Shown: in pieces, positions 1 to 64,000 of the stretch | Position numbering within the stretch: the stretch's first letter is position 1 | Layout of the letters: every line of letters starts with the position of its first letter | Sequence record: NC_005859.1 | Source of the DNA: Escherichia phage T5 | Reading direction: 5' to 3' (one strand) | Length of the DNA: 64,000 bases | Program-made: the position numbers and the translations under genes | The notes under the pieces: generated by a model | The model's database searches: none | Seen by the model: only the letters and a program-made list of their open reading frames with translations | What the model was told of the DNA's origin: nothing

Positions 1-72
1 TGTCCACTGCCTCCGGCGAAAATACTTAGTCTGCTAACCGCCACCCCCGTTACTATTACCATGCTAACTGTT

Positions 73-103
73 TCACCCTGCAACCATTTTAATTGCAGGG
101 TGA
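73..103. other. perfect hairpin downstream of dmp
   Basis: inverted repeat TCACCCTGCAA...TTGCAGGGTGA; no clear U-tract on either strand. Confidence 0.5.
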
Positions 104-123
104 AACAATTTCAACTTTAATTA

Positions 124-858
124 TTACGCAACTTTTAATTTCTCAATATATTGTTGCGGGCTGCAACTATATTCTGCGCGTTCTTCTTCGGTCATACCTT
201 CCCAACATAATTGCAGGCGGTCGGCTAGGAACTGATAATCATTATCATCCTCAAGAGATTCATCAATAAAGGTTTCACCTATCAATGTCACGCCGATTGA
301 TAGAATATCATTAACGGCTTGTGCGTCCAGCGTTTTAAATCCGTATGACGCTGCCGCTGATAGCACGCCTTTATGATCATCAATCATTGTAAAATCAGCG
401 TTCGGATATAATTGTTTGAATAGCCCAAAATAGTAACTTTTATAAACTGCGTCTTTGCTGTGGTATATCTCGCTAACTTTATCAGCCTCAAAATATTTGT
501 GTAGTGTATCGCGGGAAAATACACGGATATTACTATCACCACGACCGCGCAACCCTTGTTTACGCAAATAATAATAGTCCGACTTGCTCATTAGTCGAGC
601 GGTGCAAATAATGTTTAAAGTATTTGCGTCATTCATGCACTGGCGCATATATGTAACAAGGGGCAATAGTGTATCTTGCATTATTAAATCATGTTTGCAG
701 GCTTCATTTTTATACTTATTTAAATCTAAATTGCCCTCGCTATCAAAGCAAGGCGCTACACGATGAAACGAATTAATGATAGTGCCGTCCAGATCCCAAA
801 TCATGACGCGGGAAATATGCGGGAAATTACGGGTAATATTCGTTTTAACTTGATTCAT
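124..858 (-). CDS. dmp: 5'-deoxyribonucleotidase, HAD-superfamily (Dmp-like)
   Basis: 244 aa; N-terminal DxDGT motif (VMIWDLDGTII) typical of HAD phosphatases; position as last gene of leftward pre-early operon. Confidence 0.75.
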   Translation of the reverse strand: MNQVKTNITRNFPHISRVMIWDLDGTIINSFHRVAPCFDSEGNLDLNKYKNEACKHDLIMQDTLLPLVTYMRQCMNDANTLNIICTARLMSKSDYYYLRKQGLRGRGDSNIRVFSRDTLHKYFEADKVSEIYHSKDAVYKSYYFGLFKQLYPNADFTMIDDHKGVLSAAASYGFKTLDAQAVNDILSIGVTLIGETFIDESLEDDNDYQFLADRLQLCWEGMTEEERAEYSCSPQQYIEKLKVA

Positions 859-938
859 TTTGTTACGTTCTCCATTTGAGGGATTAGATTAATTCAGCAT
901 TACCCGCTATTAAATAGCGGGTAATAATAAATTAACTA

Positions 939-1334
939 TTAAAGGCCATACGCTAGCGCATCAGCGATAAAACTAACATCCTCGCCCGATACGCTGGAAC
1001 GAATGCCAGCGCATGTATACACCTTTGCGCTCATTAGCTGATCATCAAGGCAAGCGGGGCAAGGTGCGACTACTGCGAAAGCTAAACCGGATTTTACCGC
1101 GTCAATAATGATTGTTTCCTGTTTCATAGTGTCAACATAAACACCTTTTGCTTTAATATGGCTTGTTAGTTTGCCCTGCATATATGCAAACGTTGTAACT
1201 TGCATCGCGTCATTGAAATCTAATAGCTCATCAATAACGTGACCGGCCTCGACGTGATAACGCTGACCATTAGAATAAACCAGAACAATAGAAGACTGAG
1301 CGCGATCGAATGGGATACGGTTAGATTTAGCCAT
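939..1334 (-). CDS. hypothetical pre-early protein
   Basis: 131-aa ORF co-oriented with pre-early block; no recognisable motif. Confidence 0.5.
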   Translation of the reverse strand: MAKSNRIPFDRAQSSIVLVYSNGQRYHVEAGHVIDELLDFNDAMQVTTFAYMQGKLTSHIKAKGVYVDTMKQETIIIDAVKSGLAFAVVAPCPACLDDQLMSAKVYTCAGIRSSVSGEDVSFIADALAYGL

Positions 1335-1370
1335 GTTTATAACTCCAATTAGTTTAATAAGGGATTTAAT

Positions 1371-1649
1371 TTATTTGCTAGCTTCAAGACTTACAACAAA
1401 AGCGAGATTTGTTTCTTTCCATACGTCAGGAATATCATTTTCCTGTAAATGGTCTTTCGCTTCATACTCATTTTCAAAAGAATAAAAATCGCCGGACTCA
1501 ATTATATAAATATGCCCGTTTAGTTCATTTTGATAAATATAACAATTATTATCTTTTAAATTGCGGTATACAGTACCATGCCGTAAAACATCAAGCGACC
1601 ATGTATCAGCGGTGTTTTTCATGCTGGGAAGATTAATTTTAATAGCCAT
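1371..1649 (-). CDS. hypothetical protein
   Basis: 92-aa ORF, tightly spaced in operon. Confidence 0.45.
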   Translation of the reverse strand: MAIKINLPSMKNTADTWSLDVLRHGTVYRNLKDNNCYIYQNELNGHIYIIESGDFYSFENEYEAKDHLQENDIPDVWKETNLAFVVSLEASK

Positions 1650-1705
1650 TTAATTTAGCTCCTGTAATAGCGGCTATATCTCAAGCCGCTAGGGGAATAA
1701 TTTAA

Positions 1706-3376
1706 TTACGCAAAGAATTTACCATTCTTAAAGTCAATCAAAGTGCGTTGACCGTTTGCATAGGTAATAATATGCGTTTGAGTCCAGCTAGACGCGCCAA
1801 CGTTGTAACCCATGTCCAGACTACCAGTCACGCCAGCGGTATAAACGCCGCCGTAAATGCTGGCGGTGTGGGTGTGTCCGGTGTTTAATTTGCCCAATTT
1901 CTTAAACTGTTTCGGGTTGCCACGGCTCCCGTTAATGCCGTTGTGACCGTGTACGCCGCATTCAATGCCTGCAATCTTGAAAGATTGGTCAGTGGTCAGG
2001 AAAATGGCGTTAAATTCACAGCCTGCAACCTTGCGCAGCGCATAATCAAGCACGTTAAAAGTATCGTCTTTTTCTGCAATAGCTCCATAAATCGCAGCAT
2101 TCAGGCGGTGATATAGTTCCGCGTTTGCTGGGTCGTCTTTAATGTTAGCATTACGATCATCTAACCAGCGGGATAGCGCCAGATCATGATTAGATTCAAC
2201 AATGATTGTTTGAGAAAAATCACGCTCCATTGATTCCAGTACGCGCCCCGTATCGATAAGATCATCTAATACCTTATCACGTCCGGCGGCATATTGTTTC
2301 GCTAGGAATACGCCAGATGCGCGGTTGTGATGGTTGCGTGATGTAAAATCATGCACGTCGTGTACAAACTGATATTTTGGTTTAAGAATATCAACAAGCC
2401 CGTAGGTGTCACCATGCCCCCAAGACGCAGCGGCGCACTCCTCATCTAATTTTTCAGCGTGAATGTCGCCATATTGTAAACCTAAAACGTGCCCCGTTGT
2501 TTCATAACATCCGGCAGGAGTGGCGCAAGTATTCAAATCATAAAACACGCCGCTCTCGTCCATCGTTTCAAGCTGGCGCACAAAAAACTCACCGTCCTCG
2601 TCAAACTCAACAATAAGCGCACCGAAGTTATGCAGCGCCTCGGCCTTTTGTCCTGCTTTCTGCTGGATGTAATTTTTTAGCGTTGCCGTTCCGGTTGAAT
2701 ACATACGGCGCACAATTTCACCTTTTAAAGCTGGCACGCTTTCGGCGGTGATTTTAGCCGCTCCAATTGCTAGACCTTCAAGATTCAGCGCGGTTGCAGT
2801 TTCAGCGAATCCAGAAAGCGGATAATCTGCGGTGGGTAAAACGTTAATTTCAGCCATGAAAGCAAATCGGCGATTATTTAAAAACACGTTTTTATTGCAG
2901 ATATATTTGTCAAATGCGGAATCGTATCTGATACCGTCGGCGCCCTCGCCATTTTGAAAACCGTTTTTGTTATAGATAAACTTGCTAACCAGCAAATCAG
3001 CGCCGATAAATTGGGCGTATTGTTCAAGTGAGGCTAAAAAGTTTTTATGCGGGAACGTATTATTCTGAATCGATGTAATAATAAAGCGTTTACCTTGTTT
3101 TACTTCCCATTGCTCAACCGTGCTAGAAACAATCCCCGCCGCTTCTGGGCGCTCATCGTTTTTAATGGCTTTTGCTACTTTCGCCGCTTTCGGTTTCGCT
3201 GGTTTATTTGCTTCCAGCCAGTCACAAATTGCGGTAGAGTGTTTTGTTGTATCGTAAACCATTTTTGAAATATCGTCGCAAACTTCCAATTTAGTAGCGC
3301 GCAGACGTTTACCGTAGAAATTAAAGTCAGCGGCCATTTTCAGGATAACGGTTTGTTTTTCTGCGGAAATAACCAT
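1706..3376 (-). CDS. A1: A1-like pre-early protein, calcineurin-like metallophosphoesterase/nuclease
   Basis: 556 aa; metallophosphoesterase motifs GDIHAE, ESNHD, GHTHT; size and position match T5 A1. Confidence 0.8.
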   Translation of the reverse strand: MVISAEKQTVILKMAADFNFYGKRLRATKLEVCDDISKMVYDTTKHSTAICDWLEANKPAKPKAAKVAKAIKNDERPEAAGIVSSTVEQWEVKQGKRFIITSIQNNTFPHKNFLASLEQYAQFIGADLLVSKFIYNKNGFQNGEGADGIRYDSAFDKYICNKNVFLNNRRFAFMAEINVLPTADYPLSGFAETATALNLEGLAIGAAKITAESVPALKGEIVRRMYSTGTATLKNYIQQKAGQKAEALHNFGALIVEFDEDGEFFVRQLETMDESGVFYDLNTCATPAGCYETTGHVLGLQYGDIHAEKLDEECAAASWGHGDTYGLVDILKPKYQFVHDVHDFTSRNHHNRASGVFLAKQYAAGRDKVLDDLIDTGRVLESMERDFSQTIIVESNHDLALSRWLDDRNANIKDDPANAELYHRLNAAIYGAIAEKDDTFNVLDYALRKVAGCEFNAIFLTTDQSFKIAGIECGVHGHNGINGSRGNPKQFKKLGKLNTGHTHTASIYGGVYTAGVTGSLDMGYNVGASSWTQTHIITYANGQRTLIDFKNGKFFA

Positions 3377-3472
3377 AATAATAAAACTCCATTAAAGGGA
3401 TTAAAAAACGTTTGTTATTGGCAATATTGCCAAATATAACGCCTTGAATAATAGGCGTTATAATTTGCAACA

Positions 3473-3670
3473 TTAATTTAAAGGCATAAGGCTAGAACTA
3501 ACACCACAAGCAACGGCGGCAATAAAACAAATCAGACCTAAACGCTTTGCTAACTTAGATTTACGTTTAAAATAATACGAATCTAAATCATTTTGAAAAT
3601 AAGCGAACAATAACGAGGCCGCCATAATAAACAAGCCTAGAATGAGGGATTCAGTAGGGTAAAAGATCAT
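3473..3670 (-). CDS. small membrane protein
   Basis: 65 aa, two hydrophobic segments. Confidence 0.4.
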   Translation of the reverse strand: MIFYPTESLILGLFIMAASLLFAYFQNDLDSYYFKRKSKLAKRLGLICFIAAVACGVSSSLMPLN

Positions 3671-3726
3671 TTTAAAACTCCAGTCAAAGGGAAATTATAG
3701 TGGGGAATATTCCCCACTAATTAAAT

Positions 3727-4134
3727 TTATTCGCCTGCGGCTTGTTTTACTTCATCGGCAACGCCTAACAGTTGCGCCACGGCGTCCAGCGTTTCCAATT
3801 TTGCACTTTCCAGTGATGCCAGATCGTCAGCGTCTTTGATAATACCGGAATCGATGGCATGTTTTGCAATCACACGCACGTAGTGCGCTTTGCGGATAGA
3901 ACTGCCGCCGCCAACCTTGCGAGGTTTATCGCTTTTCTGATACGCTTTCGCGCTGGTCAATTTTGAGCGAACAGACACGGGAGAAGCCGCGCCAACTGCT
4001 TTTGCAATCTCTTTTAAACCGTCGCTATTTGCGAAATCTAAACCGTTTTCATTAATTAACTGCTGGTACATGGAAACAGCTTTCTGAGTGTTTTCTTCAT
4101 TCCAAGCGAATTTTGCGGTTTTAGCGTTAGTCAT
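3727..4134 (-). CDS. basic DNA-binding-like protein (possible A2)
   Basis: 135 aa (~14 kDa), basic patch KPRKVGGGSSIRKAHYVR; located directly upstream of A1 in the leftward operon; A2 assignment is inference. Confidence 0.45.
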   Translation of the reverse strand: MTNAKTAKFAWNEENTQKAVSMYQQLINENGLDFANSDGLKEIAKAVGAASPVSVRSKLTSAKAYQKSDKPRKVGGGSSIRKAHYVRVIAKHAIDSGIIKDADDLASLESAKLETLDAVAQLLGVADEVKQAAGE

Positions 4135-4229
4135 GATGTAACTCCTGTTTATTTAATTTAAGGGATAAGATTAACATAATGTTAATCGTTATATCCCCCG
4201 AACTACTGGGGGATATAAAAGTAACACTA

Positions 4230-4481
4230 TTACGCTACGGCTTCCCATTTTTCGTTACGCTGGGCAACCTTTACAACGTCGCCGGATTTAACCCGAACGT
4301 TGTAAACAGTTTTTCCGTTGTTACTCCGTTCCGTTTCAGCGTATACCGCATCAATTACATCAAACGGCATAAGCGCCGCGCCTTTAATGCGTTCGGTTTT
4401 TCCGGTTACCTCATCCGTTTTAGTAACGAAAGGGATAAAAACGGATTGACCAATTTTTGGCGCAGTAGTAACGTTTTGCAT
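4230..4481 (-). CDS. hypothetical protein
   Basis: 83-aa ORF with GGAG ~9 nt upstream of ATG. Confidence 0.5.
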   Translation of the reverse strand: MQNVTTAPKIGQSVFIPFVTKTDEVTGKTERIKGAALMPFDVIDAVYAETERSNNGKTVYNVRVKSGDVVKVAQRNEKWEAVA

Positions 4482-4683
4482 AATATAAACTCCAGTTTAT
4501 TAAGGGGGATTGTTCCGCATTACCTGCTGTAAAAGTAGTGGCAGGTAATAAGCAACAATCCGCTCGCCAATATAATCAATTTAAAGAACTCCACTCAGGC
4601 CGCTATATCCCAGTTAGGGGGCGGGACACATTATGGTAAGTGCCGACCGTCATATTTTATCAAGTTATCGCTCTCATCGAACT

Positions 4684-4974
4684 GGGTACATCTTAAAGCC
4701 TATCGGCTAGGGTGTCAAACTATTTTTTGCAGTTTTTTATGATTTTCTTTCAAGTCAATCATAATGTTTCGCCAGATCATTTCCAGACCTTGCTGGCGGC
4801 CTTTCTTGTACTGCCTAAATCGATATTTTACCGATTGCTGGGCTATTGTCAACAATTTTTTAGTAGTACCATCTAATTTTTTAGCTGGTTTACCAGTGAT
4901 CAATAAAGTTTGTTTCATATCGTCGATTCCTTATAATATATAAGTTTACCGCCGATAGACTTTAAGATGTACCC
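4684..4974. repeat. 24-bp inverted repeat pair flanking a small basic ORF
   Basis: GGGTACATCTTAAAGCCTATCGGC (4684-4707) and its reverse complement (4951-4974), 23/24 identity. Confidence 0.7.
4715..4918 (-). CDS. small basic protein
   Basis: 67 aa Lys/Arg-rich ORF lying between a 24-bp inverted repeat pair. Confidence 0.35.
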   Translation of the reverse strand: MKQTLLITGKPAKKLDGTTKKLLTIAQQSVKYRFRQYKKGRQQGLEMIWRNIMIDLKENHKKLQKIV

Positions 4975-5410
4975 AATTTTTAAAGAGCGTGGCGGTAAAC
5001 TTCCCGCCGTGTAGTTCGTCATTGCCGCCCTACGAGATAAATAATAGGGGATACCCAAAAATGGCGCAACCTTATTTTTGTAAAGAAACGTAAAGAAGGC
5101 AACACGTCCGGCGCTCACCTAAGTTTAAAGGAAACGGGCGCGCGAATACCATAAAACCTAGCAGGTTGGCAAGTAATTTTTTCCTTTATATTTGCCTTGC
5201 CCTAGTTGACAAATCTTAGAAAGCTCGTGGTGACGATAAACGGGTTATCCCCTTATGATGGGATGCCTGAAAAATTTACCGCGTCAGAAAGCGTTTTAGG
5301 CGGCTTATTTTCGATTTAACAAATATTTAACAAAAGCAAAATTGAAAAATAGTTGGAAAAGATATTGACTTTTAAAAATCAAGACTAAACGAGTTATTTT
5401 ATAAAATTAA

Positions 5411-5929
5411 TTAATTGACAATTCCAAATTCAGCTTTTTTAGTTTCTACCCATAATAATAACTCTTGTAAATCATAACCTGATTTACTAACACTTTTGTT
5501 ACTAGTAGGATCTTTAACTATAGCGCGCAAATAGTTTCTTCCGTTATTATCAACTCTAGAACCATTATAATAGATATGCTTAGGCAACTTATTAGCACGC
5601 TTATAATCTTTCTTGTTATTCATATTCTGCTTATGGTCTACTAAGCGAAGATTATTAATGTTATTATTAGCACGGTTACGATCATTATGATCGATTGTTA
5701 GATTGCTATCAATCTCACCATTAAATAATACCCATATTATTCTATGCACTGCGTATTGTTCGCCTGCTAACTTTACTCGATAGTAACCTGTGTTACTATA
5801 ATGCCCTGCAATATCACCCACCTTACTATTACCTTTCTGTACTTTCCATCTTAGAAATGATGGGGATGTTTCATCATAATAAAAGTTATCATTAGCAAGC
5901 GAATAATCTATATCTTTAAATAGACCCAT
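5411..5929 (-). CDS. HNH homing endonuclease
   Basis: 172 aa; HNH core IDHNDRNRANNNINNLRLVDHKQN. Confidence 0.8.
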   Translation of the reverse strand: MGLFKDIDYSLANDNFYYDETSPSFLRWKVQKGNSKVGDIAGHYSNTGYYRVKLAGEQYAVHRIIWVLFNGEIDSNLTIDHNDRNRANNNINNLRLVDHKQNMNNKKDYKRANKLPKHIYYNGSRVDNNGRNYLRAIVKDPTSNKSVSKSGYDLQELLLWVETKKAEFGIVN

Positions 5930-6186
5930 TGTTATAGTTTCCTTATGTTATTAATTTAATCTCTATTATATTATATCAAAACCATTAGCAAACTACCTAA
6001 TGAGTTTTTCAGGTTTAATTAGCAGACTCATAATCACTTTAAAATCCTATTAGCCAACTAACTATATTTTGTTATATAATAACTGCATAAATTAGTTAGT
6101 GAGAAACACTATCATTTAAGTTATCCACAGCCTTATACATTTTGTAAATTAACTTGACACAATAGGAAGGCTTTATAGCACTTTTA

Positions 6187-6238
6187 CACAGACTTATCCA
6201 CAGGTTATTCCACTGTATAAATATACAGGGTAAATGGA
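6187..6238. repeat. left arm of ~40-bp inverted repeat with DnaA-box-like site
   Basis: contains TTATCCACA (6194-6202) and palindrome CTGTATAAATATACAG; reverse complement matches 9420-9460. Confidence 0.65.
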
Positions 6239-6433
6239 AAACATATTATAATGATGCCCAAAATAAGCGGCCTAAAACGCTTTCTAACGAGCAAAACGCT
6301 ATAGGGTAATATTAAAGTAAAGCCTCAACGCGTCGCCCTGGTGGCTTCGCCGTGTTTTGCTCTTTACTATACCGCTGCGCGGTTAGCATAAAACTAGGCG
6401 CTAGGCAAGGAAAATAAAAAGGTAAAATAATAT

Positions 6434-6462
6434 TTGCCTATGCTAGAAAATTACCTTTATCA
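6434..6462 (+). promoter_or_regulatory. sigma70-like promoter for 6495..7505
   Basis: -35 TTGCCT, 17-bp spacer, -10 TTATCA/TATCAT. Confidence 0.45.
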
Positions 6463-6494
6463 TTCACTCACCGATTAACGAGGGAGGCCAACAA

Positions 6495-7505
6495 ATGCGG
6501 CTATATAAACCAGATAACGCAACCGTCTTAAAGGGCGCCTTGCGCAACCTGCTGGATGGTAGCAGGACAACCAGCATTAAACATTTTATTAACAAGGCTG
6601 AAACTATTCACCAAAACTTTTTTAATGATTATGATGCCTATGATATGGATAGTTTTCTACCCCTATATAAGCAGGGGGCAACGATTATCTTATATAATCG
6701 TGATTGCCATATCTTTACGGGCAGGGGAGCGGGGCCGGATACTGATTTTATTGTTGCGCAGGGTAATAATATCGTTGCGTATCATAGCAATTCAGGCCGT
6801 CAATCATTTAATATAAATAATTTTGAGCTTGTTGGGCTTGAATTAATAAACGGACTTTCTAGCCTTGAGGGATTTTTAGATGTTATCTGGAAGTATTTAT
6901 CTGCTGGATGGCATAGACCTGATAGTGATGGATCTCAATATACGGCTGTAATGGCTTTTGATGGCGACGGTAATTTTTTATTACCATCGGAATTATATCC
7001 GTATGTATATAATGAGCTAGTACAAGAAGCGGGTTTTATTTTCTGGAAAGATGAGAATCAGATCATTGACAACACGGAAAAACATGCTGTAAATTCTAAC
7101 ACTCAAAGCGTTAACACTCAAATCACTGAAAACAAAGGAAAAAATGCCATGACCAAGATCGCTAATATCGTTGCCGCTAATAAATCCGCCGTTGTAAATG
7201 CTGCAAAACTGGAAGCGGGCAAAATTGCATTAACTCAAATCACGAAAGTAGCGGCTAAAAAAGCACCATTTATGATTAAAGGTTATATTGATACGCCTAT
7301 TGGTCGGGTAGTTATTGCTAACCTGCTGAGCGTAGCGGTTGACCAGTACGCCCCTAGCAACCAAAAGGCGAAAGCGGTAGCGGGTGCAGCTATGGAAGCG
7401 GCTATGCTAGAAATGGTGCAAAGTTTTAACATCGCTGAAATGATTGATGAAATGGTGAAAGGTATTGATATTTCTACTTTTACCGTTAACACCGAAAGCG
7501 AGTAA
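6495..7505 (+). CDS. hypothetical protein (IR-flanked cassette)
   Basis: 336-aa ORF; SD GGGAGG 7 nt upstream; candidate promoter and downstream terminator. Confidence 0.65.
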   Translation: MRLYKPDNATVLKGALRNLLDGSRTTSIKHFINKAETIHQNFFNDYDAYDMDSFLPLYKQGATIILYNRDCHIFTGRGAGPDTDFIVAQGNNIVAYHSNSGRQSFNINNFELVGLELINGLSSLEGFLDVIWKYLSAGWHRPDSDGSQYTAVMAFDGDGNFLLPSELYPYVYNELVQEAGFIFWKDENQIIDNTEKHAVNSNTQSVNTQITENKGKNAMTKIANIVAANKSAVVNAAKLEAGKIALTQITKVAAKKAPFMIKGYIDTPIGRVVIANLLSVAVDQYAPSNQKAKAVAGAAMEAAMLEMVQSFNIAEMIDEMVKGIDISTFTVNTESE

Positions 7506-7532
7506 TAATTAACCTAATGTAAAGTTTTGTAA

Positions 7533-7559
7533 AGGTCGCCATAATCGGCGGCCTTTTTT
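7533..7559 (+). terminator. intrinsic terminator
   Basis: stem AGGTCGCC/GGCGGCCT (one mismatch) followed by TTTTTT. Confidence 0.55.
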
Positions 7560-7623
7560 GTTATAATGCCTTTACACCGTTTGAGGACGGTTGAAAATTT
7601 TCCCAAAATTTTGGAGGCTTAAA

Positions 7624-7854
7624 ATGGTTGCTTATTCTTCTTCTGACGCTCTTTTCACTGGAAAAGGCTGGGTATCAAATCGCTGGATCATTCAAGAAAT
7701 GGTGCAGGAGTTCGGCATTGCTAAAACTTACACTACCATTCAGGCGCTTTATGATAATGATCAAATCGATCAGCAAACGGCGGGCTTTTTGCTGGATACC
7801 CTGAAAGCGGAACACTGTACTAAAAAACAAGCCGCCAAAATTGTTTTAATGTAA
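7624..7854 (+). CDS. hypothetical protein
   Basis: ATG with TGGAGG SD; 77 aa. Confidence 0.45.
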   Translation: MVAYSSSDALFTGKGWVSNRWIIQEMVQEFGIAKTYTTIQALYDNDQIDQQTAGFLLDTLKAEHCTKKQAAKIVLM

Positions 7855-7903
7855 TTAATAACGGGGCGTTACTTTCGCCCCACTAACTAGGGGAGTATTA
7901 CAA

Positions 7904-8083
7904 ATGGTTATTTTTCGAGCTATTCTGGCAGGTATCTTGGGCGCTATTCTGACCCTTTTTGCTACCGCTTACGGTATTCAAGATTCTTATTGTGGTTTAG
8001 TAAATACTAAACCTATGGTTATTATTGGCGCGGGTATCGCTGTATTTTCTTATCTGCTGGGCTGCATGAATAAAGGAGAATAA
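7904..8083 (+). CDS. small membrane protein
   Basis: 59 aa, two predicted TM helices; GGGGAG SD upstream; below the 60-aa ORF-track cutoff. Confidence 0.4.
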   Translation: MVIFRAILAGILGAILTLFATAYGIQDSYCGLVNTKPMVIIGAGIAVFSYLLGCMNKGE

Positions 8084-8085
8084 AA

Positions 8086-8298
8086 ATGATCCGCAACGTT
8101 TCTCTTGCTCGTTCAAAGGGTTTTAAGCTGGTGGATGTTAACACATTCGAGCGGGAAGATTGTAAAATCGAATATGTAGCACGTAATAAAAACGCCTTTC
8201 GTGTTACAGAAAAGAAATTTGATAAGCGCGGCAACGTGATAGCTGAAACGGTTAAACATTTTGCCACCTTTTACGCGGCTTTTCGTGGAGTGTTATAA
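8086..8298 (+). CDS. hypothetical protein
   Basis: 70-aa ORF with AAGGAG SD. Confidence 0.45.
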   Translation: MIRNVSLARSKGFKLVDVNTFEREDCKIEYVARNKNAFRVTEKKFDKRGNVIAETVKHFATFYAAFRGVL

Positions 8299-8299
8299 A

Positions 8300-8644
8300 A
8301 TGGTAATTTATGAAGGCAATCGCTTTGTTGCTATTTGCCGACCGGGATTATTAGCAAACTACTTAAATCAGGTGTCACCTGAATATAAAGGCGTCATTAA
8401 TATTTATGAGGGCAAGGCGCATTATAAGATTAATGCGGTCGTTGCCCGTGAATTAGCATTTCAATTTTTGACTTTCGCATCTTGTGATATTCAGGTCATG
8501 GGTGAAGCGTTAATTGCAGAAAATGAAGATGATTTTATTAATATCTTCCGCAAGGTATACACCGAGCGCCTGATAATGAAAGGCGCATATATTCAGTCAA
8601 CTGCGGAAAGTATTGAAACAGCTTTCAGAAAGGTGGCGCAATGA
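8300..8644 (+). CDS. hypothetical protein
   Basis: 114 aa from internal ATG (MVIYEGN) preceded by GTGGAG. Confidence 0.5.
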   Translation: MVIYEGNRFVAICRPGLLANYLNQVSPEYKGVINIYEGKAHYKINAVVARELAFQFLTFASCDIQVMGEALIAENEDDFINIFRKVYTERLIMKGAYIQSTAESIETAFRKVAQ

Positions 8645-8659
8645 AGCTATATATTTTCG

Positions 8660-8938
8660 TTGGTAATGTTGAGGCTGCGAATGATTCCGCTGGTGGCGAT
8701 AACGTTCGCCACTATTGGCAAAAATATATTTACTAGGGTTATTATGATTACACTGATTTGCGTTAAAGCCGAAGGCGACACGATAGCGCGAGAAGGGCAA
8801 AAATATAAAGCCCAAAAAGATCAATTACTCAAAACAATTGAGCGTTACAAAATACCCGATCTCAAGTATTCCGTAGTAGGACGCGATGGGATTCTAAGGG
8901 CGACACTTGAGAACGCTATCTTTGAGATAGTCAACTAA
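8660..8938 (+). CDS. hypothetical protein
   Basis: 92-aa ORF, start uncertain. Confidence 0.35.
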   Translation: MVMLRLRMIPLVAITFATIGKNIFTRVIMITLICVKAEGDTIAREGQKYKAQKDQLLKTIERYKIPDLKYSVVGRDGILRATLENAIFEIVN

Positions 8939-8953
8939 TAACGGGGCGTTATT

Positions 8954-9157
8954 ATGAGCAATAAAATTATTGTGACCAAAACTACCACAATGGTAGACGT
9001 TTTTTATGTGCCCGATACGCCGGAGAATCGGGGAGCGGTCGAGCGGGGCGAGTATGATAGCGTTATTTATGATGCCGATGGTTATTATCAGCATTTGGTC
9101 GATTCCTACGGGGAAGAGGAGAAGATCACGCATCGATTACCCGAGGGGGATTTATGA
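8954..9157 (+). CDS. hypothetical acidic protein
   Basis: 67-aa ORF. Confidence 0.4.
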   Translation: MSNKIIVTKTTTMVDVFYVPDTPENRGAVERGEYDSVIYDADGYYQHLVDSYGEEEKITHRLPEGDL

Positions 9158-9405
9158 AACGATGGTTTAATCACTGGTATAAACGGTTTTTAGTACGGCA
9201 TCGCAAGTCTAGACAGCAAGATGATTGGCGGGAAATGGCAAAGCGTAACAATTGCCCACTTCTCTGATAACCGACGGGGATCAGCTCCCCGTTTTTCACG
9301 CCTCCAGTTAAATCCCCCTTTGTTTTAGTATCCCCATCAAAATTAAACGCGTTAGAATGCGATCTAGGACGTTTTAGGCATATATTAGAATTATTCACTG
9401 CGTAG

Positions 9406-9460
9406 GAATACTGTATAAATATACAGTAGGATAACCTGGGGATAAGTCTGTTGATAACGC
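9406..9460. repeat. right arm of ~40-bp inverted repeat
   Basis: CTGTATAAATATACAG then GGATAACCTGGGGATAAGTCTG, inverted relative to 6187-6238. Confidence 0.65.
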
Positions 9461-9509
9461 TTCAAAATGGCTAGGATTTTGTCAAGGCGAATCGTGCTGT
9501 TGATAAGTC

Positions 9510-9518
9510 TGTGGATAA
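9510..9518. promoter_or_regulatory. DnaA-box-like site
   Basis: TGTGGATAA, reverse complement of consensus TTATCCACA; further copies at 6121-6129 and 6194-6202. Confidence 0.5.
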
Positions 9519-9545
9519 CTTAAATAACAGTGTTTCTCACTTCCG

Positions 9546-9720
9546 TTTTTAAATACGAATCATTATCATTCGTATTCCGCTTTTTAAATGAGAATCATTC
9601 CGCTTTTTAAATGAGAATCATTTCACTTCCTGAATAGTTCTCATTCCCTTTCTTAAATGAGAATCATTATCATTTGCATTTCACTTTTTAAATGAGATTG
9701 ATTCTCATTATCATTCGCAT
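9546..9720. repeat. direct repeats with palindromic core AATGAGAATCATT
   Basis: about 5 tandem imperfect copies of CGCTTTTTAAATGAGAATCATT-like units. Confidence 0.7.
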
Positions 9721-9728
9721 TCAGGCGA

Positions 9729-9755
9729 GCAGGGCAATTGCCCTGCGCTTTTGTG
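9729..9755 (+). terminator. hairpin with T-tract
   Basis: palindrome CAGGGCAATTGCCCTG followed by CGCTTTTG. Confidence 0.45.
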
Positions 9756-10490
9756 CAAATCCGACATTTGCCCCCATGGATTACGCGTGGGCGTGTATGT
9801 GCAAATCCGACAATTTTTGGTAGTGTGCGAATCCGACCCGAAAAATTTTTATAGTGTGCAAATCCGACAATGAATTTTCCCAAAAACTCCAGCAATCACG
9901 AACTGCGTTCGAATCCTGTGGAATTAGCTAGAGTATGTGCAAATCCGACATGTGTTGAGATGTGCGAATCCGACAAGATTTTTGTGACTTCGATGGGAGG
10001 GTGTGTGATTGTATGGGTTTGAGGGGAAGATGAGAGAGCGAGAGAAATTTGGGAGGCTAGAAGGATATGGGCGCAGGATTGGTGCGGAGCACCTGATTTG
10101 CGGGGATTTTGGGGAAGAGTTGAGATAATTTGGGAAGATTTGAGATAGGTGCAGAAAAAGTAAAATTTTATTAGCTAAAGGGGGCAAAATAGCTTGACAA
10201 GTGAAAATTTCTGTGGCTCTAAAAACTCAGGCAATCATGGGCCTTCGGCCCGAAATAATGCTGCTATTTTCAGGAGAGTAAGAGTTCCTAAAAACTTAGG
10301 CGTTTGTGCAAATCCGACCATAAATTTCTAGAAACACAATGTGCAAATCCGACAGTAATTTCTGGAAATGTGTTTTCAAAAAATGTCTTCTAGAAATAAC
10401 CGCCCTCCCTATAACCGCCCTGTATTAAACCGCCTATTGCTGGAGTTTCTAGGAACATGAAAACTGCCCTAGAGTATGTGCAAATCCGAT
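9753..10490. repeat. dispersed 14-bp repeat family GTGCRAATCCGAC(A)
   Basis: 9 copies at ~9753, 9799, 9825, 9856, 9937, 9963, 10306, 10341, 10478; one more inside a CDS at 12164. Confidence 0.8.
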
Positions 10491-10560
10491 GAATATTTTT
10501 GTGTGATCCCTAGAATTTATACTTATCAATTTCCTAGAAACTCAGGAGTCTAGAAGAAAG
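10325..10560. repeat. cluster of TTCTAGAA-type palindromes
   Basis: at least 6 TTCTAGAAA/TTCTGGAAA/TTCTAGGAA/TCTAGAAG sites within ~240 bp. Confidence 0.6.
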
Positions 10561-10935
10561 TGTTGTGCCATCCTAGCAGATGAGCGGCAACAGGTGTATC
10601 ATCTTGAATGTAAATTATATGGTCAAAAGTTTTACTTTTATTTTAAATATAAGATCCCCCAGGGTTCTCATATAGAGCTTTGCCCCCGCCAGAAGGTCTC
10701 GTGATGTTTCTAGTAATTTATATTAAATTACTTATTAACTTGTCCTATCGCTCCGTATCCTCCGCTACAAGTTAGTAATTTTAAATTACTGAACCACCAC
10801 ACCTTCTGTGTGGCAACTCTAAATGGTTAATTCTATTAACTCATAGAGTTATGATAACATACATTTAGCTATCTGTCAACGAAAGTTTGTATTTGAGTCT
10901 CGGTACAGGTATTGTGCACCGAGATATGCAGAGTA

Positions 10936-11820
10936 TTATAATAATTCTTGGTATGCTTTTTGATACGCCTCAGTATCTGTAGGTGTATCTTTTGCTAACG
11001 CAATTAGTTCATCTGTTATCTGAACATTCGTACTATAACGTTGGTGGAACTCTTCTGGGATTTCTAGGTATCTATTTATGAACGCTGCAGCAAGCGGTGT
11101 AACTAACCCAATTTCTAGGGATAACTTAACTTGTTTCTCATAAATTAAATACTGAGAATCAGATGGGATTGGTGGGGTTACATCAACTTTTTCTGGTTCT
11201 TTTTCTGGAAGCAATGGATTGTTATACAATGCTTCATCTGGAAGCACAGATTTACGCTCTTTAAATATATAAGTTTCTAGATCCGATGCTTTAGATCCTG
11301 AGTAAACAGCGAAGATGCTAGCTTTACCTTGTGATGCCCTAACTGGTAAATAGTTAGTTGGGTAACTCCTTAATGCATCATGGAATGGACTTCCTGAGTA
11401 TTTGTATGTATCCCCATAGAGATCATCAATATTCATTCGTTCATCTTCAAAGATATGGAAAGAGCTAAATGATGGGATGGTGAAGTATTCCATCTGTAAC
11501 CCATAAACTAAGAAACGATGTGCATATGCGCTAATCTTTAAGACTGTGAATGCTTTCTCACCTTCTTTATAAGAATTGCCCTTTGAAGTAACTTGATAAC
11601 GCTTACAAAACATCTCTACTAAACGTTTCTCATTAATATTGAGTGAGGAATATAAACGTCCATTTAGCCCTAGAAGGGCATCAAACATAAATGCTAACTT
11701 ATCTTTTTCTTCTTGAGACAGTTCTGGAAATGGTAATACTTTGGCATTAGGAACATTATTGTTCTCTTTAGGTTTTGTTTTACCAGCATTTTGTCTTAGT
11801 TTATCTTTAAAGTTATACAT
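10936..11820 (-). CDS. hypothetical protein
   Basis: 294-aa ORF, first gene of minus-strand early block. Confidence 0.6.
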   Translation of the reverse strand: MYNFKDKLRQNAGKTKPKENNNVPNAKVLPFPELSQEEKDKLAFMFDALLGLNGRLYSSLNINEKRLVEMFCKRYQVTSKGNSYKEGEKAFTVLKISAYAHRFLVYGLQMEYFTIPSFSSFHIFEDERMNIDDLYGDTYKYSGSPFHDALRSYPTNYLPVRASQGKASIFAVYSGSKASDLETYIFKERKSVLPDEALYNNPLLPEKEPEKVDVTPPIPSDSQYLIYEKQVKLSLEIGLVTPLAAAFINRYLEIPEEFHQRYSTNVQITDELIALAKDTPTDTEAYQKAYQELL

Positions 11821-11901
11821 TATTTATCTCTCATTTTTTAAGGTCTGGATGACCTTCTTTTTATTTTAGAGCCTCCGTAGAGGCTCATGTATTAGGAATT
11901 A

Positions 11902-12510
11902 TTAATCCTTTTTATTCTCATTAATAACAGCTCCTAGTGCTTCAAGGATAGTATCATTTATACTCCCAGGCCTAAGATTATTAAAGTGAGTAACATAGAT
12001 GGGACTTTTAAAACCTTCAGTATCCACAGGTGCTACGCTTTTCATGTCAGATTCAAAAGCTTCTTGAGTATGTTTCAATTGTGCAGAAGGTCCATAATCT
12101 TCACCAACTCGATATGAGGAATTATTTTCTATAACGCCACCGCATGGAACATTGTGCAAATCCGACGTTATTTTAGGACTGTTCCACATTGTAATTGGCC
12201 CCGATTGCCACGGATCTCGAATAGTCACAGGAGTACTAGGACGGTTAACCTCAGTCTTCACAAGCTTATAACCAGCATCGATTAGTGTATTAATTAGATT
12301 ATCAGCGGGAATACGAGCCTTGCCAAAAATCTTACGAGCGTTGTTGAGCCTACCTTCAAAATCTTTACATGCTTTAATATTAGTGTGTGCAAAGGTTAGC
12401 TTCATAGATTTGAACTGTACGGTAGCAGTTAAATCTTTAAAAGCATAATCCCACGTATTCAGTTCATGATCTGGTACTACTTGAATAGATTGCTGTGCAT
12501 ATAAAGTCAT
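11902..12510 (-). CDS. hypothetical protein
   Basis: 202-aa ORF; contains one copy of the GTGCAAATCCGAC repeat motif at 12164-12176. Confidence 0.6.
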   Translation of the reverse strand: MTLYAQQSIQVVPDHELNTWDYAFKDLTATVQFKSMKLTFAHTNIKACKDFEGRLNNARKIFGKARIPADNLINTLIDAGYKLVKTEVNRPSTPVTIRDPWQSGPITMWNSPKITSDLHNVPCGGVIENNSSYRVGEDYGPSAQLKHTQEAFESDMKSVAPVDTEGFKSPIYVTHFNNLRPGSINDTILEALGAVINENKKD

Positions 12511-12695
12511 TATTTATTCTCCAGTTTGTCTAACATCTTATGAGCTGCTAGGTTATATTGTTTAAGTTCACGATTAAGGATTTGGTTCTCACATTTTAGT
12601 TCTAGGTTCTCCTTGTTAAGGAGATGGCAGATTAGTAGAAGTGCTAGTATAACTAGCAGAGAACCTACGAGCATTAAAAGAAAAAGAGTTTCCAT
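12510..12695 (-). CDS. small membrane protein
   Basis: 61 aa, hydrophobic N-terminus. Confidence 0.45.
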   Translation of the reverse strand: METLFLLMLVGSLLVILALLLICHLLNKENLELKCENQILNRELKQYNLAAHKMLDKLENK

Positions 12696-12928
12696 TATTT
12701 AATTCCCATGTAACGTTTGAGATACGTGATGAAGTCTTCTGTTGTATGTTCTACGCTACCCTGAACCACAAACAACTTTAAAGCCTCACGCTGTAATTTA
12801 AGAGCAGCTAACTCACCACGTAATTTTATTATATCTTCCGCTAGTTCTCTAGCTCTGCGCATAATAGCAAATGATACAAATGTTACAATAAATAACATAA
12901 CTGCTAAAATAATTACTATGATCTCCAT
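12695..12928 (-). CDS. small membrane protein
   Basis: 77 aa, hydrophobic N-terminus plus coiled-coil. Confidence 0.45.
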   Translation of the reverse strand: MEIIVIILAVMLFIVTFVSFAIMRRARELAEDIIKLRGELAALKLQREALKLFVVQGSVEHTTEDFITYLKRYMGIK

Positions 12929-13206
12929 ATTAACATCCAGCTCTTATCGTATATTTGGGCATGTTCTACTAATTCATTTATCGATGTAGAATTATCGTAG
13001 ATACCCTCTAGTAAACGTTTTCTGTCAAATTTATCAACCAAATACTCCGCGCCATTTATCACTACCCTATACAGCTCTGGAACTAAAGGATGTTTGTTTG
13101 GTATTGGGCGACTACCTAAGTCTATTTCGTTTTTACCCCACTCTGTTTTAAACAGTCTGTTGCTAAGTGCTGCTAGTGGGTTTGACCATACAATATAGCT
13201 ACTCAC
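12916..13206 (-). CDS. hypothetical protein
   Basis: 96-aa ORF. Confidence 0.5.
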   Translation of the reverse strand: MSSYIVWSNPLAALSNRLFKTEWGKNEIDLGSRPIPNKHPLVPELYRVVINGAEYLVDKFDRKRLLEGIYDNSTSINELVEHAQIYDKSWMLIWRS

Positions 13207-13747
13207 TATTTATCTCCATTCTTAGCTTTGAAAACTTATTATACCAAACTATATGATTATCGTCAATTACAAATTTATGGTAACATGCTGGTACGGTATA
13301 AGTTCCATAATCCGTGACACGCTGCACAACCTTGTGTGCGCACAGTCGACATCCATGACCCTCTAAATGAGATCTAGCAGTTTGCCAGTAATAACCCTCA
13401 TGGTCTGGACAATAAATCTCTACTTGTTGCTGCATTGTTTTATAGTTTACACGCTCATACCCAAAGAAAGCCCCGTGAGCTGCAATAGCTTTCTTGATAA
13501 ATATAAGGTTTAGCGCTTCTTGTTGAAAGTCGGGGTGTAGTTGCTTAATCTTAGTTCTATTAATAGATCCATCCGATTTGATGAACCTATTTATTGGAAA
13601 GTTGTTAGCTTCCTCGATTAATAGTTCATTTACTTTCTCTCTCATATTAGATACTCTCACAGTTAAGGTAGAAACATTCGTAAACATCTCCAGTAAACTC
13701 TTTATCTTGTAGTAAACACTTAGCTTGGTCTTCCGGTACTCCAGCAT
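13199..13747 (-). CDS. hypothetical Cys/His-containing protein
   Basis: 182-aa ORF (true start may be internal, e.g. 13645); HGCRLCAH motif. Confidence 0.5.
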   Translation of the reverse strand: MLEYRKTKLSVYYKIKSLLEMFTNVSTLTVRVSNMREKVNELLIEEANNFPINRFIKSDGSINRTKIKQLHPDFQQEALNLIFIKKAIAAHGAFFGYERVNYKTMQQQVEIYCPDHEGYYWQTARSHLEGHGCRLCAHKVVQRVTDYGTYTVPACYHKFVIDDNHIVWYNKFSKLRMEINSE

Positions 13748-13850
13748 CTAATAATTGTTGTTTACTTGGCTTTTCAGCGAATACTTTTACAAAATACTCA
13801 CCATCCTGATTATACTCATTTATATCTCTGGTAAGGACATATACTTGCAT
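13647..13850 (-). CDS. hypothetical protein
   Basis: 67-aa ORF. Confidence 0.4.
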   Translation of the reverse strand: MQVYVLTRDINEYNQDGEYFVKVFAEKPSKQQLLDAGVPEDQAKCLLQDKEFTGDVYECFYLNCESI

Positions 13851-13870
13851 TTGAAGTTCCTTGAAAACAT

Positions 13871-13900
13871 AAAAGGCCAGAACAATTAAGTCCTGGCCTC
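13871..13900 (-). terminator. intrinsic terminator
   Basis: stem GGCCAG...CTGGCC with U-tract on minus strand (plus AAAA at 13871-13874). Confidence 0.55.
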
Positions 13901-13906
13901 CTAAAA

Positions 13907-14344
13907 TTAATGAAGTTGTTTACCACTTCGTAACATAGTGGCCGTTTCCATAAGACCTAGCGTAGTATCACGCTTATTGATCTGTTTACCAAGTTCATCG
14001 GTACGTTTACCAATGTAAGCGTTAATAGCCATATTCATAGCTGTAGCGAGATCTTCTTTGGTTATCTCTTCATCATCTAAAGCTAATTTAGCCAAAGAAT
14101 CAAATGTGCTAGAGAGTCCTATAAGATCTGAGGTTTCTCCAGCCAAAATAGGATTAATATTATCTACTGTTACTTCTAGCATGGAGTTGACAATATCTTC
14201 ACCATCTATTAGACCAGTTTCAATATTACTCTCCCACTCCTTCATCTGCTCCAATAATGGATTTTTCTTTTCTGTCATGGTAGAGGTTTCCTGTGTCAGT
14301 CGGTAAGAAGGATGATTGCGTTTTAGGTGGATGTTGCTTAGCAA
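13907..14344 (-). CDS. hypothetical acidic protein
   Basis: 145-aa ORF; start may be internal. Confidence 0.5.
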   Translation of the reverse strand: MLSNIHLKRNHPSYRLTQETSTMTEKKNPLLEQMKEWESNIETGLIDGEDIVNSMLEVTVDNINPILAGETSDLIGLSSTFDSLAKLALDDEEITKEDLATAMNMAINAYIGKRTDELGKQINKRDTTLGLMETATMLRSGKQLH

Positions 14345-14687
14345 TCCAGTTAAGAATCAGCACGCGACTAGGAACAATATCGGTGTTATACCAAAAATCG
14401 TGAACCCATTGACGAGCATCTTCAAACTTACCAAATTTATATGCTTTCTTAAACAATTCAAATCCAAAACAATCTGGTGTAAAGTCTACTTCGCGATATT
14501 GAATTACTTTAGAACCAGTTAGGTCTTGGATCGCTGCATTAATTTCTGTATGCGAGAATTTTGTTTCATGAAACTTATTAAAGAATCGGTAGTTGAAGCG
14601 TCCGTTCGTTTCGACAAATAACTGGATGAAGAGATCGTTAAATTGGTTATCAAACCAGTAATTTTGTAGTTGTTGTAGTGCTGTCAT
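14226..14687 (-). CDS. hypothetical protein
   Basis: 153-aa ORF. Confidence 0.5.
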   Translation of the reverse strand: MTALQQLQNYWFDNQFNDLFIQLFVETNGRFNYRFFNKFHETKFSHTEINAAIQDLTGSKVIQYREVDFTPDCFGFELFKKAYKFGKFEDARQWVHDFWYNTDIVPSRVLILNWIAKQHPPKTQSSFLPTDTGNLYHDRKEKSIIGADEGVGE

Positions 14688-14884
14688 TTACGAACCCCGT
14701 TAATTGCCATAATGATGCCTTCGTACATAAAAGGAAGTAACCCAGAAGTATAGAATATATTTTCCGTTATTCCTAGATGCCGAAAAAGTATATTAAACAA
14801 TGCTGTTAGAAATACAATCTGAGGCAGTAATACAAAATACTCAGTTACAATCTTTGGTGCCTGATAAACAAGACGTTTTACCAT
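14684..14884 (-). CDS. small membrane protein
   Basis: 66 aa hydrophobic. Confidence 0.4.
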   Translation of the reverse strand: MVKRLVYQAPKIVTEYFVLLPQIVFLTALFNILFRHLGITENIFYTSGLLPFMYEGIIMAINGVRK

Positions 14885-14983
14885 TGTTTTTAAGTCTCCT
14901 TATTACTTTGGCCTGCTCCACAATAATGAAAACTGCGAGTACTAATAGTGCTATTAGTCCCGCAGTAATTGGTACTAGATCAA

Positions 14984-15361
14984 TCATGGGAGACGCCATA
15001 CGTAATTAGCTGTCTGTAGGACTTCGGAAACATCATCATGTTGCATCACTACAGACGTTGGAGAGTAACTATTCGCCAGTTCTGTACGAACCATCTCACG
15101 TTCTTCTCCAGTTTCAATATTTTTAACAACCACCTTCATTTTGAGAGGTGTCAGTTCAGAGAGCGGTTTCCAAGAGTCCTCAATTGCAATTCCTACCTTT
15201 TTCTCGATTACCATGAGAACTTCTAGTGTGTCATCTGGAATACTAATATTATTATTTACAAACTGTAACAGCTCATGCAAAGTATTTAATTCGTTAAAAT
15301 TAAGTTTCATCTTTAAGAATATCCTCAACCATATCACAGGACTGTTGTAATTCGTCAGCAA
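14984..15361 (-). CDS. hypothetical protein
   Basis: 125-aa ORF. Confidence 0.5.
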   Translation of the reverse strand: MLTNYNSPVIWLRIFLKMKLNFNELNTLHELLQFVNNNISIPDDTLEVLMVIEKKVGIAIEDSWKPLSELTPLKMKVVVKNIETGEEREMVRTELANSYSPTSVVMQHDDVSEVLQTANYVWRLP

Positions 15362-15545
15362 TGCGCTTAATATCGGTCTTCGTCACTTTACCGATTAACA
15401 TCACCAGTAACATAGAAAGTATAATAAGTGGGACTGGAATAACAAATAATGCTACCTTAGCTATATTCTTTGGTGTCCATGTGTGATACTTAGTAACTAG
15501 AACTCCTACCACGATTAGGTAAAATGCTAGAATAAACATCATCAT
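15300..15545 (-). CDS. small membrane protein
   Basis: 81 aa, two TM segments. Confidence 0.4.
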   Translation of the reverse strand: MMMFILAFYLIVVGVLVTKYHTWTPKNIAKVALFVIPVPLIILSMLLVMLIGKVTKTDIKRIADELQQSCDMVEDILKDET

Positions 15546-15823
15546 TTTTTAATCTCCGTGATTATCTGTGTACGCATTACTTTAGCAGGTAATTTACTAT
15601 TCCCAACTATTGCTTCTATATTATTTAATTTTTCCTTAAGAATATCCGAGCGTCTTTGTGCTAATTCAATATCTTGCTCTTGCTCTAGTAACCGGTGATG
15701 TAGCCCATCATTAGTAATGAGCATACTTTCCATGTTTTTTCGTGCGTTTACAATCCCAATAACTCCACCAATCGCTACTAGCGTAGTAAGAATTAGTAAT
15801 CCAATAAGAATTTCAACCAACAT
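15542..15823 (-). CDS. small membrane protein
   Basis: 93 aa, N-terminal TM then coiled-coil. Confidence 0.4.
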   Translation of the reverse strand: MLVEILIGLLILTTLVAIGGVIGIVNARKNMESMLITNDGLHHRLLEQEQDIELAQRRSDILKEKLNNIEAIVGNSKLPAKVMRTQIITEIKK

Positions 15824-15986
15824 TAAATATCCTTACATTTTTCATTGTTTGGAACTAGTTTACACATCTCCACATTTAACTCGTGGATAGAATTGTCTAG
15901 TTCTGCTAAACGTGTGTGAAGAGAAACTATACTATATATTAATACCCCTAAAAGGAATGATAGCATAAAAATGGATATTCTTTCCA

Positions 15987-16256
15987 TTATTTCTTACCTT
16001 TCAGTTGCTTAACTTCACGCTCAAAAGATGCTGCACGACGTTCGGCAGTCGCTTGATGCTCTTTAGCAAAACGTGCTTCTTGTTTCGCTAAGTTAAAGGC
16101 CATAGCGTTCTTGTTTAGAGAATCATACATCTTTTTCATTGCCGGAATAGACATCTTCATGAGCTGGCCCTCAAAACCCTGCATGTCGAGGAGAATTGCC
16201 AGAACGTTAGCCATTTCATTTTTAGTCATGTTTTCCATTAGAATTTCCTCTCTCAT
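15987..16256 (-). CDS. hypothetical coiled-coil protein
   Basis: 89-aa ORF downstream of canonical early promoter. Confidence 0.45.
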   Translation of the reverse strand: MREEILMENMTKNEMANVLAILLDMQGFEGQLMKMSIPAMKKMYDSLNKNAMAFNLAKQEARFAKEHQATAERRAASFEREVKQLKGKK

Positions 16257-16270
16257 TAATTTATGAACTT

Positions 16271-16299
16271 ATTATACAGAATTTTAAGGCTTAAAGCAA
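16271..16299 (-). promoter_or_regulatory. T5-type early promoter
   Basis: minus-strand TTGCTT-N17-TATAAT with A/T-rich upstream tract. Confidence 0.7.
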
Positions 16300-16316
16300 C
16301 TGAATTTTTTAATTAC

Positions 16317-16748
16317 TTACCAATCGTTAACAACACCAGAGAACTCAGAAGCAAAAACTTTCTCAAATTTTTCTGCAATTTCAGGATGATCTTTACAGAT
16401 TAACTCAATACATGCTTCTGGAGTCATTCCTTCGTCTTCAGGATCACCGTAATATTTGTCCCAAAGATCATCAGGGATGATGTGCTCTGCCAAATCTTGG
16501 AAAGAAATTAACTGATAACGTTCTGCCTCCTCGGGGATAAGGATTTCACAAAGATCTTTATCTATATCACTACGGTAATCAGCAATTAGCAAGGCATTGC
16601 AAGCATGGCACTCCCAGACCATCAAGCGTTCAGAAATAGGATTAGACTTATCCTGAACGTAGGACTGAAACAGGGTTCGGAAAGTAGCTTTAACTTGTTC
16701 AAACTTATCTGCTGCTGCGAAAACTAGAGCTTTATCAACTTTGTTCAT
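16317..16748 (-). CDS. hypothetical protein
   Basis: 143-aa ORF downstream of canonical early promoter. Confidence 0.55.
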   Translation of the reverse strand: MNKVDKALVFAAADKFEQVKATFRTLFQSYVQDKSNPISERLMVWECHACNALLIADYRSDIDKDLCEILIPEEAERYQLISFQDLAEHIIPDDLWDKYYGDPEDEGMTPEACIELICKDHPEIAEKFEKVFASEFSGVVNDW

Positions 16749-16778
16749 TTTGTTTCCTTCTCATCAATTTATAAAGTA

Positions 16779-16807
16779 ATTATACAGAAACTTAAGCATT
16801 TTAGCAA
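16779..16807 (-). promoter_or_regulatory. T5-type early promoter
   Basis: minus-strand TTGCTA-N17-TATAAT. Confidence 0.7.
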
Positions 16808-16915
16808 ATAAAACTTTTAATTAAAATACCTAGTCCTGTACCAATAGCAATACAAATGATTATAAGTATTGCTACTGCTTGTATGACTCGTTTAATAATA
16901 GCCTCAGCTATATAC

Positions 16916-17437
16916 TTAGACATTTAACATCCAGCTAGTTTTATCATGAGAAGTATACTTACCACTCATAATGTCTTCCAGTCGTACTGGTGATTTTGCA
17001 TACTCTACACAAACGTTAATATAGCGAGAGTCTCCCATTAACTCAAAATGAGTATGCCCGTGTAAGTTCTTCTTGCCCCTTAACTCTTCTGGATGTACTG
17101 GAGCATGGGAAAGCCAAAAGTTTTTATACTTAACTAGGGATTGTACATTATCTACTACTCCTACTAAGTCTTTGAAAGATAACCTTTCTCGTTCTAAGTC
17201 GTGGTTCCCCAAAACTAACGTAGTTCTAACATTACTAAAGAGTTTTTCGAATTTCTCCAAACCATCCCTAGATACAAATGCATCCCCTAAAATATAGAAT
17301 ACTGTACGCTTATCTTTCATGGATATAATAGTATCCATAATAAATTCATCATGCTCTTCCATAGTAGAGAAGATTGGCCTGAATTTAGTAATATTTGCAT
17401 GCCCTAAGTGGAGATCGCTCCAAAAGCAGACTTTCAT
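16916..17437 (-). CDS. metallophosphoesterase
   Basis: 173 aa; motifs DLHLGH, GDAF..RDG, GNHD, HGHTH. Confidence 0.65.
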   Translation of the reverse strand: MKVCFWSDLHLGHANITKFRPIFSTMEEHDEFIMDTIISMKDKRTVFYILGDAFVSRDGLEKFEKLFSNVRTTLVLGNHDLERERLSFKDLVGVVDNVQSLVKYKNFWLSHAPVHPEELRGKKNLHGHTHFELMGDSRYINVCVEYAKSPVRLEDIMSGKYTSHDKTSWMLNV

Positions 17438-18312
17438 TAAAGAATCCTCTGTATGCCACAGCTATCTTCTCGAAGCGTGGTAAATGTTGTGATTTTCCCA
17501 GTTTCATCATTAACTTGCGCAACCGTCAACTGCCCGTTGAAAACACCGCCAGTATCTAGGTAAACACGATTCTGGTATAAAATAGGGTAAGGTACTCCGG
17601 TATGTCCATGAAATACAAAGTCTACTCCATTAACTGGAGGTACTTCTACCATGTATTTTTCTTTAAACTCAGAATAACGCTGGAAATACGGGTGTTCCTC
17701 ACCATTTTTAGACAAATGGAGGCCTATTTCTTGGATTACATCTCGATCCCATAAGTATGGTTCCACATGGTACCCAGGATGGTCATGTGGGTCTTCCTTA
17801 GCTGCTTCTACTTGTGCAATAAGGTTATCCCATACTGGGGTTTCTACTTCGTTACCACATTCTTTGTACGTAAAAGGTACACCACCATGAACAACACCAT
17901 ACTTCTTGCCACGATGTTTAACAGTTAGGAATACTGGAAGTTTTTCAGCCATGTCTTCGGCAATATTTTTAATGGTATCTGCATCTAGTTCATTCATAGC
18001 CCATATACCACCGTTATACATCCAGTTAGCCCAATCTCCTACAATCATAAACTGGTCATGATTTCCACGAACGCTACAGAAACGTGGATTATATAAGAAT
18101 TTAGCTAGAACTTGTAGATTCTGCGTGCCTCGGTCAATTAAATCCCCTACACATACAACGCAATCTTTCTTACCGTTATAGCCAGCTAATTGTAGAGCAT
18201 CTTCTAGCAAATCGTTGCACCCATGAATATCTCCAACAAAGAATAAGTTAACATCATCAGGTACTACTAGTGTTTTATGTACATTAAATTCTTTTTTCAT
18301 AATTATTCCCAA
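17437..18312 (-). CDS. serine/threonine protein phosphatase (PPP family, lambda-PPase-like)
   Basis: 291 aa; GDIHGC, GDLIDRG, GNHD, HGG motifs. Confidence 0.8.
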   Translation of the reverse strand: MGIIMKKEFNVHKTLVVPDDVNLFFVGDIHGCNDLLEDALQLAGYNGKKDCVVCVGDLIDRGTQNLQVLAKFLYNPRFCSVRGNHDQFMIVGDWANWMYNGGIWAMNELDADTIKNIAEDMAEKLPVFLTVKHRGKKYGVVHGGVPFTYKECGNEVETPVWDNLIAQVEAAKEDPHDHPGYHVEPYLWDRDVIQEIGLHLSKNGEEHPYFQRYSEFKEKYMVEVPPVNGVDFVFHGHTGVPYPILYQNRVYLDTGGVFNGQLTVAQVNDETGKITTFTTLREDSCGIQRIL

Positions 18313-18548
18313 ATAACATTTAAAATAGTTGTACCATAATTATTTGATAGTTTTAGAGTATAACCCTCTTTATTGAGGGCTTTTATAGCTTCATAACTAA
18401 TTTCGTCACGATTAAGCTGTACAAAAGAACCTCCAATCTCTACAGAAGATACTATCCTCCGCTTAACCCATCTATACGTTTTCTTTCTGCTCTTGAGAAG
18501 AGCAGCTCTATTAACTCTAGATAAACGTTTTGCTTGCTCTGCTAACAT
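18303..18548 (-). CDS. hypothetical protein
   Basis: 81-aa ORF. Confidence 0.4.
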   Translation of the reverse strand: MLAEQAKRLSRVNRAALLKSRKKTYRWVKRRIVSSVEIGGSFVQLNRDEISYEAIKALNKEGYTLKLSNNYGTTILNVIWE

Positions 18549-18575
18549 TTAATCCTCCTATCAATCTATACAAAT

Positions 18576-18604
18576 ATTATACCAAAATTTTTAGCTGAAA
18601 GCAA
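18576..18604 (-). promoter_or_regulatory. T5-type early promoter
   Basis: minus-strand TTGCTT-N17-TATAAT immediately after a terminator hairpin. Confidence 0.7.
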
Positions 18605-18610
18605 GTAAAA

Positions 18611-18640
18611 TAAAAGCCTGATCCGCTAAGATCAGGCTTG
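18611..18640 (-). terminator. intrinsic terminator
   Basis: stem AGCCTGATC/GATCAGGCT; minus-strand U-tract; followed by promoter. Confidence 0.6.
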
Positions 18641-18645
18641 GTTTA

Positions 18646-18936
18646 TTAATCCTCTGGATTATCATCCAGGAAATTTTTAATGGCTTCGTGCATAGTTTCT
18701 TTACGAAGCTGACGTCCAATCAAAATATGATTAGCTTCTACTCGACCATTAGGTAATCGATCTGCCAGAACTACTACAGGAACTTGGCGTACACCAAATT
18801 TCTGCATTAATTCTGTATTATCAGTCTCTTTATGGATTTCCAAATTATAGTCATTGACTACTTTATCAAATACTGGCTCAAACATTTTGCAAGGATTGCA
18901 AGTGGAACCTTTTAATAGGTATACTAATTTACTCAT
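18646..18936 (-). CDS. thioredoxin/glutaredoxin-like redoxin
   Basis: 96 aa with CxxC (CNPC) near N-terminus. Confidence 0.55.
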   Translation of the reverse strand: MSKLVYLLKGSTCNPCKMFEPVFDKVVNDYNLEIHKETDNTELMQKFGVRQVPVVVLADRLPNGRVEANHILIGRQLRKETMHEAIKNFLDDNPED

Positions 18937-19360
18937 AGTTATTAATGGCCTCTAAGAAGTTTTTCATAGTTTTTACGGTTGCGGTGCTCAGATCAAGATT
19001 TACACCCAAACACTCGGTTAATGCTTCCTGATAAGGAGCCTTTAATCTGCCTTCTGGGACTTCTACCTTCTTATATTCTTTATTTTTGACCTTTTTAATC
19101 ATAGTCTCTAGTACAAGAAGCGGTAATTTAGCACCTTCAATATCAGTACCCAAAAGTTCAGTTAAAATTTTATTAAGATCAAGACGAGTTAACTTTTTGC
19201 CCTTAGACATAGATGCACCTACCTTTGTATCAATAGATTTTTCCGCTTTCTTTTCGAGCTTTTTGTACTCAGGAGAGTCATGATCACGGAGTGCAATGTT
19301 TAGCTCGTAATGTGGTATACGAAAATGTTCCGCCATTTGAGTGTAGAAACGATCAGACAT
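18929..19360 (-). CDS. hypothetical protein
   Basis: 143-aa ORF. Confidence 0.5.
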   Translation of the reverse strand: MSDRFYTQMAEHFRIPHYELNIALRDHDSPEYKKLEKKAEKSIDTKVGASMSKGKKLTRLDLNKILTELLGTDIEGAKLPLLVLETMIKKVKNKEYKKVEVPEGRLKAPYQEALTECLGVNLDLSTATVKTMKNFLEAINNYE

Positions 19361-19393
19361 AATATATACCTCTCTTAACTAATTTATGTATAT

Positions 19394-19422
19394 ATTATAT
19401 AATAACTAGGGCTAAAAGTCAA
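19394..19422 (-). promoter_or_regulatory. sigma70 promoter
   Basis: minus-strand TTGACT-N17-TATAAT upstream of 18929..19360. Confidence 0.65.
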
Positions 19423-19435
19423 CTACTTTTTTATC

Positions 19436-19852
19436 TTAATCTACTACATGTATAAATCTTTTCCTAACTAGATACATAGTTATTGGATAAATTGAGTACA
19501 TAAGTATCGGGGAGAAAAGGGTGAAATACGCTGTAACTCCCCCAGCTAACATCAAAGGTATTAATGCTAGAGTAAGGGCCATAAGAACCATACCGAATGA
19601 AACAGCCAAAGCTATGGATATAGGATTCTCTAGTTCCATCCATAACCAACAATATTTCGTATCTCTATGGCAATTGCATTTACAAACACCGAATGAACCC
19701 ATAATTATATACTCTAGTACGTGAATAACCTTTATTAATAAGCTATTTCTAGTAGTTAATGCAAGGATAGTAAAGACTATCATTAAAACGAATACCACTA
19801 GACTTATTTTCCAGATACCTAGCAGCATCATAGTGAATAGTTCTGCAAACAT
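19436..19852 (-). CDS. multi-pass membrane protein
   Basis: 138 aa, 3-4 hydrophobic helices. Confidence 0.45.
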   Translation of the reverse strand: MFAELFTMMLLGIWKISLVVFVLMIVFTILALTTRNSLLIKVIHVLEYIIMGSFGVCKCNCHRDTKYCWLWMELENPISIALAVSFGMVLMALTLALIPLMLAGGVTAYFTLFSPILMYSIYPITMYLVRKRFIHVVD

Positions 19853-19895
19853 GGCTTTCTCCTATCTTCAAAAAATTATTAAAGCCCCCTTTGCC

Positions 19896-19918
19896 TAAAA
19901 AGGCGGGAGTACTCCCGC
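19896..19918 (-). terminator. intrinsic terminator after endolysin
   Basis: perfect palindrome GGCGGGAGTACTCCCGCC followed on minus strand by TTTTT. Confidence 0.7.
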
Positions 19919-19930
19919 CTAAGTTATTAA

Positions 19931-20344
19931 TTAAACTAGTTCGACATGACCGCCATCATAGGTACCACGTTTTATTTCATCGTGATAGTCTCCCGAAGCA
20001 TTCCAATCAGCACCAAAACGAAGTTTAATGCCTAGTTCTTTACCAGCTTGTTCAAAAGCCTTTTTAACTGCCCAAAATGCTTCCAAGTCATTCCAATCAA
20101 TTTTGCCATTAATATACGGAGCAAAATCAATAGCATCCCCAGTAATATGTTTGCTTTTACTAGGATCTTTTAGAAATGAAGTGCCATTAGCAATGTTCTG
20201 GGCACTTTGTGCTACTGTACGAATACCTTGCACGATTGTGAAATCATACGGAGATAATTCTAAAGCCCTACGAGCTACTTTTTGTAGTTCGGGCTTAACG
20301 GTGGCTAATTGTTTTTCGCTATTTTTACCAAATTTAAAACTCAT
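19931..20344 (-). CDS. lys: endolysin, M15-family L-alanyl-D-glutamate peptidase
   Basis: 137 aa; H..D..H metal-site pattern (HITGDAIDF ... GGHVE); size matches T5 endolysin. Confidence 0.8.
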   Translation of the reverse strand: MSFKFGKNSEKQLATVKPELQKVARRALELSPYDFTIVQGIRTVAQSAQNIANGTSFLKDPSKSKHITGDAIDFAPYINGKIDWNDLEAFWAVKKAFEQAGKELGIKLRFGADWNASGDYHDEIKRGTYDGGHVELV

Positions 20345-21051
20345 ATTGACCTACCTAAAGATCTCTGTTGTGGGGAACAGAGCTTTGTTAAGTATTCCTT
20401 AAATTGTTCTGAATCGGCAATATCTACTGGTTTATCTCTCCAAGCAATACCAATATACCCAGCATAGATATTGTTTAGATTGAAATACGGACACGTGTAA
20501 ATATAATTAAATATTACGTTTTTAAACGAAGGGATATTTTTCCCCATATATTTATTAACCTTTACAGTTAAATCCGAAGCATAGTTAAAGCCTTCTAGGT
20601 GACGTCTGTATAATTCAGACGTTTTATTTACTGCTTTATCGGCCAAGTCAGCCCTATCTAATTGCGCATTGCTTTCCCATGCAATAATGTTAGAGTAATC
20701 ATTAATGGCATCGGGTTTATACTTGACGACAAAAACAGCATCCGCACCCGTTTGAGAAAAGAGTACCATGCTCTTTTCTCTAGCTACATTAGGAAAGTTA
20801 TCTATCCTTTGAGTTTGAACATCCTGTAGAACCGCAGACGTGGAGAAAGTCTTTAAGAATGACATCACCTCACTAGTATTACTAACAAATAAGAAAATAA
20901 TGACAGCAACTAAGATAGTTAGCAGACGTTTAAGAAGCGATGCTGGGTCTTTCGCTTCTTGGAGCAGTACTGTTAATAATTGTAAGAACTTTTCCAATTT
21001 GTAACCTCCTCTAACCAGTACCATTATACTAATTTTGGAGGAAAATTTCAA
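20341..21051 (-). CDS. holin candidate (membrane protein upstream of endolysin)
   Basis: 236 aa with one strong TM segment (LLTILVAVIIFLFV); immediately upstream of and overlapping endolysin. Confidence 0.45.
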   Translation of the reverse strand: MKFSSKISIMVLVRGGYKLEKFLQLLTVLLQEAKDPASLLKRLLTILVAVIIFLFVSNTSEVMSFLKTFSTSAVLQDVQTQRIDNFPNVAREKSMVLFSQTGADAVFVVKYKPDAINDYSNIIAWESNAQLDRADLADKAVNKTSELYRRHLEGFNYASDLTVKVNKYMGKNIPSFKNVIFNYIYTCPYFNLNNIYAGYIGIAWRDKPVDIADSEQFKEYLTKLCSPQQRSLGRSI

Positions 21052-21153
21052 TGGGTTTTTAAATGTTACACTTGGAGCATAAAATTATGTCGTTGTCAAG
21101 AAGAATTTTAGATAAAAGAAAAGCCAGGGTACTTAACCCTGGCTTAAAATTAC

Positions 21154-21753
21154 TTACTCTTCATTGTGCTCCCCGGATTGAGGTAACTGCGCTTTATTGT
21201 ATTGCTCAGATCGATATTTTGCCAAGATTTCGATACGCTTATGAATTTCCTTGCTATCTAGATAGATATTTTTGTTGTCTTTTACCATCTCGTCGATTTC
21301 ATCTATTGAGAAGAACGGATAGTAGACATCTAGCATCATATCTTCTACGAACTTGTTGTAAGATTCATAGGCTTTCTTGATTTCTTGACCTTTCTCACAG
21401 AACCCGCCAGAGAACGTGTGTCCCATTAACGTAGCATGTGGATGTACTACCCATCCATGACAAGATAGGAAAATTGTGCAGTAAGCAGAAGCACTAGGAC
21501 CAATCAGGTGTCCTATAACTGTTCCACGGCAATTAGCAATTAAGTTAGATAACTGTGCAGCAGTATCAACATAACCACCGGGGCCATTAATCATCAGATT
21601 AATTTCGTCGTCCTCATTTGCCTGCATAAGTACCATTGATAAATCACGGTATTCATCCGGCGGACCAAGTTCTTCATCAAAGAAAAAGGTATACTCATTA
21701 GATTGGCGAATGGAGTGGAACAGGTTAGTCTTTTCTTCTTTTTTATTAGTCAT
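21154..21753 (-). CDS. ClpP-like serine protease
   Basis: 199 aa; INGPGGYVDTAAQL resembles the ClpP active-site region. Confidence 0.55.
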   Translation of the reverse strand: MTNKKEEKTNLFHSIRQSNEYTFFFDEELGPPDEYRDLSMVLMQANEDDEINLMINGPGGYVDTAAQLSNLIANCRGTVIGHLIGPSASAYCTIFLSCHGWVVHPHATLMGHTFSGGFCEKGQEIKKAYESYNKFVEDMMLDVYYPFFSIDEIDEMVKDNKNIYLDSKEIHKRIEILAKYRSEQYNKAQLPQSGEHNEE

Positions 21754-21765
21754 AGCGATCCTTGA

Positions 21766-22518
21766 TTATCCAACTAGTGGTTCTAGCTCTAAGTCACAGA
21801 AGTTATACACTTCTAGTTTAAGGTTATTGATACCATCGAATTTATTAACTAATTCGTGAGTGATATATTTTGCAGGAATACCACTTTCAGATGGATGATC
21901 TGATTTAATAGTGAACTTCTGCTCAGCGGGCACTACATTTACTAGTAAAGAATCCATATCTAAATGGTTCGTCTCTCTGAGTAACTCTCCTTCATTGGGG
22001 AATCTCACATCTGTTATTACGGCGACATCTGGGTCGTCTTTAGCGATGGATTGCTCCAGAATTATGAGCCAAATGCGTTCATGTACCAGCTGCCTTCCTA
22101 GCTCCGTTCCTACGAGCTGTAACATTTTTCTCGGAGAAATAAATAAACTATAAAGTCCGTCTTCTTTATTCTCTGAGATAAGTTGTTGAGGATTAAGATA
22201 TTTTTCCTCAAAAATCGGCCAAACGTACGAGAAGTCTTCAAACTTATCGATACCGTATTTAAACCATACGTCTCTAGCTCGCTCCAATTGAGATTGTGTG
22301 ACCGTAAACCATTGGTCAATCTCTTTCCCCCTGCGCTCTCCTAGAAACTCTGGAGTTACGCCGAGGATTACGGATGCAAGTTCATAAACGGGCTTAGCAA
22401 AACTGTAACGACGGGATAAACACGTTGGATACGTGTCATTACACCAATCGATAATTAATTTTGCAACGGTATCTTTTCCCGAACCAGCTTCACCATGTAA
22501 ACCGACTAATACTGACAT
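21766..22518 (-). CDS. deoxynucleoside monophosphate kinase (P-loop)
   Basis: 250 aa; Walker A GEAGSGKDT. Confidence 0.55.
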   Translation of the reverse strand: MSVLVGLHGEAGSGKDTVAKLIIDWCNDTYPTCLSRRYSFAKPVYELASVILGVTPEFLGERRGKEIDQWFTVTQSQLERARDVWFKYGIDKFEDFSYVWPIFEEKYLNPQQLISENKEDGLYSLFISPRKMLQLVGTELGRQLVHERIWLIILEQSIAKDDPDVAVITDVRFPNEGELLRETNHLDMDSLLVNVVPAEQKFTIKSDHPSESGIPAKYITHELVNKFDGINNLKLEVYNFCDLELEPLVG

Positions 22519-22871
22519 TAATCTTTCCTATTGTTAATTGGTGGATAATATACTAAACAACGTTTTTCTTGCAAATCTTGGCGGTAGAAGCAAACCATAC
22601 TTGTCAGTCGTGAGATATAAGAATATTCTGCCTCACGGCATTTTGCCAACATATTCCAATCTTTATATGGTACAACAACTACTACGCCATCTTCCCCATT
22701 TGTAGCTAATTTCTTTTCAAACTTAAAGTCAAAGCTACAAGGTTGAAGCCCTTTAGGCCAATCTACGTGAGCTGTTGGTAGCTCATGTGTAGGTTCTGGC
22801 TTTATTTCTTGTGCACAGCCTGTGATTGTGATTGCGGCTGCGAGCAGTATTCCAAGTTTCCAGTTAAACAT
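22518..22871 (-). CDS. lipoprotein (o-spanin-like candidate)
   Basis: 117 aa; signal peptide with lipobox ITGC; overlaps upstream TM/coiled-coil gene. Confidence 0.4.
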   Translation of the reverse strand: MFNWKLGILLAAAITITGCAQEIKPEPTHELPTAHVDWPKGLQPCSFDFKFEKKLATNGEDGVVVVVPYKDWNMLAKCREAEYSYISRLTSMVCFYRQDLQEKRCLVYYPPINNRKD

Positions 22872-23245
22872 GCTAATCTTTCCTCGAACTCCTTACTCTG
22901 CTTTTTAGCAATTAATGTAACCAATCCAGGCTTTGCAGCTATAATATCTTGACGACTAAGTGCCTTATCAAGCTGATTAATTTTCTTGTCTAGATCTGCT
23001 TGCGAAACATTATTCATTGTGAAATACTGATTCATTCGAGTCTCACGAAGTTCACTCTCAGCCCTCACATTATTAAGGGAGGTTTCTAGAGAAGAGATCT
23101 TTTTAGTAGCTACTGCAAGATCGCCTGCTAGAGTCTCAACCTTATTAACTAAGTGATAAGCACCGAATCCTATGCCTATCGCTAGACCTGCTCCCAGGAT
23201 ATACATCTTGTTATTCCAAACTAAGTCTACAAACCATTTCCGCAT
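22802..23245 (-). CDS. TM + coiled-coil protein (i-spanin-like candidate)
   Basis: 147 aa; N-terminal TM helix then coiled-coil; 70-nt overlap with lipoprotein gene. Confidence 0.4.
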   Translation of the reverse strand: MRKWFVDLVWNNKMYILGAGLAIGIGFGAYHLVNKVETLAGDLAVATKKISSLETSLNNVRAESELRETRMNQYFTMNNVSQADLDKKINQLDKALSRQDIIAAKPGLVTLIAKKQSKEFEERLACLTGNLEYCSQPQSQSQAVHKK

Positions 23246-23742
23246 TAGCCTGTACTCGCAAACTCACCGTGGAGTTCTTTGAGTTTGGTATCCCGCCATT
23301 TTATAGCCTCTTCCAAACTCTTAAGTGTTTTCGAAACTTGCTTACCATGTTTGGTAATTCTTACTTGGTAAGTCCCATTTGTTTTTCTATGGATATTTTT
23401 AACGCCTAAATGGTTATCGCTTCTTACTTTTTGGTTACAAGCGTTATCAGATCTTGTAGCAGGCCTTAGATTCTCAAATCTATCATTAGTTGAGTCTTTG
23501 TCCTTGTGATCAACTATTTCAGGCCATTCTCCAGTATGCCATGCATAGATTAATCTATGTGCCCCTATAGCTAGGGAACCATTATATAGTTCAACTACTC
23601 TATGCCCTGTACTTTGTCTAGATCCTGCTACTGTTCCGGCGAATATCTTATTAAAATGTTCGTCCCCTTCCCTGGGTTTCCAGATAAGATTACCATCTTC
23701 TTGGTAATCGAACATTCTTCTTAGCTCTTCCTTACTGATCAT
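23245..23742 (-). CDS. HNH homing endonuclease
   Basis: 165 aa; HNH core VDHKDKDSTNDRFENLR..N. Confidence 0.75.
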   Translation of the reverse strand: MISKEELRRMFDYQEDGNLIWKPREGDEHFNKIFAGTVAGSRQSTGHRVVELYNGSLAIGAHRLIYAWHTGEWPEIVDHKDKDSTNDRFENLRPATRSDNACNQKVRSDNHLGVKNIHRKTNGTYQVRITKHGKQVSKTLKSLEEAIKWRDTKLKELHGEFASTG

Positions 23743-24437
23743 CTTTTCATATTCCTAAAAGAAGTAACAGTATCAAATCCATGTGCAGCTAAGCGATCCT
23801 TATCGGAAATCGTAATAGTATTTGGTTCACCGGTTCCTAACACGCCCCAGATATATTGCTCGATCATCTGGTGCAAACGGTATAAGTTACTTTCAATTTC
23901 TTGCCACGGAATACCTGACTGATGGAAACGAATGTTAGTCTGAATCACGAAGTTACGAACATCATCGTTATCGTTCTTCTTGATACCTTTCACATACGCA
24001 ATCGGTACACGCAGTTCGGACAAGATACGTTCTGCTTTAGGTTTTGCTTCAACGAGCAAATCACGCATTGTTTCACGAACATCTCCACGACTCTTATCCA
24101 TTAAGTAGGAGCGAGCATGCAACCCCATCTCTTCCATTTTATCGAACATAGTGTCGAGGTCGAACGTTTTGAAGCTAAATGCTGGATGCCAGCAGTACAG
24201 CTCGTGCAGCCAGTAAACTTCACCTGCAACAAACAGTGGGTTTACAAAGTATTCGAAGTCGCCACGGAAAGATAGTGAACCCTCACGAAATACTTGGCGA
24301 GTATGCACAATGTTCTTTTCTGCATCATCAGTTACCTTAACCAGTAACTCTTCAGTTTTACGCTCCCAAACACGATCGGGGTCAAACAAACTGTTCTGCA
24401 AATCATACACATCTGCAAATTTAGAAATGATTCTCAT
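23739..24437 (-). CDS. hypothetical protein
   Basis: 232-aa ORF downstream of canonical promoter. Confidence 0.55.
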   Translation of the reverse strand: MRIISKFADVYDLQNSLFDPDRVWERKTEELLVKVTDDAEKNIVHTRQVFREGSLSFRGDFEYFVNPLFVAGEVYWLHELYCWHPAFSFKTFDLDTMFDKMEEMGLHARSYLMDKSRGDVRETMRDLLVEAKPKAERILSELRVPIAYVKGIKKNDNDDVRNFVIQTNIRFHQSGIPWQEIESNLYRLHQMIEQYIWGVLGTGEPNTITISDKDRLAAHGFDTVTSFRNMKR

Positions 24438-24468
24438 ATTTAATCCTCTTGCCTCAATCTATGAATAT

Positions 24469-24497
24469 ATTATACAAAAGTTTGGGCATCTATGCAA
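24469..24497 (-). promoter_or_regulatory. sigma70 promoter
   Basis: minus-strand TTGCAT-N17-TATAAT upstream of 23739..24437. Confidence 0.65.
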
Positions 24498-24512
24498 CTA
24501 AAATTTTATTAC

Positions 24513-24547
24513 AAAAATAGCCCAGTCGCAAAAGTGCAGGCTGGGCT
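24513..24547 (-). terminator. candidate terminator
   Basis: stem AGCCCAG...CTGGGCT with minus-strand T-tract; large loop. Confidence 0.4.
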
Positions 24548-24591
24548 TTGTCATTATTTGCTTTTGCTAGTAAGTTGACTTAGTGTCAATC

Positions 24592-24972
24592 TTATGTAAT
24601 ATTAGTTTCTCTAGCTTTGCGTAGTACCCCTGCATTTCTCCATAGCTTAATATCGTCCACTGTTTCTTTATAAGGAGCTATGGTAAAACCTAGCGGGCCA
24701 GCACTAAATAATCCTAAGAATCCTATTGCACGCATATAGAATAAACATTCTTCACCTGTCATTTCTTCAACTGCTTTTCTTTGTTTTTCGTTTTCAAACT
24801 CGTGCTCCTTGTTGTCTATACGAAGGTGTTTAATGAACCATTCAGCAGAATATTCATCTAAGTGTCTAAGTATAGCTACTGCATACCCGGCGCCAATTAA
24901 AAACCAAGTGGTAACAAGAATTAGTACTATGGTCATATCATCTCCAGTTAAGGTCAGCGACCAACTCACCAC
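24592..24972 (-). CDS. membrane protein
   Basis: 126 aa, hydrophobic segments. Confidence 0.45.
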   Translation of the reverse strand: MVSWSLTLTGDDMTIVLILVTTWFLIGAGYAVAILRHLDEYSAEWFIKHLRIDNKEHEFENEKQRKAVEEMTGEECLFYMRAIGFLGLFSAGPLGFTIAPYKETVDDIKLWRNAGVLRKARETNIT

Positions 24973-25046
24973 TTACCGCACTAAGGGGCACGACTCCCTT
25001 ATCCGTAACAGTTGCAGGTGACGCAACTCGGTCCTACGCGAGTTCT

Positions 25047-25331
25047 TTAGTTATTCTGCATTTCTGCTTTAAATTTTTTCATATTACGAGTTTTTCTGTA
25101 ATAGAAAAATACAGATGCTGGTCCTAGCAGAATATCCATAATAAATATTGCAGCTCTAGCACATCTTAGCAGCGTTTTATCGTCAAGAGGTGGCAGGTCT
25201 GATGGACGTGTTTTATGCGCAACATACAAGAGCACATCTTTATTCTTAGAGATGAATAAATCATCTATTAGGCTGTAGATAGCAACTACAGACCCGATAA
25301 CAAACCAAAGAGCAAATGGAGAGATAATCAT
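25047..25331 (-). CDS. membrane protein
   Basis: 94 aa, 2 TM. Confidence 0.4.
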   Translation of the reverse strand: MIISPFALWFVIGSVVAIYSLIDDLFISKNKDVLLYVAHKTRPSDLPPLDDKTLLRCARAAIFIMDILLGPASVFFYYRKTRNMKKFKAEMQNN

Positions 25332-25657
25332 TTCAGATCCTTTTCACTAATTAAAATATTTGTAAATAGTGGAGTATTTCCTAAACTCATGGCTGGTCCA
25401 AATGTATTCATGGCTACCCATAACTGCACGGTTATCATACCGTCTTTAATCGCCGGATCTTTATACTCCTCGATACGTTTCTTGGCAAAAGCAACTATGT
25501 CTGGATTATTTTTATTTTCCTGAATATAGTCATGCCAAAACTGGGTATTCTCACTACGTAGGAATGTTAAAATATCCTTAGTTGCTGGAATCTGCACTGT
25601 GCTGTTGATGTTTAGTCTTTTCACGTTCTTCTCTCTGTTATTCTTTAGGAAACCCAT
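25328..25657 (-). CDS. hypothetical protein
   Basis: 109-aa ORF. Confidence 0.45.
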   Translation of the reverse strand: MGFLKNNREKNVKRLNINSTVQIPATKDILTFLRSENTQFWHDYIQENKNNPDIVAFAKKRIEEYKDPAIKDGMITVQLWVAMNTFGPAMSLGNTPLFTNILISEKDLK

Positions 25658-26150
25658 TAAACTCTTCGATGACTGCTAGAGTTCCGTGCAATTCTAATCG
25701 TAATCCATTAGCTTTGTATACTGCAGATTCTAAGTCTTCATAGTTAAAATAACCACCAAATATATTATTTCCCGTGGAATTTCGCACCATTACTTGCCAT
25801 TTCTGTGCCTTTGTACTCCAAGACACACCTAAGTATCCAGAGTTACTAGTGGATTTACGATTTCTACTATTTTCTTGTCTGTTAGATTCTCTAAGATTAA
25901 CCCATCTGTTATCCGACCTAATCCTATTAATGTGATCAACTTCCTCTGGAAGTTTACCTGTCATATATAGGAAAGCTAGTTGTTGTGCATAATATGCTTT
26001 TTTATCAAGCCTTATTTGGATATACCCATCAGACCTTAACGTGCCTGCAAATGCACCTACCTTTAGTCTACCTCTTAGGATTTTATTAGTAAATTGTCCT
26101 GTCTCAGGATTATATTCTAGCAGTTCTTTTAACCTTTCTTGAGTAATCAT
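25638..26150 (-). CDS. HNH homing endonuclease
   Basis: 170 aa; VDHINRIRSDNRWVNLRESNRQEN. Confidence 0.75.
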   Translation of the reverse strand: MITQERLKELLEYNPETGQFTNKILRGRLKVGAFAGTLRSDGYIQIRLDKKAYYAQQLAFLYMTGKLPEEVDHINRIRSDNRWVNLRESNRQENSRNRKSTSNSGYLGVSWSTKAQKWQVMVRNSTGNNIFGGYFNYEDLESAVYKANGLRLELHGTLAVIEEFNGFPKE

Positions 26151-26554
26151 TCTTCTACTTCCACATCACAATCATAACGACAAGTAAACGAGTCAGAATT
26201 GTTGGAACGTTGGGTAGTAATATTACCGTTACGCTGAATGGTAATAGCTGGAGTAGAGAAGTTTTTATTGGTCATAATTTCTATATTACCATTACGCTCC
26301 CTTACTAATCTGACTTTACCATATTCAGTAATGATGCCATTTTGTTGGACTTTAACATTACCGTTTTTCATAAAAACTTTGGTAGATGCTAGAGAACCGA
26401 AACTAACTGCCGAAACCATCAGTGCAACAATAAACTTATTCATCATGGTCTTCCTCACTACAGTCACGGCATACATCATAATCGTTGAAGGAATGTTCGT
26501 GAGCTTCACACCACCAAGAACAAGAATCACAGAGGAATATTTCGGTTTTCTCAA
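26147..26554 (-). CDS. secreted protein (signal peptide)
   Basis: 135-aa ORF; internal Met followed by signal-peptide-like segment; start uncertain. Confidence 0.4.
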   Translation of the reverse strand: MRKPKYSSVILVLGGVKLTNIPSTIMMYAVTVVRKTMMNKFIVALMVSAVSFGSLASTKVFMKNGNVKVQQNGIITEYGKVRLVRERNGNIEIMTNKNFSTPAITIQRNGNITTQRSNNSDSFTCRYDCDVEVEE

Positions 26555-26717
26555 GTGCTTGGCCTAAAAGATCATCAGCTTCCCCAGCAGTAATCTTCAA
26601 TCCACATACATCTGCCACACGTTCTTTAATTAAGCGACCTGCCCCATGATAAGACATGCAGGTTCCAACAACACTATGCTCGACAACGTGAATGGCACAG
26701 TCTAGACGAGTTTTCAT
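26436..26717 (-). CDS. Cys-rich small protein
   Basis: 93 aa; strong SD GAGGGAGG; downstream of canonical promoter. Confidence 0.45.
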   Translation of the reverse strand: MKTRLDCAIHVVEHSVVGTCMSYHGAGRLIKERVADVCGLKITAGEADDLLGQALEKTEIFLCDSCSWWCEAHEHSFNDYDVCRDCSEEDHDE

Positions 26718-26747
26718 TTCAAACCTCCCTCATCAATTTATATAAAT

Positions 26748-26776
26748 ATTATAACAAGAAAAGAGAGGTTTAGCAA
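26748..26776 (-). promoter_or_regulatory. T5-type early promoter
   Basis: minus-strand TTGCTA-N17-TATAAT; stereotyped 5'UTR with strong SD. Confidence 0.7.
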
Positions 26777-26793
26777 ATGAATTATTTCAGAAA

Positions 26794-27141
26794 TTAGTCG
26801 TAGCACCACCATAACCCACGCTTACGCATGTCATGATCGCGATTATAGTCGTAATTTTCTGGATCTTTCATCACGCGGTGGAGTTCTTGACGATTACCTT
26901 GACGAACCATTTTATTAGAATGCCACTTAACACTCTTACTAACAGAACTCCAGCTATAACCATCCTTTTTCTCATTACGAATGGTTGCTTCTTCCATTTC
27001 TTGTTCTACCTTATCCCAGGATTTAGCATAAGTAACACGAATCCAGTAGCCACCCGCTTTGAGGAAAGTATATTCCTGGGTGTAATTAGCTTTAGACTTC
27101 CACCACTGATCACCAGATTGTTTACGATAAGTACGGCTCAT
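26794..27141 (-). CDS. hypothetical Trp-rich protein
   Basis: 115-aa ORF. Confidence 0.5.
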   Translation of the reverse strand: MSRTYRKQSGDQWWKSKANYTQEYTFLKAGGYWIRVTYAKSWDKVEQEMEEATIRNEKKDGYSWSSVSKSVKWHSNKMVRQGNRQELHRVMKDPENYDYNRDHDMRKRGLWWCYD

Positions 27142-27218
27142 ATTACCTCCATTAAGTCTTTTAAATTAACCTAATGTGGATGAATTTTATTATACATAAA
27201 TTATTTACCTATATACAG

Positions 27219-27251
27219 AAAAACCCCAGACTACTTATTCAATAGCTGGGG
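27219..27251 (-). terminator. candidate terminator
   Basis: stem CCCCAG...CTGGGG flanked by A-tract and T-tract. Confidence 0.45.
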
Positions 27252-27262
27252 TTTGTTATTAA

Positions 27263-27574
27263 TCACAGATCGGGGTGCTTATCTTCTAAACAGTCCGAGC
27301 TAATATATTCTCCGGATCCTACGAAGCCATCAAATTCATCATTTGAAATATCCGTAATCATTGCTTCCATTTTCCTAATCTCCGAGGTTTTCATCCCTGC
27401 TTTACTATTCTTAAAGTGTTTGCGAGGATTCCCGCACATCCAACAAGAACAGATACAAGGAGTAGTAGTGATAATACCTAACCGTTTAGGGCCTTCATGT
27501 GGGAAGACTGTCCAGTATTTCTTGCGGTTGTTCTTCACACGTTGCCGGTGATGACGTCTTAATGCTCGATCCAC
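27263..27574 (-). CDS. zinc-finger-like protein
   Basis: 103 aa; CICSCWMCGNPRKH cluster. Confidence 0.45.
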   Translation of the reverse strand: MDRALRRHHRQRVKNNRKKYWTVFPHEGPKRLGIITTTPCICSCWMCGNPRKHFKNSKAGMKTSEIRKMEAMITDISNDEFDGFVGSGEYISSDCLEDKHPDL

Positions 27575-27655
27575 ACATTTCTCCTAAAACTTGGGAGATA
27601 AATGGAGTTTGCTCGACTACCTTACGTAGTTCGTAGAAACTGTATCCAAGCCCCA

Positions 27656-28099
27656 TTACATCGCCTGAGTAAATGTACGACTAATAACGTCGTTCTGCTG
27701 TTCACGCGTCAGTGCGTTAAAACGCACAGCGTACCCTGAAACACGGATAGTTAATTGAGGGTATTTTTCAGGATGTTTCTGTGCATCCAAAAGCTGATCA
27801 CGACTTAACACATTGACATTTAGGTGTTGACCACCTTCAATTTGAGGGGCGACTTCCACTTTGACTTCACGAAAGGATTCGGGGTCAAAATGAGGTGTAA
27901 TACCTTCTAGATCTTCAACTAGAACTTTTTGTTTAAGTTCACCATCTTTAGAATATAATTGAATAATCTGATTATTATGAACAATATTAATTACGCCAGA
28001 TTTAAGATTTTGATACGCTTTCATTAGATCTCCTGGTTGGTAGTTAGTAGTGGATTTGAACCACTGTAGTCGCTCCGTATGAAGGAGGTGCATAACCAC
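27656..28099 (-). CDS. grcA: autonomous glycyl-radical cofactor (GrcA/YfiD-like)
   Basis: C-terminal ~70 aa near-identical in pattern to GrcA: GGQHLNVNV ... [19 protein letters not shown] ... RTFT. Confidence 0.85.
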
Positions 28100-28209
28100 T
28101 CTGCCAACTAACTATTATGTTTTACTAGGCTAAGTAAGTATTCTTTGTACTCCTTAGACCAACTAGCTTTTTTAAACTTTCCTGGACGCATAGTCTTAAT
28201 TCCTAGATT

Positions 28210-28286
28210 TGGTACTCCGGGAGGGATTTAAACCCCCGATCTCTCGGTTATCAGCCGAGTGCTTTAGATCGCTAAGCTACCGAAGT
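28210..28286 (-). tRNA. tRNA-Ile (anticodon GAU)
   Basis: hand-folded cloverleaf, CCA encoded; anticodon loop CTGATAA; T-arm GGGGG/TTTAAAT/CCCTC. Confidence 0.7.
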
Positions 28287-28301
28287 ATTAAAATATTTAC
28301 A

Positions 28302-28592
28302 TCACACACTGTCTAAGTAAGAAGTATAATGGAACTTAGTTTCTCCAGCCTTATCTACTTCTACCTCAGTTCGAGGTACTTGACGAACCACACCATAAAT
28401 CATCTTATATCGGATGCCTCTAGCTGGTTCATGATCTTTTGGAAATACTTGTTTGACCGTTACTACTTTATACCCTTCACGCGGTGTTAACACAACTACT
28501 TGATCACCCTCTTTGATTTTCCAAGAAGATGGAAATTCATAGGTGTATCTTTGGCCACCAGTTTGGAATACTACAGAAAGATAACGTTTCAT
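28302..28592 (-). CDS. hypothetical protein
   Basis: 96-aa ORF between tRNAs, downstream of canonical promoter. Confidence 0.5.
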   Translation of the reverse strand: MKRYLSVVFQTGGQRYTYEFPSSWKIKEGDQVVVLTPREGYKVVTVKQVFPKDHEPARGIRYKMIYGVVRQVPRTEVEVDKAGETKFHYTSYLDSV

Positions 28593-28622
28593 TTGGTTTC
28601 CCTCTCATTAACTTATATAAAT

Positions 28623-28651
28623 ATTATAGCAATAAATAAGAGAGAAAGCAA
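28623..28651 (-). promoter_or_regulatory. T5-type early promoter
   Basis: minus-strand TTGCTT-N17-TATAAT between tRNA-Thr and ORF 28302..28592. Confidence 0.7.
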
Positions 28652-28666
28652 ATGAATTTTTAAGTT

Positions 28667-28741
28667 TGGTGCTCCCACTAGGAATCGAACCCGGTTCAGA
28701 TGCTTACAAGGCAACTGCATCACCAACAATGCTTTAGGAGC
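28667..28741 (-). tRNA. tRNA-Thr (anticodon UGU)
   Basis: CCA encoded; anticodon loop CTTGTAA; one mismatch in each of anticodon and T stems. Confidence 0.6.
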
Positions 28742-28908
28742 GATGATCCCGTTATTTCAACGGGATTTCTTTTTCAAATACAGGGGATTTATCTGACATT
28801 ACTGTCATTGCCAACTGCTGAAGAAACTCGAAAGTTAGCTTTAAACGTTCTTCGCCTAATTCAATCTCAACGTATTTCTTTTGTTTGTCAACCTTTAATT
28901 TTAGGTTA

Positions 28909-29160
28909 TCAGCCATTAGAGAGTACAGTACTGGTAGTTGGCAATACTACAGATGAAGCAACAGTGTTTAAATGCTTTCTCCAGTCTAGGTTAAATTGTT
29001 TTCGAAACTCTTCATAAGGTTCTTCTGGATAAAAGCTAAAACCTCCTTTCTCATCATTCAGGATAACAGAGCCGTCAGTTTGTTCATATGCTCGATATGT
29101 TTCTCCAATAATGATAACTCGCTTATCAGTACTTTTATTACGAAACTCAAAAACGTGCAT
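28909..29160 (-). CDS. hypothetical protein
   Basis: 83-aa ORF. Confidence 0.45.
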   Translation of the reverse strand: MHVFEFRNKSTDKRVIIIGETYRAYEQTDGSVILNDEKGGFSFYPEEPYEEFRKQFNLDWRKHLNTVASSVVLPTTSTVLSNG

Positions 29161-29176
29161 AGTGTTTCCTTAAAGT

Positions 29177-29252
29177 TGGAGCGGCTAGAGGGAATCGAAC
29201 CCTACTCAGCGAGGCTTGGAAGGCCTGCGACACAACCCGTGTGCTTAACCGC
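29177..29252 (-). tRNA. tRNA-Gly (anticodon UCC)
   Basis: CCA encoded; anticodon loop CTTCCAA; acceptor stem 7 bp with one GU. Confidence 0.65.
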
Positions 29253-29259
29253 GATTATT

Positions 29260-29337
29260 TGGCAGGGGATATTGGATTTGAACCAATGATCTCGACTTCA
29301 AAGGCCGAAGCTTTAGGCCAAGCTAAGCTAATCCCCA
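29260..29337 (-). tRNA. tRNA-Gln (anticodon UUG)
   Basis: CCA encoded; anticodon loop CTTTGAA; perfect T-stem. Confidence 0.6.
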
Positions 29338-29343
29338 ATTGTT

Positions 29344-29419
29344 TGGCAGAAGGTAGTGGGTTCGAACCACGATCAGTGGTTTCAGAGATCCCAGCCTTAA
29401 CCGACTTGGCTAACCTTCT
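29344..29419 (-). tRNA. tRNA, anticodon arm atypical (possibly Gln-CUG)
   Basis: perfect acceptor stem AGAAGGT/ACCTTCT, D-stem AGCC/GGCT, T-loop TTCGAAC, CCA encoded; only 3/5 pairs in best anticodon stem. Confidence 0.4.
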
Positions 29420-29978
29420 TCTTAATACTTTTTGGATCTTTACCTGTTAAGGATTTATAACGTTTACGTAGTCCGTTATCAGATAATCCTAACTCTTTTG
29501 ATGCTTTAACCCATGAATAGTTTATTACCCAATATTCTATTTGCTCTGCTGTAATATCAGGGCTACTCTTAGGTTTACAATCAAAACAAGTTTTAGATGA
29601 AGAATTTATTTGTTTATTACAGTAAGGGCATTTATTACCACCTATTGTATGTCCTCTTTCAACTGTAGTTTTTATTCTATGATCTTGCTTGGTCATGACT
29701 ACTAGATTATCTAAGGAAAAATTCAATTTATTCCTATCTTTGTGATCCACTTCTAGCTCAGATTCTAGTGAAGGTAAATCTTTAAATACTCTAGCTAGTA
29801 ATCTATGTAATACGATAGAGACATTCTTGCCCTGTTCATAGAATGTTACAAACGGATATCCTGCACTACCTAAATGATGTGTGAGTAATTTATTACTCTT
29901 GGTAGAGTAAACTTCTCCATATGGAGAGATTAAGTATTCGGGATATTCCGGAATTACTTTGAAATTTTCTAATTTCAT
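29397..29978 (-). CDS. HNH homing endonuclease
   Basis: 193 aa; HNH core EVDHKDRNKLNFSLDNLVVMTKQDH plus C-terminal Zn-ribbon/HTH tail; 3' end overlaps adjacent tRNA. Confidence 0.8.
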   Translation of the reverse strand: MKLENFKVIPEYPEYLISPYGEVYSTKSNKLLTHHLGSAGYPFVTFYEQGKNVSIVLHRLLARVFKDLPSLESELEVDHKDRNKLNFSLDNLVVMTKQDHRIKTTVERGHTIGGNKCPYCNKQINSSSKTCFDCKPKSSPDITAEQIEYWVINYSWVKASKELGLSDNGLRKRYKSLTGKDPKSIKKKVSQVG

Positions 29979-29979
29979 C

Positions 29980-30180
29980 TTATTCTACAGGAACCGTGGC
30001 GATTGGCTCAGGTTCTTCAAGGCGCTTACCTTCATGATCTACTCGAATGACTCCGCATCCTTCGCAAACCACAACTGCACCATAACCTTCTTTGACTTCG
30101 GCTTCTGTAATCAGACCAGATAAGTCACCAGTATCTCTGCCCCACATATCAATGGAGCATTGTTTGCAGAAATCAGCCAT
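29980..30180 (-). CDS. zinc-ribbon small protein
   Basis: 66 aa; CxxC...CxxC. Confidence 0.45.
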   Translation of the reverse strand: MADFCKQCSIDMWGRDTGDLSGLITEAEVKEGYGAVVVCEGCGVIRVDHEGKRLEEPEPIATVPVE

Positions 30181-30205
30181 ATTTTATTTCCTATTTAAGT
30201 TAATT

Positions 30206-30282
30206 TGGGGTGGCTAGTGGAATTCGAATCCACATAGGCCTGATTCACAATCAGGATCATTAACCAATTATGATATAGCCAC
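30206..30282 (-). tRNA. tRNA-His (anticodon GUG)
   Basis: CCA encoded; discriminator C; anticodon loop TTGTGAA; perfect anticodon and T stems. Confidence 0.75.
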
Positions 30283-30511
30283 AATTGAAAACTCGCAGGG
30301 TTAGCGAAACCATCCTCAATTAGCATGTTCTAGAATACTAATCAAGTTATCTCCTATTGCACGCAGCTCAAGACGAGTACGAATTTTCAATTGTGGCGGC
30401 TCTCAGAAACTCTTCTATTCTAGCCCCAGAAGCTTACCCCCGAACGCATGTCGGGAAAGTCTTTCCAAGCGCATCAAATAGCACCGTTACACTTTGAGCC
30501 ATTGATATATC

Positions 30512-30596
30512 AAGGAACAGAAGGAGTTGAACCTTCACGAGATAGACCATTTATCTCAACCGCTTTTAAGGTATATTTCTAGGAGCGGATGTTCCT
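30512..30596 (-). ncRNA. tRNA-like structured RNA (non-canonical)
   Basis: perfect acceptor-like helix AGGAACA/TGTTCCT and T-arm GAAGG/TTCAACT/CCTTC, but internal region folds as two hairpins instead of D and anticodon arms; no CCA. Confidence 0.3.
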
Positions 30597-30844
30597 AGTA
30601 AACCTATTCGGCAGTCCCGTCTACCAATTCCGGCATATTCCAAGAATTTTTTATAAACCAGCAGAAGCCTCATTTAAAGCATCAACAATAGCTTCACGCT
30701 GGGTCATTCCATACCCAGTGGAGTCTAGGTGAGGCAAATAGGCTGCCCATCCATTATCTGTTTCATGAAGGCATGCTTTAAATTTTTTACCGTCCTTCAT
30801 TGTTACAGTAACTGTTTTGCTCATAAGGATTCCTTATAGTTAAT

Positions 30845-30934
30845 TGGAGGAAGGTAATGGAGTCGAACCATCACCGTATCACTACAGCGGGCTAGTTTTC
30901 AAGACTAGTTGCGTACCACTACGCCCTACCTTCC
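30845..30934 (-). tRNA. tRNA-Ser (anticodon UGA), class II
   Basis: 90 nt with long variable arm; anticodon stem-loop ACTAG/CTTGAAA/CTAGT; CCA encoded. Confidence 0.65.
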
Positions 30935-30941
30935 ATTTGTT

Positions 30942-31035
30942 TGGCGGAAAAGATGGGAGTTGAACCCATAAGGCAATATTGCTATTACTCAACCGATTTC
31001 CAATCGGGTTTAGTCGCCAGTCTATTTGCTTTTCC
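30942..31035 (-). tRNA. tRNA-Ser (anticodon GGA), class II
   Basis: ~94 nt; anticodon loop TTGGAAA; CCA encoded; 5' end overlaps stop of HNH gene 31022..31606. Confidence 0.55.
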
Positions 31036-31606
31036 GTTGTTCTGTTAATACTTTTGGGCTTAATCCAGTTAGTTTAGTATACCTCCTGCGCAAAGTGGAC
31101 TCTGATACTTCTAACTCTTTAGCTGCCTTAACCCACCCCATTAATAAAACCTTTTCAGTTATGTCGTCTAAAGACAATTCTGGTTTTATCAACCTTCCTG
31201 TAGGTTTTGGCTTACAATTTGTACATGTTACAGATCTCTGAAGCATTAGACTCCCACATAGGGGGCAAGGTACTCTACTGTCAGACCACCCATTATCTTT
31301 ATTAGTTTTCCTCTGATGTTCTATTTTTGATAGGACTTGAAGATTATCTTTAGATAGATTCAGTCTATCTCTATCCTTATGATCTACCTCTAATTCAGGG
31401 TCAAATAGATTATATAAGTCCCCAAATACATGAGAAATAATTCGGTGTATAAGTACAGAGGTTTGTTTACCATTTATCTGTAATTTTACAGCAGGGTATC
31501 CATCAACTATATATCTTGATAAAACTTTATTAGTAAATGTAGAGAACACATCCCCCGCCTCATTTACTAAATACCCTGGTGCATCTTTTATTGGTACAAA
31601 CTGCAT
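31022..31606 (-). CDS. HNH homing endonuclease
   Basis: 194 aa; paralog of 29397..29978 (same HNH core and C-terminal tail); 3' end overlaps tRNA-Ser. Confidence 0.8.
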   Translation of the reverse strand: MQFVPIKDAPGYLVNEAGDVFSTFTNKVLSRYIVDGYPAVKLQINGKQTSVLIHRIISHVFGDLYNLFDPELEVDHKDRDRLNLSKDNLQVLSKIEHQRKTNKDNGWSDSRVPCPLCGSLMLQRSVTCTNCKPKPTGRLIKPELSLDDITEKVLLMGWVKAAKELEVSESTLRRRYTKLTGLSPKVLTEQRKSK

Positions 31607-31623
31607 ACATAAATCCTATGAGT

Positions 31624-31708
31624 TGGTGGGGCTAGGGAGACTCGAACTCCCACGCATTTAAGCTACGGAATCTAAGGCCGTATTGTCTACCAGTTCCAGC
31701 ATAGCCCC
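31624..31708 (-). tRNA. tRNA-Leu (anticodon UAG), class II
   Basis: 85 nt; perfect T-stem; anticodon loop CTTAGAT; CCA encoded. Confidence 0.6.
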
Positions 31709-31713
31709 GAATT

Positions 31714-31789
31714 TGGTGGACAAAGAGGGACTCGAACCCTCCCTACCAGATTGCAAGTCTGGTGTGCTCCCGCTGACACTATTCGCCCA
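31714..31789 (-). tRNA. tRNA-Ala (anticodon UGC)
   Basis: anticodon loop CTTGCAA with perfect stem; acceptor stem carries the G3:U70 Ala identity pair; CCA encoded. Confidence 0.75.
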
Positions 31790-32026
31790 AATTATTTAGT
31801 TTACTAAGGCTATTAGCTCGGCGTAACTACAGCACCTTCGCTTCAAGCGGAAGGAACCGCGTCATCTCGCAAACCCAATACACTATTCAGTTGCCGCTGA
31901 ATCTAGTGGACTAATCTAGAACTTCTCCCAAATCGTAGGGATCGTGCTTTTTGGCAGCCAGTCCTAGGTCGAGCTAATACCTTAGTGAACTATGATGGGG
32001 ATTTCTCCTCATCAATTTATATAAAT

Positions 32027-32055
32027 ATTATAACAAGAAATTAAGCATTAAGCAA
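32027..32055 (-). promoter_or_regulatory. T5-type early promoter
   Basis: minus-strand TTGCTT-N17-TATAAT; no ORF for ~230 nt downstream (31800-32020). Confidence 0.65.
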
Positions 32056-32080
32056 CTGCGTTTTTGAAATTTCTTGGACT

Positions 32081-32154
32081 TGGTACTCGGTGATAGAATC
32101 GAACTATCACAACCGCCGTGTAAAGGCGGGGTTCTCCCATTATACTAACCGAGC
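32081..32154 (-). tRNA. tRNA-Val (anticodon UAC)
   Basis: anticodon stem-loop CCGCC/TTTACAC/GGCGG perfect; CCA encoded. Confidence 0.7.
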
Positions 32155-32161
32155 AAAAATT

Positions 32162-32239
32162 TGGTGGGTTGCACAGGACTCGAACCTGTAACCTATGGTT
32201 TAAAAGACCAGTGCTCTAAACCAGTTGAGCTAGCAACCC
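32162..32239 (-). tRNA. tRNA-Lys (anticodon UUU)
   Basis: anticodon loop CTTTTAA; perfect acceptor and T stems; CCA encoded. Confidence 0.65.
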
Positions 32240-32427
32240 TTAGTAACCATTATATACTTCTTTAATAGTATGGACTTTCAAATAAAGGTGATTAGTACTA
32301 AACTCCGCCATTACTTCTTTTTCATTTTTTCCATAATGTGCAAGTAAGGATTTTGATGTATTCTTACCTAAACGTTTGTCACTTACTACTAATCGAAATA
32401 CTTTCATTTCGAAATCCTCTATTAAAA

Positions 32428-32505
32428 TGGAAGCGGGTGCAGGAATCGAACCTACCTCTTTCTAGCTTATGAGACTAGCGATCTCTACCAGAGATCTAAC
32501 CCGCA
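32428..32505 (-). tRNA. tRNA-Met (anticodon CAU)
   Basis: anticodon loop CTCATAA; 1:72 position unpaired (U/U); CCA encoded. Confidence 0.6.
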
Positions 32506-32511
32506 ATTGTT

Positions 32512-32588
32512 TGGTCTCCAATGAAGGACTCGAACCTTCAACCCCACCGCCCCAAACGGTGTACTCTAGCCAATTGAGCTAATCGGAG
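32512..32588 (-). tRNA. tRNA-Pro (anticodon UGG)
   Basis: anticodon stem-loop CACCG/TTTGGGG/CGGTG perfect; G37; CCA encoded. Confidence 0.7.
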
Positions 32589-32783
32589 AAAATTATTTCT
32601 TCAGCCACAACATGCTTAATCCTAGCATTGTAAAGCCTGTACTTAATCCTATTACCTTTTCTATCATAGAAAAGTTATCTATGTTAAATCCTACTATTAC
32701 TATAGGGATAACCCAAGTACACATGAATACTGATGCAATTTTATACTTCACTTAGCTTTCCTTCTCTTCACTTTATAAGATAT

Positions 32784-32812
32784 ATTATACAGAGAATTAA
32801 GCATAATAGCAA
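32784..32812 (-). promoter_or_regulatory. T5-type early promoter
   Basis: minus-strand TTGCTA-N17-TATAAT. Confidence 0.65.
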
Positions 32813-33204
32813 CTACATTTTTCATAAATTTACTTATTGTGTAGGCCACCTGGAGGCTACCAACCCCACGGCTGACAAAGAAGTTTGCGAGACTTCTCTT
32901 AAAAGCCAGAATAGACCCGCCGATCTATCGGAACCTACATAATAAGTAAACTTTATAGTGTCATCCTAGACAGGATTCGAACCTGCTATCACTTGTGCGG
33001 ACTTACGAGAACCATTCTTTCACTCGAATCGAACGAGCTTCTGCCCTCGCCAAGTTGGTTTCCCCATCAACCACGCTAGAATGTTAGATTGTTTTCAGTG
33101 CAAGAGTCCGAGTCTTGGACACGACCGCTTCGCAAGTACATAGGCAGCTTATCATGAGTCAGCACTTCCGAATTGCTAGCTCCGTGTTCTGCACTGAAAT
33201 TTTA

Positions 33205-33552
33205 TTAGTTTAACCGTAAAGTATTATCTACTTCACCATTAATTGTTCGGCACTCCTCTGGGATTGCCGGAGTGGCCTTGTATTCCCACCACTCAGCACC
33301 ATCATATTCCCCACGTTCTAGCCAAGTTCCGTCGGCAAACCATACATTACCATAAAGTAATTGTCCACCGTATCCAGAATCATATTCAAAGTCTAGGTTA
33401 TCAAGAAAATCCTCAATATCTTCTTCTGTATAACCTAAAGGTAATACCCAAACTTTTTTATCCCCATAATACCCGAATTCTATTTTAATACACTTAACTT
33501 CAGAATTAGTATTTTTTAAGGCAAGTAACAGCTCTTCTTTGGCATTACGCAT
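33205..33552 (-). CDS. hypothetical acidic protein
   Basis: ORF-track start 33639 lies inside tRNA-Asp; internal ATG at 33552 (MRNAKE) used. Confidence 0.45.
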   Translation of the reverse strand: MRNAKEELLLALKNTNSEVKCIKIEFGYYGDKKVWVLPLGYTEEDIEDFLDNLDFEYDSGYGGQLLYGNVWFADGTWLERGEYDGAEWWEYKATPAIPEECRTINGEVDNTLRLN

Positions 33553-33577
33553 AGTATATTCCCATACTGAATTAATT

Positions 33578-33654
33578 TGGCGCGACCGATGGGATTTGAA
33601 CCCACATTCTCTCCCGTGACAGGGGAGTACCATTACCAAGCCAGCCCCGGTCGC
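33578..33654 (-). tRNA. tRNA-Asp (anticodon GUC)
   Basis: anticodon stem-loop CTCCC/CTGTCAC/GGGAG perfect; perfect acceptor stem; CCA encoded. Confidence 0.75.
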
Positions 33655-33663
33655 ATAATTTAT

Positions 33664-33849
33664 TTACTCAGCTTTGAGTTTTTCAATAGCTGCATTAAGT
33701 TCTTTAAGAAACTCTTTTCGTACATTAAGACGATTGAGACTTACTAGTATATCATGTTTAAGCTCTTCGATGTATTTCTTCTCAACTTCAATATTGTTGA
33801 TAGTGCTATCACGATGAACTTCTAGCTGCGCAATCACATTCTTGGACAT
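33664..33849 (-). CDS. small coiled-coil protein
   Basis: 61-aa ORF. Confidence 0.4.
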   Translation of the reverse strand: MSKNVIAQLEVHRDSTINNIEVEKKYIEELKHDILVSLNRLNVRKEFLKELNAAIEKLKAE

Positions 33850-33951
33850 GCTTGTTTCCTCAGTTATTAATGAAAATGGTATCTGTGGCTGAATTCGATG
33901 TCAGCAATGATAGCTGGTTGGCTACCGGTTTACTTAACTCTACACAGAATT

Positions 33952-34029
33952 TGGCGGTTCCTGCTGGATTCGAACCAGCAACCCTCAACTTAACAAGATG
34001 CCGCTCTAACCAATTAGAGCTAAGGAACC
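33952..34029 (-). tRNA. tRNA-Asn (anticodon GUU)
   Basis: canonical loop TTGTTAA but anticodon stem has two mismatches; perfect acceptor and T stems; CCA encoded. Confidence 0.5.
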
Positions 34030-34524
34030 ATATAAGTCAGAACTAGAGTTAATACGTTCTAGATATTTACTAAGATCTCTAGAATTTATACTAAACCACT
34101 CATGTTCTTTTAAATCTTTGAAATACTGGTGAATTAGTTTTTCACCTTTTCGTTTGTCAAACCAAAAAGACCAATGCTCTAACTTATAATCCCTATAAGG
34201 GGAATAAGTCTGATATTGAGCTAATCTCTCCTTTGGATTTTGACTCATACCTATTTTATACTGATTTTTCCATGCAGGATTACTAATACAGTATACAAAA
34301 CCTTCAGAAATAGGAAGTTTATTTTCCTGCTTAAACTTTATAAAGGAAAGTGCAGCAAGTTTTCTCGAATACATAGTATTTGTATTCTTTTTGGTATTAC
34401 CATTGGTTCCTGAAAGATTTATATATACTTCCATAAATCTTTGGATTAGTTCTGCGGTTATATAGAAGGGCTCATTAGTAACAACGCCTTTCTTTACCAA
34501 ACTATCAAAAACTTTTGTATGCAC
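34006..34524 (-). CDS. T5orf172-domain protein (GIY-YIG-related)
   Basis: 172 aa; YCISNPAW..YKIGMS..P..R pattern recognised from memory as the T5orf172 domain; 3' end overlaps tRNA-Asn. Confidence 0.7.
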   Translation of the reverse strand: MHTKVFDSLVKKGVVTNEPFYITAELIQRFMEVYINLSGTNGNTKKNTNTMYSRKLAALSFIKFKQENKLPISEGFVYCISNPAWKNQYKIGMSQNPKERLAQYQTYSPYRDYKLEHWSFWFDKRKGEKLIHQYFKDLKEHEWFSINSRDLSKYLERINSSSDLYGSLALIG

Positions 34525-34545
34525 TACTTCTTTCCTTTAGTAATT

Positions 34546-34621
34546 TGGACGACCGCATGAGATTTGAACTCACATAAAAAGGATTTGCAATCCTTCGCCT
34601 AAGCCATTCAGCCAACGGTCG
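34546..34621 (-). tRNA. tRNA-Cys (anticodon GCA)
   Basis: anticodon stem-loop AAGGA/TTGCAAA/TCCTT perfect; CCA encoded. Confidence 0.7.
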
Positions 34622-34784
34622 ATTTATTATCTTTCATAATATGTAGCTACATGGTCGGAACCACAATTACCACACACTTTCTTACCTGTTTTAGAGTAGT
34701 AATCTTGATCACCACATTCATAACAGATACATAATTCTTTTTCTTGTTCTGTCATATTGCTTCTCCAGTTCAATTTATGTAATT

Positions 34785-34813
34785 ATTATATAGAACTTTT
34801 GGAAACTAAGCAA
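34785..34813 (-). promoter_or_regulatory. T5-type early promoter
   Basis: minus-strand TTGCTT-N17-TATAAT. Confidence 0.65.
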
Positions 34814-35093
34814 CTACATTTTTTAAGAATTTGATGCCTTTCTTTTTCTTCTTATATTTCCACGTTAATGGATTCTGTCGATTATAAACGCTTGAGATCT
34901 TTGTCTCGTCAAAGTTCTTCAATATCATGTAATCACAGGATAATTGTTCTAGTGGAATGTGGTCACCGCCAAAAGCGTATATATAAGGCCGTTGACTAAC
35001 ACGATAATGATAGACTTTGTTAATTCTACGTTTCAGCGATTTATCCGCACAGTAAATAAAGAAGTTTTCAGGATGCATCAGCATCTCCTTCAA
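34806..35093 (-). CDS. hypothetical protein
   Basis: 95-aa ORF. Confidence 0.45.
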   Translation of the reverse strand: MKEMLMHPENFFIYCADKSLKRRINKVYHYRVSQRPYIYAFGGDHIPLEQLSCDYMILKNFDETKISSVYNRQNPLTWKYKKKKKGIKFLKNVVA

Positions 35094-35095
35094 TT

Positions 35096-35170
35096 TGGTG
35101 CACCCTGTTCGAATTGAACGAACCTCTCAAGCTCTTCAGGCAAGCGCTAATCCATCTCAGCTAAAGGTGC
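35096..35170 (-). tRNA. tRNA-Phe (anticodon GAA)
   Basis: perfect T-stem and D-stem; anticodon loop CTGAAGA; anticodon stem has two U:U mismatches; CCA encoded. Confidence 0.5.
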
Positions 35171-35256
35171 AAATTTTGGCAGAGGTAAAGGTATTCGAAA
35201 CCTTTTCATGGGTTTTGGAGGCCCATTTGCAACCTATGCGTACCCCAATTGTTAAT

Positions 35257-35333
35257 TGGCGTCCTGTGTGGGGATCGAACCCGCAAACCCTACCTTGAAA
35301 GGGTAGTGACTTTACCAGTTTGTCTAACAGGAC
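35257..35333 (-). tRNA. tRNA-Glu (anticodon UUC)
   Basis: anticodon stem-loop CTACC/CTTTCAA/GGTAG perfect; perfect acceptor stem; CCA encoded. Confidence 0.75.
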
Positions 35334-35339
35334 TTAAAT

Positions 35340-35427
35340 TGGTAGGGGAGGATGGAGTCGAACCACCCGAGTCGCAATGACAACTAATTTACAGTCAGCT
35401 CTGCTACCACTTACAGAATACTCCCCC
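35340..35427 (-). tRNA. tRNA-Tyr (anticodon GUA), class II
   Basis: 88 nt; anticodon arm GCTGA/CTGTAAA/TTAGT; long variable arm; CCA encoded. Confidence 0.55.
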
Positions 35428-35551
35428 ATATTTGAATGAAAAGTAAGTCGGTTAAACTCAAGGTGGAATATTTCAGGATTTCCTGACTTTACCCCTCAAA
35501 GTAACTCGCTTAGTTACTTCTCATTCAGATATGTTTCCAAATTAGATAACT

Positions 35552-35580
35552 ATTATACCAAGTTTTAAGGCACTGAGCAA
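35552..35580 (-). promoter_or_regulatory. sigma70 promoter
   Basis: minus-strand TTGCTC-N17-TATAAT upstream of tRNA-Tyr/Glu/Phe group. Confidence 0.55.
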
Positions 35581-35616
35581 GTCAAATTTTGAAGAACTTG
35601 CTCAGTGCTGTATTAG

Positions 35617-35892
35617 TTAGTCGAACTTAGGAGTGACAGATAAGGAGAACGGAAGTTCAAAAACTTCTTCACCCTCATTACTAACAGTAACTACACGACC
35701 TTTAAGTTCAGACATTGAAATATCAATATCAGCTTTTGCATCTGGAGCCATGCCAGCTTCAACACATTTAGCTTTAACTTCCGGCAAGAGTTCTACATCG
35801 TAGAAATAAAGCCATTCAATCTCACCTTCCCAGCCTTCCCAGGATTTACAGATTGCACTTTCAATACCAGTTGCTACAACACTATTTTGCAT
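35617..35892 (-). CDS. hypothetical protein
   Basis: 91-aa ORF downstream of canonical promoter. Confidence 0.45.
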   Translation of the reverse strand: MQNSVVATGIESAICKSWEGWEGEIEWLYFYDVELLPEVKAKCVEAGMAPDAKADIDISMSELKGRVVTVSNEGEEVFELPFSLSVTPKFD

Positions 35893-35982
35893 TCGTTAAC
35901 TCCTTCATCAATTTATACAACTATTATATCAGAAATTTAAAGCAAAAGGCAAGTACATTTTTAAAAATTCTATTCGGAGGAG

Positions 35983-36189
35983 CTAAACTCCAGATTCTTC
36001 TGCCAAGTCTAGGCTAATAAGAGTTATAGCCATAATTGCTGCACCGTGTTCTTTTTCTCCGGTGTTTTTAGCAGAGTCTATAATATCCTTAATCTGTTCG
36101 TAATAACTTTTTACTTCTTGTTCAATGCCTGCCTCGGCTATCATGCCTTTAGCCATGAATCGTTGCATGGTAATTTCAGGATTAGCCAT
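35983..36189 (-). CDS. hypothetical protein
   Basis: 68-aa ORF. Confidence 0.4.
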   Translation of the reverse strand: MANPEITMQRFMAKGMIAEAGIEQEVKSYYEQIKDIIDSAKNTGEKEHGAAIMAITLISLDLAEESGV

Positions 36190-36378
36190 GTTGTTTCTCC
36201 AGTTTCATTTTTAATAGTTTACAGATGAAATCAACGTCTTCATCCGTGCCTAAGTCTCTATCCTCAAGGGTCGCCTTGAAGTTTTTCGTCAATTCCATGA
36301 GGATGACTTCCCTAGAACGACGTGTTGGGGGCGGAGGAGGTCTATACATCTTAATTCCTTAATTTGGTAGGAACTATA

Positions 36379-37062
36379 TCATCTATTTTTCTTAATACTT
36401 TTAGGATCTTTCCCCGTCAGGGACTTATACCTTTTCCTTAATCCAGTATCAGACAATCCTAGTTCTTTAGAGGCACGAATCCAGGAATATTTAGATACCC
36501 AGTACTCTATTTGCTCCACAGTAATATCTGGATTTATAGTTATCCCTTTAGGAGTACATGATTTACAGTGTGTTGCTCTTGAGCTAATTTCGCAGTGACA
36601 AATAGCACACGTATTTACAGTCCTTTCTGTATACCTGCCAATATTTTTGCCTGCATGAGTAGGCGTTAGTGCATGGCAATTTGGACATAGGAGGGCTAAG
36701 TTATCCCATTCATTATTATAGTGGTTTCCATCCTTGTGTTCGAGTTCTAAAGGAATTGGTTTGTCTAACCAACTTTCTAAGCCGCAACTCTCACACTTAT
36801 GTGGTTTTAGCCCCTCGTTAAGAATTTTATTCTTTAGTTTATAGGAAGAAATAGGGCTGCCGTTATATAAATATTCTGTTGCAGACTTATATTTATTATC
36901 ATACTGCCTATTCGTAGGAATAACTACTATTCCTAGTTTTCCTAAATATGCTTCCAAAGTGTTCGAGGAGCAGGATAGCATTCTTGCTATCTCTGCCTTA
37001 GATTTTCCCTGAGCTATCCACTGAGCTATTTCTTCCTTTCTATCTAGTATATCAGTTCTCAT
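36379..37062 (-). CDS. HNH endonuclease with N-terminal HTH
   Basis: 227 aa; LELEHKDGNHYNNEWDNLALLCPNCH HNH core, extra Cys clusters, C-terminal tail shared with other HNH paralogs. Confidence 0.75.
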   Translation of the reverse strand: MRTDILDRKEEIAQWIAQGKSKAEIARMLSCSSNTLEAYLGKLGIVVIPTNRQYDNKYKSATEYLYNGSPISSYKLKNKILNEGLKPHKCESCGLESWLDKPIPLELEHKDGNHYNNEWDNLALLCPNCHALTPTHAGKNIGRYTERTVNTCAICHCEISSRATHCKSCTPKGITINPDITVEQIEYWVSKYSWIRASKELGLSDTGLRKRYKSLTGKDPKSIKKNR

Positions 37063-37085
37063 AATTTATGACTTTCTACTTAAGT

Positions 37086-37163
37086 TGGTGGCTCCCCGAG
37101 GATTCGAACCTACGTACCTTCCAGTTATGAGCTGGGTGCTCATACCATATGAGCTTGAGAACC
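37086..37163 (-). tRNA. tRNA-Met (anticodon CAU), second copy
   Basis: anticodon loop CTCATAA; D-stem GCTC/GAGC; acceptor stem with two GU pairs; weak T-stem; CCA encoded. Confidence 0.55.
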
Positions 37164-37169
37164 AGAATT

Positions 37170-37258
37170 TGGCGGAAGAAGTGGGAATCGAACCCACAAG
37201 GCTATATTTCAAACCGACAGATTAGCAATCTGCTGCAATACCGTTATGCTATTCTTCC
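37170..37258 (-). tRNA. tRNA-Ser (anticodon GCU), class II
   Basis: 89 nt; perfect acceptor and T stems; anticodon loop TTGCTAA; CCA encoded. Confidence 0.65.
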
Positions 37259-37272
37259 GAATTTATAAATAT

Positions 37273-37301
37273 ATTATATTAGAAATTTAGCTTCATAGCA
37301 A
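37273..37301 (-). promoter_or_regulatory. T5-type early promoter
   Basis: minus-strand TTGCTA-N17-TATAAT upstream of tRNA-Ser/Met pair. Confidence 0.65.
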
Positions 37302-45457: not shown

Positions 45458-45973
45458 TTACTTCGCTTTACGCTTGCGAGCTGGTTTAGCAGATTTACGA
45501 GCAGAATCGCCCGTGAATTTAATCCCTACACCGTAGCACAGAGCACGAACGTTATCTTTGCTATACTCTACACCGAAGATATTTGGCTTAACAGAACCAA
45601 ACTGTCCACGAGCATCACGCAGTACATCTGCCGTTGGTTTACGCTTCTGGTTAACTGCTTTCTCATAATCTTTCATGGCCATGCCATTACGAGAGAACAA
45701 TTCAGCTCCAGCATTGAAACTCAGTGTTACTGGAACAGATTTGTGACCATAACCCTGTACATAGGTCACAAGGCGGGCTACAGAACGAGTAGCATTCTTA
45801 GCCTTCGGCTTTTGACGAATCGGAGCCGGACGATTCAGTGCCTGTGCAGCTTGAGCATCAGTAGGATGCTTGCGCAGGTGGCGTTCCAGACGAGCTTTGC
45901 GGTTAGCCTCAGTCTGCGGGAAAGTTTTAACTGTAGTAGCTGCTTGAGTTTTTGCGTTTTTCTGCTTAGCCAT
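45458..45973 (-). CDS. basic (nucleic-acid-binding-like) protein
   Basis: 171 aa, Lys/Arg-rich termini. Confidence 0.5.
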   Translation of the reverse strand: MAKQKNAKTQAATTVKTFPQTEANRKARLERHLRKHPTDAQAAQALNRPAPIRQKPKAKNATRSVARLVTYVQGYGHKSVPVTLSFNAGAELFSRNGMAMKDYEKAVNQKRKPTADVLRDARGQFGSVKPNIFGVEYSKDNVRALCYGVGIKFTGDSARKSAKPARKRKAK

Positions 45974-46011
45974 TATTTGTTTTCCTTTTTGTTTATCAAT
46001 TTATGAAGTAT

Positions 46012-46040
46012 ATTATACGAGAATTTGAAGCGTTTAGCAA
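46012..46040 (-). promoter_or_regulatory. T5-type early promoter
   Basis: minus-strand TTGCTA-N17-TATAAT. Confidence 0.65.
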
Positions 46041-46056
46041 ATGAATTTTTTAAAAA

Positions 46057-46335
46057 TTATCGGCCGACCATCTTAGCTTGTTCTTCATCAGAAACGTATT
46101 GATATGCACCCTTGTTATACGCCGGAGCAGTGCACATCTTCTTACGCTCAATTTCTTCTTGAGCTTTACGTTCACGTTCTGCCAATTCCTCATCCAGATA
46201 AACTAAACGTTGTTCTGGAGGAGGTGGAAGACGTGTTTCTGGCTCACCAATATTAGCCTTTCTTATTTGACGAGGTGATTGTGCACGTTTTCTCAACGGT
46301 TTAAATCCTAATGAATTTGAGTTATAAATTCGCAT
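46057..46335 (-). CDS. hypothetical protein
   Basis: 92-aa ORF. Confidence 0.45.
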   Translation of the reverse strand: MRIYNSNSLGFKPLRKRAQSPRQIRKANIGEPETRLPPPPEQRLVYLDEELAERERKAQEEIERKKMCTAPAYNKGAYQYVSDEEQAKMVGR

Positions 46336-46362
46336 AAAGCCCTCCTCACTTTCAATACGAAT

Positions 46363-46391
46363 ATTATACTAAATTAGAGGGCTTTAAGCAA
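46363..46391 (-). promoter_or_regulatory. T5-type early promoter
   Basis: minus-strand TTGCTT-N17-TATAAT. Confidence 0.65.
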
Positions 46392-46411
46392 GAAGATTTT
46401 TAATTTATTTA

Positions 46412-46900
46412 TCACATCTCGGCCATTTCAGCTTCAGTAATAACTGTGTTACACAATGCATCTACAGCTTCATTACCACTAATACCAGAATGTCCTTTAA
46501 CCTTAATAAAGGTAGGATTAGTATTGTGGAAGTTAATGTATTGCTGGGTTAATTTAAATGCTTCTTGCCAAAGTTCTAGATTAAGAGGAACTTCACCATC
46601 TGCTTTCTTCCAGCCTTTCCTTTGCCAAGAGAACATCCAGCTTTCCATACCATTTTTGCAATAAGCAGAATCAGTATAGATAACAATTGGTCTATTATCT
46701 TTTTTAACTGACCAACGTAGAGCTTCTACAATAGCTGTGAGTTCCATCTCATTATTTGTAGTTTTAGGACTATAACCAGATTTAGAGCCTAAACGATCGT
46801 CGTTATCATCATAGACAATAAAACCCCAAGCACCCGGGCCAGGGTTGGACTTACAAGCGCCATCTGTATAAACATGGAAAACTGACATTATTTGCTCCAA
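46412..46900 (-). CDS. rnhA: ribonuclease H (RNase HI)
   Basis: 162 aa; VYTDGACKSNPGPGAWG and C-terminal KGHSG..GNE..D motifs. Confidence 0.85.
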   Translation of the reverse strand: MEQIMSVFHVYTDGACKSNPGPGAWGFIVYDDNDDRLGSKSGYSPKTTNNEMELTAIVEALRWSVKKDNRPIVIYTDSAYCKNGMESWMFSWQRKGWKKADGEVPLNLELWQEAFKLTQQYINFHNTNPTFIKVKGHSGISGNEAVDALCNTVITEAEMAEM

Positions 46901-47021
46901 TTAATAGTTACCCAATAGCCTTCACGCTAATTATGATCAAGTAAAATATATTATATTTGAAATTATACCTAATAAGCAAGTACAATTTCAAATATAATAG
47001 CCCCCGAAAGGGCTATTTGAG

Positions 47022-47861
47022 TTAAGAAGACATCTTAGCTTTAAGAGCTGGGTGAGGATCGTACCCCTCTAAATGGAATGACCAAGCTGCCGTATTATTT
47101 TCTAGTAAGTCGTAAAGATCTACAAATTCTGGCATTACTAGAGTCGGTAGAGGGCGTGGCTTGCGTTTTACCTGTTCTTCTACCTGTTCCATGTGGTCAT
47201 TATAGATATGAGTATCACCGCCACTAAAGATAAGATAACGAGGTTTTAATCCTGTCAGTTTTGCTAATATATGCGTTAGCAAAGCATAGCTAGCAATATT
47301 GAAAGGTAAACCGAGGAAACAATCCACAGAGCGTTGTGTCCATTTAAGATCTAGGTATCCATCGTTACTTACATAGCACTGGAAGCCGTAGTGGCAAGGG
47401 GGTAATGCCATTTTATCAAGTTCAGCTACGTTCCATGCAGAAACTAGATGTCTGCGGCCATGAGGATTATTCTTGAGTCCTTCAATAAGTTCTAGAATCT
47501 GATCTCGCCCACCAAAGTTACGCCACTGTTTACCATATACTGGTCCTAGATTACCCTTATCATACCCCATACTTATAGCTTGGTCTTCATAATTTGGAGT
47601 CCAGATGGTCCACTGTCCTTCGTCACGACCAAATGTGAATACACGTAGATCATGAAGATTTGTGGAACCAGACAAGAACCATAAAAGTTCTCCTACTACT
47701 GATTTCCAGGCTAGGCGTTTAGTAGTTACAGCCGGGAACCCTTCACGTAGGTCAAACTTAGCATAGGAATCAAAAATTGAAACTGTGCCCGTTCCTGTAC
47801 GGTCATTACGGGGTTCACCTAGTAAAATTACATCTGTCAAAATTTTTAAGTATTGTTGCAT
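47022..47861 (-). CDS. thyA: thymidylate synthase
   Basis: 279 aa; active-site LPPCHYGFQCYV and DxGxPFN motifs. Confidence 0.9.
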   Translation of the reverse strand: MQQYLKILTDVILLGEPRNDRTGTGTVSIFDSYAKFDLREGFPAVTTKRLAWKSVVGELLWFLSGSTNLHDLRVFTFGRDEGQWTIWTPNYEDQAISMGYDKGNLGPVYGKQWRNFGGRDQILELIEGLKNNPHGRRHLVSAWNVAELDKMALPPCHYGFQCYVSNDGYLDLKWTQRSVDCFLGLPFNIASYALLTHILAKLTGLKPRYLIFSGGDTHIYNDHMEQVEEQVKRKPRPLPTLVMPEFVDLYDLLENNTAAWSFHLEGYDPHPALKAKMSS

Positions 47862-48394
47862 TAATAAGTAACCAATTCCTGTACAAATCGCAGGCTGTTA
47901 TCACTGTTTGCGCCAACTGCATAGACTAATCGAGTGGATTCATAGTTATAATCCAGTATCATACTATCTAGGTGTGTATCTGCCTCTAGTTTCTGCTCGC
48001 TAAAGATTGTAGATACAAAAGCACTTTCAATATGCCCATGTTGGTACATTTCTAGAAGAAGATTAGCTCCACCTAGAACTACTGTTTGCTGATCTTTTAG
48101 AAAAGTAGGTAATGTATCACCTATCATTGATATGGGAGTGTAAATATCGTGTGTAATATCATCTGGCAGTGGACGATCAGCACGAATAAATAGGTCAGAA
48201 GCCCCAATCATACGTTCCCTAACGGCATATGGAAGAGCTAAATAAGTACCTGCCCCAATAATAATATTATCAGGATTTAGTACATCTAATTGTGAATAAA
48301 AAGCATCTAGTTCTTCTTTAAAAGAACCCCAGGGAAGCTTACCTCGGAGGCCGAACTCCCCATTCGGCCCAACTGCATACATTGCTGTAATCAT
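47861..48394 (-). CDS. frd: dihydrofolate reductase
   Basis: 177 aa; LPW and VLGGANLL motifs; adjacent to thyA. Confidence 0.65.
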   Translation of the reverse strand: MITAMYAVGPNGEFGLRGKLPWGSFKEELDAFYSQLDVLNPDNIIIGAGTYLALPYAVRERMIGASDLFIRADRPLPDDITHDIYTPISMIGDTLPTFLKDQQTVVLGGANLLLEMYQHGHIESAFVSTIFSEQKLEADTHLDSMILDYNYESTRLVYAVGANSDNSLRFVQELVTY

Positions 48395-49536
48395 AGGAAA
48401 TCTCCAAATTCATTGCCCAGATCTTTCAGAGTATCAGTAGAGGTCTCAGTTACCTGACCTACACGGTAGGCTGCACCAATCTGGATTTCTTGTGGAGCAG
48501 GCTGTAGAGAAGTAGTATCCAACCAGTTCATGATCCACGGAATAGGGTTTTTAGTGATTACTGGTAAGTGACTAGGCCATTCTACACCAATGTGCATAAA
48601 TGCATTACGCCCCACAAAGTACAAGTATTCTTCTAGAAGTTCTGCATTCAAACCAATCAGACTACGACCTTTGAAGATGAAATGACCCCATTCAATTTCA
48701 GTTTTCAGAGTTTTCAGGAGCTGTGCTGGTGCTTTAGCCACTGCTTCGTCTACCAGATCTTTGTCAAACTGCTGGAACATAATCTGGATGATTGCTTTAG
48801 ACATCTGGGTGTGCAGAGCCTCATCTTTAGCAATTAATTGCAGATTTTTAGCAATACCTTGCAGAATATCGTTCTCTGCTAGAGCAAAAGTACATGCAAA
48901 GGATGCGTAGAACTGCATTGCTTCCAGACCGTAGATTGCAAAATAAGCGTCTAATAACTTAGCCTGAGTTTCACGTTTAACTTCAGGGAACTCAGTTTCT
49001 GGATATGTATTGTCACCACGATGATCACGTACTGCGATGAAATACTGACCTAATTGGTACAGTTCATCGAACAGTTCAACAGAATCTGCGATACGTGCAA
49101 ATGCTTCTTGGTTTTTAGTTACAGAATCAATAAATTCTGCTGGATCAGTCAGCACATTACGAATAATATTACTATAAGCACGACTATGCAGGTCTTCAAA
49201 ATAGCTCCACTGCTTGAGCATACCTTCCAATTCTGGACGGCTTACAAGCGGCATAATAGCTGCTTCAGGCGCGCGACTAATGAAAGAATCTGTTTGAGTC
49301 TGCCATGCTAAGTTCAGGAGTGTGATTTCCTGGATTTCACGTGGGAGATTGGGCCATTGTTTCTTATCTGCTTCCAGACTGATTTCAGTTTCAGTCCAAA
49401 ATTGAGAGCGAGCTAATAACGCCAGCCTTTCTAGCTCTGGATGGGCTACTCGTACATAATCTGCAATACCAAGAGAATCACCGAGAAATAGATCTTTATT
49501 GGTATGATCCCAGTTTAAGTTAAGTAAAGTTGTCAT
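48391..49536 (-). CDS. nrdB: ribonucleotide reductase class Ia small subunit
   Basis: 381 aa; di-iron ligand motifs and C-terminal interaction tail. Confidence 0.9.
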   Translation of the reverse strand: MTTLLNLNWDHTNKDLFLGDSLGIADYVRVAHPELERLALLARSQFWTETEISLEADKKQWPNLPREIQEITLLNLAWQTQTDSFISRAPEAAIMPLVSRPELEGMLKQWSYFEDLHSRAYSNIIRNVLTDPAEFIDSVTKNQEAFARIADSVELFDELYQLGQYFIAVRDHRGDNTYPETEFPEVKRETQAKLLDAYFAIYGLEAMQFYASFACTFALAENDILQGIAKNLQLIAKDEALHTQMSKAIIQIMFQQFDKDLVDEAVAKAPAQLLKTLKTEIEWGHFIFKGRSLIGLNAELLEEYLYFVGRNAFMHIGVEWPSHLPVITKNPIPWIMNWLDTTSLQPAPQEIQIGAAYRVGQVTETSTDTLKDLGNEFGDFL

Positions 49537-50060
49537 TAGTTCTCCTGTTTATCTGTGTTTCTAAGTAGTGTTGGGTCTTTGGTTATAGAGAGAATTAAAG
49601 AATCTCGATACTCTATCGCCTCTTCTAGAGTTGGGAGAGTTTTCACATATTCTTTTCCGTTAATGGATTTTCTAACTTGAAATCCAGACCCTTTCTTCCG
49701 AATATTCTTAGTACCCAATATATTGTTTTTACTGGTTTTTCTATTTTGACTATTTAACTGCCAGTCCGCTTCTCTTAGATTAGTCCACTTATAGTTTAGT
49801 GAATCTCCATCTATATGGTCAACCATAACTTTAGGTAAGTTTCCTGTCATGTACAGGAAAGCAATATTTTGTGCGGGATACTTCTTACCCTTGATTTGTA
49901 TTACTAAGTCTTTTCGGTTAGGATCTACTGAGTGGGGTTTTAAACAGCCAGCAGGTAGTCCTCTTACTTTATTGTGTACTTCCTGGTTATTTAACCAAGT
50001 AAATGTTCCTTCATCTGGATTATACTCCAGAATCCTTTTTAATTCATCTTGTGTTATCAA
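49536..50060 (-). CDS. HNH homing endonuclease
   Basis: 174 aa; VDHIDGDSLNYKWTNLREADWQLNSQN; inserted between nrdA and nrdB. Confidence 0.75.
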   Translation of the reverse strand: MITQDELKRILEYNPDEGTFTWLNNQEVHNKVRGLPAGCLKPHSVDPNRKDLVIQIKGKKYPAQNIAFLYMTGNLPKVMVDHIDGDSLNYKWTNLREADWQLNSQNRKTSKNNILGTKNIRKKGSGFQVRKSINGKEYVKTLPTLEEAIEYRDSLILSITKDPTLLRNTDKQEN

Positions 50061-50086
50061 AACTAATCTCCTTAACTAATGGAGAT

Positions 50087-50115
50087 ATTATAGCAAATCA
50101 GGTAGCGATTAGCAA
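50087..50115 (-). promoter_or_regulatory. T5-type early promoter (HNH/nrdB)
   Basis: minus-strand TTGCTA-N17-TATAAT. Confidence 0.65.
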
Positions 50116-50162
50116 GTAAAATTTCAAAGAAAAAGGAGACCCGAAGATCTCCTTGTTTTTTA

Positions 50163-52493
50163 TTATAACTGGCAACCACCAGAAGCACAACCCGCTGCTT
50201 CTTCACCAGCTCCTCCACCATTCGCAGTGTTGAAGTTTGCGTAGTACCAAGTCTTCCAACCATATTTAACAGCAGTCATGAAATCACGAACTACTACCGG
50301 GCCAGGAATGATTTCATTCTCAAACTTGGTGTAGTCATAGTACATATTAGTACTGATAGACTGGCTGAAGAATTTCTGCATAGTTGCTACCCATTTGATC
50401 CATTCAATACGATCTACATCATAAGCCAGTTTATAGCTCATTAACGTTTCCCAGTCGGTTGCACCTGGAGCAATTGCAATTACTTTATTCACTGCACTAC
50501 CCTTGATAGATACAATCTTACGGGGTGGTTCAATAGAGTTAGTAACCCCTAACAGAACGGAAGAACTTTCTCCCGGCATCTGCGCAGTCAGAACAGAATT
50601 ACGCATACCGTACTTCAGAATGTCTGCACGCAGAGATTCCCAATCCATTTCTAGACCTACGGATACCAACTCATCAACAGTTTTCTTATACGTGTCGATT
50701 ACCAGGATTCCTTTGGATGGTTTAGTACGATTAAACCATTCACATGCACCTTGCTCTTTGGCTAGACGTACAGAGGCTTTATGCAGGAAGTAGGACAATT
50801 TTTCAGCTTCACGATGAATCCAGTTACGAGCCTCAATACCTTCATAAGCCAGACCTTCTGCTGCCATTGCACCTGCTGCGTTCATAAGGCCAATACCAAC
50901 GTTACGACGTTTCTTAGCTGTATATTCCATGGTCGGGAACGGATAGTCCTGAATTTCAATAATTGTATCAACGAATTTCAGGAGGATGTAGCAAGTTTTT
51001 TCCCACTCAGCCAGAGATTCCATGCGTCCAAGTACAACACCACCTAAGTTACACAGAGATACTTCACCAATATCCTCCGGCTTCATTTGATCAAGTTGTT
51101 CTTTTGTTTTATACAGTTCCGTGATATGATGGAACGGGCGTGTAGGTTGAGTAATTTCAACACAAAGGTTTGTCATACGGATCGGATCAAGGAAGTTACC
51201 GTGACGATTAGATTCCCCGATGTGGTGAGCATACATACGTCCTGTTTCCATTCGGATACGTAGCCAAGTATCTAGGATTTCTTTTGCAGAGACTTTAGGA
51301 GCTGCTGGAACTGTTTTTCCTTCGTGGTCGATCTTTGTAAGAGATGCCACACGTTTCTCCGCTGCCACATAGATTTCTTCAAATTTAGCCTCGTCATCAC
51401 TATAAAACGCTTCATGAACTTCTGGAGCATAGAAGTATGACATTAGCGTAATATCTTCATTTTTCAGATAACGTTTTAACAAAAGATTGTTGAAGCTCAG
51501 GGAATAATCCATCTTATCGATTTTATTCTCATCTGTAGCACGTTGTTGCTTAACCTGCATCAATTGAATGATTTCAGGGTCAAAGTATGGATAAGATACT
51601 GTAGCAGAACCACCACGAGTTTGCTGAGTATTAGCCTTTACTGATCGGTCAATGTGTCGATAATATGGCAGTTTTCCGGAATGCGGGAATGCCCCATTTC
51701 GCACCGGATCAGCAATTGATCGGCTTTCAAGATGATACCCGATTCCCGCTCTGGCTGCGACCATTTTGAAAACGATGTGCTCGGCTGTGTCGATTGAATC
51801 CAATGTGTCAGTGGAATCCACGAGGCAGCAACTAGCAAATCCACGGTCACTAGAGCGCAAGCCAACCAATGGCGGCGTAGGAACGTTGATTTTGTGGAGC
51901 GACATTGCATTGTAGAGATCGATTGCATCTAGAATTGTCCAGTTGGGTTGAGATAACATCGCCATTGCCATACCCATATAGGCAAATTGCGGAGTTTCGT
52001 AAATTTCGCCAGTTGCGATATTACGACGGGAATACTTATCAAAGAATTGTTTCAATCCTCCGCTAGTGAAAAGACGGTCACGATCATGGTCAATAACCTG
52101 ATTCAAAGCCTCAAACTGCTCATCGGTAATCCATGCACTCATGTCTTCCCATGCACCTACACTAACCATATGATCGTGGAAGAAGCGTAGAGAAGGTGGT
52201 TCGAAGGAATCATAAAGACGTTTACGCATCTGCGCAAGACGTAATTCCTTTGCTGGCACGTCGTATGCTGGATTATCTTTAATAAGACTTTCAGCAGCCT
52301 TAATTAAAGCATCCATCAGAGTATCGGAATCTACAACCCCTTTAGGCAGAGTTTTTTGAGCAGCCATAGTAATGGCAGACCAACTTACATCAACTGTTTT
52401 ACAACCATACTCTGCCCAACCATTGAGTTTTTCAGGAGCAAAGTCTTCTACAGTACCGTCACGTTTAATTACTTTTTCAATGCGATGGCTCAT
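50163..52493 (-). CDS. nrdA: ribonucleotide reductase class Ia large subunit
   Basis: 777 aa from ATG 52493 (SD AAGGAAAA); ATP-cone N-terminus, catalytic core, C-terminal CxxC redox tail. Confidence 0.9.
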   Translation of the reverse strand: MSHRIEKVIKRDGTVEDFAPEKLNGWAEYGCKTVDVSWSAITMAAQKTLPKGVVDSDTLMDALIKAAESLIKDNPAYDVPAKELRLAQMRKRLYDSFEPPSLRFFHDHMVSVGAWEDMSAWITDEQFEALNQVIDHDRDRLFTSGGLKQFFDKYSRRNIATGEIYETPQFAYMGMAMAMLSQPNWTILDAIDLYNAMSLHKINVPTPPLVGLRSSDRGFASCCLVDSTDTLDSIDTAEHIVFKMVAARAGIGYHLESRSIADPVRNGAFPHSGKLPYYRHIDRSVKANTQQTRGGSATVSYPYFDPEIIQLMQVKQQRATDENKIDKMDYSLSFNNLLLKRYLKNEDITLMSYFYAPEVHEAFYSDDEAKFEEIYVAAEKRVASLTKIDHEGKTVPAAPKVSAKEILDTWLRIRMETGRMYAHHIGESNRHGNFLDPIRMTNLCVEITQPTRPFHHITELYKTKEQLDQMKPEDIGEVSLCNLGGVVLGRMESLAEWEKTCYILLKFVDTIIEIQDYPFPTMEYTAKKRRNVGIGLMNAAGAMAAEGLAYEGIEARNWIHREAEKLSYFLHKASVRLAKEQGACEWFNRTKPSKGILVIDTYKKTVDELVSVGLEMDWESLRADILKYGMRNSVLTAQMPGESSSVLLGVTNSIEPPRKIVSIKGSAVNKVIAIAPGATDWETLMSYKLAYDVDRIEWIKWVATMQKFFSQSISTNMYYDYTKFENEIIPGPVVVRDFMTAVKYGWKTWYYANFNTANGGGAGEEAAGCASGGCQL

Positions 52494-52531
52494 TTGGTTT
52501 TCCTTTTTATAGTTATCAAGATTTAGGAAAT

Positions 52532-52560
52532 AGTTTACTTTATTCTCAGTCATTTGGCAA
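52532..52560 (-). promoter_or_regulatory. candidate promoter for nrdA
   Basis: minus-strand TTGCCA-N17-TAAACT; weaker -10. Confidence 0.4.
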
Positions 52561-52837
52561 ATAAAATTTTCTGATAGAAAAGGCCCGAGTATTTTCATAC
52601 CCAGGCCTTCTGTGTTGTCAGTCTAGTTTTTGGCCACTTAAGTTCTCAGCAGAATATCTATTGAGGTACTTAGTTCATTATAATTGAAGGGCCGATTTGG
52701 ATTTGAGGGTTACAATTTTCCACGCTAGGGTAGTCTTAGGACTTTCTTCCCCTTCCTTACGTGTAATCATATTAGCAGCACTCAATGAGGTACGGTGAAT
52801 TTTAGTTTTTCGGTGTAGATGTACAACGTTTCCCATA

Positions 52838-53599
52838 TTACACCTTCCCCATGTCTTTAAAAATATCGTAGAATGCTTTAGACTCAGCAGAACGAACGTT
52901 ATCAATTAATTCGATCATTGAGAATGGAGCATTTTCATATTTCTCATAAACTTCCATAAGAAGTGCTAGACCTGAGTCACCTTTAATGTCTTTCTGAGCT
53001 ATATCTCCGCAGATAATTAAACGGCAGTCTTGTCCTACACGAGTTAGTAGACAAACCATTGCCTCAACGGAAATATTCTGAGCTTCATCGACAATTACAT
53101 AGGAGTTGTTGAAAGTTCTGCCACGAGCATGTTCTATAGCCAAAAATTTAATTTTCTGACGTTCGACATATCCCTTATAGGCATGATCACCGATGGCCCA
53201 TTTCATACCATCAGCTATTGGCTCCAACCAAGGCTCTAGCTTTTCTGCTAGATCACCAGGAAGCATACCAAGAGACTTACCTAGAGGTTCATTAGGACGT
53301 ACGAGAATCACTTGCTCAATATCTGAGTGAATGTCTACGAGTTCCTGAGCTGCAAGAACAGACGGGATAAAGGTTTTACCAGTACCCGGCTCACCAATAC
53401 CCACAGTCACTGTATTGTTCTTGATCATATTGATATATGATTTTTGCTCTCGGTTTTTACCTACTAGGGATTTAGCAACTGGATTAGCGTAATCATTAGA
53501 AAAATCAGCCTGAATTACGTTATTCTCATATTTGTTGCCACGCTTTCTTGAACCATTACGGTTCTCTCTTTTTTGACGTGCTTTTCCCATAAATAACAC
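52838..53599 (-). CDS. phoH: PhoH-like ATPase
   Basis: 253 aa; Walker A GEPGTGKTF, Walker B VIVDEAQN. Confidence 0.85.
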   Translation of the reverse strand: MLFMGKARQKRENRNGSRKRGNKYENNVIQADFSNDYANPVAKSLVGKNREQKSYINMIKNNTVTVGIGEPGTGKTFIPSVLAAQELVDIHSDIEQVILVRPNEPLGKSLGMLPGDLAEKLEPWLEPIADGMKWAIGDHAYKGYVERQKIKFLAIEHARGRTFNNSYVIVDEAQNISVEAMVCLLTRVGQDCRLIICGDIAQKDIKGDSGLALLMEVYEKYENAPFSMIELIDNVRSAESKAFYDIFKDMGKV

Positions 53600-53663
53600 T
53601 CCTATAGTGTACTTCGCTAACAGAGGATCAACAAAAAGATCTTGTTTATCAACTTACAAATAT

Positions 53664-53692
53664 ATTATACCAATATATACAGTAAAAAGCAA
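53664..53692 (-). promoter_or_regulatory. T5-type early promoter (phoH)
   Basis: minus-strand TTGCTT-N17-TATAAT. Confidence 0.7.
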
Positions 53693-53902
53693 CTACAATT
53701 TTAAATAAGCCTATGATATTGCATTTAAATAAAAAATTTGCTTGCTTTTAATGGGAAATGTGTGGTATTAGATAATCATTTTATACCGCGTACATAGGCG
53801 CAGGATTATACTATTTTAAGTACAAAATAGCAAATAAATTTTTTAACAATTTGCTAACCTTTTAGCACAGATCAAAATACAACATCTAAGAGAAAAATTA
53901 TA

Positions 53903-53931
53903 TTGACATCTGCCCTTGAATAAGCTATAAT
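53903..53931 (+). promoter_or_regulatory. consensus sigma70 promoter (nrdD)
   Basis: TTGACA (53903-53908), 17 bp spacer, TATAAT (53926-53931); A/T-rich upstream. Confidence 0.8.
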
Positions 53932-53960
53932 AGTAGTCTTAGTTAGAGAAGGAGGGTATA

Positions 53961-55685
53961 ATGAATCGCAATGATGAACTAAAATACAAGGAAATGCAGT
54001 CCTTGATTAGAAACTGCAAAGAAATTATTGAGGGTTCTGCTGATGAAGAGCTTCTCTTTAATAATGCGAATAAACCCTCTGAGCGTTTCCCTACACAAAG
54101 GGATATGCTTGCAGGGGAATTGAGTAAATATCTGATTCTAGAAGAAATGCCAGTTCAGATTCGAAATGCTCATATGATTGGAGATATTCATTTCCATGAT
54201 GCTGACTACGCTGCATTAGGCATGACTAACTGTTGCCTAGTAGCTCTAGAAGATATGTTGAAAAATGGTATGAAAGTTGGTAATGCTGAAATTAGTACAC
54301 CAAATTCTATTACTACTGCGGCGGCTATTACAGCTCAAATTATCACACAGGTTAGCTCCCATCAGTATGGTGGTACTTCTGTAGACCGATTAGATGAAGT
54401 ATTGGCCCCTTATGTTCGTAAGTCTTATGATAAGAATCATGCGTTTGCAAAACGTTGGACTAAGGATGAAGCCAAAGCATCAGTAATGGCTACGGAGATG
54501 ACTGAAAAAGAAGTCTATGATGCTTGTCAGGGTCTAGAGTATGAGATCAATACGATGTTCAACTCTAATGGTCAGAGTCCATTTATTACTTTTGGTTTTG
54601 GTCTAGGAACTTCTTGGGAAGCACGTCTAATACAGAAAGCAATACTGAAAGTACGTATGGATGGCTTAGGCATCAATAAACGTACAGCTATCTTTCCGAA
54701 ACTGGTGTTTGTTCTGCGTGATGGCGTAAATATGAAGCCTGGAGATGTTAATTATGACATCAAGAAGTTAGCTATGAAATGTACTGCTGAACGTATGTAT
54801 CCAGACTATATCAGCTATGATAAGGTTGTGGAAGTTACTGGTGACTATAAAGTTTCTATGGGCTGCCGTTCATTCTTAGCTGCTACAGAAGATGGTGAAA
54901 CTGCCGGTCGTAATAACTTGGGTGTTGTTTCTGTAAACTTGCCTAGAATTGCTATCGAAGCTGAAGGGAATATTGATCTATTCTTTGATTTGCTTGAGCT
55001 ACGTGTGGATACAGCGTTAAAAGCATTGGAGTGGAGAGTTGATCGCTTAAAATACATTCAAGCTAAAGCCGCACCCATCCTCTATATGTCAGGGGCCTTT
55101 GGATTACGCTTAGGGCCTGATGAATATGTATTCGATCAGAAGAAGGAAGAGACTAAGTTAGGTTATAGCCTGTATGCTACACCATCAGAGTCCCTATGTG
55201 ATCGCTTCTGTCGTCTAGACCGTGAATATTTTCCGGAGCATGAAGATATTCTGTCCAAAGGATACTACACTAACTCTCACCACCTTGATGTGGAACGTAA
55301 AGTTGCTCCTAACGTGAAATTTGATTACGAATCTAACTTTACTCCGATTGCTTCTGGTGGGTGTATCTCTTATGTAGAACTACCAGATATGAAACGATTC
55401 CCAGATGCACTGGAATGGGTTATTAATTATGCTGCTAGTAAGGTTCATTACTTCGGTATTAATACTCCAGTGGATTCCTGTGGTAAATGTGGATTCTTAG
55501 GTGAAACAGTAGCATCCGAAGATGGATTTAAGTGCCCTATCTGTGGTAATCATGACCCTGAAACTCTTGAAGTAACTCGTCGAGTTTGTGGGTATCTTGG
55601 AAATCCAGGTGCTCGTCCGTTTAACCCAGGAAAACAACATGAGGTTATGGGCAGGGTGAAACATCAGGATATTCGAGCTAAATAA
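53961..55685 (+). CDS. nrdD: anaerobic ribonucleotide reductase (class III, glycyl-radical)
   Basis: 574 aa; C-terminal CxxC...CxxC Zn ribbon and glycyl-radical motif RRVCGY; consensus promoter and GAAGGAGG SD. Confidence 0.85.
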   Translation: MNRNDELKYKEMQSLIRNCKEIIEGSADEELLFNNANKPSERFPTQRDMLAGELSKYLILEEMPVQIRNAHMIGDIHFHDADYAALGMTNCCLVALEDMLKNGMKVGNAEISTPNSITTAAAITAQIITQVSSHQYGGTSVDRLDEVLAPYVRKSYDKNHAFAKRWTKDEAKASVMATEMTEKEVYDACQGLEYEINTMFNSNGQSPFITFGFGLGTSWEARLIQKAILKVRMDGLGINKRTAIFPKLVFVLRDGVNMKPGDVNYDIKKLAMKCTAERMYPDYISYDKVVEVTGDYKVSMGCRSFLAATEDGETAGRNNLGVVSVNLPRIAIEAEGNIDLFFDLLELRVDTALKALEWRVDRLKYIQAKAAPILYMSGAFGLRLGPDEYVFDQKKEETKLGYSLYATPSESLCDRFCRLDREYFPEHEDILSKGYYTNSHHLDVERKVAPNVKFDYESNFTPIASGGCISYVELPDMKRFPDALEWVINYAASKVHYFGINTPVDSCGKCGFLGETVASEDGFKCPICGNHDPETLEVTRRVCGYLGNPGARPFNPGKQHEVMGRVKHQDIRAK

Positions 55686-55692
55686 GCTAATC

Positions 55693-55725
55693 AGCCAGGT
55701 TGCTAGTCGACCTGGCTTTTATTTT
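55693..55725 (+). terminator. intrinsic terminator after nrdD
   Basis: stem AGCCAGGT / ACCTGGCT followed by TTTTATTTTATTT. Confidence 0.8.
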
Positions 55726-55727
55726 AT

Positions 55728-55756
55728 TTGCTTTCAGCTAAAAATATATGTATAAT
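55728..55756 (+). promoter_or_regulatory. T5-type early promoter
   Basis: TTGCTT-N17-TATAAT directly after nrdD terminator. Confidence 0.75.
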
Positions 55757-55785
55757 AGATTTATAAATTTGAGGAGGTAGGAATT

Positions 55786-56166
55786 ATGACTTTAAAACCG
55801 TATATAGTGGAGTCTACGTGTGGTGGTTTCCACCTGGGTGTGGATGATATTGCTGAGGCTGTCTTTGCTGCCACAGGTGATTACTCTCATATAGAGGGTG
55901 CTGGATACCCCACCGTTATTGGTGATTGGGTGGAAACAAATCTAGATGTATCGCCTTATAACCCGTATTGCTTGTTTGATGAAGATAGAGATGAGGTAAA
56001 GTGTAATCTTGAATTTGTGTATAATAGAGTATTAAAAGTATACCAACGTAGTCCCGATGGGTACGAAGATATTACTTGTAGTATTAAACAGTATCTTAAA
56101 GATGTATACTCTAGTTTTTCTGACGAAGACCTAGAAACAGTTGCAGTGGAGTTTAATAATGACTAA
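55786..56166 (+). CDS. hypothetical acidic protein
   Basis: 126-aa ORF with GAGGAGG SD behind promoter at 55728. Confidence 0.5.
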   Translation: MTLKPYIVESTCGGFHLGVDDIAEAVFAATGDYSHIEGAGYPTVIGDWVETNLDVSPYNPYCLFDEDRDEVKCNLEFVYNRVLKVYQRSPDGYEDITCSIKQYLKDVYSSFSDEDLETVAVEFNND

Positions 56167-56392
56167 GAATGTGAAACACCTTAAATATCGCTTAATCTAT
56201 AACGGACGTATGGAAACGGAAGAGCTAGCTCAATTAGCTATTAATTCTAATGAGGTTATGGTGCGTGCGCTAGCAATTGAAAAGTTGCGGGCTTCTTATG
56301 AAAGTCGTATTATGGAATTAGAGGAGAAACTTTATGGACTTCTTGAATCAGAAGCTAAAAGTAGTCCAGAGGGCGAGACTTCTAATCAGTAG
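56159..56392 (+). CDS. hypothetical protein
   Basis: 77 aa from internal ATG overlapping upstream stop. Confidence 0.4.
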   Translation: MTKNVKHLKYRLIYNGRMETEELAQLAINSNEVMVRALAIEKLRASYESRIMELEEKLYGLLESEAKSSPEGETSNQ

Positions 56393-56446
56393 TGGAGTAA
56401 TTTTACTCCAAAATATTATCTAGGGGTTCAAGAGAGGAATCATATA

Positions 56447-57265
56447 ATGCGTAGGCTAATTATTATTAGTGGTGCAGGTTTGAGTGTTGAAAGTGGTGTA
56501 CGAGCCTTCCGTACGGATACTGCTAGTGGTAAAGCATTGTGGGATGATTATGATCTAGAAGAGGTATGTAATATTCATGCCTTTCGTGGTAACTTTTATC
56601 ATAAAACCCATATGTTTTACAACAAGCGACGTGAAGAGCTAAAAACTGTTGAACCTAATCTTGCGCATCTTCGTATTGGTGAATGGTATAAGAAATATCC
56701 GGGTCAAGTAGTAAATTTGACTACTAACGTTGATGACCTTATTGAGCGTGCTGGTGTTCCGCATAGTGACATTCTGCATATTCATGGGTATTTAAAAGAG
56801 GTTGTTGTAGCTGACAGCTACAATAGTAGCAATAAACGAGTTATTGATGTAGGGTACAATTCTATTGACCCAGATGATTATAAATGGGTTAAACCTAATG
56901 TAATCTTCTTTGGTGAGCATGCTCCAGCGTACACAGAAATGTATAATATTTTTGATGGTATTACCAGTCAAGATATGATCGTTGTAGTTGGTTGCTCTAA
57001 CCAAGTAATTAACTTCTACTGGGAATTATTCCCTATTCTTAACCGTACTGCTGCGAAACTTATGGTAGTTAACTACTATGATAGTGCCCTAGCATCGAAA
57101 CCAGGCTATCAAGGTATGACTCGTAGTGATATGTACCAACTGGAAGATCGTGGTATTCCTTACTGGAGTAAAGGTGCGGTAGATGCTTTCAGTGATCCTG
57201 GTTTTATTGCTCGTGTAGAAGCTCATCTAGAGGGTAGACCTTATGTGTCAGGAAGTAAGAAATAA
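56447..57265 (+). CDS. Sir2-family (sirtuin-like) NAD-dependent protein
   Basis: 272 aa; N-terminal Rossmann motif ISGAGLSVESGVRAFR. Confidence 0.75.
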   Translation: MRRLIIISGAGLSVESGVRAFRTDTASGKALWDDYDLEEVCNIHAFRGNFYHKTHMFYNKRREELKTVEPNLAHLRIGEWYKKYPGQVVNLTTNVDDLIERAGVPHSDILHIHGYLKEVVVADSYNSSNKRVIDVGYNSIDPDDYKWVKPNVIFFGEHAPAYTEMYNIFDGITSQDMIVVVGCSNQVINFYWELFPILNRTAAKLMVVNYYDSALASKPGYQGMTRSDMYQLEDRGIPYWSKGAVDAFSDPGFIARVEAHLEGRPYVSGSKK

Positions 57266-57428
57266 TGAATGGGATATTTTCATAACTGAGTCTGGCACTT
57301 GGTGCTATAGATTTGCCTATAGGTTTCCTAGTGTAAGAAAACGGCTGGGATACACATATAAAATTATCTACACTACAGATAATATATGGTTATCCTCTGG
57401 AGATGAGGGGAAACAGATATGTCCATAG
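57243..57428 (+). CDS. small protein with W-x-(S/E)-G-(S/T)-WCYR motif
   Basis: 61-aa ORF; shares motif with next ORF; start uncertain. Confidence 0.3.
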   Translation: MCQEVRNNEWDIFITESGTWCYRFAYRFPSVRKRLGYTYKIIYTTDNIWLSSGDEGKQICP

Positions 57429-57601
57429 TTAAATCTGTGTATACACATCCCGATGATATATTTGTATGGGCGGATGGTAGTTGGTGCTATCGATGTGAGC
57501 TATGGGAAATGGACTATAAATCCGATGACTATGGTGTCATATATGTTGATACAGTTGAGTATGATACGTTCTTAGAAAGGGACAAAAATGGAAATAAGTA
57601 A
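57419..57601 (+). CDS. small protein with W-x-DGSWCYR motif (paralog)
   Basis: 60-aa ORF; ADGSWCYRCELW. Confidence 0.35.
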   Translation: MSIVKSVYTHPDDIFVWADGSWCYRCELWEMDYKSDDYGVIYVDTVEYDTFLERDKNGNK

Positions 57602-58094
57602 TACTCCAATTATTTTTCTAGACATTGATGGGGTGCTCAATTCGAGCATCTCCCACCATCATGCACCTGATGATGAAAAGATTTTCTTTGGAAGTGACTG
57701 GGTTTTTAAACCGCTTCTCAAGGCTTTTCAGGACTTTATTCGTCCTTCTCCAATAATGATTGTTGGGGTATCTTCATGGTTCTCTGTCAGGAATGAGATG
57801 GAGAACGTTCAGATTATGACCGGGTTAGGTCTTATAGACCGTTTTCTTGGTACAACGGATTTTACTGGTGGTGGGCTATCTAGGGGTAATTCTGTTCTTC
57901 GCTTCGTTGAAAAGCATAAGCTCAAACATTGGTGTGTGCTGGATGATGCTGGTGCTATGATGTATCAGTATCCAACGGTTATAGTCAATGGTAGAACTGG
58001 AATAAATCTTCAAGATTTAAGAGCTGTTAGCTATATGTTAGAATTTAGTCCAGATCTTGAAATGTGTAAAGCCCTACAACAATTTAAGGTGTAA
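57588..58094 (+). CDS. HAD-like hydrolase
   Basis: 168 aa; N-terminal FLDIDGVLN (DxDG) motif. Confidence 0.55.
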   Translation: MEISNTPIIFLDIDGVLNSSISHHHAPDDEKIFFGSDWVFKPLLKAFQDFIRPSPIMIVGVSSWFSVRNEMENVQIMTGLGLIDRFLGTTDFTGGGLSRGNSVLRFVEKHKLKHWCVLDDAGAMMYQYPTVIVNGRTGINLQDLRAVSYMLEFSPDLEMCKALQQFKV

Positions 58095-58096
58095 AT

Positions 58097-58525
58097 ATGT
58101 TTAATAATGTATTCTCTAAAGAAGCTAATCCAATATTGGTTAATTTTTGGCGTACTCTTCCAGCCAACCTGTACAATGAGGCTATTAATGCTCTAAAAAT
58201 ATGGTGTGAGAATAATGAAATCTCCTTTGCTTTTAAAGGCGAGATTGAAGAAGCTCCCTGTATTGGTTTAATTGTGCAGGTAGAGGATGGTCTTGAAGAG
58301 ATTGTCGGCTGGAAAGAGTTAGATGAAATGGGCTTGGTTTTTGCATTAAACTATAAGCTGTTTATGCCTAATAAACACCGTATTGTTGTTAACTATAAAA
58401 CCAGTGAATCTCCTGGCTTTCAAGTTAATGAACATTACGGTTGGTCTTACTCACCGGAAGAAGTAAATGATGGTATCCAAAAACTTCGTCGTTTTGGTTA
58501 TCAAATTCCGGGTTTAACTGCCTAA
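58097..58525 (+). CDS. hypothetical protein (tandem paralog A)
   Basis: 142 aa; shares PCIG...W.EL.EMGL..ALN..LF.P...GY..PGL pattern with next ORF. Confidence 0.5.
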   Translation: MFNNVFSKEANPILVNFWRTLPANLYNEAINALKIWCENNEISFAFKGEIEEAPCIGLIVQVEDGLEEIVGWKELDEMGLVFALNYKLFMPNKHRIVVNYKTSESPGFQVNEHYGWSYSPEEVNDGIQKLRRFGYQIPGLTA

Positions 58526-58534
58526 GGAGGCACA

Positions 58535-58927
58535 ATGGAACAAATATATTGGCGTCAGATTGATCCTAGTTTGGTGAAGTGTGCAGAGAAGCTGCTACAA
58601 CGTTGGTTGGGGGTAAGACAAGCCTCCTTCACTTTTCCGGAGCAGCAAATAGACGATCCCTGTATTGGTGTTTTCCTATCAGGCTACGCTGGGGAATGGG
58701 AATTGGATTGGAATGAATTGTCTGCTATGGGTTTAATTGTTGCACTAAATTTCTCTTTGTTCCATCCACGTGGTTTGGCTATATGTCGTGTGCCTGATGA
58801 TGGTTGTTCGCCCCATCTTTTACGGGTGGAAGATGATATTTGGGAGTACACTCCAGATACTCTCAAAGAAGCTAAAGAACAGTTAAACCGTGTTGGGATC
58901 TATGTTCCAGGCCTGAATGATGAATGA
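58535..58927 (+). CDS. hypothetical protein (tandem paralog B)
   Basis: 130 aa; paralog of 58097..58525; AAGGAGG SD. Confidence 0.5.
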   Translation: MEQIYWRQIDPSLVKCAEKLLQRWLGVRQASFTFPEQQIDDPCIGVFLSGYAGEWELDWNELSAMGLIVALNFSLFHPRGLAICRVPDDGCSPHLLRVEDDIWEYTPDTLKEAKEQLNRVGIYVPGLNDE

Positions 58928-59019
58928 TTTTTATTAGCTGAACTCTGATTACCGAGTCATTTTGGCTCGGTTTTCTCTGTACTCAAAGACACTGATAGCA
59001 CCATCCGGAAAATTTTACT

Positions 59020-59048
59020 TGCAGGATGCCCAAAATCTTGATATAATA
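59020..59048 (+). promoter_or_regulatory. sigma70 promoter heading a ~500-nt ORF-free region
   Basis: TTGCAG-N17-TATAAT; next ORF starts at 59545. Confidence 0.55.
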
Positions 59049-59544
59049 TTTATATTGAATTGAGAGACATTAGTAAAAATTGATTTTGCTAATTTTTCTT
59101 GTTTACAATCCGCGATACGGAACAGTTAGGCTGCCCCATTAAGGGTTGTTTTAACTGTTACTAGTGTTTATATTGCATTAGTTAATATTCAATTAAGTGA
59201 TCTGTGTACCCTGAATTCGGAAAGGTAAATCCAAACCGTGCATATTTAGCTCGTTATATAGGCAGAGTTTTATATGGGGGTGCGAACGAAAAGAGCAGCG
59301 AATGGCGGCACGTACAGTAGTCACCTACCAATAGGATAGTGAGGACAAATAGAATCGGCTTAGCGGCCAATGACCTAGGTTCTATTCTGTATATGAGCGA
59401 AGAGAGCACAGCACTGAGATATGATAACTTATTCATATTGTTTGATGATAATTGATGTTTACGTAAATAGTAGTAATAGTTGTTCTATTCTTTCTGAATA
59501 GTCCTAAAGAAAAGATTTCGATTAACCAACACAGGAGTATTGTT

Positions 59545-62331
59545 GTGTTTTCTATCCTCCAAGGTCACGCCGGATTTTCTCGTGATTTAGCAACAGGTAT
59601 TTGGCGAGAAATCAAAGCGGAAGATTATACCTTTGCCAAGCGATTCTCGAAAGAGCATCCAGAAGGTAAACCAGCTTCTATGCCCTTCAAATTTGATGTA
59701 ATAGAAGAGCACGACCCACAAAGCCTTGCCGAAATGTTACCCCTCATGAGACGTTTAACGTCTGACCCTCATATCGTTGCGGTGCGAGGTCGATGTCTCG
59801 CACCTAAAAATAATGTGCGACGTAAGAAAGGTAACTTTAATGTATCTAATCCTAGTAATATTATTGCTATGGACGTGGATGGTATCCTAGATACCGGTGG
59901 GTATGACAAATTTAATCTTGTTGGTATGGCCCGCCACATTATTAAGATGTTGAATAGTATTAGTGAGGATATGTTTCCTCTTGATGCAGGGTTTATTGCT
60001 CATGCATCGTCTTCGGCTGGGCTAAAACCAGGTATCCGAATGCACTTAATGCTAGAATCTAACGTCAAGGTAACTCAGGGTCAGCTAAAGTTCTTATTTA
60101 CATCTATCAACGATAGTAGTAAGCAAAAATTTGGTTTTGATATTGCCGACCTAGCTTATTATTCATCTGTCCAGCTCCACTATTTTGCCGACCCCTTATT
60201 TAGCGATGGTATTGTTGATCCGTTTAAAGCGGAGAGTAAGCCACGTCTGGTGTATGTTAAAGGTTCGAAAGTAAATTTGCCCAATAATCTGGTTGACTAT
60301 GAAACAACTAGAGGGGAGTTTAAGGAAGAGTTTTATTCTTTACTTGATCAAATTAAAGGCAAAAAGATTGCTTCTGATAAAGTAGAAGAAACCATCAGCG
60401 AGTTAGAAGAGGCTGATGATGGAGTGTATTTGCGTATTATCCCCAAACTATACCATAGAGCATTAGAGGATGGTGTTGATTTTGCATGGCTAGAACGTGA
60501 GATTAAACCAGCTTTATCTGAATATATTGCAACTAAAGATAACAGTCGTAATATTCAAGATTACTTTAATAACGGTCGTAAGCAGGCTCTCAAAGCGTTT
60601 GTTAATAATTCTAAACGTGAGATTCCATTAAATCTGAAAGGTGTTCCACTTAAGAAATTAGAAGTGGATTCTCCACCAGAAGTTCCATACCTGAAGATTA
60701 ACATTGTGCCCCCAAAAGGCCATATAACATTTGTTAAGGCAAGTCTTGGTACTGGTAAAACTACGGCAGTAACTAAATGGCTGGACGCAGGTGTTCTTCC
60801 AGGCAACTTTTTAGCAGTTACAAATACTAGAGCACTGGTATCTTCAAATGCCAAGAAATTTAGTGCAGGACAATACGATAAGTCTGTAGATATGCTCAAC
60901 TTTAAACGTGGAGCTATCGATCGTATGTCCACAACTATTCACTCTTTGCATAAGTTCAAAAGTTTTATTGGGCAAATAGACACCATTTTTATTGATGAAT
61001 GTGACGCTGTAATGAATGACCTATTATTCGCCCCTGTTGTTAAACAACGTCGCGAGTGTATTCAAGTTCTACGTGACATCCTTATGACAGCTAAGACTGT
61101 AATCTTATCCGATGGTGATATTAGTGCTGAGACGATTGAAGCATATGGTTCTCTAATTGATTTTGATAAACCAGTAGCATTTTATAATCATCACCGTAAA
61201 ATGCTGTCAAAAGCACACGCTTATGAGTTTCCTGATGAATCCAGTATTTGGGTTGCACTTCAGACTTCTCTAGAGATGGGTGAGAAATCTATTCTAGTAT
61301 CTGATTGTGGCCCGGATGAGCTGAATGAGAAGGGTATGGCACTGCGTCGTAATACGGGTGCGTTAGTTAAGGAAATCCATTCAAACTCCACCTCAGATGT
61401 GGATATTCGACGTATTCTGGATTATACAACTAATGAGCTAATTGATCAACAAATTGATTGCTTATTATGTAGTCCATCCGTAACGAGTGGCGTTGACTTT
61501 AACTATTTCGATAATGTGTTTGTTATTACTAGAACCAGTAATCAAGCGCCAAACATGCGTTTCCAAGCAATCAGGCGCGACCGTGGTGCCCAGAACATCT
61601 ATTATTTTATTGATAAATCTACGAGTGGATTCTCTGCAGGTTCTGAGCAATATAATATTGATGAAGGTTGGCTGGAGTTAGCACAGCAATTATACGCACG
61701 TCGTAGAGAGCTGGAATCTAGAAACTATACTAGTACCTTACGTTATTATTTGCTTGATCAGGGTGCAACTATTGATATTTTCAGCGAAAGCTGGGGAACT
61801 ATTGAAGGTGCTGGTAAAGAATATACAGAAGAGCGAATCAAAGCTATTCTGCATTCAACTCCAGATTATTGTGCCCCACGTCATGCAGATGCATATGAAG
61901 CTAAACTACTTCTTGTTCGCTATTATCATCTTGAGTCTATTAAAGATGTAACAGTTGAGCATGTCGAACAATATATCAAAGATAAACCGAATGATCGAGC
62001 TGCATTCTTCCATAAGATGCACGAGATGTTCTGGGAAGATATTAAGAAGTGTTCAAATGTGACCATTAAACCATTCATAGAGGCTCTGAAAGGTAAGAAG
62101 AAAGACTTCTTCCTTAAAACAGGTCAGAGTGCCAACCCAAAATATGCTAGAATGTATCTTGGTATGATGGGTATTGGTAAGGATATGAACACTGAAAATA
62201 TTGTAGACTGGTACAGAACCTATTGTAAAATCGAGTGTATGCCAATTCCTTTCAAATTCATGACAGAGGAAGAGAGGGCTATGGCAGAAGAAGTAATGTC
62301 CGAACTTGGAGCAACTAATGAAGATGCATAA
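59545..62331 (+). CDS. P-loop NTPase, helicase-like (putative replication origin-binding protein)
   Basis: 928 aa; GTG start with ACAGGAG SD; Walker A SLGTGKTT, Walker B IFIDECD. Confidence 0.65.
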   Translation: MFSILQGHAGFSRDLATGIWREIKAEDYTFAKRFSKEHPEGKPASMPFKFDVIEEHDPQSLAEMLPLMRRLTSDPHIVAVRGRCLAPKNNVRRKKGNFNVSNPSNIIAMDVDGILDTGGYDKFNLVGMARHIIKMLNSISEDMFPLDAGFIAHASSSAGLKPGIRMHLMLESNVKVTQGQLKFLFTSINDSSKQKFGFDIADLAYYSSVQLHYFADPLFSDGIVDPFKAESKPRLVYVKGSKVNLPNNLVDYETTRGEFKEEFYSLLDQIKGKKIASDKVEETISELEEADDGVYLRIIPKLYHRALEDGVDFAWLEREIKPALSEYIATKDNSRNIQDYFNNGRKQALKAFVNNSKREIPLNLKGVPLKKLEVDSPPEVPYLKINIVPPKGHITFVKASLGTGKTTAVTKWLDAGVLPGNFLAVTNTRALVSSNAKKFSAGQYDKSVDMLNFKRGAIDRMSTTIHSLHKFKSFIGQIDTIFIDECDAVMNDLLFAPVVKQRRECIQVLRDILMTAKTVILSDGDISAETIEAYGSLIDFDKPVAFYNHHRKMLSKAHAYEFPDESSIWVALQTSLEMGEKSILVSDCGPDELNEKGMALRRNTGALVKEIHSNSTSDVDIRRILDYTTNELIDQQIDCLLCSPSVTSGVDFNYFDNVFVITRTSNQAPNMRFQAIRRDRGAQNIYYFIDKSTSGFSAGSEQYNIDEGWLELAQQLYARRRELESRNYTSTLRYYLLDQGATIDIFSESWGTIEGAGKEYTEERIKAILHSTPDYCAPRHADAYEAKLLLVRYYHLESIKDVTVEHVEQYIKDKPNDRAAFFHKMHEMFWEDIKKCSNVTIKPFIEALKGKKKDFFLKTGQSANPKYARMYLGMMGIGKDMNTENIVDWYRTYCKIECMPIPFKFMTEEERAMAEEVMSELGATNEDA

Positions 62332-62836
62332 ACCAATGCCTCCTATGGCATTTATCCTAGAAAAGCTTAGGTATGACGAAAGTACCGGGGACTTAATTTG
62401 GTTATCTGGCCCAAGGAAGGGAAAGGTGGCGGGCTCCAAAATGAAAACTGGAAGACAGTTAGAGTTTACGATAAATGGGGAGCGGACAGCTTACTTAGCC
62501 CATAGAATAATCTGGTTTATAAAGACAGGCGAAGATCCTGGGGATAAAACTATCGACCACAAAGACGGTGATAGTTTAAACAACTTGTGGGATAATTTAC
62601 GTAAGGCTACCTATTCCGAAAATGGAAAGAATAAGAAGTGTTCTACTAATTCTACCGGATTCACTGGAGTTGTAAAACGAGGTAATAGATATATGGCCTA
62701 CGCTTACTGCGAGGGAAAGCAGCATATTTTTGGTAGACGAGATACCCCGGAAGAAGCCCATCAGCTATACCTTAGGGGAGTTAAAGAACTGTTTGGTGAA
62801 TTTAATCCCTCGGAGAGATATGACAGTGAAGAATAA
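62306..62836 (+). CDS. HNH homing endonuclease
   Basis: 176 aa; IDHKDGDSLNNLWDNLRKATYSENGKN; start overlaps 3' end of helicase-like gene. Confidence 0.75.
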   Translation: MEQLMKMHKPMPPMAFILEKLRYDESTGDLIWLSGPRKGKVAGSKMKTGRQLEFTINGERTAYLAHRIIWFIKTGEDPGDKTIDHKDGDSLNNLWDNLRKATYSENGKNKKCSTNSTGFTGVVKRGNRYMAYAYCEGKQHIFGRRDTPEEAHQLYLRGVKELFGEFNPSERYDSEE

Positions 62837-63062
62837 AAAATGGGAAACAAGGAAGTTTCCAGTAAAAGAACGTAAAGTTCCTGTTTATGATACTTCGGAG
62901 AAGCTATGTAGGGTGGTACCGCACAGATTAGCTGGCATCCCTAACATATCCGAATGGTTACTTAAACAACGGAGGACTAGCGTATCCCTTCGCATAGGGT
63001 TTGAGTTAGATAAAGTATATGCTGAACTTTCTTCTTTGCTCAAAGAATCATAAAAAATTTAT

Positions 63063-63091
63063 TTGCTTTCAGGAAAATTTTTCTGTATAAT
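63063..63091 (+). promoter_or_regulatory. T5-type early promoter
   Basis: TTGCTT (63063-63068), 17 bp, TATAAT (63086-63091), then SD and ATG 63122. Confidence 0.75.
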
Positions 63092-63121
63092 AGATTCATA
63101 AATTTGAGAGAGGAGTTAAAT

Positions 63122-63826
63122 ATGGCTGGTTCTCGCAGAAAGAAACATATCCATGAAATCCCGGATGAAGTCTTTAAAAAAGTTATAGAGCATCTGGAAA
63201 ACGGTGGTACTAAGAAAGCAGCATGTGAAATGCTCGGCGTATCATCCAATCCAACTATGGAAAGGATGATTGAAGAGTGGCAAGACCGCCAGATTCAAGT
63301 TGCCGAAATGAAGAAAAAGAAACGTGGTACACTCATTGAAGGTATTGAGTTGGCCAACGTTATTGAACAGTATCTATCTGGCGATTCTTTCGAAGAGATT
63401 GCCGATCGTAATTACCGCTCTGTAGCAATGGTTAAATCTGTTCTGGAACGCTATGGTGCTCTGCTTCGTTTGAACGATATTGTAGATCCATTGAATCCAC
63501 CAATTATTCCTGATGATGCTGTAGCAGAAGAATTTGAGGTAGGTGAGCTTGTTTGGGTTCCTGGATACCAGTGTATTGGTGAAATCAAAAAAGCAATGGA
63601 TAACCCTGTTGGTTGTTACCGTGTTTGGCTTCTATCAGAAGGCAAACAACAGAACGTTCATTATATGAATTATGAGCTGGCCTCTGTTAAACACCTGGAA
63701 AAGTTAGGGGTTGATGTAAAATCTCTGGGGTATAAATGGACTCGGGAAGAAGTCATTACGTTGATTAACGAAGCTGTTAAGGCCGCCTTGAAACTTGATA
63801 AAGAAAAAGGAAAACGCCGTGAGTAG
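63122..63826 (+). CDS. HTH DNA-binding protein (putative regulator)
   Basis: 234 aa from ATG 63122 behind consensus promoter and GAGAGGAG SD; N-terminal HTH-like GGTKKAACEMLGVS. Confidence 0.6.
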   Translation: MAGSRRKKHIHEIPDEVFKKVIEHLENGGTKKAACEMLGVSSNPTMERMIEEWQDRQIQVAEMKKKKRGTLIEGIELANVIEQYLSGDSFEEIADRNYRSVAMVKSVLERYGALLRLNDIVDPLNPPIIPDDAVAEEFEVGELVWVPGYQCIGEIKKAMDNPVGCYRVWLLSEGKQQNVHYMNYELASVKHLEKLGVDVKSLGYKWTREEVITLINEAVKAALKLDKEKGKRRE

Positions 63827-64000
63827 ACTAACTGATTTACTTAAAGATGGGGAAGTAAAAACACTATATCGTAGAAGCTGGGATAACGATAATAACGGCT
63901 TAGTGTTACTAACTTTAGATGCTGACTCGGATGTAGCTACTCAGCATACCTGGGTAGCCGGTAATTATCCATATAGCGAGGTTGTTTCATTAACAGTATG
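63819..64000 (+). CDS. hypothetical protein (3'-truncated at window edge)
   Basis: open frame from GTG 63819 to window end. Confidence 0.3.
   Translation, partial: MSRLTDLLKDGEVKTLYRRSWDNDNNGLVLLTLDADSDVATQHTWVAGNYPYSEVVSLTV

Follow-up and report, generated by a model that had tools for sequence, protein, structure and literature searches.

Inverted repeat A of phage T5 overlaps promoter P-D/E20 and might form a long-range mRNA helix around a variable gene cassette

Features of the locus

Inverted repeat A is found in the pre-early region of Escherichia phage T5, where its two arms flank a single small gene, T5p008 (Table 1). The DNA analysed is a stretch of 64,000 nucleotides from record NC_005859.1, called the window throughout, which begins at base 1 of the left terminal repeat of T5 strain st0 (the first-step-transfer, or pre-early, DNA). 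Over the locus it shows 100% identity to bases 4400-5300 of AY692264. The core arms, IRA and IRA', are in opposite orientation and match at 23 of 24 positions, with one position different, as a preliminary description of this DNA had stated, and no such pair was found in 100 dinucleotide-preserving shuffles. With distal extensions included, each arm comprises 39 nucleotides (4669-4707 and 4951-4989; 82% complementary), and the arms are separated by a gap of 243 nucleotides. The 24-mer has no copy in the 64 kb beyond the two arms, even when as many as three mismatches are allowed.

The same description had noted a small Lys/Arg-rich open reading frame between the arms. This is T5p008, whose product has 13 lysines and 4 arginines against 2 aspartates and 2 glutamates. 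The IRA' core arm is located about 20 nucleotides 5' of the T5p008 ribosome binding site. On the other side of the gene, the T5p008 stop codon (TGA, 4717-4715) sits within the -35 hexamer of the promoter P-D/E20, and the left arm corresponds to about -24 to -1 of that promoter, that is, to its promoter-proximal spacer, its -10 hexamer and its discriminator. A second promoter, P-H22, is located inside the T5p008 reading frame and inside the loop of the proposed helix, and its transcripts carry the 3' arm only. Primer extension has confirmed that P-H22 is active in vivo as a pre-early promoter (PMC7472727). Transcripts from P-H22 and P-D/E20 lack a complete helix because both start to the left of 4989; both arms occur only in leftward RNA whose start lies to the right of 4989.

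The repeat itself is not new, and has been annotated since 2005. In record AY587007 the arms are labelled 'inverted repeat A' and 'inverted repeat A'' (the Wang 2005 annotation), and a comparison of 25 T5-like phages by Davison (bioRxiv 10.1101/866236) places the area within 'Repeat Region 1', which is found in almost all of them and has no assigned function. As far as the GenBank records and literature examined show, the overlap with a promoter is new, and so are the promoter-like site P-x and the extension of the covariation across subfamilies. P-D/E20 ranks among the strongest Escherichia coli promoters and those in widest use, and those records and literature contain no link between it and the repeat. 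An Rfam scan of positions 4000-6600 at a permissive E-value matched no family.

Table 1. Positions of inverted repeat A and of associated features (window coordinates unless another sequence is named)
Feature	Position	Strand	Description
IRA core arm	4684-4707	-	GCCGATAGGCTTTAAGATGTACCC read on the minus strand; 3' strand of the proposed helix
IRA distal extension	4669-4683	-	4 x 4 internal loop, then 7-bp distal stem GAGAGCG/CGCUCUU; within the initial transcribed region of P-D/E20
IRA' core arm	4951-4974		Plus strand reads GCCGATAGACTTTAAGATGTACCC; the minus strand gives the 5' strand of the proposed helix in the leftward transcript
IRA' distal extension	4975-4989	-	CGCUCUUUAAAAAUU; 5' strand
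P-D/E20	4690-4718 (annotated span 4664-4738)	-	-35 TTGACA at 4718-4713, 17-nt spacer, -10 TAAGAT at 4695-4690; from AY692264 and a consensus scan
P-H22	4825-4852 (annotated span 4810-4867)	-	TTGACA-16-TAAAAT; from AY692264 and a consensus scan
T5p008	4715-4918	-	67-aa basic protein; Pfam DUF7416, phrog_4718; Shine-Dalgarno AAGGAA at 4932-4927
P-x	5041-5069	-	Unannotated promoter-like site, TTGCGC-17-TATTAT; predicted leftward start near 5034, giving a transcript with both arms
Leader between P-x and the 5' arm	4990-5040	-	Highly conserved, non-coding
Local 12-bp hairpin	5002-4991 with 4953-4942	-	Perfect pairing; encloses the 5' arm in a 37-nt loop
IRB/B'	5275-5311/6260-6296		Flanks the HNH endonuclease gene T5p009 (5411-5929)
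IRC/C' and IRD/D'	6098-6136/9503-9541 and 6188-6228/9411-9451		Carry DnaA-box-like TTATCCACA
Two brackets of Pectobacterium phage My1 (sequence L049)	6363-6378/6706-6721 and 6739-6776/7009-7046		Promoter-overlapping inverted repeats

Conservation of the repeat among relatives

The arms are kept in all T5-like phages examined except one, Wa28. Among inverted repeats located upstream of T5p007 homologues, this pair ranks first in each of 36 distinct relatives and in another 8 phages from GenBank. A metagenome scan returned 12 contigs, of which 10 have the repeat and the other two are fragments too short to show it; these contigs carry the same three polymorphisms as known phages.

More distant phages keep the arrangement with other sequences. 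In Klebsiella Sugarlandvirus phages the arms differ from those of T5 (GCCGATAACGCTTTATTATAGAATCTCAA versus its complement, with one bulge), and complementarity is kept. Pectobacterium phage My1, which belongs to another subfamily, has two brackets in tandem whose arm sequences are unrelated to each other. One surrounds My1_014, and the other surrounds My1_013, a DUF7416 homologue, together with My1_012. In every one of these cases (T5-like, Klebsiella and My1), the downstream arm covers the spacer and -10 hexamer of a sigma-70 promoter, and the upstream arm is located 6-25 nucleotides 5' of a ribosome binding site. Each My1 bracket is also preceded by a leader motif, CGCTCTTTAACAA, in direct orientation. 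The same motif occurs in T5 (CGCTCTTTAAAAA, 4989-4977) in inverted orientation, where it makes the distal stem.

The preliminary description had proposed a search of related phages for deletion or inversion polymorphisms, and one deletion was found. The E. coli phage Wa28 (LC788710; positions 1440-1480 of our sequence L071) carries a natural deletion of both arms, T5p008, P-H22 and P-D/E20. Its junction fuses the leader of P-x (..GAAGTTTACCGC) to approximately codon 8 of the T5p007 homologue. The whole module is thus dispensable in at least one phage, and the form of the junction suggests that leftward transcription from P-x or from further upstream can serve the essential A2 and A1 genes. The T5p007 homologue of Wa28 is left without a start codon, though T5p007 is said to be conserved in all T5-like phages.

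Covariation and predicted RNA structure

To count base pairs, 20 distinct arm pairs were aligned and were read in both senses. The first My1 bracket was left out of the counted alignment (MAFFT misaligned it) and is described separately. Read in the leftward (minus) sense, 98.6% of 498 cells are paired and 7 are unpaired, compared with 29-44% paired in slid registers. Read in the plus sense, 94.4% of the 498 cells are paired and 28 are unpaired, with 28-41% in slid registers. These cell counts are inflated by the relatedness of the sequences. Changes on both sides occur at 12 of 26 pairs in both senses, and none of 500 shuffles reached any of the measures in either sense.

The leftward sense pairs better than the plus sense because differences between the arms are almost only transitions that give G·U in leftward RNA (27 cells, 8 pairs), and A·C is rare. 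Several changes are fully compensated. A C-G pair has become U-A, with the U·G intermediate common in other phages; a U-A pair has become A-U in Epseptimavirus; and in DT57C both arms have changed together from TAAGAT to TAAAAT. Paired insertions also occur, with one nucleotide gained at the same position of both arms in fp01, where the change is likewise compensated (A opposite T, so that the promoter spacer grows to 18), and in phiR201 (C opposite C). Compared with flanking non-coding DNA, the arm differences are depleted in transversions and in A·C, with 8 of 13 being of the G·U type against a background of 18% (p about 6e-4). Counted by independent sites, the strand asymmetry is modest (8 of the G·U type versus 3 of the A·C type, p about 0.06), and as a pure strand test at the level of sites it is only suggestive. 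A G·T pair is the mildest mismatch in single-stranded DNA too, which counts against reading the G·U bias as a property of RNA alone.

The RNA folding proposed in the preliminary description as a check predicts stable long-range pairing. RNAalifold, given 14 full-length regions, predicts the helix unaided and with no broken pairs, and the minimum-free-energy fold of the predicted P-x transcript retains it (z = -9). The helix comprises 24-28 contiguous pairs and, past an internal loop, the distal 7-bp stem. The local 12-bp hairpin (Table 1) might act as a competing fold or as a folding intermediate, and could trap the 5' arm during transcription.

A probable promoter upstream of the repeat

The P-x site is absent from the annotation of both T5 records and matches the promoter consensus at 8 of 12 positions. 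Its two hexamers and the start region TTATCTCGTAGG show little or no variation among phages of the genera Tequintavirus, Epseptimavirus, Sugarlandvirus and Myunavirus. The spacer between the hexamers is free in sequence and is held to a length of 16-17 nucleotides across the four genera. This pattern of conservation is a promoter signature, and P-x is probably a conserved promoter. A scan found no terminator-like sites between 5040 and 4660.

The leader that follows P-x is 97-100% identical even in some Klebsiella phages, and is more conserved than most pre-early genes. A coding explanation of the leader was considered, in the form of a 67-aa minus-strand reading frame (4915-5118) that ends in an ATGA overlap with the start of T5p008, and was excluded by frame-breaking 1-nucleotide indels in relatives. 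On the plus strand, a perfect TATAAT is present at 4932-4937, antisense to the region of the T5p008 ribosome binding site, with a weak -35 (TTGTTT) at a spacing of 16 nucleotides. A rightward start from this sequence would cross IRA'.

T5p008 and the variable cassette

T5p008 is a real and conserved gene, rather than an artefact that overlaps two promoters. Its product scores 127.7 bits against Pfam DUF7416, for which the gathering cut-off is 27, and homologues are present in Klebsiella, Yersinia and Pectobacterium T5-like phages. The gene is intact in 37 of 41 aligned relatives, and the remaining four carry different cassettes. Synonymous codon differences outnumber non-synonymous ones (479 versus 361). 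Its function is given as unknown in both PHROGs and Pfam. An AlphaFold model (pLDDT 77) comprises an N-terminal tail and a two-helix hairpin, for which a Foldseek search of the PDB returned only generic hairpins without significance. Distant DUF7177 homologues in Vibrio phages and in Klebsiella phage KP2025 were set aside, because their context is not first-step-transfer DNA. In RNA-seq data from phage Bas33 (PMC13250531), the T5p008 homologue reaches a TPM of 1232 and the T5p007 homologue 12199, a ratio of about one tenth. These values, like the Wa28 deletion, are consistent with a transcript that spans both arms.

The content of the gap between the arms varies. Where T5p008 is alone, the gap is 243-261 nucleotides. 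In chee24, fp01, ende and GSW6 it contains an extra reading frame in addition to T5p008 and measures 398-410 nucleotides. In DT57C and one relative, T5p008 is replaced by an unrelated reading frame (phrog_17446) and the gap is 217 nucleotides, and in Klebsiella phages it is 407 nucleotides long and contains two reading frames. The extra frame of chee24 and the three phages like it (about 50 aa) lies between the 5' arm and the T5p008 homologue and takes over the ribosome binding site; in chee24 it overlaps the start of the T5p008 homologue in ATGA, an arrangement typical of coupling. The stop codon of the last cassette gene (TGA) falls within the -35 TTGACA of the next promoter in T5 (4713-4718), in Klebsiella phage Boggle (sequence L039, 2074-2079) and in the second bracket of My1 (L049, about 6388-6393).

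Proposed function and alternative explanations

From a repeat that overlaps a promoter, is conserved and covaries, encloses a variable cassette and has no inverted form among the records searched, we propose that IRA' and IRA form a long-range mRNA helix in leftward read-through RNA, and that this helix brackets a swappable gene cassette as a processing or insulating module. The probability that we assign to this proposal is roughly 45%. The preliminary description had raised a long-range stem that isolates the reading frame on the transcript. This is also the reading that we favour: the pairing of the arms, their double-sided changes and their conservation outside Wa28 agree with it, and we infer that the helix folds in vivo.

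The read-through RNA would start upstream of 4989, most likely at P-x, so that both arms would be transcribed together. IRA' (4989-4951) would then pair with IRA (4707-4669) through about 28 contiguous pairs, an internal loop and the 7-bp distal stem. This would close T5p008, or whichever cassette of small genes is present, into a loop that extends from just 5' of its ribosome binding site to just 3' of its stop codon. The compactness of the genome, with the stop codon inside the -35 hexamer of P-D/E20, would make the 3' strand of the helix coincide with the core of that promoter (-24 to -1).

A near-perfect duplex of 24-28 bp is a substrate for E. coli RNase III. The helix is therefore probably a substrate too, and we infer that the host enzyme would cut it, detaching a cassette mRNA whose ends are still paired. 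Cleavage would also give the T5p007-A2-A1-dmp read-through RNA a 5' end close to that of the primary transcript of P-D/E20, and this might be its purpose. The literature searched contained neither a link between T5 and RNase III nor a map of T5 start sites. Any effect of the helix would be limited to a minority of the operon RNA, because the strongest transcripts, those from P-H22 and P-D/E20, never contain it. A more radical idea, in which RNA made from IRA' would act directly on the P-D/E20 open complex, is unsupported.

Our confidence in the RNA helix is not higher mainly because gene conversion can also maintain the complementarity of an inverted repeat in DNA. The paired insertions make conversion between the arms probable, and a repeat without function could be preserved in this way. 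IRA' might then be an inverted copy of the P-D/E20 core, either a decayed or weak divergent promoter or a decoy for RNA polymerase, that has no role as RNA and stays similar to IRA through conversion. The left arm coincides exactly with the P-D/E20 spacer, -10 and discriminator, and an intact TAAGAT is retained in the right arms of T5 and T5-like phages. Moreover, the 1-nucleotide insertions shared by both arms in fp01 and in phiR201 resemble conversion tracts, and the mosaic cassettes indicate that T5 phages recombine freely. However, the best match of the upstream arm to a -35 at a distance of 16-18 nucleotides is no better than 2 of 6, and a TG extension is absent, in all 31 distinct contexts, whereas downstream arms have a -35 that matches at 6 of 6 positions in 29 contexts and at 5 of 6 in the other three. 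In several phages the upstream -10 is broken and pairing is nevertheless kept: Klebsiella phages and the second My1 bracket have an indel within it, and in the first My1 bracket its first base has changed from T to C. Such a promoter would have no reading frame to its right to transcribe, and conversion alone leaves the G·U bias in one sense and the missing transversions unexplained. We consider a mere promoter copy unlikely. A functional second, divergent sigma-70 promoter in the right arm was rejected for lack of a -35 in any relative. The arms might instead be a pair of operators, as in the suggestion of the preliminary description that they are binding sites. A phage protein (for example, a function for pre-early shut-off that depends on A1/A2) or a host protein would bind both arms and so block P-D/E20, with a roadblock or DNA loop acting against P-x and P-H22. 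This would account for the occurrence of one 24-bp sequence twice, once over a promoter core, and the concerted change of both arms between genera fits co-evolution of a protein and its sites. In addition, pre-early shut-off needs A1 (PMC10644984), and A2 is a dimeric DNA-binding protein. The operator explanation is weakened by the spacing of the arms, since gaps of 217, 243-261 and 398-410 nucleotides conserve no helical phase, and by the 1-nucleotide bulges between arms in Klebsiella phages and My1, which would alter half-site spacing. The motif is found nowhere else in the 64 kb, including P-H22 and the rightward pre-early promoter, which are both also shut off. The two brackets of My1 have unrelated arms within one phage, and duplex DNA gives no explanation for the G·U bias. 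Paired operators appear distinctly unlikely.

The variable content of the gap, bounded by arms that are always retained (T5p008 alone, an extra frame with T5p008, the phrog_17446 frame or two frames), is also what would be expected if the arms were borders of a mobile or exchangeable cassette, whether as terminal inverted repeats of a MITE-like or IS-like element or as flanks for homologous exchange in the manner of T4-type PeSLs, promoter and stem-loop motifs that flank swapped reading frames (PMC4122927). A transposable element is at odds with the flanks, which are not direct repeats and so reveal no target-site duplication, and with the presence of only one pair in the 64 kb. Nor was an empty site with precise excision seen; Wa28, the only deletion, has other end points. 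Homologous exchange would need conserved flanks, but not flanks that are complementary to each other. We hold it very unlikely that the arms exist as cassette borders. PeSL-like exchange describes the polymorphism well, and it may simply follow from the module instead of competing with it as an explanation. Finally, inverted repeats that flank a segment with a strong promoter are suggestive of an invertible switch, here of the 243-bp segment that contains P-H22, and a DNA cruciform or a hairpin in the single-stranded non-template strand would tolerate G·T. An artificially inverted arrangement, used as a chimeric query, matched none of 458 phage records over at least 80% of its length, whereas the native arrangement matched 416 of the 458, and all 41 aligned relatives are collinear. 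The polymorphism search described above thus found no inversion, and the proposal in the preliminary description that the arms are recombination sites gains no support. No recombinase is encoded nearby: T5p008 matches only DUF7416, with a predicted helical hairpin, and the neighbouring frame is an HNH endonuclease. A cruciform with a loop of 243 nucleotides is kinetically implausible, and it would put A·C in one of its strands. Inversion and DNA hairpins are scarcely credible here.

A processing or insulating role for the helix, if real, would account for one of three conserved 'untranslated repeat regions' in the first-step-transfer DNA of T5. It would also reveal how Demerecviridae pack and exchange small accessory genes together with strong promoters in tandem, and would offer a testable case of a promoter sequence that is constrained simultaneously as DNA and as RNA. 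For annotation, T5p008 (DUF7416) is genuine, and a probable unannotated conserved promoter is located at 5069-5041.

A broader form of the proposal can be imagined, in which every T5-like pre-early unit is self-insulating. The leader of each unit would carry the complement of the core of the next promoter, read-through RNA would fold into a duplex at that start site and be cut by RNase III, and downstream mRNAs would share one 5' end. The enclosed small genes would be exchangeable plug-in cassettes. We regard this generalization as doubtful.

Relation to known systems

The proposed helix resembles the RNase III helices of rrn operons, in which the flanks of the 16S and 23S rRNAs form more than 20 bp with each other on a single long transcript, enclose the unit in a loop and present a duplex of a size suited to RNase III. 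In contrast to rrn, the unit enclosed in T5 is a small protein-coding cassette (217-410 nucleotides), and the 3' strand doubles as the core of the promoter that follows. A looser likeness exists to the RNase III sites between T7 early cistrons, which likewise combine a host enzyme with phage early mRNA. However, the T7 sites are local hairpins between genes and not brackets.

PeSL elements of T4-type phages (PMC2839356, PMC4122927) also combine an early promoter and a stem at the edges of small variable reading frames of unknown function, with indel or swap polymorphism, and the two tandem modules of My1 add to the likeness. PeSLs are local, terminator-like stem-loops that adjoin a promoter and occur in many dispersed direct copies, whereas the T5 structure would be a long-range helix with the promoter as one strand, in one or two copies per genome. 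The early promoter joined to a stem at a variable border is thus present in T5, but the local terminator stem and the many dispersed copies are not, and no consistent T-run follows the stem. Synthetic 'insulator' RNA parts, which place a ribozyme or RNase site after a promoter, have the same proposed effect of a constant mRNA 5' region; these are engineered parts, and the analogy is functional only.

Other repeats and sites in the window

Repeat A was annotated together with IRB/B', IRC/C' and IRD/D' of the T5 terminal repeat as one set of long inverted repeats of the first-step-transfer DNA, a set that is conserved in T5-like phages (Wang 2005; Davison 2020). Unlike IRC and IRD, which have DnaA boxes, are 3 kb apart and have been proposed to act in the injection stop, IRA/IRA' encloses a single cistron, overlaps a promoter and has no DnaA box. 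The gene flanked by IRB/B', T5p009, is an insertion that is missing from most relatives (Davison).

A second candidate bracket in the same operon was rejected. It consists of 1682-1708 and 3718-3744 (27 nucleotides, 78%), just outside T5p005 and A1, is not conserved in relatives and is probably due to chance or specific to the lineage. Elsewhere in the window, positions 63063-63097 on the plus strand exactly match what we take to be the sequence of the well-known promoter P-N25.

Follow-up and report, generated by a model that had tools for sequence, protein, structure and literature searches.

The two inverted arms that bracket a plus-strand gene cassette in the genome of phage T5 are a known repeat pair, which probably acts as a binding module for the host proteins DnaA and LexA at the injection stop, while the enclosed cassette would have been flipped only rarely; the probability of this overall reading is put at roughly 0.6. 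The window analysed comprises 64,000 nucleotides of Escherichia phage T5 (NC_005859.1) and is 100% identical to AY692264, with coordinates unchanged. The arms are, with near certainty, the IRC/IRD repeats of the left terminal repeat, and the finding of inverted arms is in itself already known. An earlier account of the inverted repeats in the T5 terminal repeat is said to have been given by Heusterspreute in 1987, the T5 repeats including palindrome D were reportedly annotated by Wang et al. in 2005, and Davison is said to have treated the arms in 2015 as clusters of DnaA boxes linked to the injection stop signal. A later paper treats them in the same way (Davison, 2020). What would go beyond the literature consulted is the reading of the palindrome as a LexA operator, the conservation of the arms as far as Vibrio phages, and the inversion of the enclosed genes between genera.

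A repeat search gave arms of about 131 bp each, located at 6098-6228 and 9411-9541. The left, A2-side arm (Repeat Region 2) consists of IRC (6098-6136), a spacer (6137-6187) that holds TTGACA at 6154-6159, and IRD (6188-6228); the right, iss-side arm (Repeat Region 3) mirrors it with IRD' (9411-9451), a spacer, and IRC' (9503-9541) (Davison, 2020). The inner pair (6188-6228 with 9411-9451) extends over 41 nt at 88% complementarity, the outer pair (6098-6136 with 9503-9541) over 39 nt at 92%, and 51 bp separate the two pairs in both arms. The sequence-only reading had located the arms and their inner half correctly but had missed the outer pair. The element CTGTATAAATATACAG is present at 6213 and 9411, and the pattern CTGTATNNNNATACAG occurs twice in the 64 kb against an expectation of 0.00. 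The record AY587007 carries annotations for the inverted repeats C, D, D', and C' as well as ‘palindrome D,’ which map onto the window with offsets of +76 on the left side (inverted repeat C at 6022-6060, D at 6112-6152) and +79 on the right side. The arms are thus the same object as the published IRC/IRD and IRD'/IRC' with palindrome D in their positions, sequences, DnaA boxes, and length of 131 bp, and likewise in the way in which Repeat Regions 2 and 3 enclose the variable coding region of 6.2-9.2 kb. On the cassette side of each arm lies a further motif: the left copy, of IRB' type (...CCTAAAACGCTTTCTAACGAGC; 6260-6292, minus strand; AY587007 inverted repeat B' 6184-6209, offset +76), includes CGTTTTAGG at 6271 on the minus strand and is kept as far as Vibrio phages, and it is mirrored at 9349-9379 on the plus strand by the conserved GCGTTAGAATGCGATCTAGGACGTTTTAGG. 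An Rfam scan of positions 5900-10900 returned only a sub-threshold STnc320 match on the terminator hairpin of gene 011, and hence no RNA element is indicated.

The palindrome within each arm has the form of a LexA operator. The right box, TACTGTATAAATATACAGTA (9409-9428; AY587007 9330-9349), is ‘palindrome D’ itself and is identical at 19 of 20 bases to the LexA consensus TACTGTATATATATACAGTA (PMC3108266), where 0.01 matches with one mismatch are expected in the window. On a position weight matrix trained on 25 E. coli SOS boxes, the right box scored 28.6 bits, higher than every training site, and the left box, CACTGTATAAATATACAGGG (6211-6230; core CTGT-N8-ACAG, kept in relatives), scored 22.4 bits, over the E. 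coli SOS-box median of 20.1; the 64-kb window held no further match to the matrix. Both boxes are CTGT-N8-ACAG palindromes with an AT-rich centre which score like genuine SOS sites. Their asymmetric AA centre has the same plus-strand orientation in both T5 arms, and among relatives AA and TT centres interchange freely. The systems for comparison are the LexA operators of gamma-proteobacterial SOS genes, of colicin operons, and of some temperate and filamentous phages, with which the T5 box has in common the 16-bp palindrome CTGT-(AT-rich)8-ACAG and the TA…TA flanks; it differs from them in belonging to a strictly virulent phage, in overlapping no recognisable promoter, and in being duplicated in mirror positions beside DnaA boxes. 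A weak promoter-like match (9 of 12 positions, with TATACA as the -35) does overlap the box, mirrored in both arms; promoter-like matches as a whole, however, are at background frequency (22 against 15.1 ± 4.1 after shuffling). The conserved TTGACA of the spacer is not followed by a usable -10 at a distance of 16-18 bp. Since the box overlaps no convincing sigma-70 promoter, it would hardly be an SOS operator of the classical type. Some LexA-box-like sequences are not bound by LexA in EMSA (PMC5963079); from its match to the consensus, palindrome D would nevertheless quite likely be bound by LexA in vitro. The searchable literature links LexA neither to T5 or T5-like phages nor to Tequintavirus or Demerecviridae, and older T5 papers may mention the resemblance; as far as this literature could be searched, the LexA reading of palindrome D is apparently unreported.

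The DnaA-box-like sites noticed earlier in the arms are real at the sequence level. Exact TTATCCACA boxes occur three times in the window, all of them in the arms, against 0.63 expected, and with up to one mismatch 6 of the 28 boxes in the window fall inside the 262 bp of the arms; matches to TTWTNCACA are similarly enriched over chance. According to Davison (2020), DnaA boxes come as pairs 3 bp apart. On the plus strand of the left arm a consensus box TTATCCACA lies in IRC (6121-6129), and the TTWTNCACA scan gave a pair with a 3-bp gap at 6182-6202, namely TTTTACACA (6182-6190) and TTATCCACA (6194-6202). The right arm holds two pairs on the minus strand: a DnaA-like pair at 9437-9457 with TTATCCCCA (9437-9445) and TTATCAACA (9449-9457), which are the DnaA* boxes of Davison, and a pair at 9498-9518 with TTATCAACA (9498-9506) and the consensus TTATCCACA (9510-9518). 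Judged from these sequences, DnaA probably binds the arm boxes. The suggestion that IHF also binds there finds no counterpart, as its WATCARNNNNTTR core is absent from both arms. A role in replication is unlikely according to Davison, who notes that the T5 replication origins map near the genome centre. The clusters at E. coli oriC, datA, and DARS resemble the arms in that consensus TTATCCACA 9-mers are close-set, head to tail, with 3-bp gaps, but the T5 arms lack both an AT-rich unwinding element next to them and a role in replication, and the T5 boxes form two mirror-image sets 3.2 kb apart. Unrelated viral contigs which resemble replication origins hold the same box arrays as the oriC-type clusters; the non-T5 viral contigs with the anchor 21-mer were rejected as arms, being generic DnaA-box arrays of this kind.

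The arms as a pair are conserved across T5-like phages. Both are present in nine viral contigs and in AAS21, IME260, and My1. Among close relatives they are 90-97% conserved over their whole length, while the cassette between them is riddled with indels; column conservation was uninformative at this range, and it was the deep alignment of 13 arms, from T5 to Vibrio phages, which discriminated. In this alignment CTGTA…CAG is the sole invariant run, CTG-N10-CAG is retained in all variants of close relatives, and the core of the palindrome is, by this comparison of sequences, more conserved than the DnaA boxes. LexA-type sites of at least median-level score are found in IME260, AAS21, My1, Proteus phage 1, and the Vibrio phages 70E35-3 and Chester (1-2 sites in each of the six, against a shuffle expectation of about 0); they flank the cassette and nearly always adjoin DnaA boxes. 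The A2 side is degenerate in the Proteus and Chester phages, with DnaA boxes only in Chester and a LexA-type box only in Proteus phage 1, and Type 4 phages are without IRC and IRD (Davison, 2020). In a published viable mutant, ΔLΔR, which was produced with a T5 genome-engineering system, the deletion junction was mapped to 5393|9161; the deletion (about 5394-9160 of the window) removes the entire cassette together with the left arm. As this mutant is viable without the left arm, the arm pair is not essential.

The cassette is read from the plus strand and is the sole multi-gene plus-strand block in the first 38 kb. Its genes are not the only plus-strand genes there, as had been thought, for T5p026 (14800-15009) and T5p083 (35159-35956) also lie on this strand. 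The 336-aa open reading frame noticed earlier, with its own promoter and terminator, is T5p010 (gene 011; 6495-7505, plus strand), a 37-kDa pre-early protein with DUF7566 that is toxic if expressed alone and dispensable. It is preceded by a promoter annotated in AY692264 (6422-6490, plus strand), for which a 2026 preprint reports experimental characterisation, and followed by a terminator-like hairpin (7531-7556, plus strand), annotated as a terminator in AY587007. Six small pre-early reading frames, T5p011-T5p016, occupy 7591-9157 on the same strand; one of them, T5p013 (8086-8298; gene 015 in the T5.0xx numbering), belongs to PHROG 4227 and is an Ung-dependent abasic-site nickase. Genes 011, 013, and 015 are toxic. 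The cassette ends at palindrome C, a putative rho-independent terminator (9273-9292, plus strand; AY587007 9194-9213 and 9196-9212, offset +79), and its neighbours are, next to the left arm of T5, the HNH homing-endonuclease gene hegG (5411-5929) and, on the other side, the non-coding iss region. The cassette genes would accordingly supply non-essential, partly toxic pre-early functions of host takeover.

An invertible or mobile cassette had been suggested for this arrangement. As an active mechanism this did not hold, and an inversion between genera was seen all the same. A programmed segment of the Gin/Hin/Cin type, or a mobile cassette with the arms as its recombination ends, would account for the inverted repeats around a gene block, for the presence of hegG beside the left arm, for the mosaic pattern in which arm sequence variants are common to both arms of different phages, and for the opposite orientation of the p010…p016 block in T5/AAS21 and IME260/My1 between collinear outer flanks. 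However, Pfam and PHROG scans assigned none of the seven cassette reading frames to a recombinase, invertase, integrase, or transposase family, and the 131-bp arms, full of host-factor motifs, are unlike the 26-34-bp crossover sites of such systems. A synthetic flipped junction was contiguous in 0 of 507 T5-type phage records, where the normal junction was found in 39, and in 0 of 425 records matched by the IME260 query, where the IME260-type junction was found in 67, from Klebsiella phages; a single layout was seen in all nine relatives with both arms. A mobile element is further contradicted by the unrelated outer flanks CATAAATTAGTT and TCCGTTTTTAAA, which show no target-site duplication at the arm edges, and by the lack of copies in 5,426 E. 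coli genomes and 72,556 plasmids; the cassette and left arm are, moreover, deletable. The G segment of Mu, the C segment of P1, and Salmonella Hin do share with T5 the inverted repeats that flank a phage block and an orientation which varies between related genomes, but the T5 cassette has no serine invertase gene, its arms are far longer, and the records hold no polymorphism within populations, the inversion being old and fixed. Hence, the cassette is neither a programmed switch nor a mobile element, and such a role is highly improbable. As the orientation of the block differs between genera and is fixed within the Klebsiella clade, the arms have in evolution mediated, or at least tolerated, the inversion, and this fits rare recombination between them; homologous recombination between the inverted arms would have flipped an accessory cassette in some lineages. 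If the arms were no more than the remnant of an ancient duplication, without any function, the dispensability of the left arm and its frequent degeneracy would be explained. This is the least probable of the readings considered, for between Escherichia and Vibrio phages the layout of the arms and their motifs are retained even though no detectable homology is left in the genes they enclose, and the arms stay 90-97% conserved among close relatives in spite of the cassette indels.

With regard to function, the right arm is contained in the iss feature annotated at 9140-10144, and the nick and shear point at 7.9% follows about 200-340 bp to the right of the arm; the link of the arm to the injection stop signal is one of position only. 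On the DnaA/LexA reading, host DnaA and, as a new proposal, host LexA would bind the arm sites on the DNA of the first-step transfer. Each arm would be a composite protein-binding module which, outward from the cassette, runs through the GCGTTAGAA…CGTTTTAGG motif, the 20-bp LexA-type operator, GGATAACC, and the DnaA-box pair, followed by the spacer of about 51 bp and a further DnaA box or pair. The iss-side arm, which would be the final ~130 bp to pass into the cell ahead of the pause, always has both site types and probably belongs to a nucleoprotein assembly by which the DNA is marked or held at the injection stop, whereas the A2-side arm would be a dispensable, often degenerate duplicate. 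The paired host-factor control of injection, as the sequence-only reading had it, is essentially the DnaA hypothesis published by Davison, and DnaA-type ideas on the injection stop still await experimental tests according to a BF23 paper of 2023 and a PNAS paper of 2026. Whether a DnaA/LexA complex contributes to the stop or to restart is a tentative matter, with the odds somewhat against it, and the stronger form, in which palindrome D would be a true high-affinity LexA operator and the complex of LexA and DnaA would be the stop signal or the A1/A2 restart element, appears unlikely. A protein on DNA already inside the cell would not obviously be able to block further entry. SOS-triggered cleavage of LexA as a required restart signal was rejected, since T5-like phages have been propagated on recA1 DH5α (host field of the ESCO30 record); RecA-dependent LexA cleavage is therefore not required for the second transfer step.

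The palindrome may instead be bound by a phage protein, either an A2 dimer or A1/A2, and act as a site of restart or cleavage as in the A1-restriction model of Davison, in which PalD is among the candidate A1/A2 targets. A2 is an essential dimer that binds dsDNA, and the second transfer step depends on it; the symmetry of the site would suit such a dimer, the free AA/TT flipping of the centre is consistent with this, and an AlphaFold model of A2 (pLDDT 75.7, built without an alignment) is all-helical and resembles a tandem helix-turn-helix protein. Still, the core CTGTAT…ATACAG stays while A2 falls to about 40% and A1 to about 35% identity, so that an invariant host factor fits more easily, and genuine E. 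coli SOS boxes agree less well with the LexA consensus than the palindrome does. With regard to A2 as a LexA-like protein, its sequence gave no match in Pfam or the PDB, and its model has no winged-helix strands and gave no significant Foldseek match, so that nothing ties A2 to the motif. Binding by A2 in place of LexA is rather improbable, though the two readings are not exclusive, as A2 could compete with LexA. The arms could also be elements of transcriptional control or insulation, where LexA and DnaA would repress or roadblock transcription, time a toxic operon, and shield iss from RNA polymerase. They do occupy both borders of the operon, one lying between the A2 and 011 operons, which diverge there, and the other immediately past the cassette terminator; the toxicity of three cassette genes and the weak inward-facing promoter-like matches in both arms would agree with this, and LexA control would be harmless to lose, consistent with dispensability. 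Yet these matches are no better than in shuffled sequence, about 190 bp separate the box from the 011 promoter that has been characterised or annotated, the spacing between box and first cassette gene differs among phages and can be anywhere between about 120 and 900 bp, and the arms stay put when the cassette is inverted, which leaves this explanation slightly weaker still than that of an A2 site.

The pause in T5 DNA delivery at 8% of the genome has been an open question since the 1960s, and papers of 2023 and 2026 still describe it as without experimental explanation. The repeat pair is the leading candidate for a cis element of the pause, but it has long been known; two-step transfer depends on neither the orientation nor the presence of the cassette, and models that need the direction of cassette transcription or the pairing of the arms are thereby ruled out. 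The hypothesis that may be drawn from the present comparison is sharper and cheaper, in that the most conserved bases are a consensus LexA operator and not the DnaA boxes emphasised so far. In all Demerecviridae pre-early regions that the analysis covered, such an operator adjoins DnaA boxes, and the LexA-type operator gives a testable lead on the injection pause. If this is true, T5-like phages, from those of Escherichia to those of Vibrio, would load two global DNA-binding proteins of the host, LexA and DnaA.

The inverted arms proposed by the sequence-only reading are real, as a repeat search returns an inner pair of 41 nt and 88% complementarity (6188-6228 and 9411-9451), along with an outer pair of 39 nt and 92% complementarity (6098-6136 and 9503-9541) that this reading had overlooked. 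On global alignment the two ~131-bp blocks, 6098-6228 on the A2 side and 9411-9541 on the side of the injection stop signal (iss), are homologous end to end, with a more diverged 51-bp spacer. The arms and the cassette lie within the left terminal repeat, i.e., first-step-transfer (FST) DNA, between the minus-strand pre-early genes dmp, A1, A2, hdi and the HNH gene hegG on the left and the long non-coding iss region (annotated 9140-10144) on the right. The claim that the first 38 kb has no plus-strand genes besides the enclosed T5p010-T5p016 nearly holds, T5p026 and T5p083 being likewise on the plus strand. The stretch 5900-9800 is 100% identical to T5 st0 (AY692264.1), with coordinates unchanged. 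The motif content of the arms exceeds chance: all three exact TTATCCACA boxes of the 64-kb window fall in the arms (expected 0.63), six of the 28 boxes at one mismatch or fewer are located in these 262 bp, and CTGTATNNNNATACAG matches the window at 6213 and 9411 only (expected 0.00).

This feature is a previously known element. The record AY587007 (Wang et al., 2005) annotates the inverted repeats C (6022-6060), D (6112-6152), D' (9332-9372) and C' (9424-9462), a 'palindrome D' (9330-9349) and a 'palindrome C' that is a terminator; its repeat and palindrome features are placed on the window by offsets of +76 and +79. The Davison 2020 preprint (10.1101/866236) names the arms IRCspacerIRD and IRD'spacerIRC', credits their DnaA boxes to Heusterspreute 1987, finds these boxes kept across 25 T5-like phages, and describes a hypervariable coding region (6.2-9.2 kb) enclosed by the arms. 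It hypothesizes that injection is halted by membrane-bound DnaA gripping the DNA at the arm boxes.

The element is deeply conserved. An alignment of 13 arms from T5, Pantoea phage AAS21, Klebsiella phage IME260, Pectobacterium phage My1, Proteus phage 1 and two Vibrio phages, a set whose A1 identity drops to ~35%, shows a common module order, and its sole invariant run is the CTGTA…CAG of palindrome D (9409-9428 in the right arm, 6211-6230 in the left), the flanking T and AT being almost invariant; the DnaA-box cores rank second. The right-arm palindrome, TACTGTATAAATATACAGTA, has one mismatch to the LexA consensus TACTGTATATATATACAGTA, and such matches are expected 0.01 times in the window. 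A LexA position weight matrix trained on 25 E. coli SOS boxes gives 28.6 bits to the right box, more than to any training site, and 22.4 bits to the left box against a training median of 20.1; apart from these two, no site in the 64-kb scan reaches that median. LexA-type sites flank the cassette in every distant phage, one or two in each, where shuffling predicts ~0. Among close relatives the center alternates between AA and TT while all variants retain CTG-N10-CAG, as a symmetric site for a LexA dimer would be expected to do. The iss-side arm always carries both a LexA-type box and DnaA boxes; in the A2-side arm either may be missing. For example, the A2 side of Vibrio phage Chester (3401-3567) has four DnaA boxes and no LexA-type box. 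The same phage has a weaker second LexA-like site, TACTGCAAACCTTTACAGTA, at 118-137, near the strong site at 286-305 (CTG core at 288). The Davison preprint (10.1101/866236) mentions neither LexA nor SOS, and no link between LexA and T5-like phages was found in the literature searched, including by sequence, a coverage that stops short of the 1987, 2005 and 2015 papers. A consensus LexA operator predicted at this conserved core is apparently unreported.

Several other motifs adjoin the arms. A third conserved motif, GCGTTAGAAnGCG…CGTTTTAGG, is found on the cassette side of each LexA-type box (5285-5310, 6260-6292 and 9349-9379), overlaps the annotated IRB and IRB', and has inverted or palindromic copies in IME260, AAS21 and the Vibrio phages. 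The iss repeats just beyond the right arm (9655-9715), AATGAGAATCATTATCATT, come within one or two mismatches of the Fur-box 7-1-7 core TGATAATNATTATCA, and Fur-like cores on the iss side of IME260, AAS21 and My1 exceed shuffle expectation. Further Fur-like cores or their iss-side counterparts are positioned at 233-247 in the window, 5205 and 14821 in IME260, 5061, 5107 and 5142 in AAS21, and 12224 and 12317 in My1. A perfect core within dmp of T5 and IME260 may reflect coding constraint only. FhuA, the T5 receptor, is Fur-regulated. Fur is not mentioned in Davison 2020. Six irregularly spaced copies of TGTGCRAATCCGAC (9752-9974), just past the 7.9% nick, are the known DRD repeats. In unrelated metagenomic viral contigs (L017, 10620-10760; L031, 2740-2830; L034, 12790-12850), TGTGGATAA is repeated head to tail at 3-bp gaps in dense arrays that match the T5 box-pair unit and are probably replication origins. 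A few records labelled as Listeria or Campylobacter phages match the T5 region at the nucleotide level and are likely mislabelled or contaminated entries.

The suggestion that the cassette is invertible or mobile is not supported. No recombinase match was obtained among the cassette ORFs, including five without assigned function, no target-site duplication was found at the arms, and neither 5,426 complete E. coli genomes nor 72,556 plasmids contain a match to the element. A synthetic query was made in which the flipped interior abuts the right arm and the flank on the iss side; none of 507 phage records contains this junction contiguously, compared with 39 for the native one. All nine related two-arm viral contigs keep one layout (A1/A2 operon, arm, opposite-strand cassette, arm, iss) and differ inside the cassette by indels only. 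Comparison across T5-like phages reveals no inversion within clades but does reveal it between genera. AAS21 retains the T5 orientation, whereas in IME260 the homologs of p010 to p014 run in the same orientation as A1, with p010 adjoining the iss-side arm, and in My1 the p016 to p010 block is flipped likewise; the outer flanks of IME260, My1 and AAS21 are collinear throughout. The IME260 orientation is fixed in the Klebsiella clade (67 records, flipped junction in 0). The absence of flipped junctions and of a recombinase, together with orientation fixed within clades, argues against a programmed switch. The arms are also mosaic, sub-variants being common to opposite arms of different phages. 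The variant TTTACAAAATGTATAAGG lies in the left-arm spacer of T5 (6137-6187) and in the iss-side arm of AAS21, IME260 and My1, and the 60-nt inner flanks are similarly swapped between T5 and these three phages. These swaps suggest repeated exchange between both arms. The simplest reading of the between-genus inversion and the mosaic would be that these long inverted repeats have, on rare occasions, undergone homologous recombination or gene conversion with each other.

Within the cassette, T5p010 (gene 011) is a DUF7566 protein, and T5p013 (gene 015 in the T5.0xx numbering) matches the PHROG family of Ung-dependent abasic-site nickase. A sub-threshold Rfam match to the Salmonella sRNA STnc320 (7522-7574, minus strand; 27 bits where the gathering score is 50; E = 0.058) overlaps a bidirectional-looking terminator hairpin 3' of T5p010 and is probably merely the hairpin. 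A 2026 preprint (10.64898/2026.04.02.716235) reports genes 011, 013 and 015 as toxic, A1 and A2 only as essential, and a ΔLΔR deletion phage without hegG to 017 as viable with smaller plaques. Placing its primers and screening oligo on the window locates the ΔLΔR junction, 5393 joined to 9161; hence the whole left arm and the cassette are deleted and the right arm is retained. The left arm and cassette are dispensable and the arm pair is non-essential. Given that both loss and inversion of the cassette are tolerated, models that need cassette transcription toward iss, or pairing of the two arms, are disfavored.

The arms may be bound by host DnaA and LexA; the iss-side arm may be involved in stopping or restarting DNA transfer, and the A2-side arm may be a redundant duplicate. 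No convincing promoter overlaps the LexA-type box, and EMSA can be negative for LexA-like sequences (PMC5963079). Because T5-like phages are grown on the recA1 host DH5α, the second transfer step cannot depend on LexA cleavage. An alternative reader of the palindrome would be A2, a phage-encoded DNA-binding dimer. An AlphaFold model of A2 (3727-4134), built without an alignment (pLDDT 75.7), consists of helices only and resembles two three-helix HTH-like units, and Foldseek returned no significant match for it, TnpE and the CENP-B N-terminal domain being the best neighbors; this tandem model neither supports nor excludes A2 in that role. The remaining interest of the element lies in its predicted and apparently unreported consensus LexA operator and in the inversion of the cassette between genera.

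Follow-up and report, generated by a model that had tools for sequence, protein, structure and literature searches.

The repeat-rich block at positions 9546-10560 of the 64-kb stretch of DNA analysed here (the window) can be identified with certainty, on its sequence, as the known injection stop signal region of phage T5, also named Repeat Region 3. In our preferred reading, to which we assign a probability of about 0.55, the block combines an arrest module on its left with a genome-end module on its right, both composed of predicted protein-binding sites. The two-step transfer of T5 DNA has been without a mechanism since 1968, and the block is its only known cis element. That a cis-acting signal halts transfer at about 8% until A1 and A2 have been made rests on published shear mapping.

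Positions 9300-10900 are 99.9% identical to AY692264.1 over 1601 bases and at identical coordinates, which places the block at the left end of the phage T5 genome. The same interval matches AY587007.1 with an offset of -79 (window = record + 79). The AY692264 record in GenBank carries an 'injection stop signal' feature at 9140-10144, beneath the match, and marks a major single-chain interruption in the minus strand at 9748/9749. Under the region, AY587007 annotates copies 1-4 of direct repeat C, palindromes E-J and copies 1-9 of direct repeat D; it also annotates a tenth copy of direct repeat D, at the 12154 site inside a coding sequence. The T5 stop region was reportedly described by Heusterspreute et al. 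in 1987 and by Davison in 2015 and 2020, and the annotation of AY587007 is credited to Wang et al. (2005). A preprint by Davison names it Repeat Region 3 (9194-10409 in AY587007) and lists the same repeats, credited to descriptions from 1987, 2005 and 2015 (bioRxiv 10.1101/866236). The region is held to be the T5 injection stop signal (bioRxiv 10.1101/866236; PMC13250531), and papers from 2026 still characterise that signal as non-coding DNA rich in repeats, with a restart mechanism that they call poorly understood. Beyond sequence identity, the block occupies an untranslated gap between convergent genes and shows the published order of direct repeats C/E, direct repeat D, palindromes and paired DnaA boxes, an order that recurs in relatives.

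Compared with the published Repeat Region 3 the sequence is the same: the tandem palindromes (family 1) and the dispersed direct repeats (family 2) correspond to the published direct repeats C/E and D and to palindromes E-J, with no difference in either family. The third family, a cluster of TTCTAGAA palindromes, is unnamed in both AY692264 and AY587007, and the string 'tctaga' is absent from the Davison preprint. Also absent from that preprint is the word 'packaging', so that the D arrays are not linked there to packaging at the genome end. The finding of the region is thus a rediscovery of published annotation, which on its own adds nothing to GenBank or to the literature. The residual value of our analysis lies in the proposal that the D arrays serve genome-end formation and not the stop.

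Table 1 Features of the block and of the adjoining DNA, in window coordinates
Feature	Position	Strand	Details and source
Palindrome C, putative rho-independent terminator ending pre-early transcription	9273..9297	+	AY587007 annotation, 9194-9213
Inverted repeat IRD'-spacer-IRC' with two pairs of DnaA-type boxes	9411..9541	+	Sequence, motif map, bioRxiv 10.1101/866236
DnaA-type boxes	9438-9446; 9449-9457; 9498-9506; 9510-9518		GGGGATAAG; TGTTGATAA; TGTTGATAA; consensus TGTGGATAA
Family 1, AATGAGAATCATT-type imperfect palindromes	9534..9722	.	Direct repeats C/E and palindromes E-I
Palindrome J GCAGGGCAATTGCCCTGC with the major 7.9% nick	9729..9749	-	AY692264 and AY587007 annotations
D cluster I, six co-oriented sites	9753..9973	+	9753, 9799, 9825, 9856, 9937, 9962; D copies 1-6
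G-rich tract, GC skew up to +0.69	9975..10219	+	Direct repeat A copies 10109-10147; conserved TTGACA 10194-10199
Highly conserved junction block with TAAAAACTCAGGCAATCA and a hairpin	10220..10305	+	Hairpin GGGCCTTCGGCCC, 10239-10251
D cluster II, copies 7-9, in unique DNA	10306..10489	+	10306, 10341, 10478; AY587007 annotation
Family 3, CTAG-centred palindromes	10326..10555	.	TTCTAGAA exact at 10326, 10388; one mismatch at 10360, 10447, 10532, 10548
D copy 10, inside minus-strand CDS T5p018 (11902-12510)	12154..12165	+	Annotation; present in many relatives

The block lies in a non-coding mosaic of approximately 1.35 kb that is flanked by the last pre-early and the last early gene and extends across the right-hand boundary of the 10.2 kb terminal repeat. 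On the left, the pre-early coding sequence stops at 9157, the early CDS occupies 10936-11820 on the minus strand, and these flanking genes converge on the gap; the conserved non-coding block has palindrome C as its left edge. A sequence-only reading of this DNA had called the region free of open reading frames, which is right in substance. Two mechanical ORFs are present on the minus strand, of 80 aa (9653-9895) and 87 aa (9924-10187), but neither is annotated in T5 and neither matched a PHROG family. Both were rejected as hidden genes, the 87-aa frame being broken by indels and stops in most relatives and the 80-aa frame being open in close relatives only, with no clear codon periodicity. An RNA gene was likewise rejected, since the best Rfam matches scored 23 and 21.6 bits, where the gathering scores are 70 and 35. 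A tRNA remnant was rejected too: ARAGORN calls no tRNA, and the core of the D repeat, although it resembles the tRNA T-arm consensus, is without a stem partner. No curated model of a known structured RNA, tRNA or CRISPR array matched at threshold. The neighbouring genes encode small hypothetical proteins, none of them an initiator in the AY692264 and AY587007 annotations. In two relatives, coding sequences have been called across D sites: HOS38_gp014 of chee24 (1751-2284 of the stretch compared), which has no PHROG match, and gp206 and gp207 of Vibrio phage GRLPWR (4353-4742 of the stretch compared). All are probably spurious calls. A near-consensus sigma-70 promoter is found on the minus strand at 10879-10851 (TTGACA, 17 nt, TATCAT, with an upstream TG). 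It is located downstream of the last early gene, points leftward into the block with no ORF following, and is conserved better than its surroundings.

The DnaA-box inverted repeat (9411-9541) sits just to the left of 9546-10560 and is followed by the family 1 array, which is made up of five 23-nt units and two 67-nt units. Tandem Repeats Finder reports a period of 23 with 4.1 copies, and the tandem palindromic units described earlier are thereby borne out. Exact copies of AATGAGAATCATT occur at 9587, 9610 and 9656. Allowing up to two mismatches, ten of the 14 matches in the window fall within 9552-9709, and the other four equal chance expectation (4.09). When the rest of the genome was scanned, family 1 was found only in the right terminal copy, besides chance-level matches. 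GC content is 29% over 9500-9699, and as single-stranded DNA the family 1 block folds far better than shuffled sequence (z = -6.7). Davison places the shear point at roughly 9618 in AY587007 (about 9697 in the window), inside the family 1 block, and considers the DnaA-box repeat together with the DRE units to be the likeliest stop signal (bioRxiv 10.1101/866236). The stop candidates favoured in the literature (the DnaA-box repeat at 9411-9541 and the DRE/DRC units) are at or to the left of 9546. With a shear estimate of ~9700, most D repeats would belong to the DNA still outside the cell at the pause; the 7.9% estimate is approximate ('roughly' 9618), and a division of the block into two modules is therefore approximate as well. 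The T5 tail tube measures ~160 nm (PMC9586334), or ~470 bp, which would place the DNA from ~9700 to ~10200-10300 in the tail at the pause. We set this geometrical argument aside, as the shear estimate is too loose for it to discriminate between models.

Direct repeat D has the core GTGCAAATCCGA, and GTGCRAATCCGA occurs ten times in the 64-kb window, always on the plus strand, against 0.32 copies expected by chance. Nine of these copies lie at 9753-10489, in agreement with the claim of at least nine, and the tenth at 12154-12165 is the further copy that had been noticed within a CDS; the position given then (12164) marks where this copy ends. Only some of the copies extend to the full 14-mer with its final CA. 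D cluster I is inside the terminal repeat, and D cluster II is interleaved with TTCTAGAA-type palindromes. Elsewhere in the T5 genome, D sites are confined to six in the right terminal copy and a tandem pair inside exo2, and copies 10-12 are far from any genome end. The exo2/D13 pair (AY587007 79019-79048) is ~370 bp from the 64.7% major nick. Orientation is strictly kept: all 18 sites in the full T5 genome, outlying copies included, are on one strand, as are 58 of 58 in seven phages. The logo from those 58 sites, aTGTGCRAATCCGAY, describes a discrete, asymmetric element of ~15 bp with uninformative flanks; the sites were selected at one mismatch or fewer, which inflates the information in the core and leaves the flank contrast and the strand bias unaffected. 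Spacings in T5 are irregular (46, 26, 31, 81, 25, 344, 35 and 137), and in three relatives they are a regular 27 nt. The D sites of relatives are all co-oriented and form two clusters 250-650 bp apart. The motif is thus polar and has been kept from coliphages to Vibrio phages, providing defined 15-bp targets.

The right end of the genome coincides with the right boundary of the terminal repeat, at 10219|10220, between the two D clusters. The sequence-only reading had suggested protein-binding arrays and possibly an injection stop at the boundary of pre-early and early DNA, which matches the AY692264 feature and the literature; it missed this genome end and that the right third of the region (10220-10560, with D copies 7-9 and the TTCTAGAA cluster) is beyond the terminal repeat. 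The T5 genome end reads ...TCTGTGGCTC|TAAAAACTCAGG, and eight of the 11 records that hold both repeats end at a homologous ...TTGACAAGTGAAAATTTCTGTGGCTC|TAAAAACTCAGGCAAT. For BF23, whose repeat length comes from a PhageTerm analysis of sequencing reads (PMC10644984), the end falls exactly at the site homologous to that of T5, 466 nt from the first BF23 D copy. In the My1-like, IME260 and Vibrio GRLPWR records, D clusters lie on both sides of the end or next to it; the ends annotated in Kenya-K20 and chee24 differ, and these were treated as less reliable. A repeat ending at the nick (9749, as in AY692264) was rejected, since the right-end copy there is simply cut and AY587007, the NC_005859-type records and BF23 give 10218-10219. 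The D clusters lie 86-246 bp from the end and together span ~740 bp, with six sites to the left, three to the right and all on one strand, a topology that is the same in GRLPWR. Because the end splits the array, the right-terminal copy is without D cluster II.

An end generated inside the block, with asymmetric repeats beside the cut that give it polarity, is what is found at pac/cos-type sites. The P1 pac hexamers, SPP1 pacL/pacR, the lambda cosB R sites and the repeat arrays next to the T7 terminal repeat are terminase recognition sites in which asymmetric elements are repeated around or beside the cut; the T5 block resembles them in that its co-oriented short repeats form two clusters flanking an end site conserved across genera. 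The T5 clusters (86-246 bp from the cut, ~740 bp span) are larger than the P1, SPP1, lambda and T7 sites and, unlike these, T5 has extra D copies at 12154 and in exo2. A last-in-first-out rule would give T5 a packaging direction opposite to one that starts at the left end. That the left end of T5 is packed first is a second-hand statement (PMC3517423).

The 7.9% nick is in the minus-strand sequence A/GCGCAGG (9742-9749), cut between 9749 and 9748, and conforms to the nick consensus R/GCGCRGG (PMC3517423). On the plus strand, palindrome J also scores as a terminator. The first D copy begins 4 nt from this nick (CCTGCGC-N4-D1), a spacing that is the same in T5 and GRLPWR. A role for D as a general determinant of nicking was rejected, as no D site lies close to nick 2 or nick 3. 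Two genes, sciA and sciB, are reported to be responsible for T5 nicking (PMC3517423). We found that sciB (AY587007 108016-108498; 48517-48999 on the minus strand of the stretch compared) matches the small-terminase family phrog_3802 (E = 6.5e-91) and is located directly upstream of the gene for the large terminase subunit. A small-terminase homologue beside the large subunit links the genetics of T5 nicking to the packaging enzyme.

An alignment with 18 T5-like phages shows the block (~9290-10660) to be 80-100% conserved, compared with 30-60% for the flanking coding DNA, a point on conservation also made by Davison (bioRxiv 10.1101/866236). In Vibrio phage GRLPWR (Ermolyevavirinae) the A1 protein is 31% identical to that of T5, and the D motif is unchanged: there are eight co-oriented sites, six inside and two outside the repeat boundary, along with two perfect DnaA boxes and a palindrome array of different sequence. 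In Proteus phage 1 (Novosibvirus; A1 42% identical) the equivalent gap is 2.4 kb (4617-7027 of the stretch compared) and contains a DnaA-box pair (TTATCAACA, AG, TTATTCACA), three 46-bp tandem units with ATTATCATT and about ten C-rich units of 15/18 bp. DnaA-box pairs followed by a palindromic array thus recur in the Proteus and Vibrio phages, with the palindrome sequence differing. The D motif was not found in the Proteus phage 1 gap, despite the presence of A1, A2 and small-terminase homologues. Because Proteus phage 1 is without the motif, D would be either dispensable within the family or bound by a partner that has changed specificity. Small terminase and A2 are present in both Proteus phage 1 and GRLPWR; the T5 proteins kept better in GRLPWR than in Proteus phage 1, a comparison aimed at the D-binding protein with one D-negative genome, are tail-fibre-like, RNase H, phosphoesterase and unknown-function proteins, and point to no particular binder.

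Family 3 and several lesser repeats complete the right part of the block. The sequence-only reading counted at least six TTCTAGAA palindromes, which overstates the case: two are exact and six fall within one mismatch. Their clustering is nevertheless non-random, since six matches within 250 bp were reached in 1 of 5000 random placements. In the genome-wide motif search that had been suggested, families 1 and D recur in the right terminal copy, and D also as the exo2 pair. Across the window the TTCTAGAA motif has 62 occurrences compared with 47.6 expected, slightly above chance. At 10447 and 10532 the family 3 copy is part of a longer unit, CCTAGAAACTC(N)GGAG, and the motif is missing from the distant relatives compared. 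Three (T/A)AACCGCC (TAACCGCC) units in a tandem-like arrangement at 10397-10434 are interleaved with D cluster II. These are 180-215 bp to the right of the repeat boundary; the sequence also occurs at 35-42, 34 nt from the left genome end, and only one further copy exists in the window. To the left of the genome end, the G-rich, skewed stretch proper (9975-10190) is C-poor on the plus strand and contains TTGGGGAAGAGTTGAGATA-type repeats. G-rich repeats and then TTGAC(A/T) plus 20-23 nt also precede the end in My1-like phage and in Vibrio phage GRLPWR.

The identity, anatomy, conservation and polarity of the block and the position of the genome end are shown; the binding partners and both mechanisms of the preferred two-module reading we infer as follows. 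The left module would comprise the DnaA-box pairs (9438-9518), the family 1 array (9534-9722) and palindrome J with its nick (9729-9749), at the point, about 7.9% into the genome, where first-step transfer halts. Most likely this module forms a nucleoprotein or hairpin structure that blocks translocation at the cell envelope until the pre-early proteins A1 and A2 remove it. An architecture that sits at the estimated shear point, and is kept even though the palindromes change, fits an obstacle formed by bound protein or by an extruded hairpin. In vitro, T5 is reported to eject its whole genome without the 8% stop, which favours a cell-dependent obstacle without identifying it. The right module would consist of the two D clusters together with the G-rich tract, the junction block and the TTCTAGAA units, arranged around the right-end site. 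Most likely it serves as a polar array recognised by a phage protein that binds specific sequences and takes part in forming the end and in nicking, and the SciB small terminase subunit is the obvious candidate for the D binder. The bracketing of a conserved end by D clusters, together with the fixed 4 nt between nick and first D copy, suggests that the stop and end-forming functions should be separated. Taken to its full extent, this proposal would put the D sites outside the injection stop altogether, as a polar terminase/nicking array with SciB as candidate binder that fixes both the right end and the 7.9% nick, so that much of the 'injection stop signal' would be a packaging/maturation site. 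We advance this extended version only tentatively and do not expect it to hold in all its parts.

The whole block, D and TTCTAGAA units included, might instead be a single stop/restart device, with host DnaA and possibly IHF/Fis bound to the entering DNA at the membrane and the D sites serving as A1/A2 targets, at which these proteins would cleave the DNA or let it go so that second-step transfer can begin. The model proposed by Davison is of this kind, with arrest by membrane-bound DnaA at the box pairs and release through A1/A2 cleavage to the right (bioRxiv 10.1101/866236), and his 25-phage comparison likewise puts the cleavage site of these proteins on the right-hand side of the stop. The conservation of DnaA-box pairs in the T5, Proteus and Vibrio phages is as expected for a host protein common to their hosts, PHROG places A2 in a 'DNA binding protein' family, and the start of the D array, 4 nt past the nick, roughly coincides with the shear point. 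We nevertheless find a single device doubtful. It does not account for the flanking of the genome end by D clusters in several genera, for the location of three D copies and of family 3 beyond the terminal repeat, or for the D sites at 12154 and within exo2; Proteus phage 1, from which the D motif is absent, does have A1 and A2; and Davison concedes that his model gives the repeats no role.

Two further readings are considerably less probable. The sequence-only reading had also raised a replication-partition-like locus, and in the same vein the block could be an iteron-type replication origin, or a recombination/circularisation site, in which family 1 would be an AT-rich unwinding element and the D repeats iterons bound by a phage initiator. 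Four DnaA-type boxes, the 29% GC block at 9500-9699 and co-oriented repeats do follow one another as in iteron/oriC-type origins, some relatives have the regular 27-nt spacing, and the likeness to oriC was noted by Davison (bioRxiv 10.1101/866236). This amounts to resemblance, however: the D repeats of T5 are irregularly spaced, the block has no initiator gene beside it, and the genome end divides the array. Davison also notes that first-step DNA does not carry the replication functions, and the electron microscopy that he cites maps the T5 origins near the centre of the molecule, leaving an origin here quite improbable. Conservation could also reflect transcription, through a convergent terminator zone or a non-coding RNA read leftwards from the 10879-10851 promoter. 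Palindromes C and J score as terminators and the conserved, near-consensus minus-strand promoter points into the block, but the terminators cover <60 bp of it, no Rfam family comes near threshold, there is no tRNA, and an RNA would not account for discrete 15-bp units that are kept across subfamilies between unconserved spacers; we regard this as very improbable.

A number of minor observations concern the termini and the nicks. The sequence AAACTCMRGCAAT defines a fourth family of repeats, its three exact copies lying at 9884-9896 (+), 10223-10235 (+) and 10436-10448 (-). One of them begins 4 nt past the genome end, and two belong to a pair of 23-nt inverted repeats (9874-9896 and 10436-10458) that brackets the end. 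Several relatives, among them chee24 and NBEco002, have TGTCCAGTGGCC..CCAGATGAGAATGAGTCTCATTACCGCC as the first 45 nt inside the left terminus (about 3655-3700, 3908-3950 and 3557-3600 of three of the stretches compared), a sequence containing a family-1-like GAGAAT palindrome and an ACCGCC unit; the T5 version is degenerate. The sequence CCTAGAAACTCNGGAG is present in exactly two copies in the 64 kb, one within the TTCTAGAA cluster (10533-10548) and one at 22340-22355, starting 3 nt past the nick-2 consensus (22330-22337). The four major nick sites (9742-9790, 22330-22380, 39740-39790 and AY587007 78651-78700) share CCYGCGCY and, ~30 nt downstream, a second element (ATTACG, ATTACA or TTACGCGTG), which may be the extra recognition sequence that must exist according to PMC3517423.

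Follow-up and report, generated by a model that had tools for sequence, protein, structure and literature searches.

Structure of the locus

The analysed window covers the initial 64 kb of the Escherichia phage T5 genome and is 100% identical to AY692264.1, with the coordinates unchanged; in a megablast search, its segment 22400-23400 matched phage T5 strain st0 (AY692264.1) with 100% identity at equal coordinates, as well as two further T5 records. Two genes of the minus strand, T5p044 and T5p043, partially overlap here and are followed by the genes of a dNMP kinase, a Clp-like protease, a T-type holin and an endolysin (Table 1). The ORFs confirm the observation of the first-pass annotation that a reading frame for a protein with a transmembrane segment and a coiled coil overlaps a lipoprotein frame by 70 nt. 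AY692264 labels both products "hypothetical protein", and in the original GenBank records of T5 (AY692264, AY587007, AY509815) the pair still appears as hypothetical proteins or unnamed ORFs.

Table 1. Features of the T5p044-T5p043 locus and its surroundings (window coordinates; codons are numbered within the respective gene)
Feature	Position	Strand	Basis
HNH endonuclease gene T5p045, upstream of T5p044	23245-23742		AY692264 annotation
Putative i-spanin gene T5p044	22802..23245	minus	ORF, 147 aa
Predicted single N-terminal transmembrane segment YILGAGLAIGIGFGAYHLV, T5p044 codons 15-33	23147..23203	minus	hydropathy
Predicted long periplasmic helix / coiled coil, T5p044 codons 34-97	22955..23146	minus	AF2 helix 13-97
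AAKPGLV at the predicted break between both periplasmic helices, T5p044 codons 103-109	22919..22939	minus	AF2 and alignment
Putative Shine-Dalgarno-like sequence GAGGAAAG, 10 nt upstream of the o-spanin ATG, inside the i-spanin gene	22878..22885	minus	sequence reading
C-terminal CLTGNLEYC (CX7C), T5p044 codons 126-134	22844..22870	minus	paired alignment
70-nt overlap, T5p044 C-terminal tail / T5p043 signal peptide	22802..22871	minus	both ORFs
Putative o-spanin gene T5p043	22518..22871	minus	ORF, 117 aa
Predicted lipoprotein signal peptide, T5p043 codons 1-19	22815..22871	minus	PS51257-like pattern match
Lipobox ITGC, T5p043 codons 16-19	22815-22826	minus	PS51257-like pattern
CFYRQDLQEKRC with two cysteines equivalent to PseT.2 C87/C98, T5p043 codons 94-105	22557..22592	minus	alignment
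dnk (dNMP kinase), between spanin and holin genes	21766..22518	minus	context gene
Clp-like protease gene T5p041	21154..21753	minus	PF00574 4.7e-8; phrog_1827
Terminator-like hairpin 3' of the Clp-like gene	21121..21145	minus	10-bp stem and T-run; consensus match only
Sigma-70-like promoter (11/12) 5' of the holin gene	21023..21051	minus	coincides with AY692264 putative promoter 20998-21062
T-type holin gene T5p040	20341..20997	minus	PF11031 5.9e-119; record annotation
Endolysin (M15 peptidase) gene T5p039	19931..20344	minus	phrog_465 1.1e-54; PF13539

The i-spanin candidate

In the PHROGs comparison T5p044 was assigned to phrog_739 "Rz-like spanin" (7.8e-38), and a second spanin family, phrog_214, gave a weak match (8.5e-4). 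T5p044 also has the similarity to T4 PseT.3 that characterises T4-type i-spanins: the two proteins share 30% identity over 94 aa, the KPGLV motif included, with E 2e-7, which is a pairwise E-value only. Its predicted topology is that of the inner-membrane component of a two-component spanin, a single N-terminal transmembrane segment with the remainder mainly helical or coiled-coil. Residues 15-33 are the sole hydrophobic stretch of the protein. The highest Kyte-Doolittle 19-residue window reaches 1.55, slightly below the classical cut-off of 1.6, since the segment is Gly-rich; it is helical in the AlphaFold2 (AF2) model and aligns with the transmembrane segment of PseT.3.

According to this AF2 model, a low-confidence one of the i- and o-spanin fused (pLDDT 67, see below), one helix (residues 13-97) runs through the membrane segment into the periplasmic part; after a break at 98-105 another helix follows (106-127), and the tail bearing the CX7C motif is disordered. 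The coiled coil ascribed to this protein in the first reading agrees with the long AF2 helix, and also with the published Pepcoil prediction for the T5 i-spanin, residues 31-73 (Kongari et al. 2018 Table S3, PMC6139136). The motif at the break is common to T4 PseT.3 (AHKPGLV) and most Demerecviridae i-spanins. The protein has only two cysteines, 126 and 134, both of which are invariant in 28 IMG/VR loci, and C126, G129 and C134 are near-invariant in the paired alignment, T4 being the sole member without them.

The i-spanin has its cytoplasmic N-terminus in one of three mosaic forms, MRKWFVDLVWNNKM, MDLIQKLLSGIWxGKW and MIKNFISSLWxGKW. The HNH gene T5p045 adjoins the i-spanin start through a TAATG stop/start overlap. 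At the DNA level, most relatives cease to be similar near 23204, which indicates that this HNH gene is present only in a subset of the phages.

The o-spanin candidate

T5p043 matched phrog_812 "Rz-like spanin" (3.5e-30). Its N-terminus, MFNWKLGILLAAAITITGC followed by AQ, fits the PROSITE PS51257-like lipobox pattern, with Cys19 as the lipid-attachment site and Ala at position +2, so that the ITGC lipobox reported earlier in this 117-aa protein is confirmed. Hence the protein has a predicted signal peptidase II signal, the lipobox Cys and a residue other than Asp at +2, as expected of an o-spanin; in the translated sequence we observed no hydrophobic segment beyond the signal peptide, and none at the C-terminus. 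The lipobox Cys was found in 23 of the 24 members of the o-spanin family, the exception being a truncated fragment, and none of them has Asp at +2.

The mature part of T5p043 (98 aa) contains eight prolines and four cysteines (C45, C78, C94 and C105). In the family alignment C19, W38, P39, C94, Y96 and C105 are near-invariant; C94 and C105, which are kept in all full-length members, align with C87 and C98 of T4 PseT.2, each of which is essential in T4 (Kongari et al. 2018 section 12, PMC6139136). The other two cysteines, C45 and C78, are either jointly present or jointly absent across the family, and their being gained or lost together suggests that they pair with each other.

The similarity to T4 is visible both in direct and in profile comparisons: T5p043 and PseT.2 share 29% identity (BLASTP, E 4e-8), and the o-spanin family profile matches PseT.2 with a probability of 99.3 and E 2.7e-20 (hhalign). 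Thus, both sequence features of a T4-type o-spanin, similarity to PseT.2 and two conserved C-terminal cysteines, are found in T5p043. The AF2 model (24-row alignment, pLDDT 82.9) begins with a signal helix, which is followed by a beta hairpin (strands 50-55 and 61-66) and by a long helix at 69-96, and it has the fold expected of this type, with a variable linker, a central beta element and an alpha helix, and no proline-rich region. The best structural neighbours of the model in BFVD are T5-like o-spanins, a Providencia phage o-spanin, a Shigella T4-like "Rz1" and PseT.2 of Acinetobacter phage 133.

The family of T5p043 is narrow. An exhaustive search of representatives found 21 related clusters, with full-length members of 94-124 aa, and a word-indexed protein search five. 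The remark in the first-pass annotation that 117 aa is large for an o-spanin is therefore true in comparison with lambda Rz1, but not within the T4/T5-type family.

Among domain collections, the Pfam family PF26831 Phage_T4_Spanin has precomputed matches on T5-type homologs, in one 99%-identical cluster and in distant ones. Neither T5p043 nor T5p044 was matched in our local Pfam-A scan; for T5p043 this is because PF26831 is missing from that copy, where T4 PseT.2 is unmatched as well. The NCBIfam scan of both proteins yielded no significant match, and the PDB sequence searches no meaningful relatives, only similarity to BamB and RcsF at the level of the signal peptide and coiled-coil noise. 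In the records of T5 relatives the orthologues are named i-spanin, o-spanin or Rz-like spanin.

Overlap and selection

The two genes lie on one strand, and the o-spanin ORF starts in the +1 frame of the i-spanin ORF, as seen from the ORF list and the translations. The length of the overlap, 70 nt in T5, varies between 14 and 88 nt in T5 relatives and is 4 nt in T4. In related IMG/VR loci (n = 28; o-spanins 87-100% identical) both ORFs are intact in every case, and the ITGC lipobox and the four cysteines of the mature o-spanin are invariant.

Outside the overlap, pN/pS was 0.085 for the i-spanin and 0.12 for the o-spanin (Nei-Gojobori count against T5). Synonymous divergence dropped from 0.27-0.35 outside to 0.054 and 0.018 within the 70-nt overlap; thus, this stretch is constrained in two frames, as dual coding predicts. 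The hallmark features of both ORFs are far beyond chance, and the two form a real gene pair.

Gene order and transcription

The first-pass annotation had noted the ClpP-like protease and dNMP kinase genes lying between the pair and the lysis genes, and these are T5p041 and dnk. The same order (i-spanin, o-spanin, dnk, Clp-like protease, T-type holin, endolysin) is found in Erwinia phage KEY, Klebsiella phage vB_Kpn_K7_rec4, Proteus phage Stubb (Novosibvirus), Pectobacterium phage DU_PP_V (Mccorquodalevirinae) and three metagenomic or NCBI contigs with o-spanins 36-38% identical to that of T5. Thus, all Demerecviridae loci examined keep the spanins apart from the holin and endolysin, and the position upstream of dnk, the Clp-like protease, holin and endolysin is a conserved trait of Demerecviridae rather than an anomaly. 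As for the distances, the approximately 1.5 kb initially assigned to the endolysin is in fact the distance to the annotated start of the holin gene (ATG 20997); to the endolysin start (20344) it is 2.2 kb.

The terminator-like hairpin and the sigma-70-like promoter, both of which are consensus matches only, point to the spanins probably belonging to a separate transcription unit upstream of the holin-endolysin operon. The promoter and terminator scan, together with the record annotation, suggests co-transcription of the pair with T5p046, the HNH gene, dnk and the Clp-like gene. The mechanically called holin start, TTG 21051, falls inside the promoter, which makes the annotated ATG more plausible.

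Several other features were observed in the surroundings. AY692264 marks a "major DNA single-chain interruption", one of the known T5 nicks, at 22336-22337 inside dnk, approximately 180 nt from where the o-spanin gene stops. T5p038 (19436-19852, phrog_5944), immediately downstream of the endolysin gene, encodes a very hydrophobic, apparently multi-pass membrane protein of 138 aa; a gene of similar size occupies this position in most related phages examined, and its product could be a lysis accessory protein. Further away, the region 28038-41504 contains 23 minus-strand tRNA genes, including a called tRNA-Ser with the unusual anticodon ACT (41431-41504).

Comparison with known spanins

Two-component spanins, which pair an inner-membrane protein with an outer-membrane lipoprotein, breach the host outer membrane at the final step of lysis. 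In the T4 PseT.3/PseT.2 system both components are homologous to the T5 pair. The o-spanins of T4 and T5 have in common the HxxWP motif and the C-terminal C-x10-C motif, the i-spanins the AxKPGLV motif, and T4 as well as T5 has its spanin genes apart from those of the T-type holin and endolysin. The o-spanins are also alike in predicted architecture, with a beta hairpin and a long helix in the T5p043 model and a beta1-alpha-beta2 organisation predicted for the T4 family (Kongari et al. 2018, PMC6139136). The T4 spanin genes are not near holin gene t or endolysin gene e, and pseT.3-pseT.2 complement lambda RzamRz1am (Kongari et al. 2018, PMC6139136).

At the same time, the identity between T5 and T4 is about 29-30%, below the 40% family threshold of Kongari et al. 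(PMC6139136), who list the two as representatives of separate families. The T5 genes overlap by 70 nt, whereas the 4-nt arrangement of T4 is classed as "separated". PseT.2 is 99 aa long, compared to 117 aa for T5p043, and does not have the extra cysteine pair C45/C78; PseT.3 lacks the C-terminal CX7C of the T5 i-spanin and has no periplasmic Cys.

Lambda Rz/Rz1 and the T5 pair would constitute one functional class, a type II inner-membrane coiled-coil protein with an outer-membrane lipoprotein, and presumably act by the same mechanism. No sequence similarity between them was detected beyond the weak phrog_214 match of the i-spanin. In both phages the i-spanin gene contains the start of the lipoprotein gene, which is read in the +1 frame. 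However, lambda Rz1 is fully embedded in Rz, short (about 40 aa in the mature form for this type), proline-rich and has a single Cys, whereas T5p043 is only overlapped, has 98 aa in its mature form with four cysteines, and is predicted to be folded; also, the lambda spanin genes are located within the lysis cassette, unlike those of T5. The unimolecular spanin gp11 of T1 resembles T5p043 in that it is a lysis protein with an outer-membrane lipoprotein signal. Still, spanins of this type combine the N-terminal lipobox with a C-terminal transmembrane segment of their own, and T5p043 has no such segment and is accompanied by a separate inner-membrane partner.

The T5 pair is already published and widely annotated in the records of relatives. 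The T5 i- and o-spanin families were defined by Kongari et al. (2018, PMC6139136), who noted that "the T5 spanins overlap by 70 bp". In their Table S3 the T5 OIS and OOS have 147 and 117 aa, respectively, and the row "T5 ovl -1 22801 23245 22517 22871 ... 70" of Table S4 is the present pair, with 0-based starts (Kongari et al. 2018, PMC6139136). T5 is the founding member of this family, and our pair is its entry, with identical coordinates, lengths and overlap; the other members are EPS7, Stitch, SPC35, AKFV33, FFH1, DT57C, My1, phiR201 and Shivani (Kongari et al. 2018, PMC6139136). Unlike the original T5 records, PHROGs, a Pfam family, published work on spanins and many records of relatives already identify the pair, so the significance of the present analysis is mostly in annotation, as a clean assignment of a T4-type two-component spanin to T5.

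Proposed function and alternatives

We consider that T5p044 and T5p043 are very probably the two-component spanin of T5, with a probability of about 0.9; this reading follows from the hallmark motifs, the PHROG families, the homology to T4, purifying selection, dual coding and conserved synteny. The interpretation as an i-spanin/o-spanin pair put forward in the first-pass annotation is supported by the PHROG families, by the T4 PseT.3/PseT.2 homology and by its listing in Kongari et al. (2018, PMC6139136). We found no experiment on the T5p044 or T5p043 proteins in the searchable literature. For T5 itself, the membrane topology and lipidation, the binding of the two proteins, their disulfides and a role in lysis are inferred from the sequence features and by analogy with lambda and T4.

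If the pair acts as a spanin, T5p044 would be a type II inner-membrane anchor whose periplasmic part is made up of a long helix, the KPGL break, another helix and a CX7C loop at the C-terminus. After processing at its signal for signal peptidase II, T5p043 would receive its lipid on Cys19 and be sorted by the Lol pathway to the outer membrane, as expected from the presence of Ala, and not Asp, at position +2. By analogy with lambda and T4, the C-terminal regions of the two proteins would bind each other, forming a disulfide-stabilised complex that spans the periplasm, threaded through the peptidoglycan, whose mesh would restrain it. Release of the M15 endolysin by the T-type holin, and the breakdown of the wall that follows, would set the complexes free to collapse and fuse or disrupt the outer membrane, thereby completing lysis. 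A fusion of the i-spanin, a GS linker and the mature o-spanin was modelled with AF2 on a 14-row paired alignment; this low-confidence model (pLDDT 67) contains no usable interface and was read for secondary structure only.

The disulfide pattern in such a complex may be considered separately. Cysteines in the predicted periplasmic parts are conserved, C126 and C134 in the i-spanin, and C45, C78, C94 and C105 in the o-spanin. The near-invariant CX7C of the i-spanin, along with the C45/C78 pair of the o-spanin moving as a unit, might indicate that the T5-type complex is covalently wired in another way than those of lambda and T4, and could support a heterotypic disulfide between the i- and o-spanin or a redox-triggered activation. 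We regard this as improbable. To our knowledge, neither a heterotypic i-o disulfide nor redox-triggered activation has been described for spanins, and the known spanin disulfides are homotypic.

Alternatively, the two proteins could be functionally unrelated, T5p043 being an outer-membrane lipoprotein with some other role, such as superinfection exclusion or receptor masking, like T5 Llp. Indeed, a lipobox alone leaves the function of a lipoprotein unspecified, and the folded, Cys-rich domain of T5p043 is unlike the short, Pro-rich lambda Rz1. However, its homology to T4 PseT.2 holds at the profile level and includes the essential cysteines, the structural neighbours in BFVD are o-spanins, and wherever the upstream sequence of a relative is available, the o-spanin gene lies directly downstream of an i-spanin-type gene and usually overlaps it, which makes an unrelated role very unlikely. 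One could equally suppose that the pair is a spanin by descent, now dispensable or vestigial, with the outer membrane being breached by another route. We see little room for this, as both genes are under strong purifying selection (the pN/pS values given above), all motifs are kept in 28 of 28 loci and in several Demerecviridae lineages, and the two genes stay intact even where a homing endonuclease gene has been inserted between them; in favour of dispensability one may count that the genes reside in an early-region operon with genes of nucleotide metabolism and not beside the holin, and that we found no knockout data for the T5 spanins in the searchable literature. Finally, a weak NCBIfam match of T5p044 to FtsL_COG5462 (22.5 bits, E 6.7e-5) could be taken to mean an FtsL-like bitopic coiled-coil protein interfering with host cell division. 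The score is far below the curated 50-bit cut-off, and the match takes in only the transmembrane segment plus the beginning of the coiled coil, which is a generic architecture, whereas the homology to PseT.3 and phrog_739 is specific and much stronger. We therefore rejected the FtsL-like identity, whose chance of being correct is the slightest among the alternatives, and treat the sub-threshold match as generic similarity.

Endonuclease insertion and annotation of relatives

In Shivani and phiR201, a homing-endonuclease gene of approximately 700 bp is located between the spanin genes (Kongari et al. 2018, PMC6139136). We observed a gene for a 232-aa endonuclease at this position in phage H8, vB_Sen_SG_WM_RUS_R2, Shivani, PQ002169 and others (at about 3310-4000 in loci L014, L015 and L017, and at 3460-4158 in L003). 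Where it is inserted, a gap of 666 nt replaces the 70-nt overlap. At the junction there is an imperfect duplication of approximately 15 nt, which retains the i-spanin up to and including Cys134 and the o-spanin from Lys5 onwards, so that both genes are intact. The encoded endonuclease contains CapR/DUF4379 zinc-finger regions together with a T5orf172/MUG113 domain. As the split arrangement is already described (Kongari et al. 2018, PMC6139136), the protein domains and the junction duplication are minor additions.

Two public annotations of o-spanins in relatives appear truncated. In Proteus phage Stubb (L042, 3501-3812) the gene is annotated as starting 24 nt downstream of the Met that gives the n-region of the LVGC lipobox signal, and a note in the record states that the lipobox workflow failed. 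In Klebsiella phage vB_Kpn_K7_rec4 (L041, 3501-3830) the annotation covers only 3675-3830.

Follow-up and report, generated by a model that had tools for sequence, protein, structure and literature searches.

T5p055 of phage T5 is a GrcA/YfiD-type stand-alone glycyl-radical protein and a probable spare part for O2-cleaved host PflB

Two small glycyl-radical proteins, YfiD (GrcA) of Escherichia coli and Y06I of phage T4, are radicalised by PFL-AE and restore PFL that has been cleaved by O2 (Wagner et al. 2001, BBRC 285:456, as summarised in PMC8683613). According to PMC8683613, these two are the sole validated spare parts. The same paper describes the role of the strand before the radical domain (y-beta1), which duplicates a PFL barrel strand, and reports that the N-terminal region of YfiD governs binding to cleaved PFL and that the N-terminus of E. 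coli GrcA is disordered by NMR in the free protein. The T4 gene is vs.6, annotated as GrcA. Phages that carry nrdD without nrdG were noted in 2013, with T5, SPC35 and EPS7 among the phages surveyed (PMC3653736). Our literature search found no paper on glycyl-radical proteins of Tequintavirus, no report on the expression timing or fitness effect of T5p055 in T5, and nothing useful on cross-reactivity between host and phage activases; a T4 omics paper did not mention vs.6 or GrcA.

Hundreds of T5-like isolates have been sequenced, and many are used or proposed for biocontrol of Salmonella and E. coli. We analyzed a window of 64,000 nucleotides of the T5 genome (record NC_005859.1; positions below are those of this window), in which a preliminary description had pointed to a GrcA-like gene. 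The novelty implied there did not hold: genes of the kind of T5p055 are known from phages, T5p055 itself is already annotated in T5, Y06I was validated in 2001, and the presence of nrdD without nrdG is covered by the survey of PMC3653736. The value of the present analysis lies in confirmation and tidying, namely of the strand and start of the gene, of PFL and not NrdD as its partner, of the clade-wide absence of nrdG, of the contrast with T4 and of a probable defect in the nrdD of this record. The modest new points are that the T5 lineage of the gene is old and phage-adapted in contrast to the recently host-derived domain of T4, and that a deletion in nrdD is unique to this record. The gene and the features upstream of it are as follows.

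27656..28024, minus strand: CDS of T5p055, a GrcA-like autonomous glycyl-radical protein, 122 aa plus TAA stop (ORF translation and T5 annotation)
28030..28034, minus strand: Shine-Dalgarno sequence AGGAG, read from the sequence
28038..28113, minus strand: tRNA-Met (CAT), from ARAGORN and the T5 annotation; overlaps the 5' part of the 147-aa ORF
28210..28286, minus strand: tRNA-Ile (GAT), from ARAGORN and the annotation; upstream of T5p055 and transcribed the same way

The ORF listing of the window contains a minus-strand ORF of 147 aa with a GTG start at 27656..28099. This ORF had been described with exactly these coordinates; its strand had been left unstated, and its 5' end proved to be over-extended into tRNA-Met. 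Because its first 25 codons (75 nt, 28025-28099) are non-coding and belong to the tRNA-Met gene, the 147-aa reading was dropped in favor of the 122-aa CDS. The true start is the ATG at 28024-28022, which is preceded at a distance of 5 nt by the Shine-Dalgarno sequence. The 122-aa CDS is the version annotated in T5 records, as "pyruvate formate-lyase related protein" (for this region, the annotation of the T5 record is usable with a coordinate offset of +3), and its N-terminus, MKAYQ, is that of all the homologues aligned. T5p055 is a free-standing gene with its own Shine-Dalgarno sequence, ATG and TAA stop and with tRNA-Met upstream, and is no fragment of a PFL gene. Its length is identical in 30 T5-like loci.

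The CCA end encoded by the tRNA-Met gene is separated from the ATG by 13 nt, which contain the Shine-Dalgarno sequence; therefore, the T5p055 mRNA is presumably freed by tRNA processing from a tRNA-mRNA co-transcript. The order of tRNA-Ile and tRNA-Met followed by T5p055 recurs in many, not all, T5-like loci: some carry an insertion of approximately 400 bp, and one locus (L010) is without tRNA-Met. The gene lies in a mosaic region, where the T5 tRNA cluster also holds homing endonucleases and small ORFs without a known function. A tRNA-Gly that is present in the T5 st0 annotation (29180-29255 of that record, equivalent to 29177-29252 of the window, minus strand) was not reported by ARAGORN.

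Within the CDS, three parts were distinguished.

27659..27844, minus strand: glycyl-radical domain, codons 61-122, equivalent to PflB 698-759 and GrcA 66-127
27734..27736, minus strand: GGG codon of Gly97 in RVSGYAV, predicted to carry the radical; counterpart of G734 in PFL and G102 in GrcA
27845..28024, minus strand: clade-specific N-terminal half, codons 1-60, with weak similarity to GrcA

Profile and structure-database searches showed that T5p055 matches Pfam Gly_radical (PF01228) at 4e-18, above the gathering score, PHROG 1209 over its full length at 5.8e-48, and, in the PDB, GrcA/YfiD (6OWR, 2.9e-30) and PFL (8e-27). The match to glycyl-radical proteins is thereby confirmed as far beyond chance. 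The stretch quoted in the preliminary description (GGQHLNVNV to RTFT) is present in the translation, and the resemblance of the C-terminal half to the GrcA radical domain claimed there was borne out by direct alignment, as follows. The last 62 residues of T5p055 are identical to the C-terminus of E. coli PflB at 49 positions (79%), to E. coli GrcA at 48 positions (77%), and to T4 Vs.6 likewise at 48 of the 62. An 11-residue barrel strand is identical to PflB 699-709, and a 19-residue block of the radical domain is also identical to that of PflB. Gly97, located in the PFL-AE recognition motif RVSGYAV, is invariant across 24 homologues, and the alignment of these phage and bacterial sequences contains 42 invariant radical-domain columns, G97 included. 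The 10 radical-domain positions that are unique to T5 mostly coincide with differences between GrcA and PflB. In an AF2 model of T5p055 (pLDDT 75), the radical domain was predicted as two helices flanking a beta-hairpin, the tip of which holds G97, and it best matched YfiD 6OWR (TM 0.76, E 1.7e-5) and PFL 2PFL.

T5p055 has 30 residues and the TFTQxM ending in common with the C-terminal domain of PflB (residues 698-759; 2PFL), whereas it is a free-standing protein of 122 aa in contrast to the 760-aa enzyme and is entirely without the catalytic Cys418/Cys419 barrel. E. coli GrcA, with 127 aa, is a small stand-alone protein like T5p055 and has the same RVSGYAV loop and preceding barrel strand, and its structure fits the predicted fold. 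Unlike GrcA, T5p055 is encoded by a phage with phage codon composition, and its N-terminal residues (approximately 50) are at most weakly similar by BLAST and include a 13-residue clade-specific insertion. It also scores 121.5 bits with TIGR04365, the NCBIfam GrcA equivalog, which is below the cutoff of 170 bits and compares with 234 bits for E. coli GrcA. However, because the validated T4 Vs.6 fails as well (151.1 bits), this cutoff is tuned to bacterial GrcA and is no meaningful exclusion of phage versions. The short spare parts GrcA2 and GrcA3 (approximately 80 aa; NF008341 and NF038360) have the same radical domain, and T5p055 scores 116 and 91 bits, respectively, with their models; unlike T5p055, which has the long GrcA-type architecture, they have no N-terminal half and carry RVSGYAVNF/TFH variants. 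Together, these comparisons confirm T5p055, as far as sequence comparison can assign it, as a GrcA/YfiD-type stand-alone glycyl-radical protein. Stand-alone glycyl-radical genes of 77-83 aa were also observed on other phage contigs (L039 1-243, L040 981-1226, L041 3902-4183 and L042 3926-4186); these are without the N-terminal half, carry RVSGYAVNF...TFH variants and resemble GrcA2/GrcA3.

T4 Vs.6 (Y06I) is the closest phage counterpart described above. Like T5p055, it is phage-encoded, is of similar size (120 aa in T4 and 122 aa in T5), starts with MKAYQ and belongs to the same PHROG-level family, with 52% identity over the full length (tblastn), and neither gene adjoins nrdD. BLAST detected no similarity between the N-terminal half of T5p055 and T4 Vs.6. 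The T4 gene (L007 15558-15920) has a mosaic structure. A tract of 185 nt that runs to its stop codon shares 97.8% identity at the DNA level, and 95% at third positions, with grcA of E. coli K-12 (L006 2067-2450), and there is no DNA similarity upstream of this tract. This implies that the radical domain of vs.6 was recently exchanged with the host. At the protein level, the T4 radical domain is identical to that of E. coli GrcA at 59 of 62 residues. In contrast, the DNA of the T5p055 radical domain is only about 70-74% identical to grcA, pflB and vs.6, with third positions saturated and no host-like tract. Because the radical domain of T4 Vs.6 is essentially E. coli GrcA's own, the T4 protein is a weaker precedent for T5p055, with its independently diverged domain and clade-specific N-terminal half.

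The conservation of the gene was analyzed among T5-like phages. The frame of T5p055 is intact in 30 of 30 T5-like loci, which represent 28 distinct alleles. Over these alleles the pooled dN/dS is 0.069 at a dS of 0.38, with values of 0.017 in the radical domain and 0.11 in the N-terminal half, indicating that T5p055 is functional and under strong purifying selection. The GC3 of T5p055 is 0.26, compared with 0.42 in E. coli grcA, and only approximately 45% of its third positions are identical to those of host grcA and pflB. Because of this phage-like composition and the low third-position identity to the host genes, T5p055 is an old resident of its lineage and no recent capture. Homologues occur in 1,584 phage records, comprising T5-likes, T4-likes, jumbo phages and Vibrio and Aeromonas phages, and many of them are annotated as "autonomous glycyl radical cofactor". 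The location in this mosaic tRNA cluster could suggest that T5p055 is a functionless remnant of a captured 3' fragment of host pflB or grcA in a dispensable region. The selection analysis refutes this reading, and the intact frame in every locus, the proper Shine-Dalgarno sequence and ATG, and the base composition and third-position divergence also argue against it; we regard it as extremely unlikely.

The preliminary description had further noted a class III ribonucleotide reductase gene distant from the GrcA-like gene and no activase gene in the window. The features that bear on these points are listed below.

53961..55685, plus strand: nrdD (class III RNR), matching Pfam NRDD at 5.6e-153 and Gly_radical; not functionally tied to T5p055
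27263..27574, minus strand: T5p054, a basic protein of 103 aa in which C-x-C-x-C-x-x-C (TPCICSCWMCGNPRK) is invariant; PHROG 4499, of unknown function

The position of nrdD was exact, and the two genes are indeed about 26 kb apart. T5p055 could be a spare part for the phage NrdD, or could serve glycyl-radical enzymes in general, given that T5 has nrdD without nrdG, that the same O2 cleavage hits all glycyl-radical enzymes, and that spare parts for other such enzymes may exist, as speculated in PMC8683613. The comparison with NrdD argues against this. BLASTP of T5p055 against T5 NrdD gave E = 5.5 in an unrelated stretch and no match to E. coli NrdD, whereas the PflB C-terminus gave 79% identity at 3.7e-35. 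T5 NrdD has a RRVCGYLG loop and a CxxC...CxxC zinc site; this loop and the zinc ribbon are absent from T5p055, which contains no CxxC pairs. The distance between the two genes does not favor a link either. NrdD was rejected as the target of T5p055 for lack of similarity, and we consider this explanation as a whole very improbable. Of the earlier suggestion that a phage GrcA rescues oxygen-damaged glycyl-radical enzymes through host PflA or NrdG, the stand-alone GrcA type and the lack of a T5 activase stood, while the link to NrdD was not supported.

We searched for an activase gene by tblastn, taking NrdG and PflA of E. coli and NrdG of T4 as queries and covering the window and the 64-113 kb part of T5 (what is left is the terminal repeat, the sequence of which is also that of the start of the window), and nothing was found below E = 1.8. 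As a positive control, the same search recovered T4 nrdG at 1.5e-46 and 9e-12. The longest weak match (E. coli NrdG, 130 aa, E = 1.8) falls among the tail genes (L003 33314-33622), runs across two structural genes and was rejected as noise. The absence of an NrdG activase from the window was thus upheld and extended to the rest of T5, and neither an nrdG gene next to nrdD nor a loss of the radical glycine was found. A six-frame scan for CxxxCxxC yielded two spurious segments and T5p054 in the window and one spurious match in the rest of the genome. It had been stated that no ORF with this motif was visible; T5p054 does carry it, and the conclusion that there is no activase is unaffected. As a hidden activase, T5p054 was rejected: it has only 103 aa, no Pfam match even at E<=1, a best PDB match of E 1.8, and no similarity to activase or radical-SAM families. 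Probably, this small protein binds zinc or nucleic acid and is no radical-SAM enzyme. T5p054 is located 84 nt downstream of T5p055 in 30 of 30 T5-like loci; this conserved adjacency is uninformative because the genomes are closely related.

The check for nrdG was then made clade-wide with 27 nrdD loci (L044-L070), 26 from T5-like phages (Demerecviridae) and one from another phage. No nrdG or other activase gene was found within 10 kb on either side of nrdD in the 26 T5-like loci. In the non-T5-like locus (L067), the NrdD of which is 58% identical, nrdG (11788-12237) directly abuts nrdD. T4 also has its own nrdG, unlike T5. For nrdD in the T5-like clade, dN/dS amounts to 0.018 over the whole gene and to 0.006 within the radical domain. 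Over the region of the radical loop, T5 NrdD is closer to E. coli NrdD (44 of 75 residues) than T4 NrdD is (35 of 74). The host strain K-12 encodes pflA, pflB, grcA and nrdG. Because no activase was found in T5 or within 10 kb of nrdD in the T5-like loci, yet both the grcA-like gene and nrdD are under strong purifying selection, the simplest reading is that T5 depends on host PflA and NrdG.

The reading that we favor, with a probability of roughly 80%, is that T5p055 is a spare part for O2-cleaved host PflB that is radicalised by host PflA. In a microaerobic host, or one exposed to fluctuating oxygen, O2 would cut active host PflB at its radical glycine, G734. The C-terminal 62 residues of T5p055 would then take the place of the lost radical domain, supplying the 11-residue strand, the helix, the beta-hairpin with G97 at its tip and the second helix. 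The host radical-SAM activase PflA would put a new radical on G97 within its exact recognition sequence, RVSGYAV; host PflA would be needed for this step because T5 encodes no activase. PFL activity would thereby return, converting pyruvate and CoA to acetyl-CoA and formate and hence providing ATP via acetate kinase, so that fermentative energy metabolism could be kept up during infection in a host unable to make its own GrcA. T5 shuts off host gene expression during infection. From these comparisons we infer that host PflA activates T5p055, that the protein binds cleaved PflB and that the phage benefits.

The identity of the enzyme to be repaired was also considered. Many T5-like records name the T5p055 homologue "2-ketobutyrate formate-lyase", and the T5 domain is equidistant from GrcA and PflB, so that its specificity could have drifted and its main target could be another host enzyme of the PFL family, for example TdcE, and not PflB. 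However, database names of this kind are automatic labels that come without tests, and the strand and Gly-loop blocks of T5p055 are identical to those of PflB. A main target other than PflB is, in our view, quite unlikely.

The N-terminal half bears on a different alternative, in which T5p055 acts as a decoy or regulator that soaks up host PflA or occupies PFL and redirects pyruvate metabolism, for example toward less formate. By BLAST, the similarity of this half to GrcA is weak, being limited to one 10-residue stretch against YREVPVEVKP (E 0.004), although the PHROG 1209 match takes in this half as well. AF2 predicted a beta-sheet here; a structured N-terminal domain as a T5-specific feature was rejected, as the control on E. 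coli GrcA gave the same confident beta-sheet although that region is disordered by NMR. A decoy would keep the exact heptapeptide recognized by PflA, as T5p055 does, and a clade-specific N-terminal half under its own purifying selection would agree with such a role, given the part that this region plays in YfiD. Nevertheless, conservation goes beyond the PflA-recognition loop to the whole catalytic radical domain, with its 42 invariant columns and the low dN/dS of the C-terminal half; a decoy has no need for a barrel strand identical to that of PflB; and the T4 homologue restores PFL and does not inhibit it. A decoy or regulatory role is distinctly improbable, and repair of cleaved PflB is the preferred reading.

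If repair of PflB is the function, T5-like phages carry an auxiliary metabolic gene that shields host fermentation from oxygen fluctuations, and they need the activases of the host for two radical enzymes, which bears on how such phages perform in the gut. A bolder version, which we put forward only tentatively and consider doubtful, is that T5p055, as an anciently phage-adapted, non-redundant lineage with its own N-terminal half, is tuned to sustain PFL after shutoff, and that the anaerobic energy supply and the dNTP supply of T5 both hang on host PflA and NrdG. If this were true, mutation of host pflA or nrdG would make a bacterium a selectively poor host for T5-like phages when conditions are anaerobic or microaerobic, as in the gut.

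Alignment of nrdD among T5-like phages showed an in-frame deletion of 150 bp (50 codons) in the present record, with its junction after 55138 and between 7-bp direct repeats (TCGATCA). The deletion removes the conserved segment RASVSLGYIGCHE, which is similar to RASISLGYIGIHE of E. coli. The 150 bp are present in all other T5-like records and loci examined, in which the full nrdD comprises 624 codons. Either this is a mutation of a laboratory stock or the record was misassembled; NrdD without these 50 codons is probably inactive. The alignment of T5 NrdD with that of E. coli begins only at residue 113 (54% identity), and T5 NrdD is without the N-terminal part of about 110 aa where the host enzyme has its ATP-cone. 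In one further T5-like genome, similar to HdH2 (L064 10001-11969), the nrdD frame extends for 440 codons before it breaks, and the locus exceeds the usual length by about 97 nt; because this gene is annotated elsewhere as two pieces, it may be split or interrupted.
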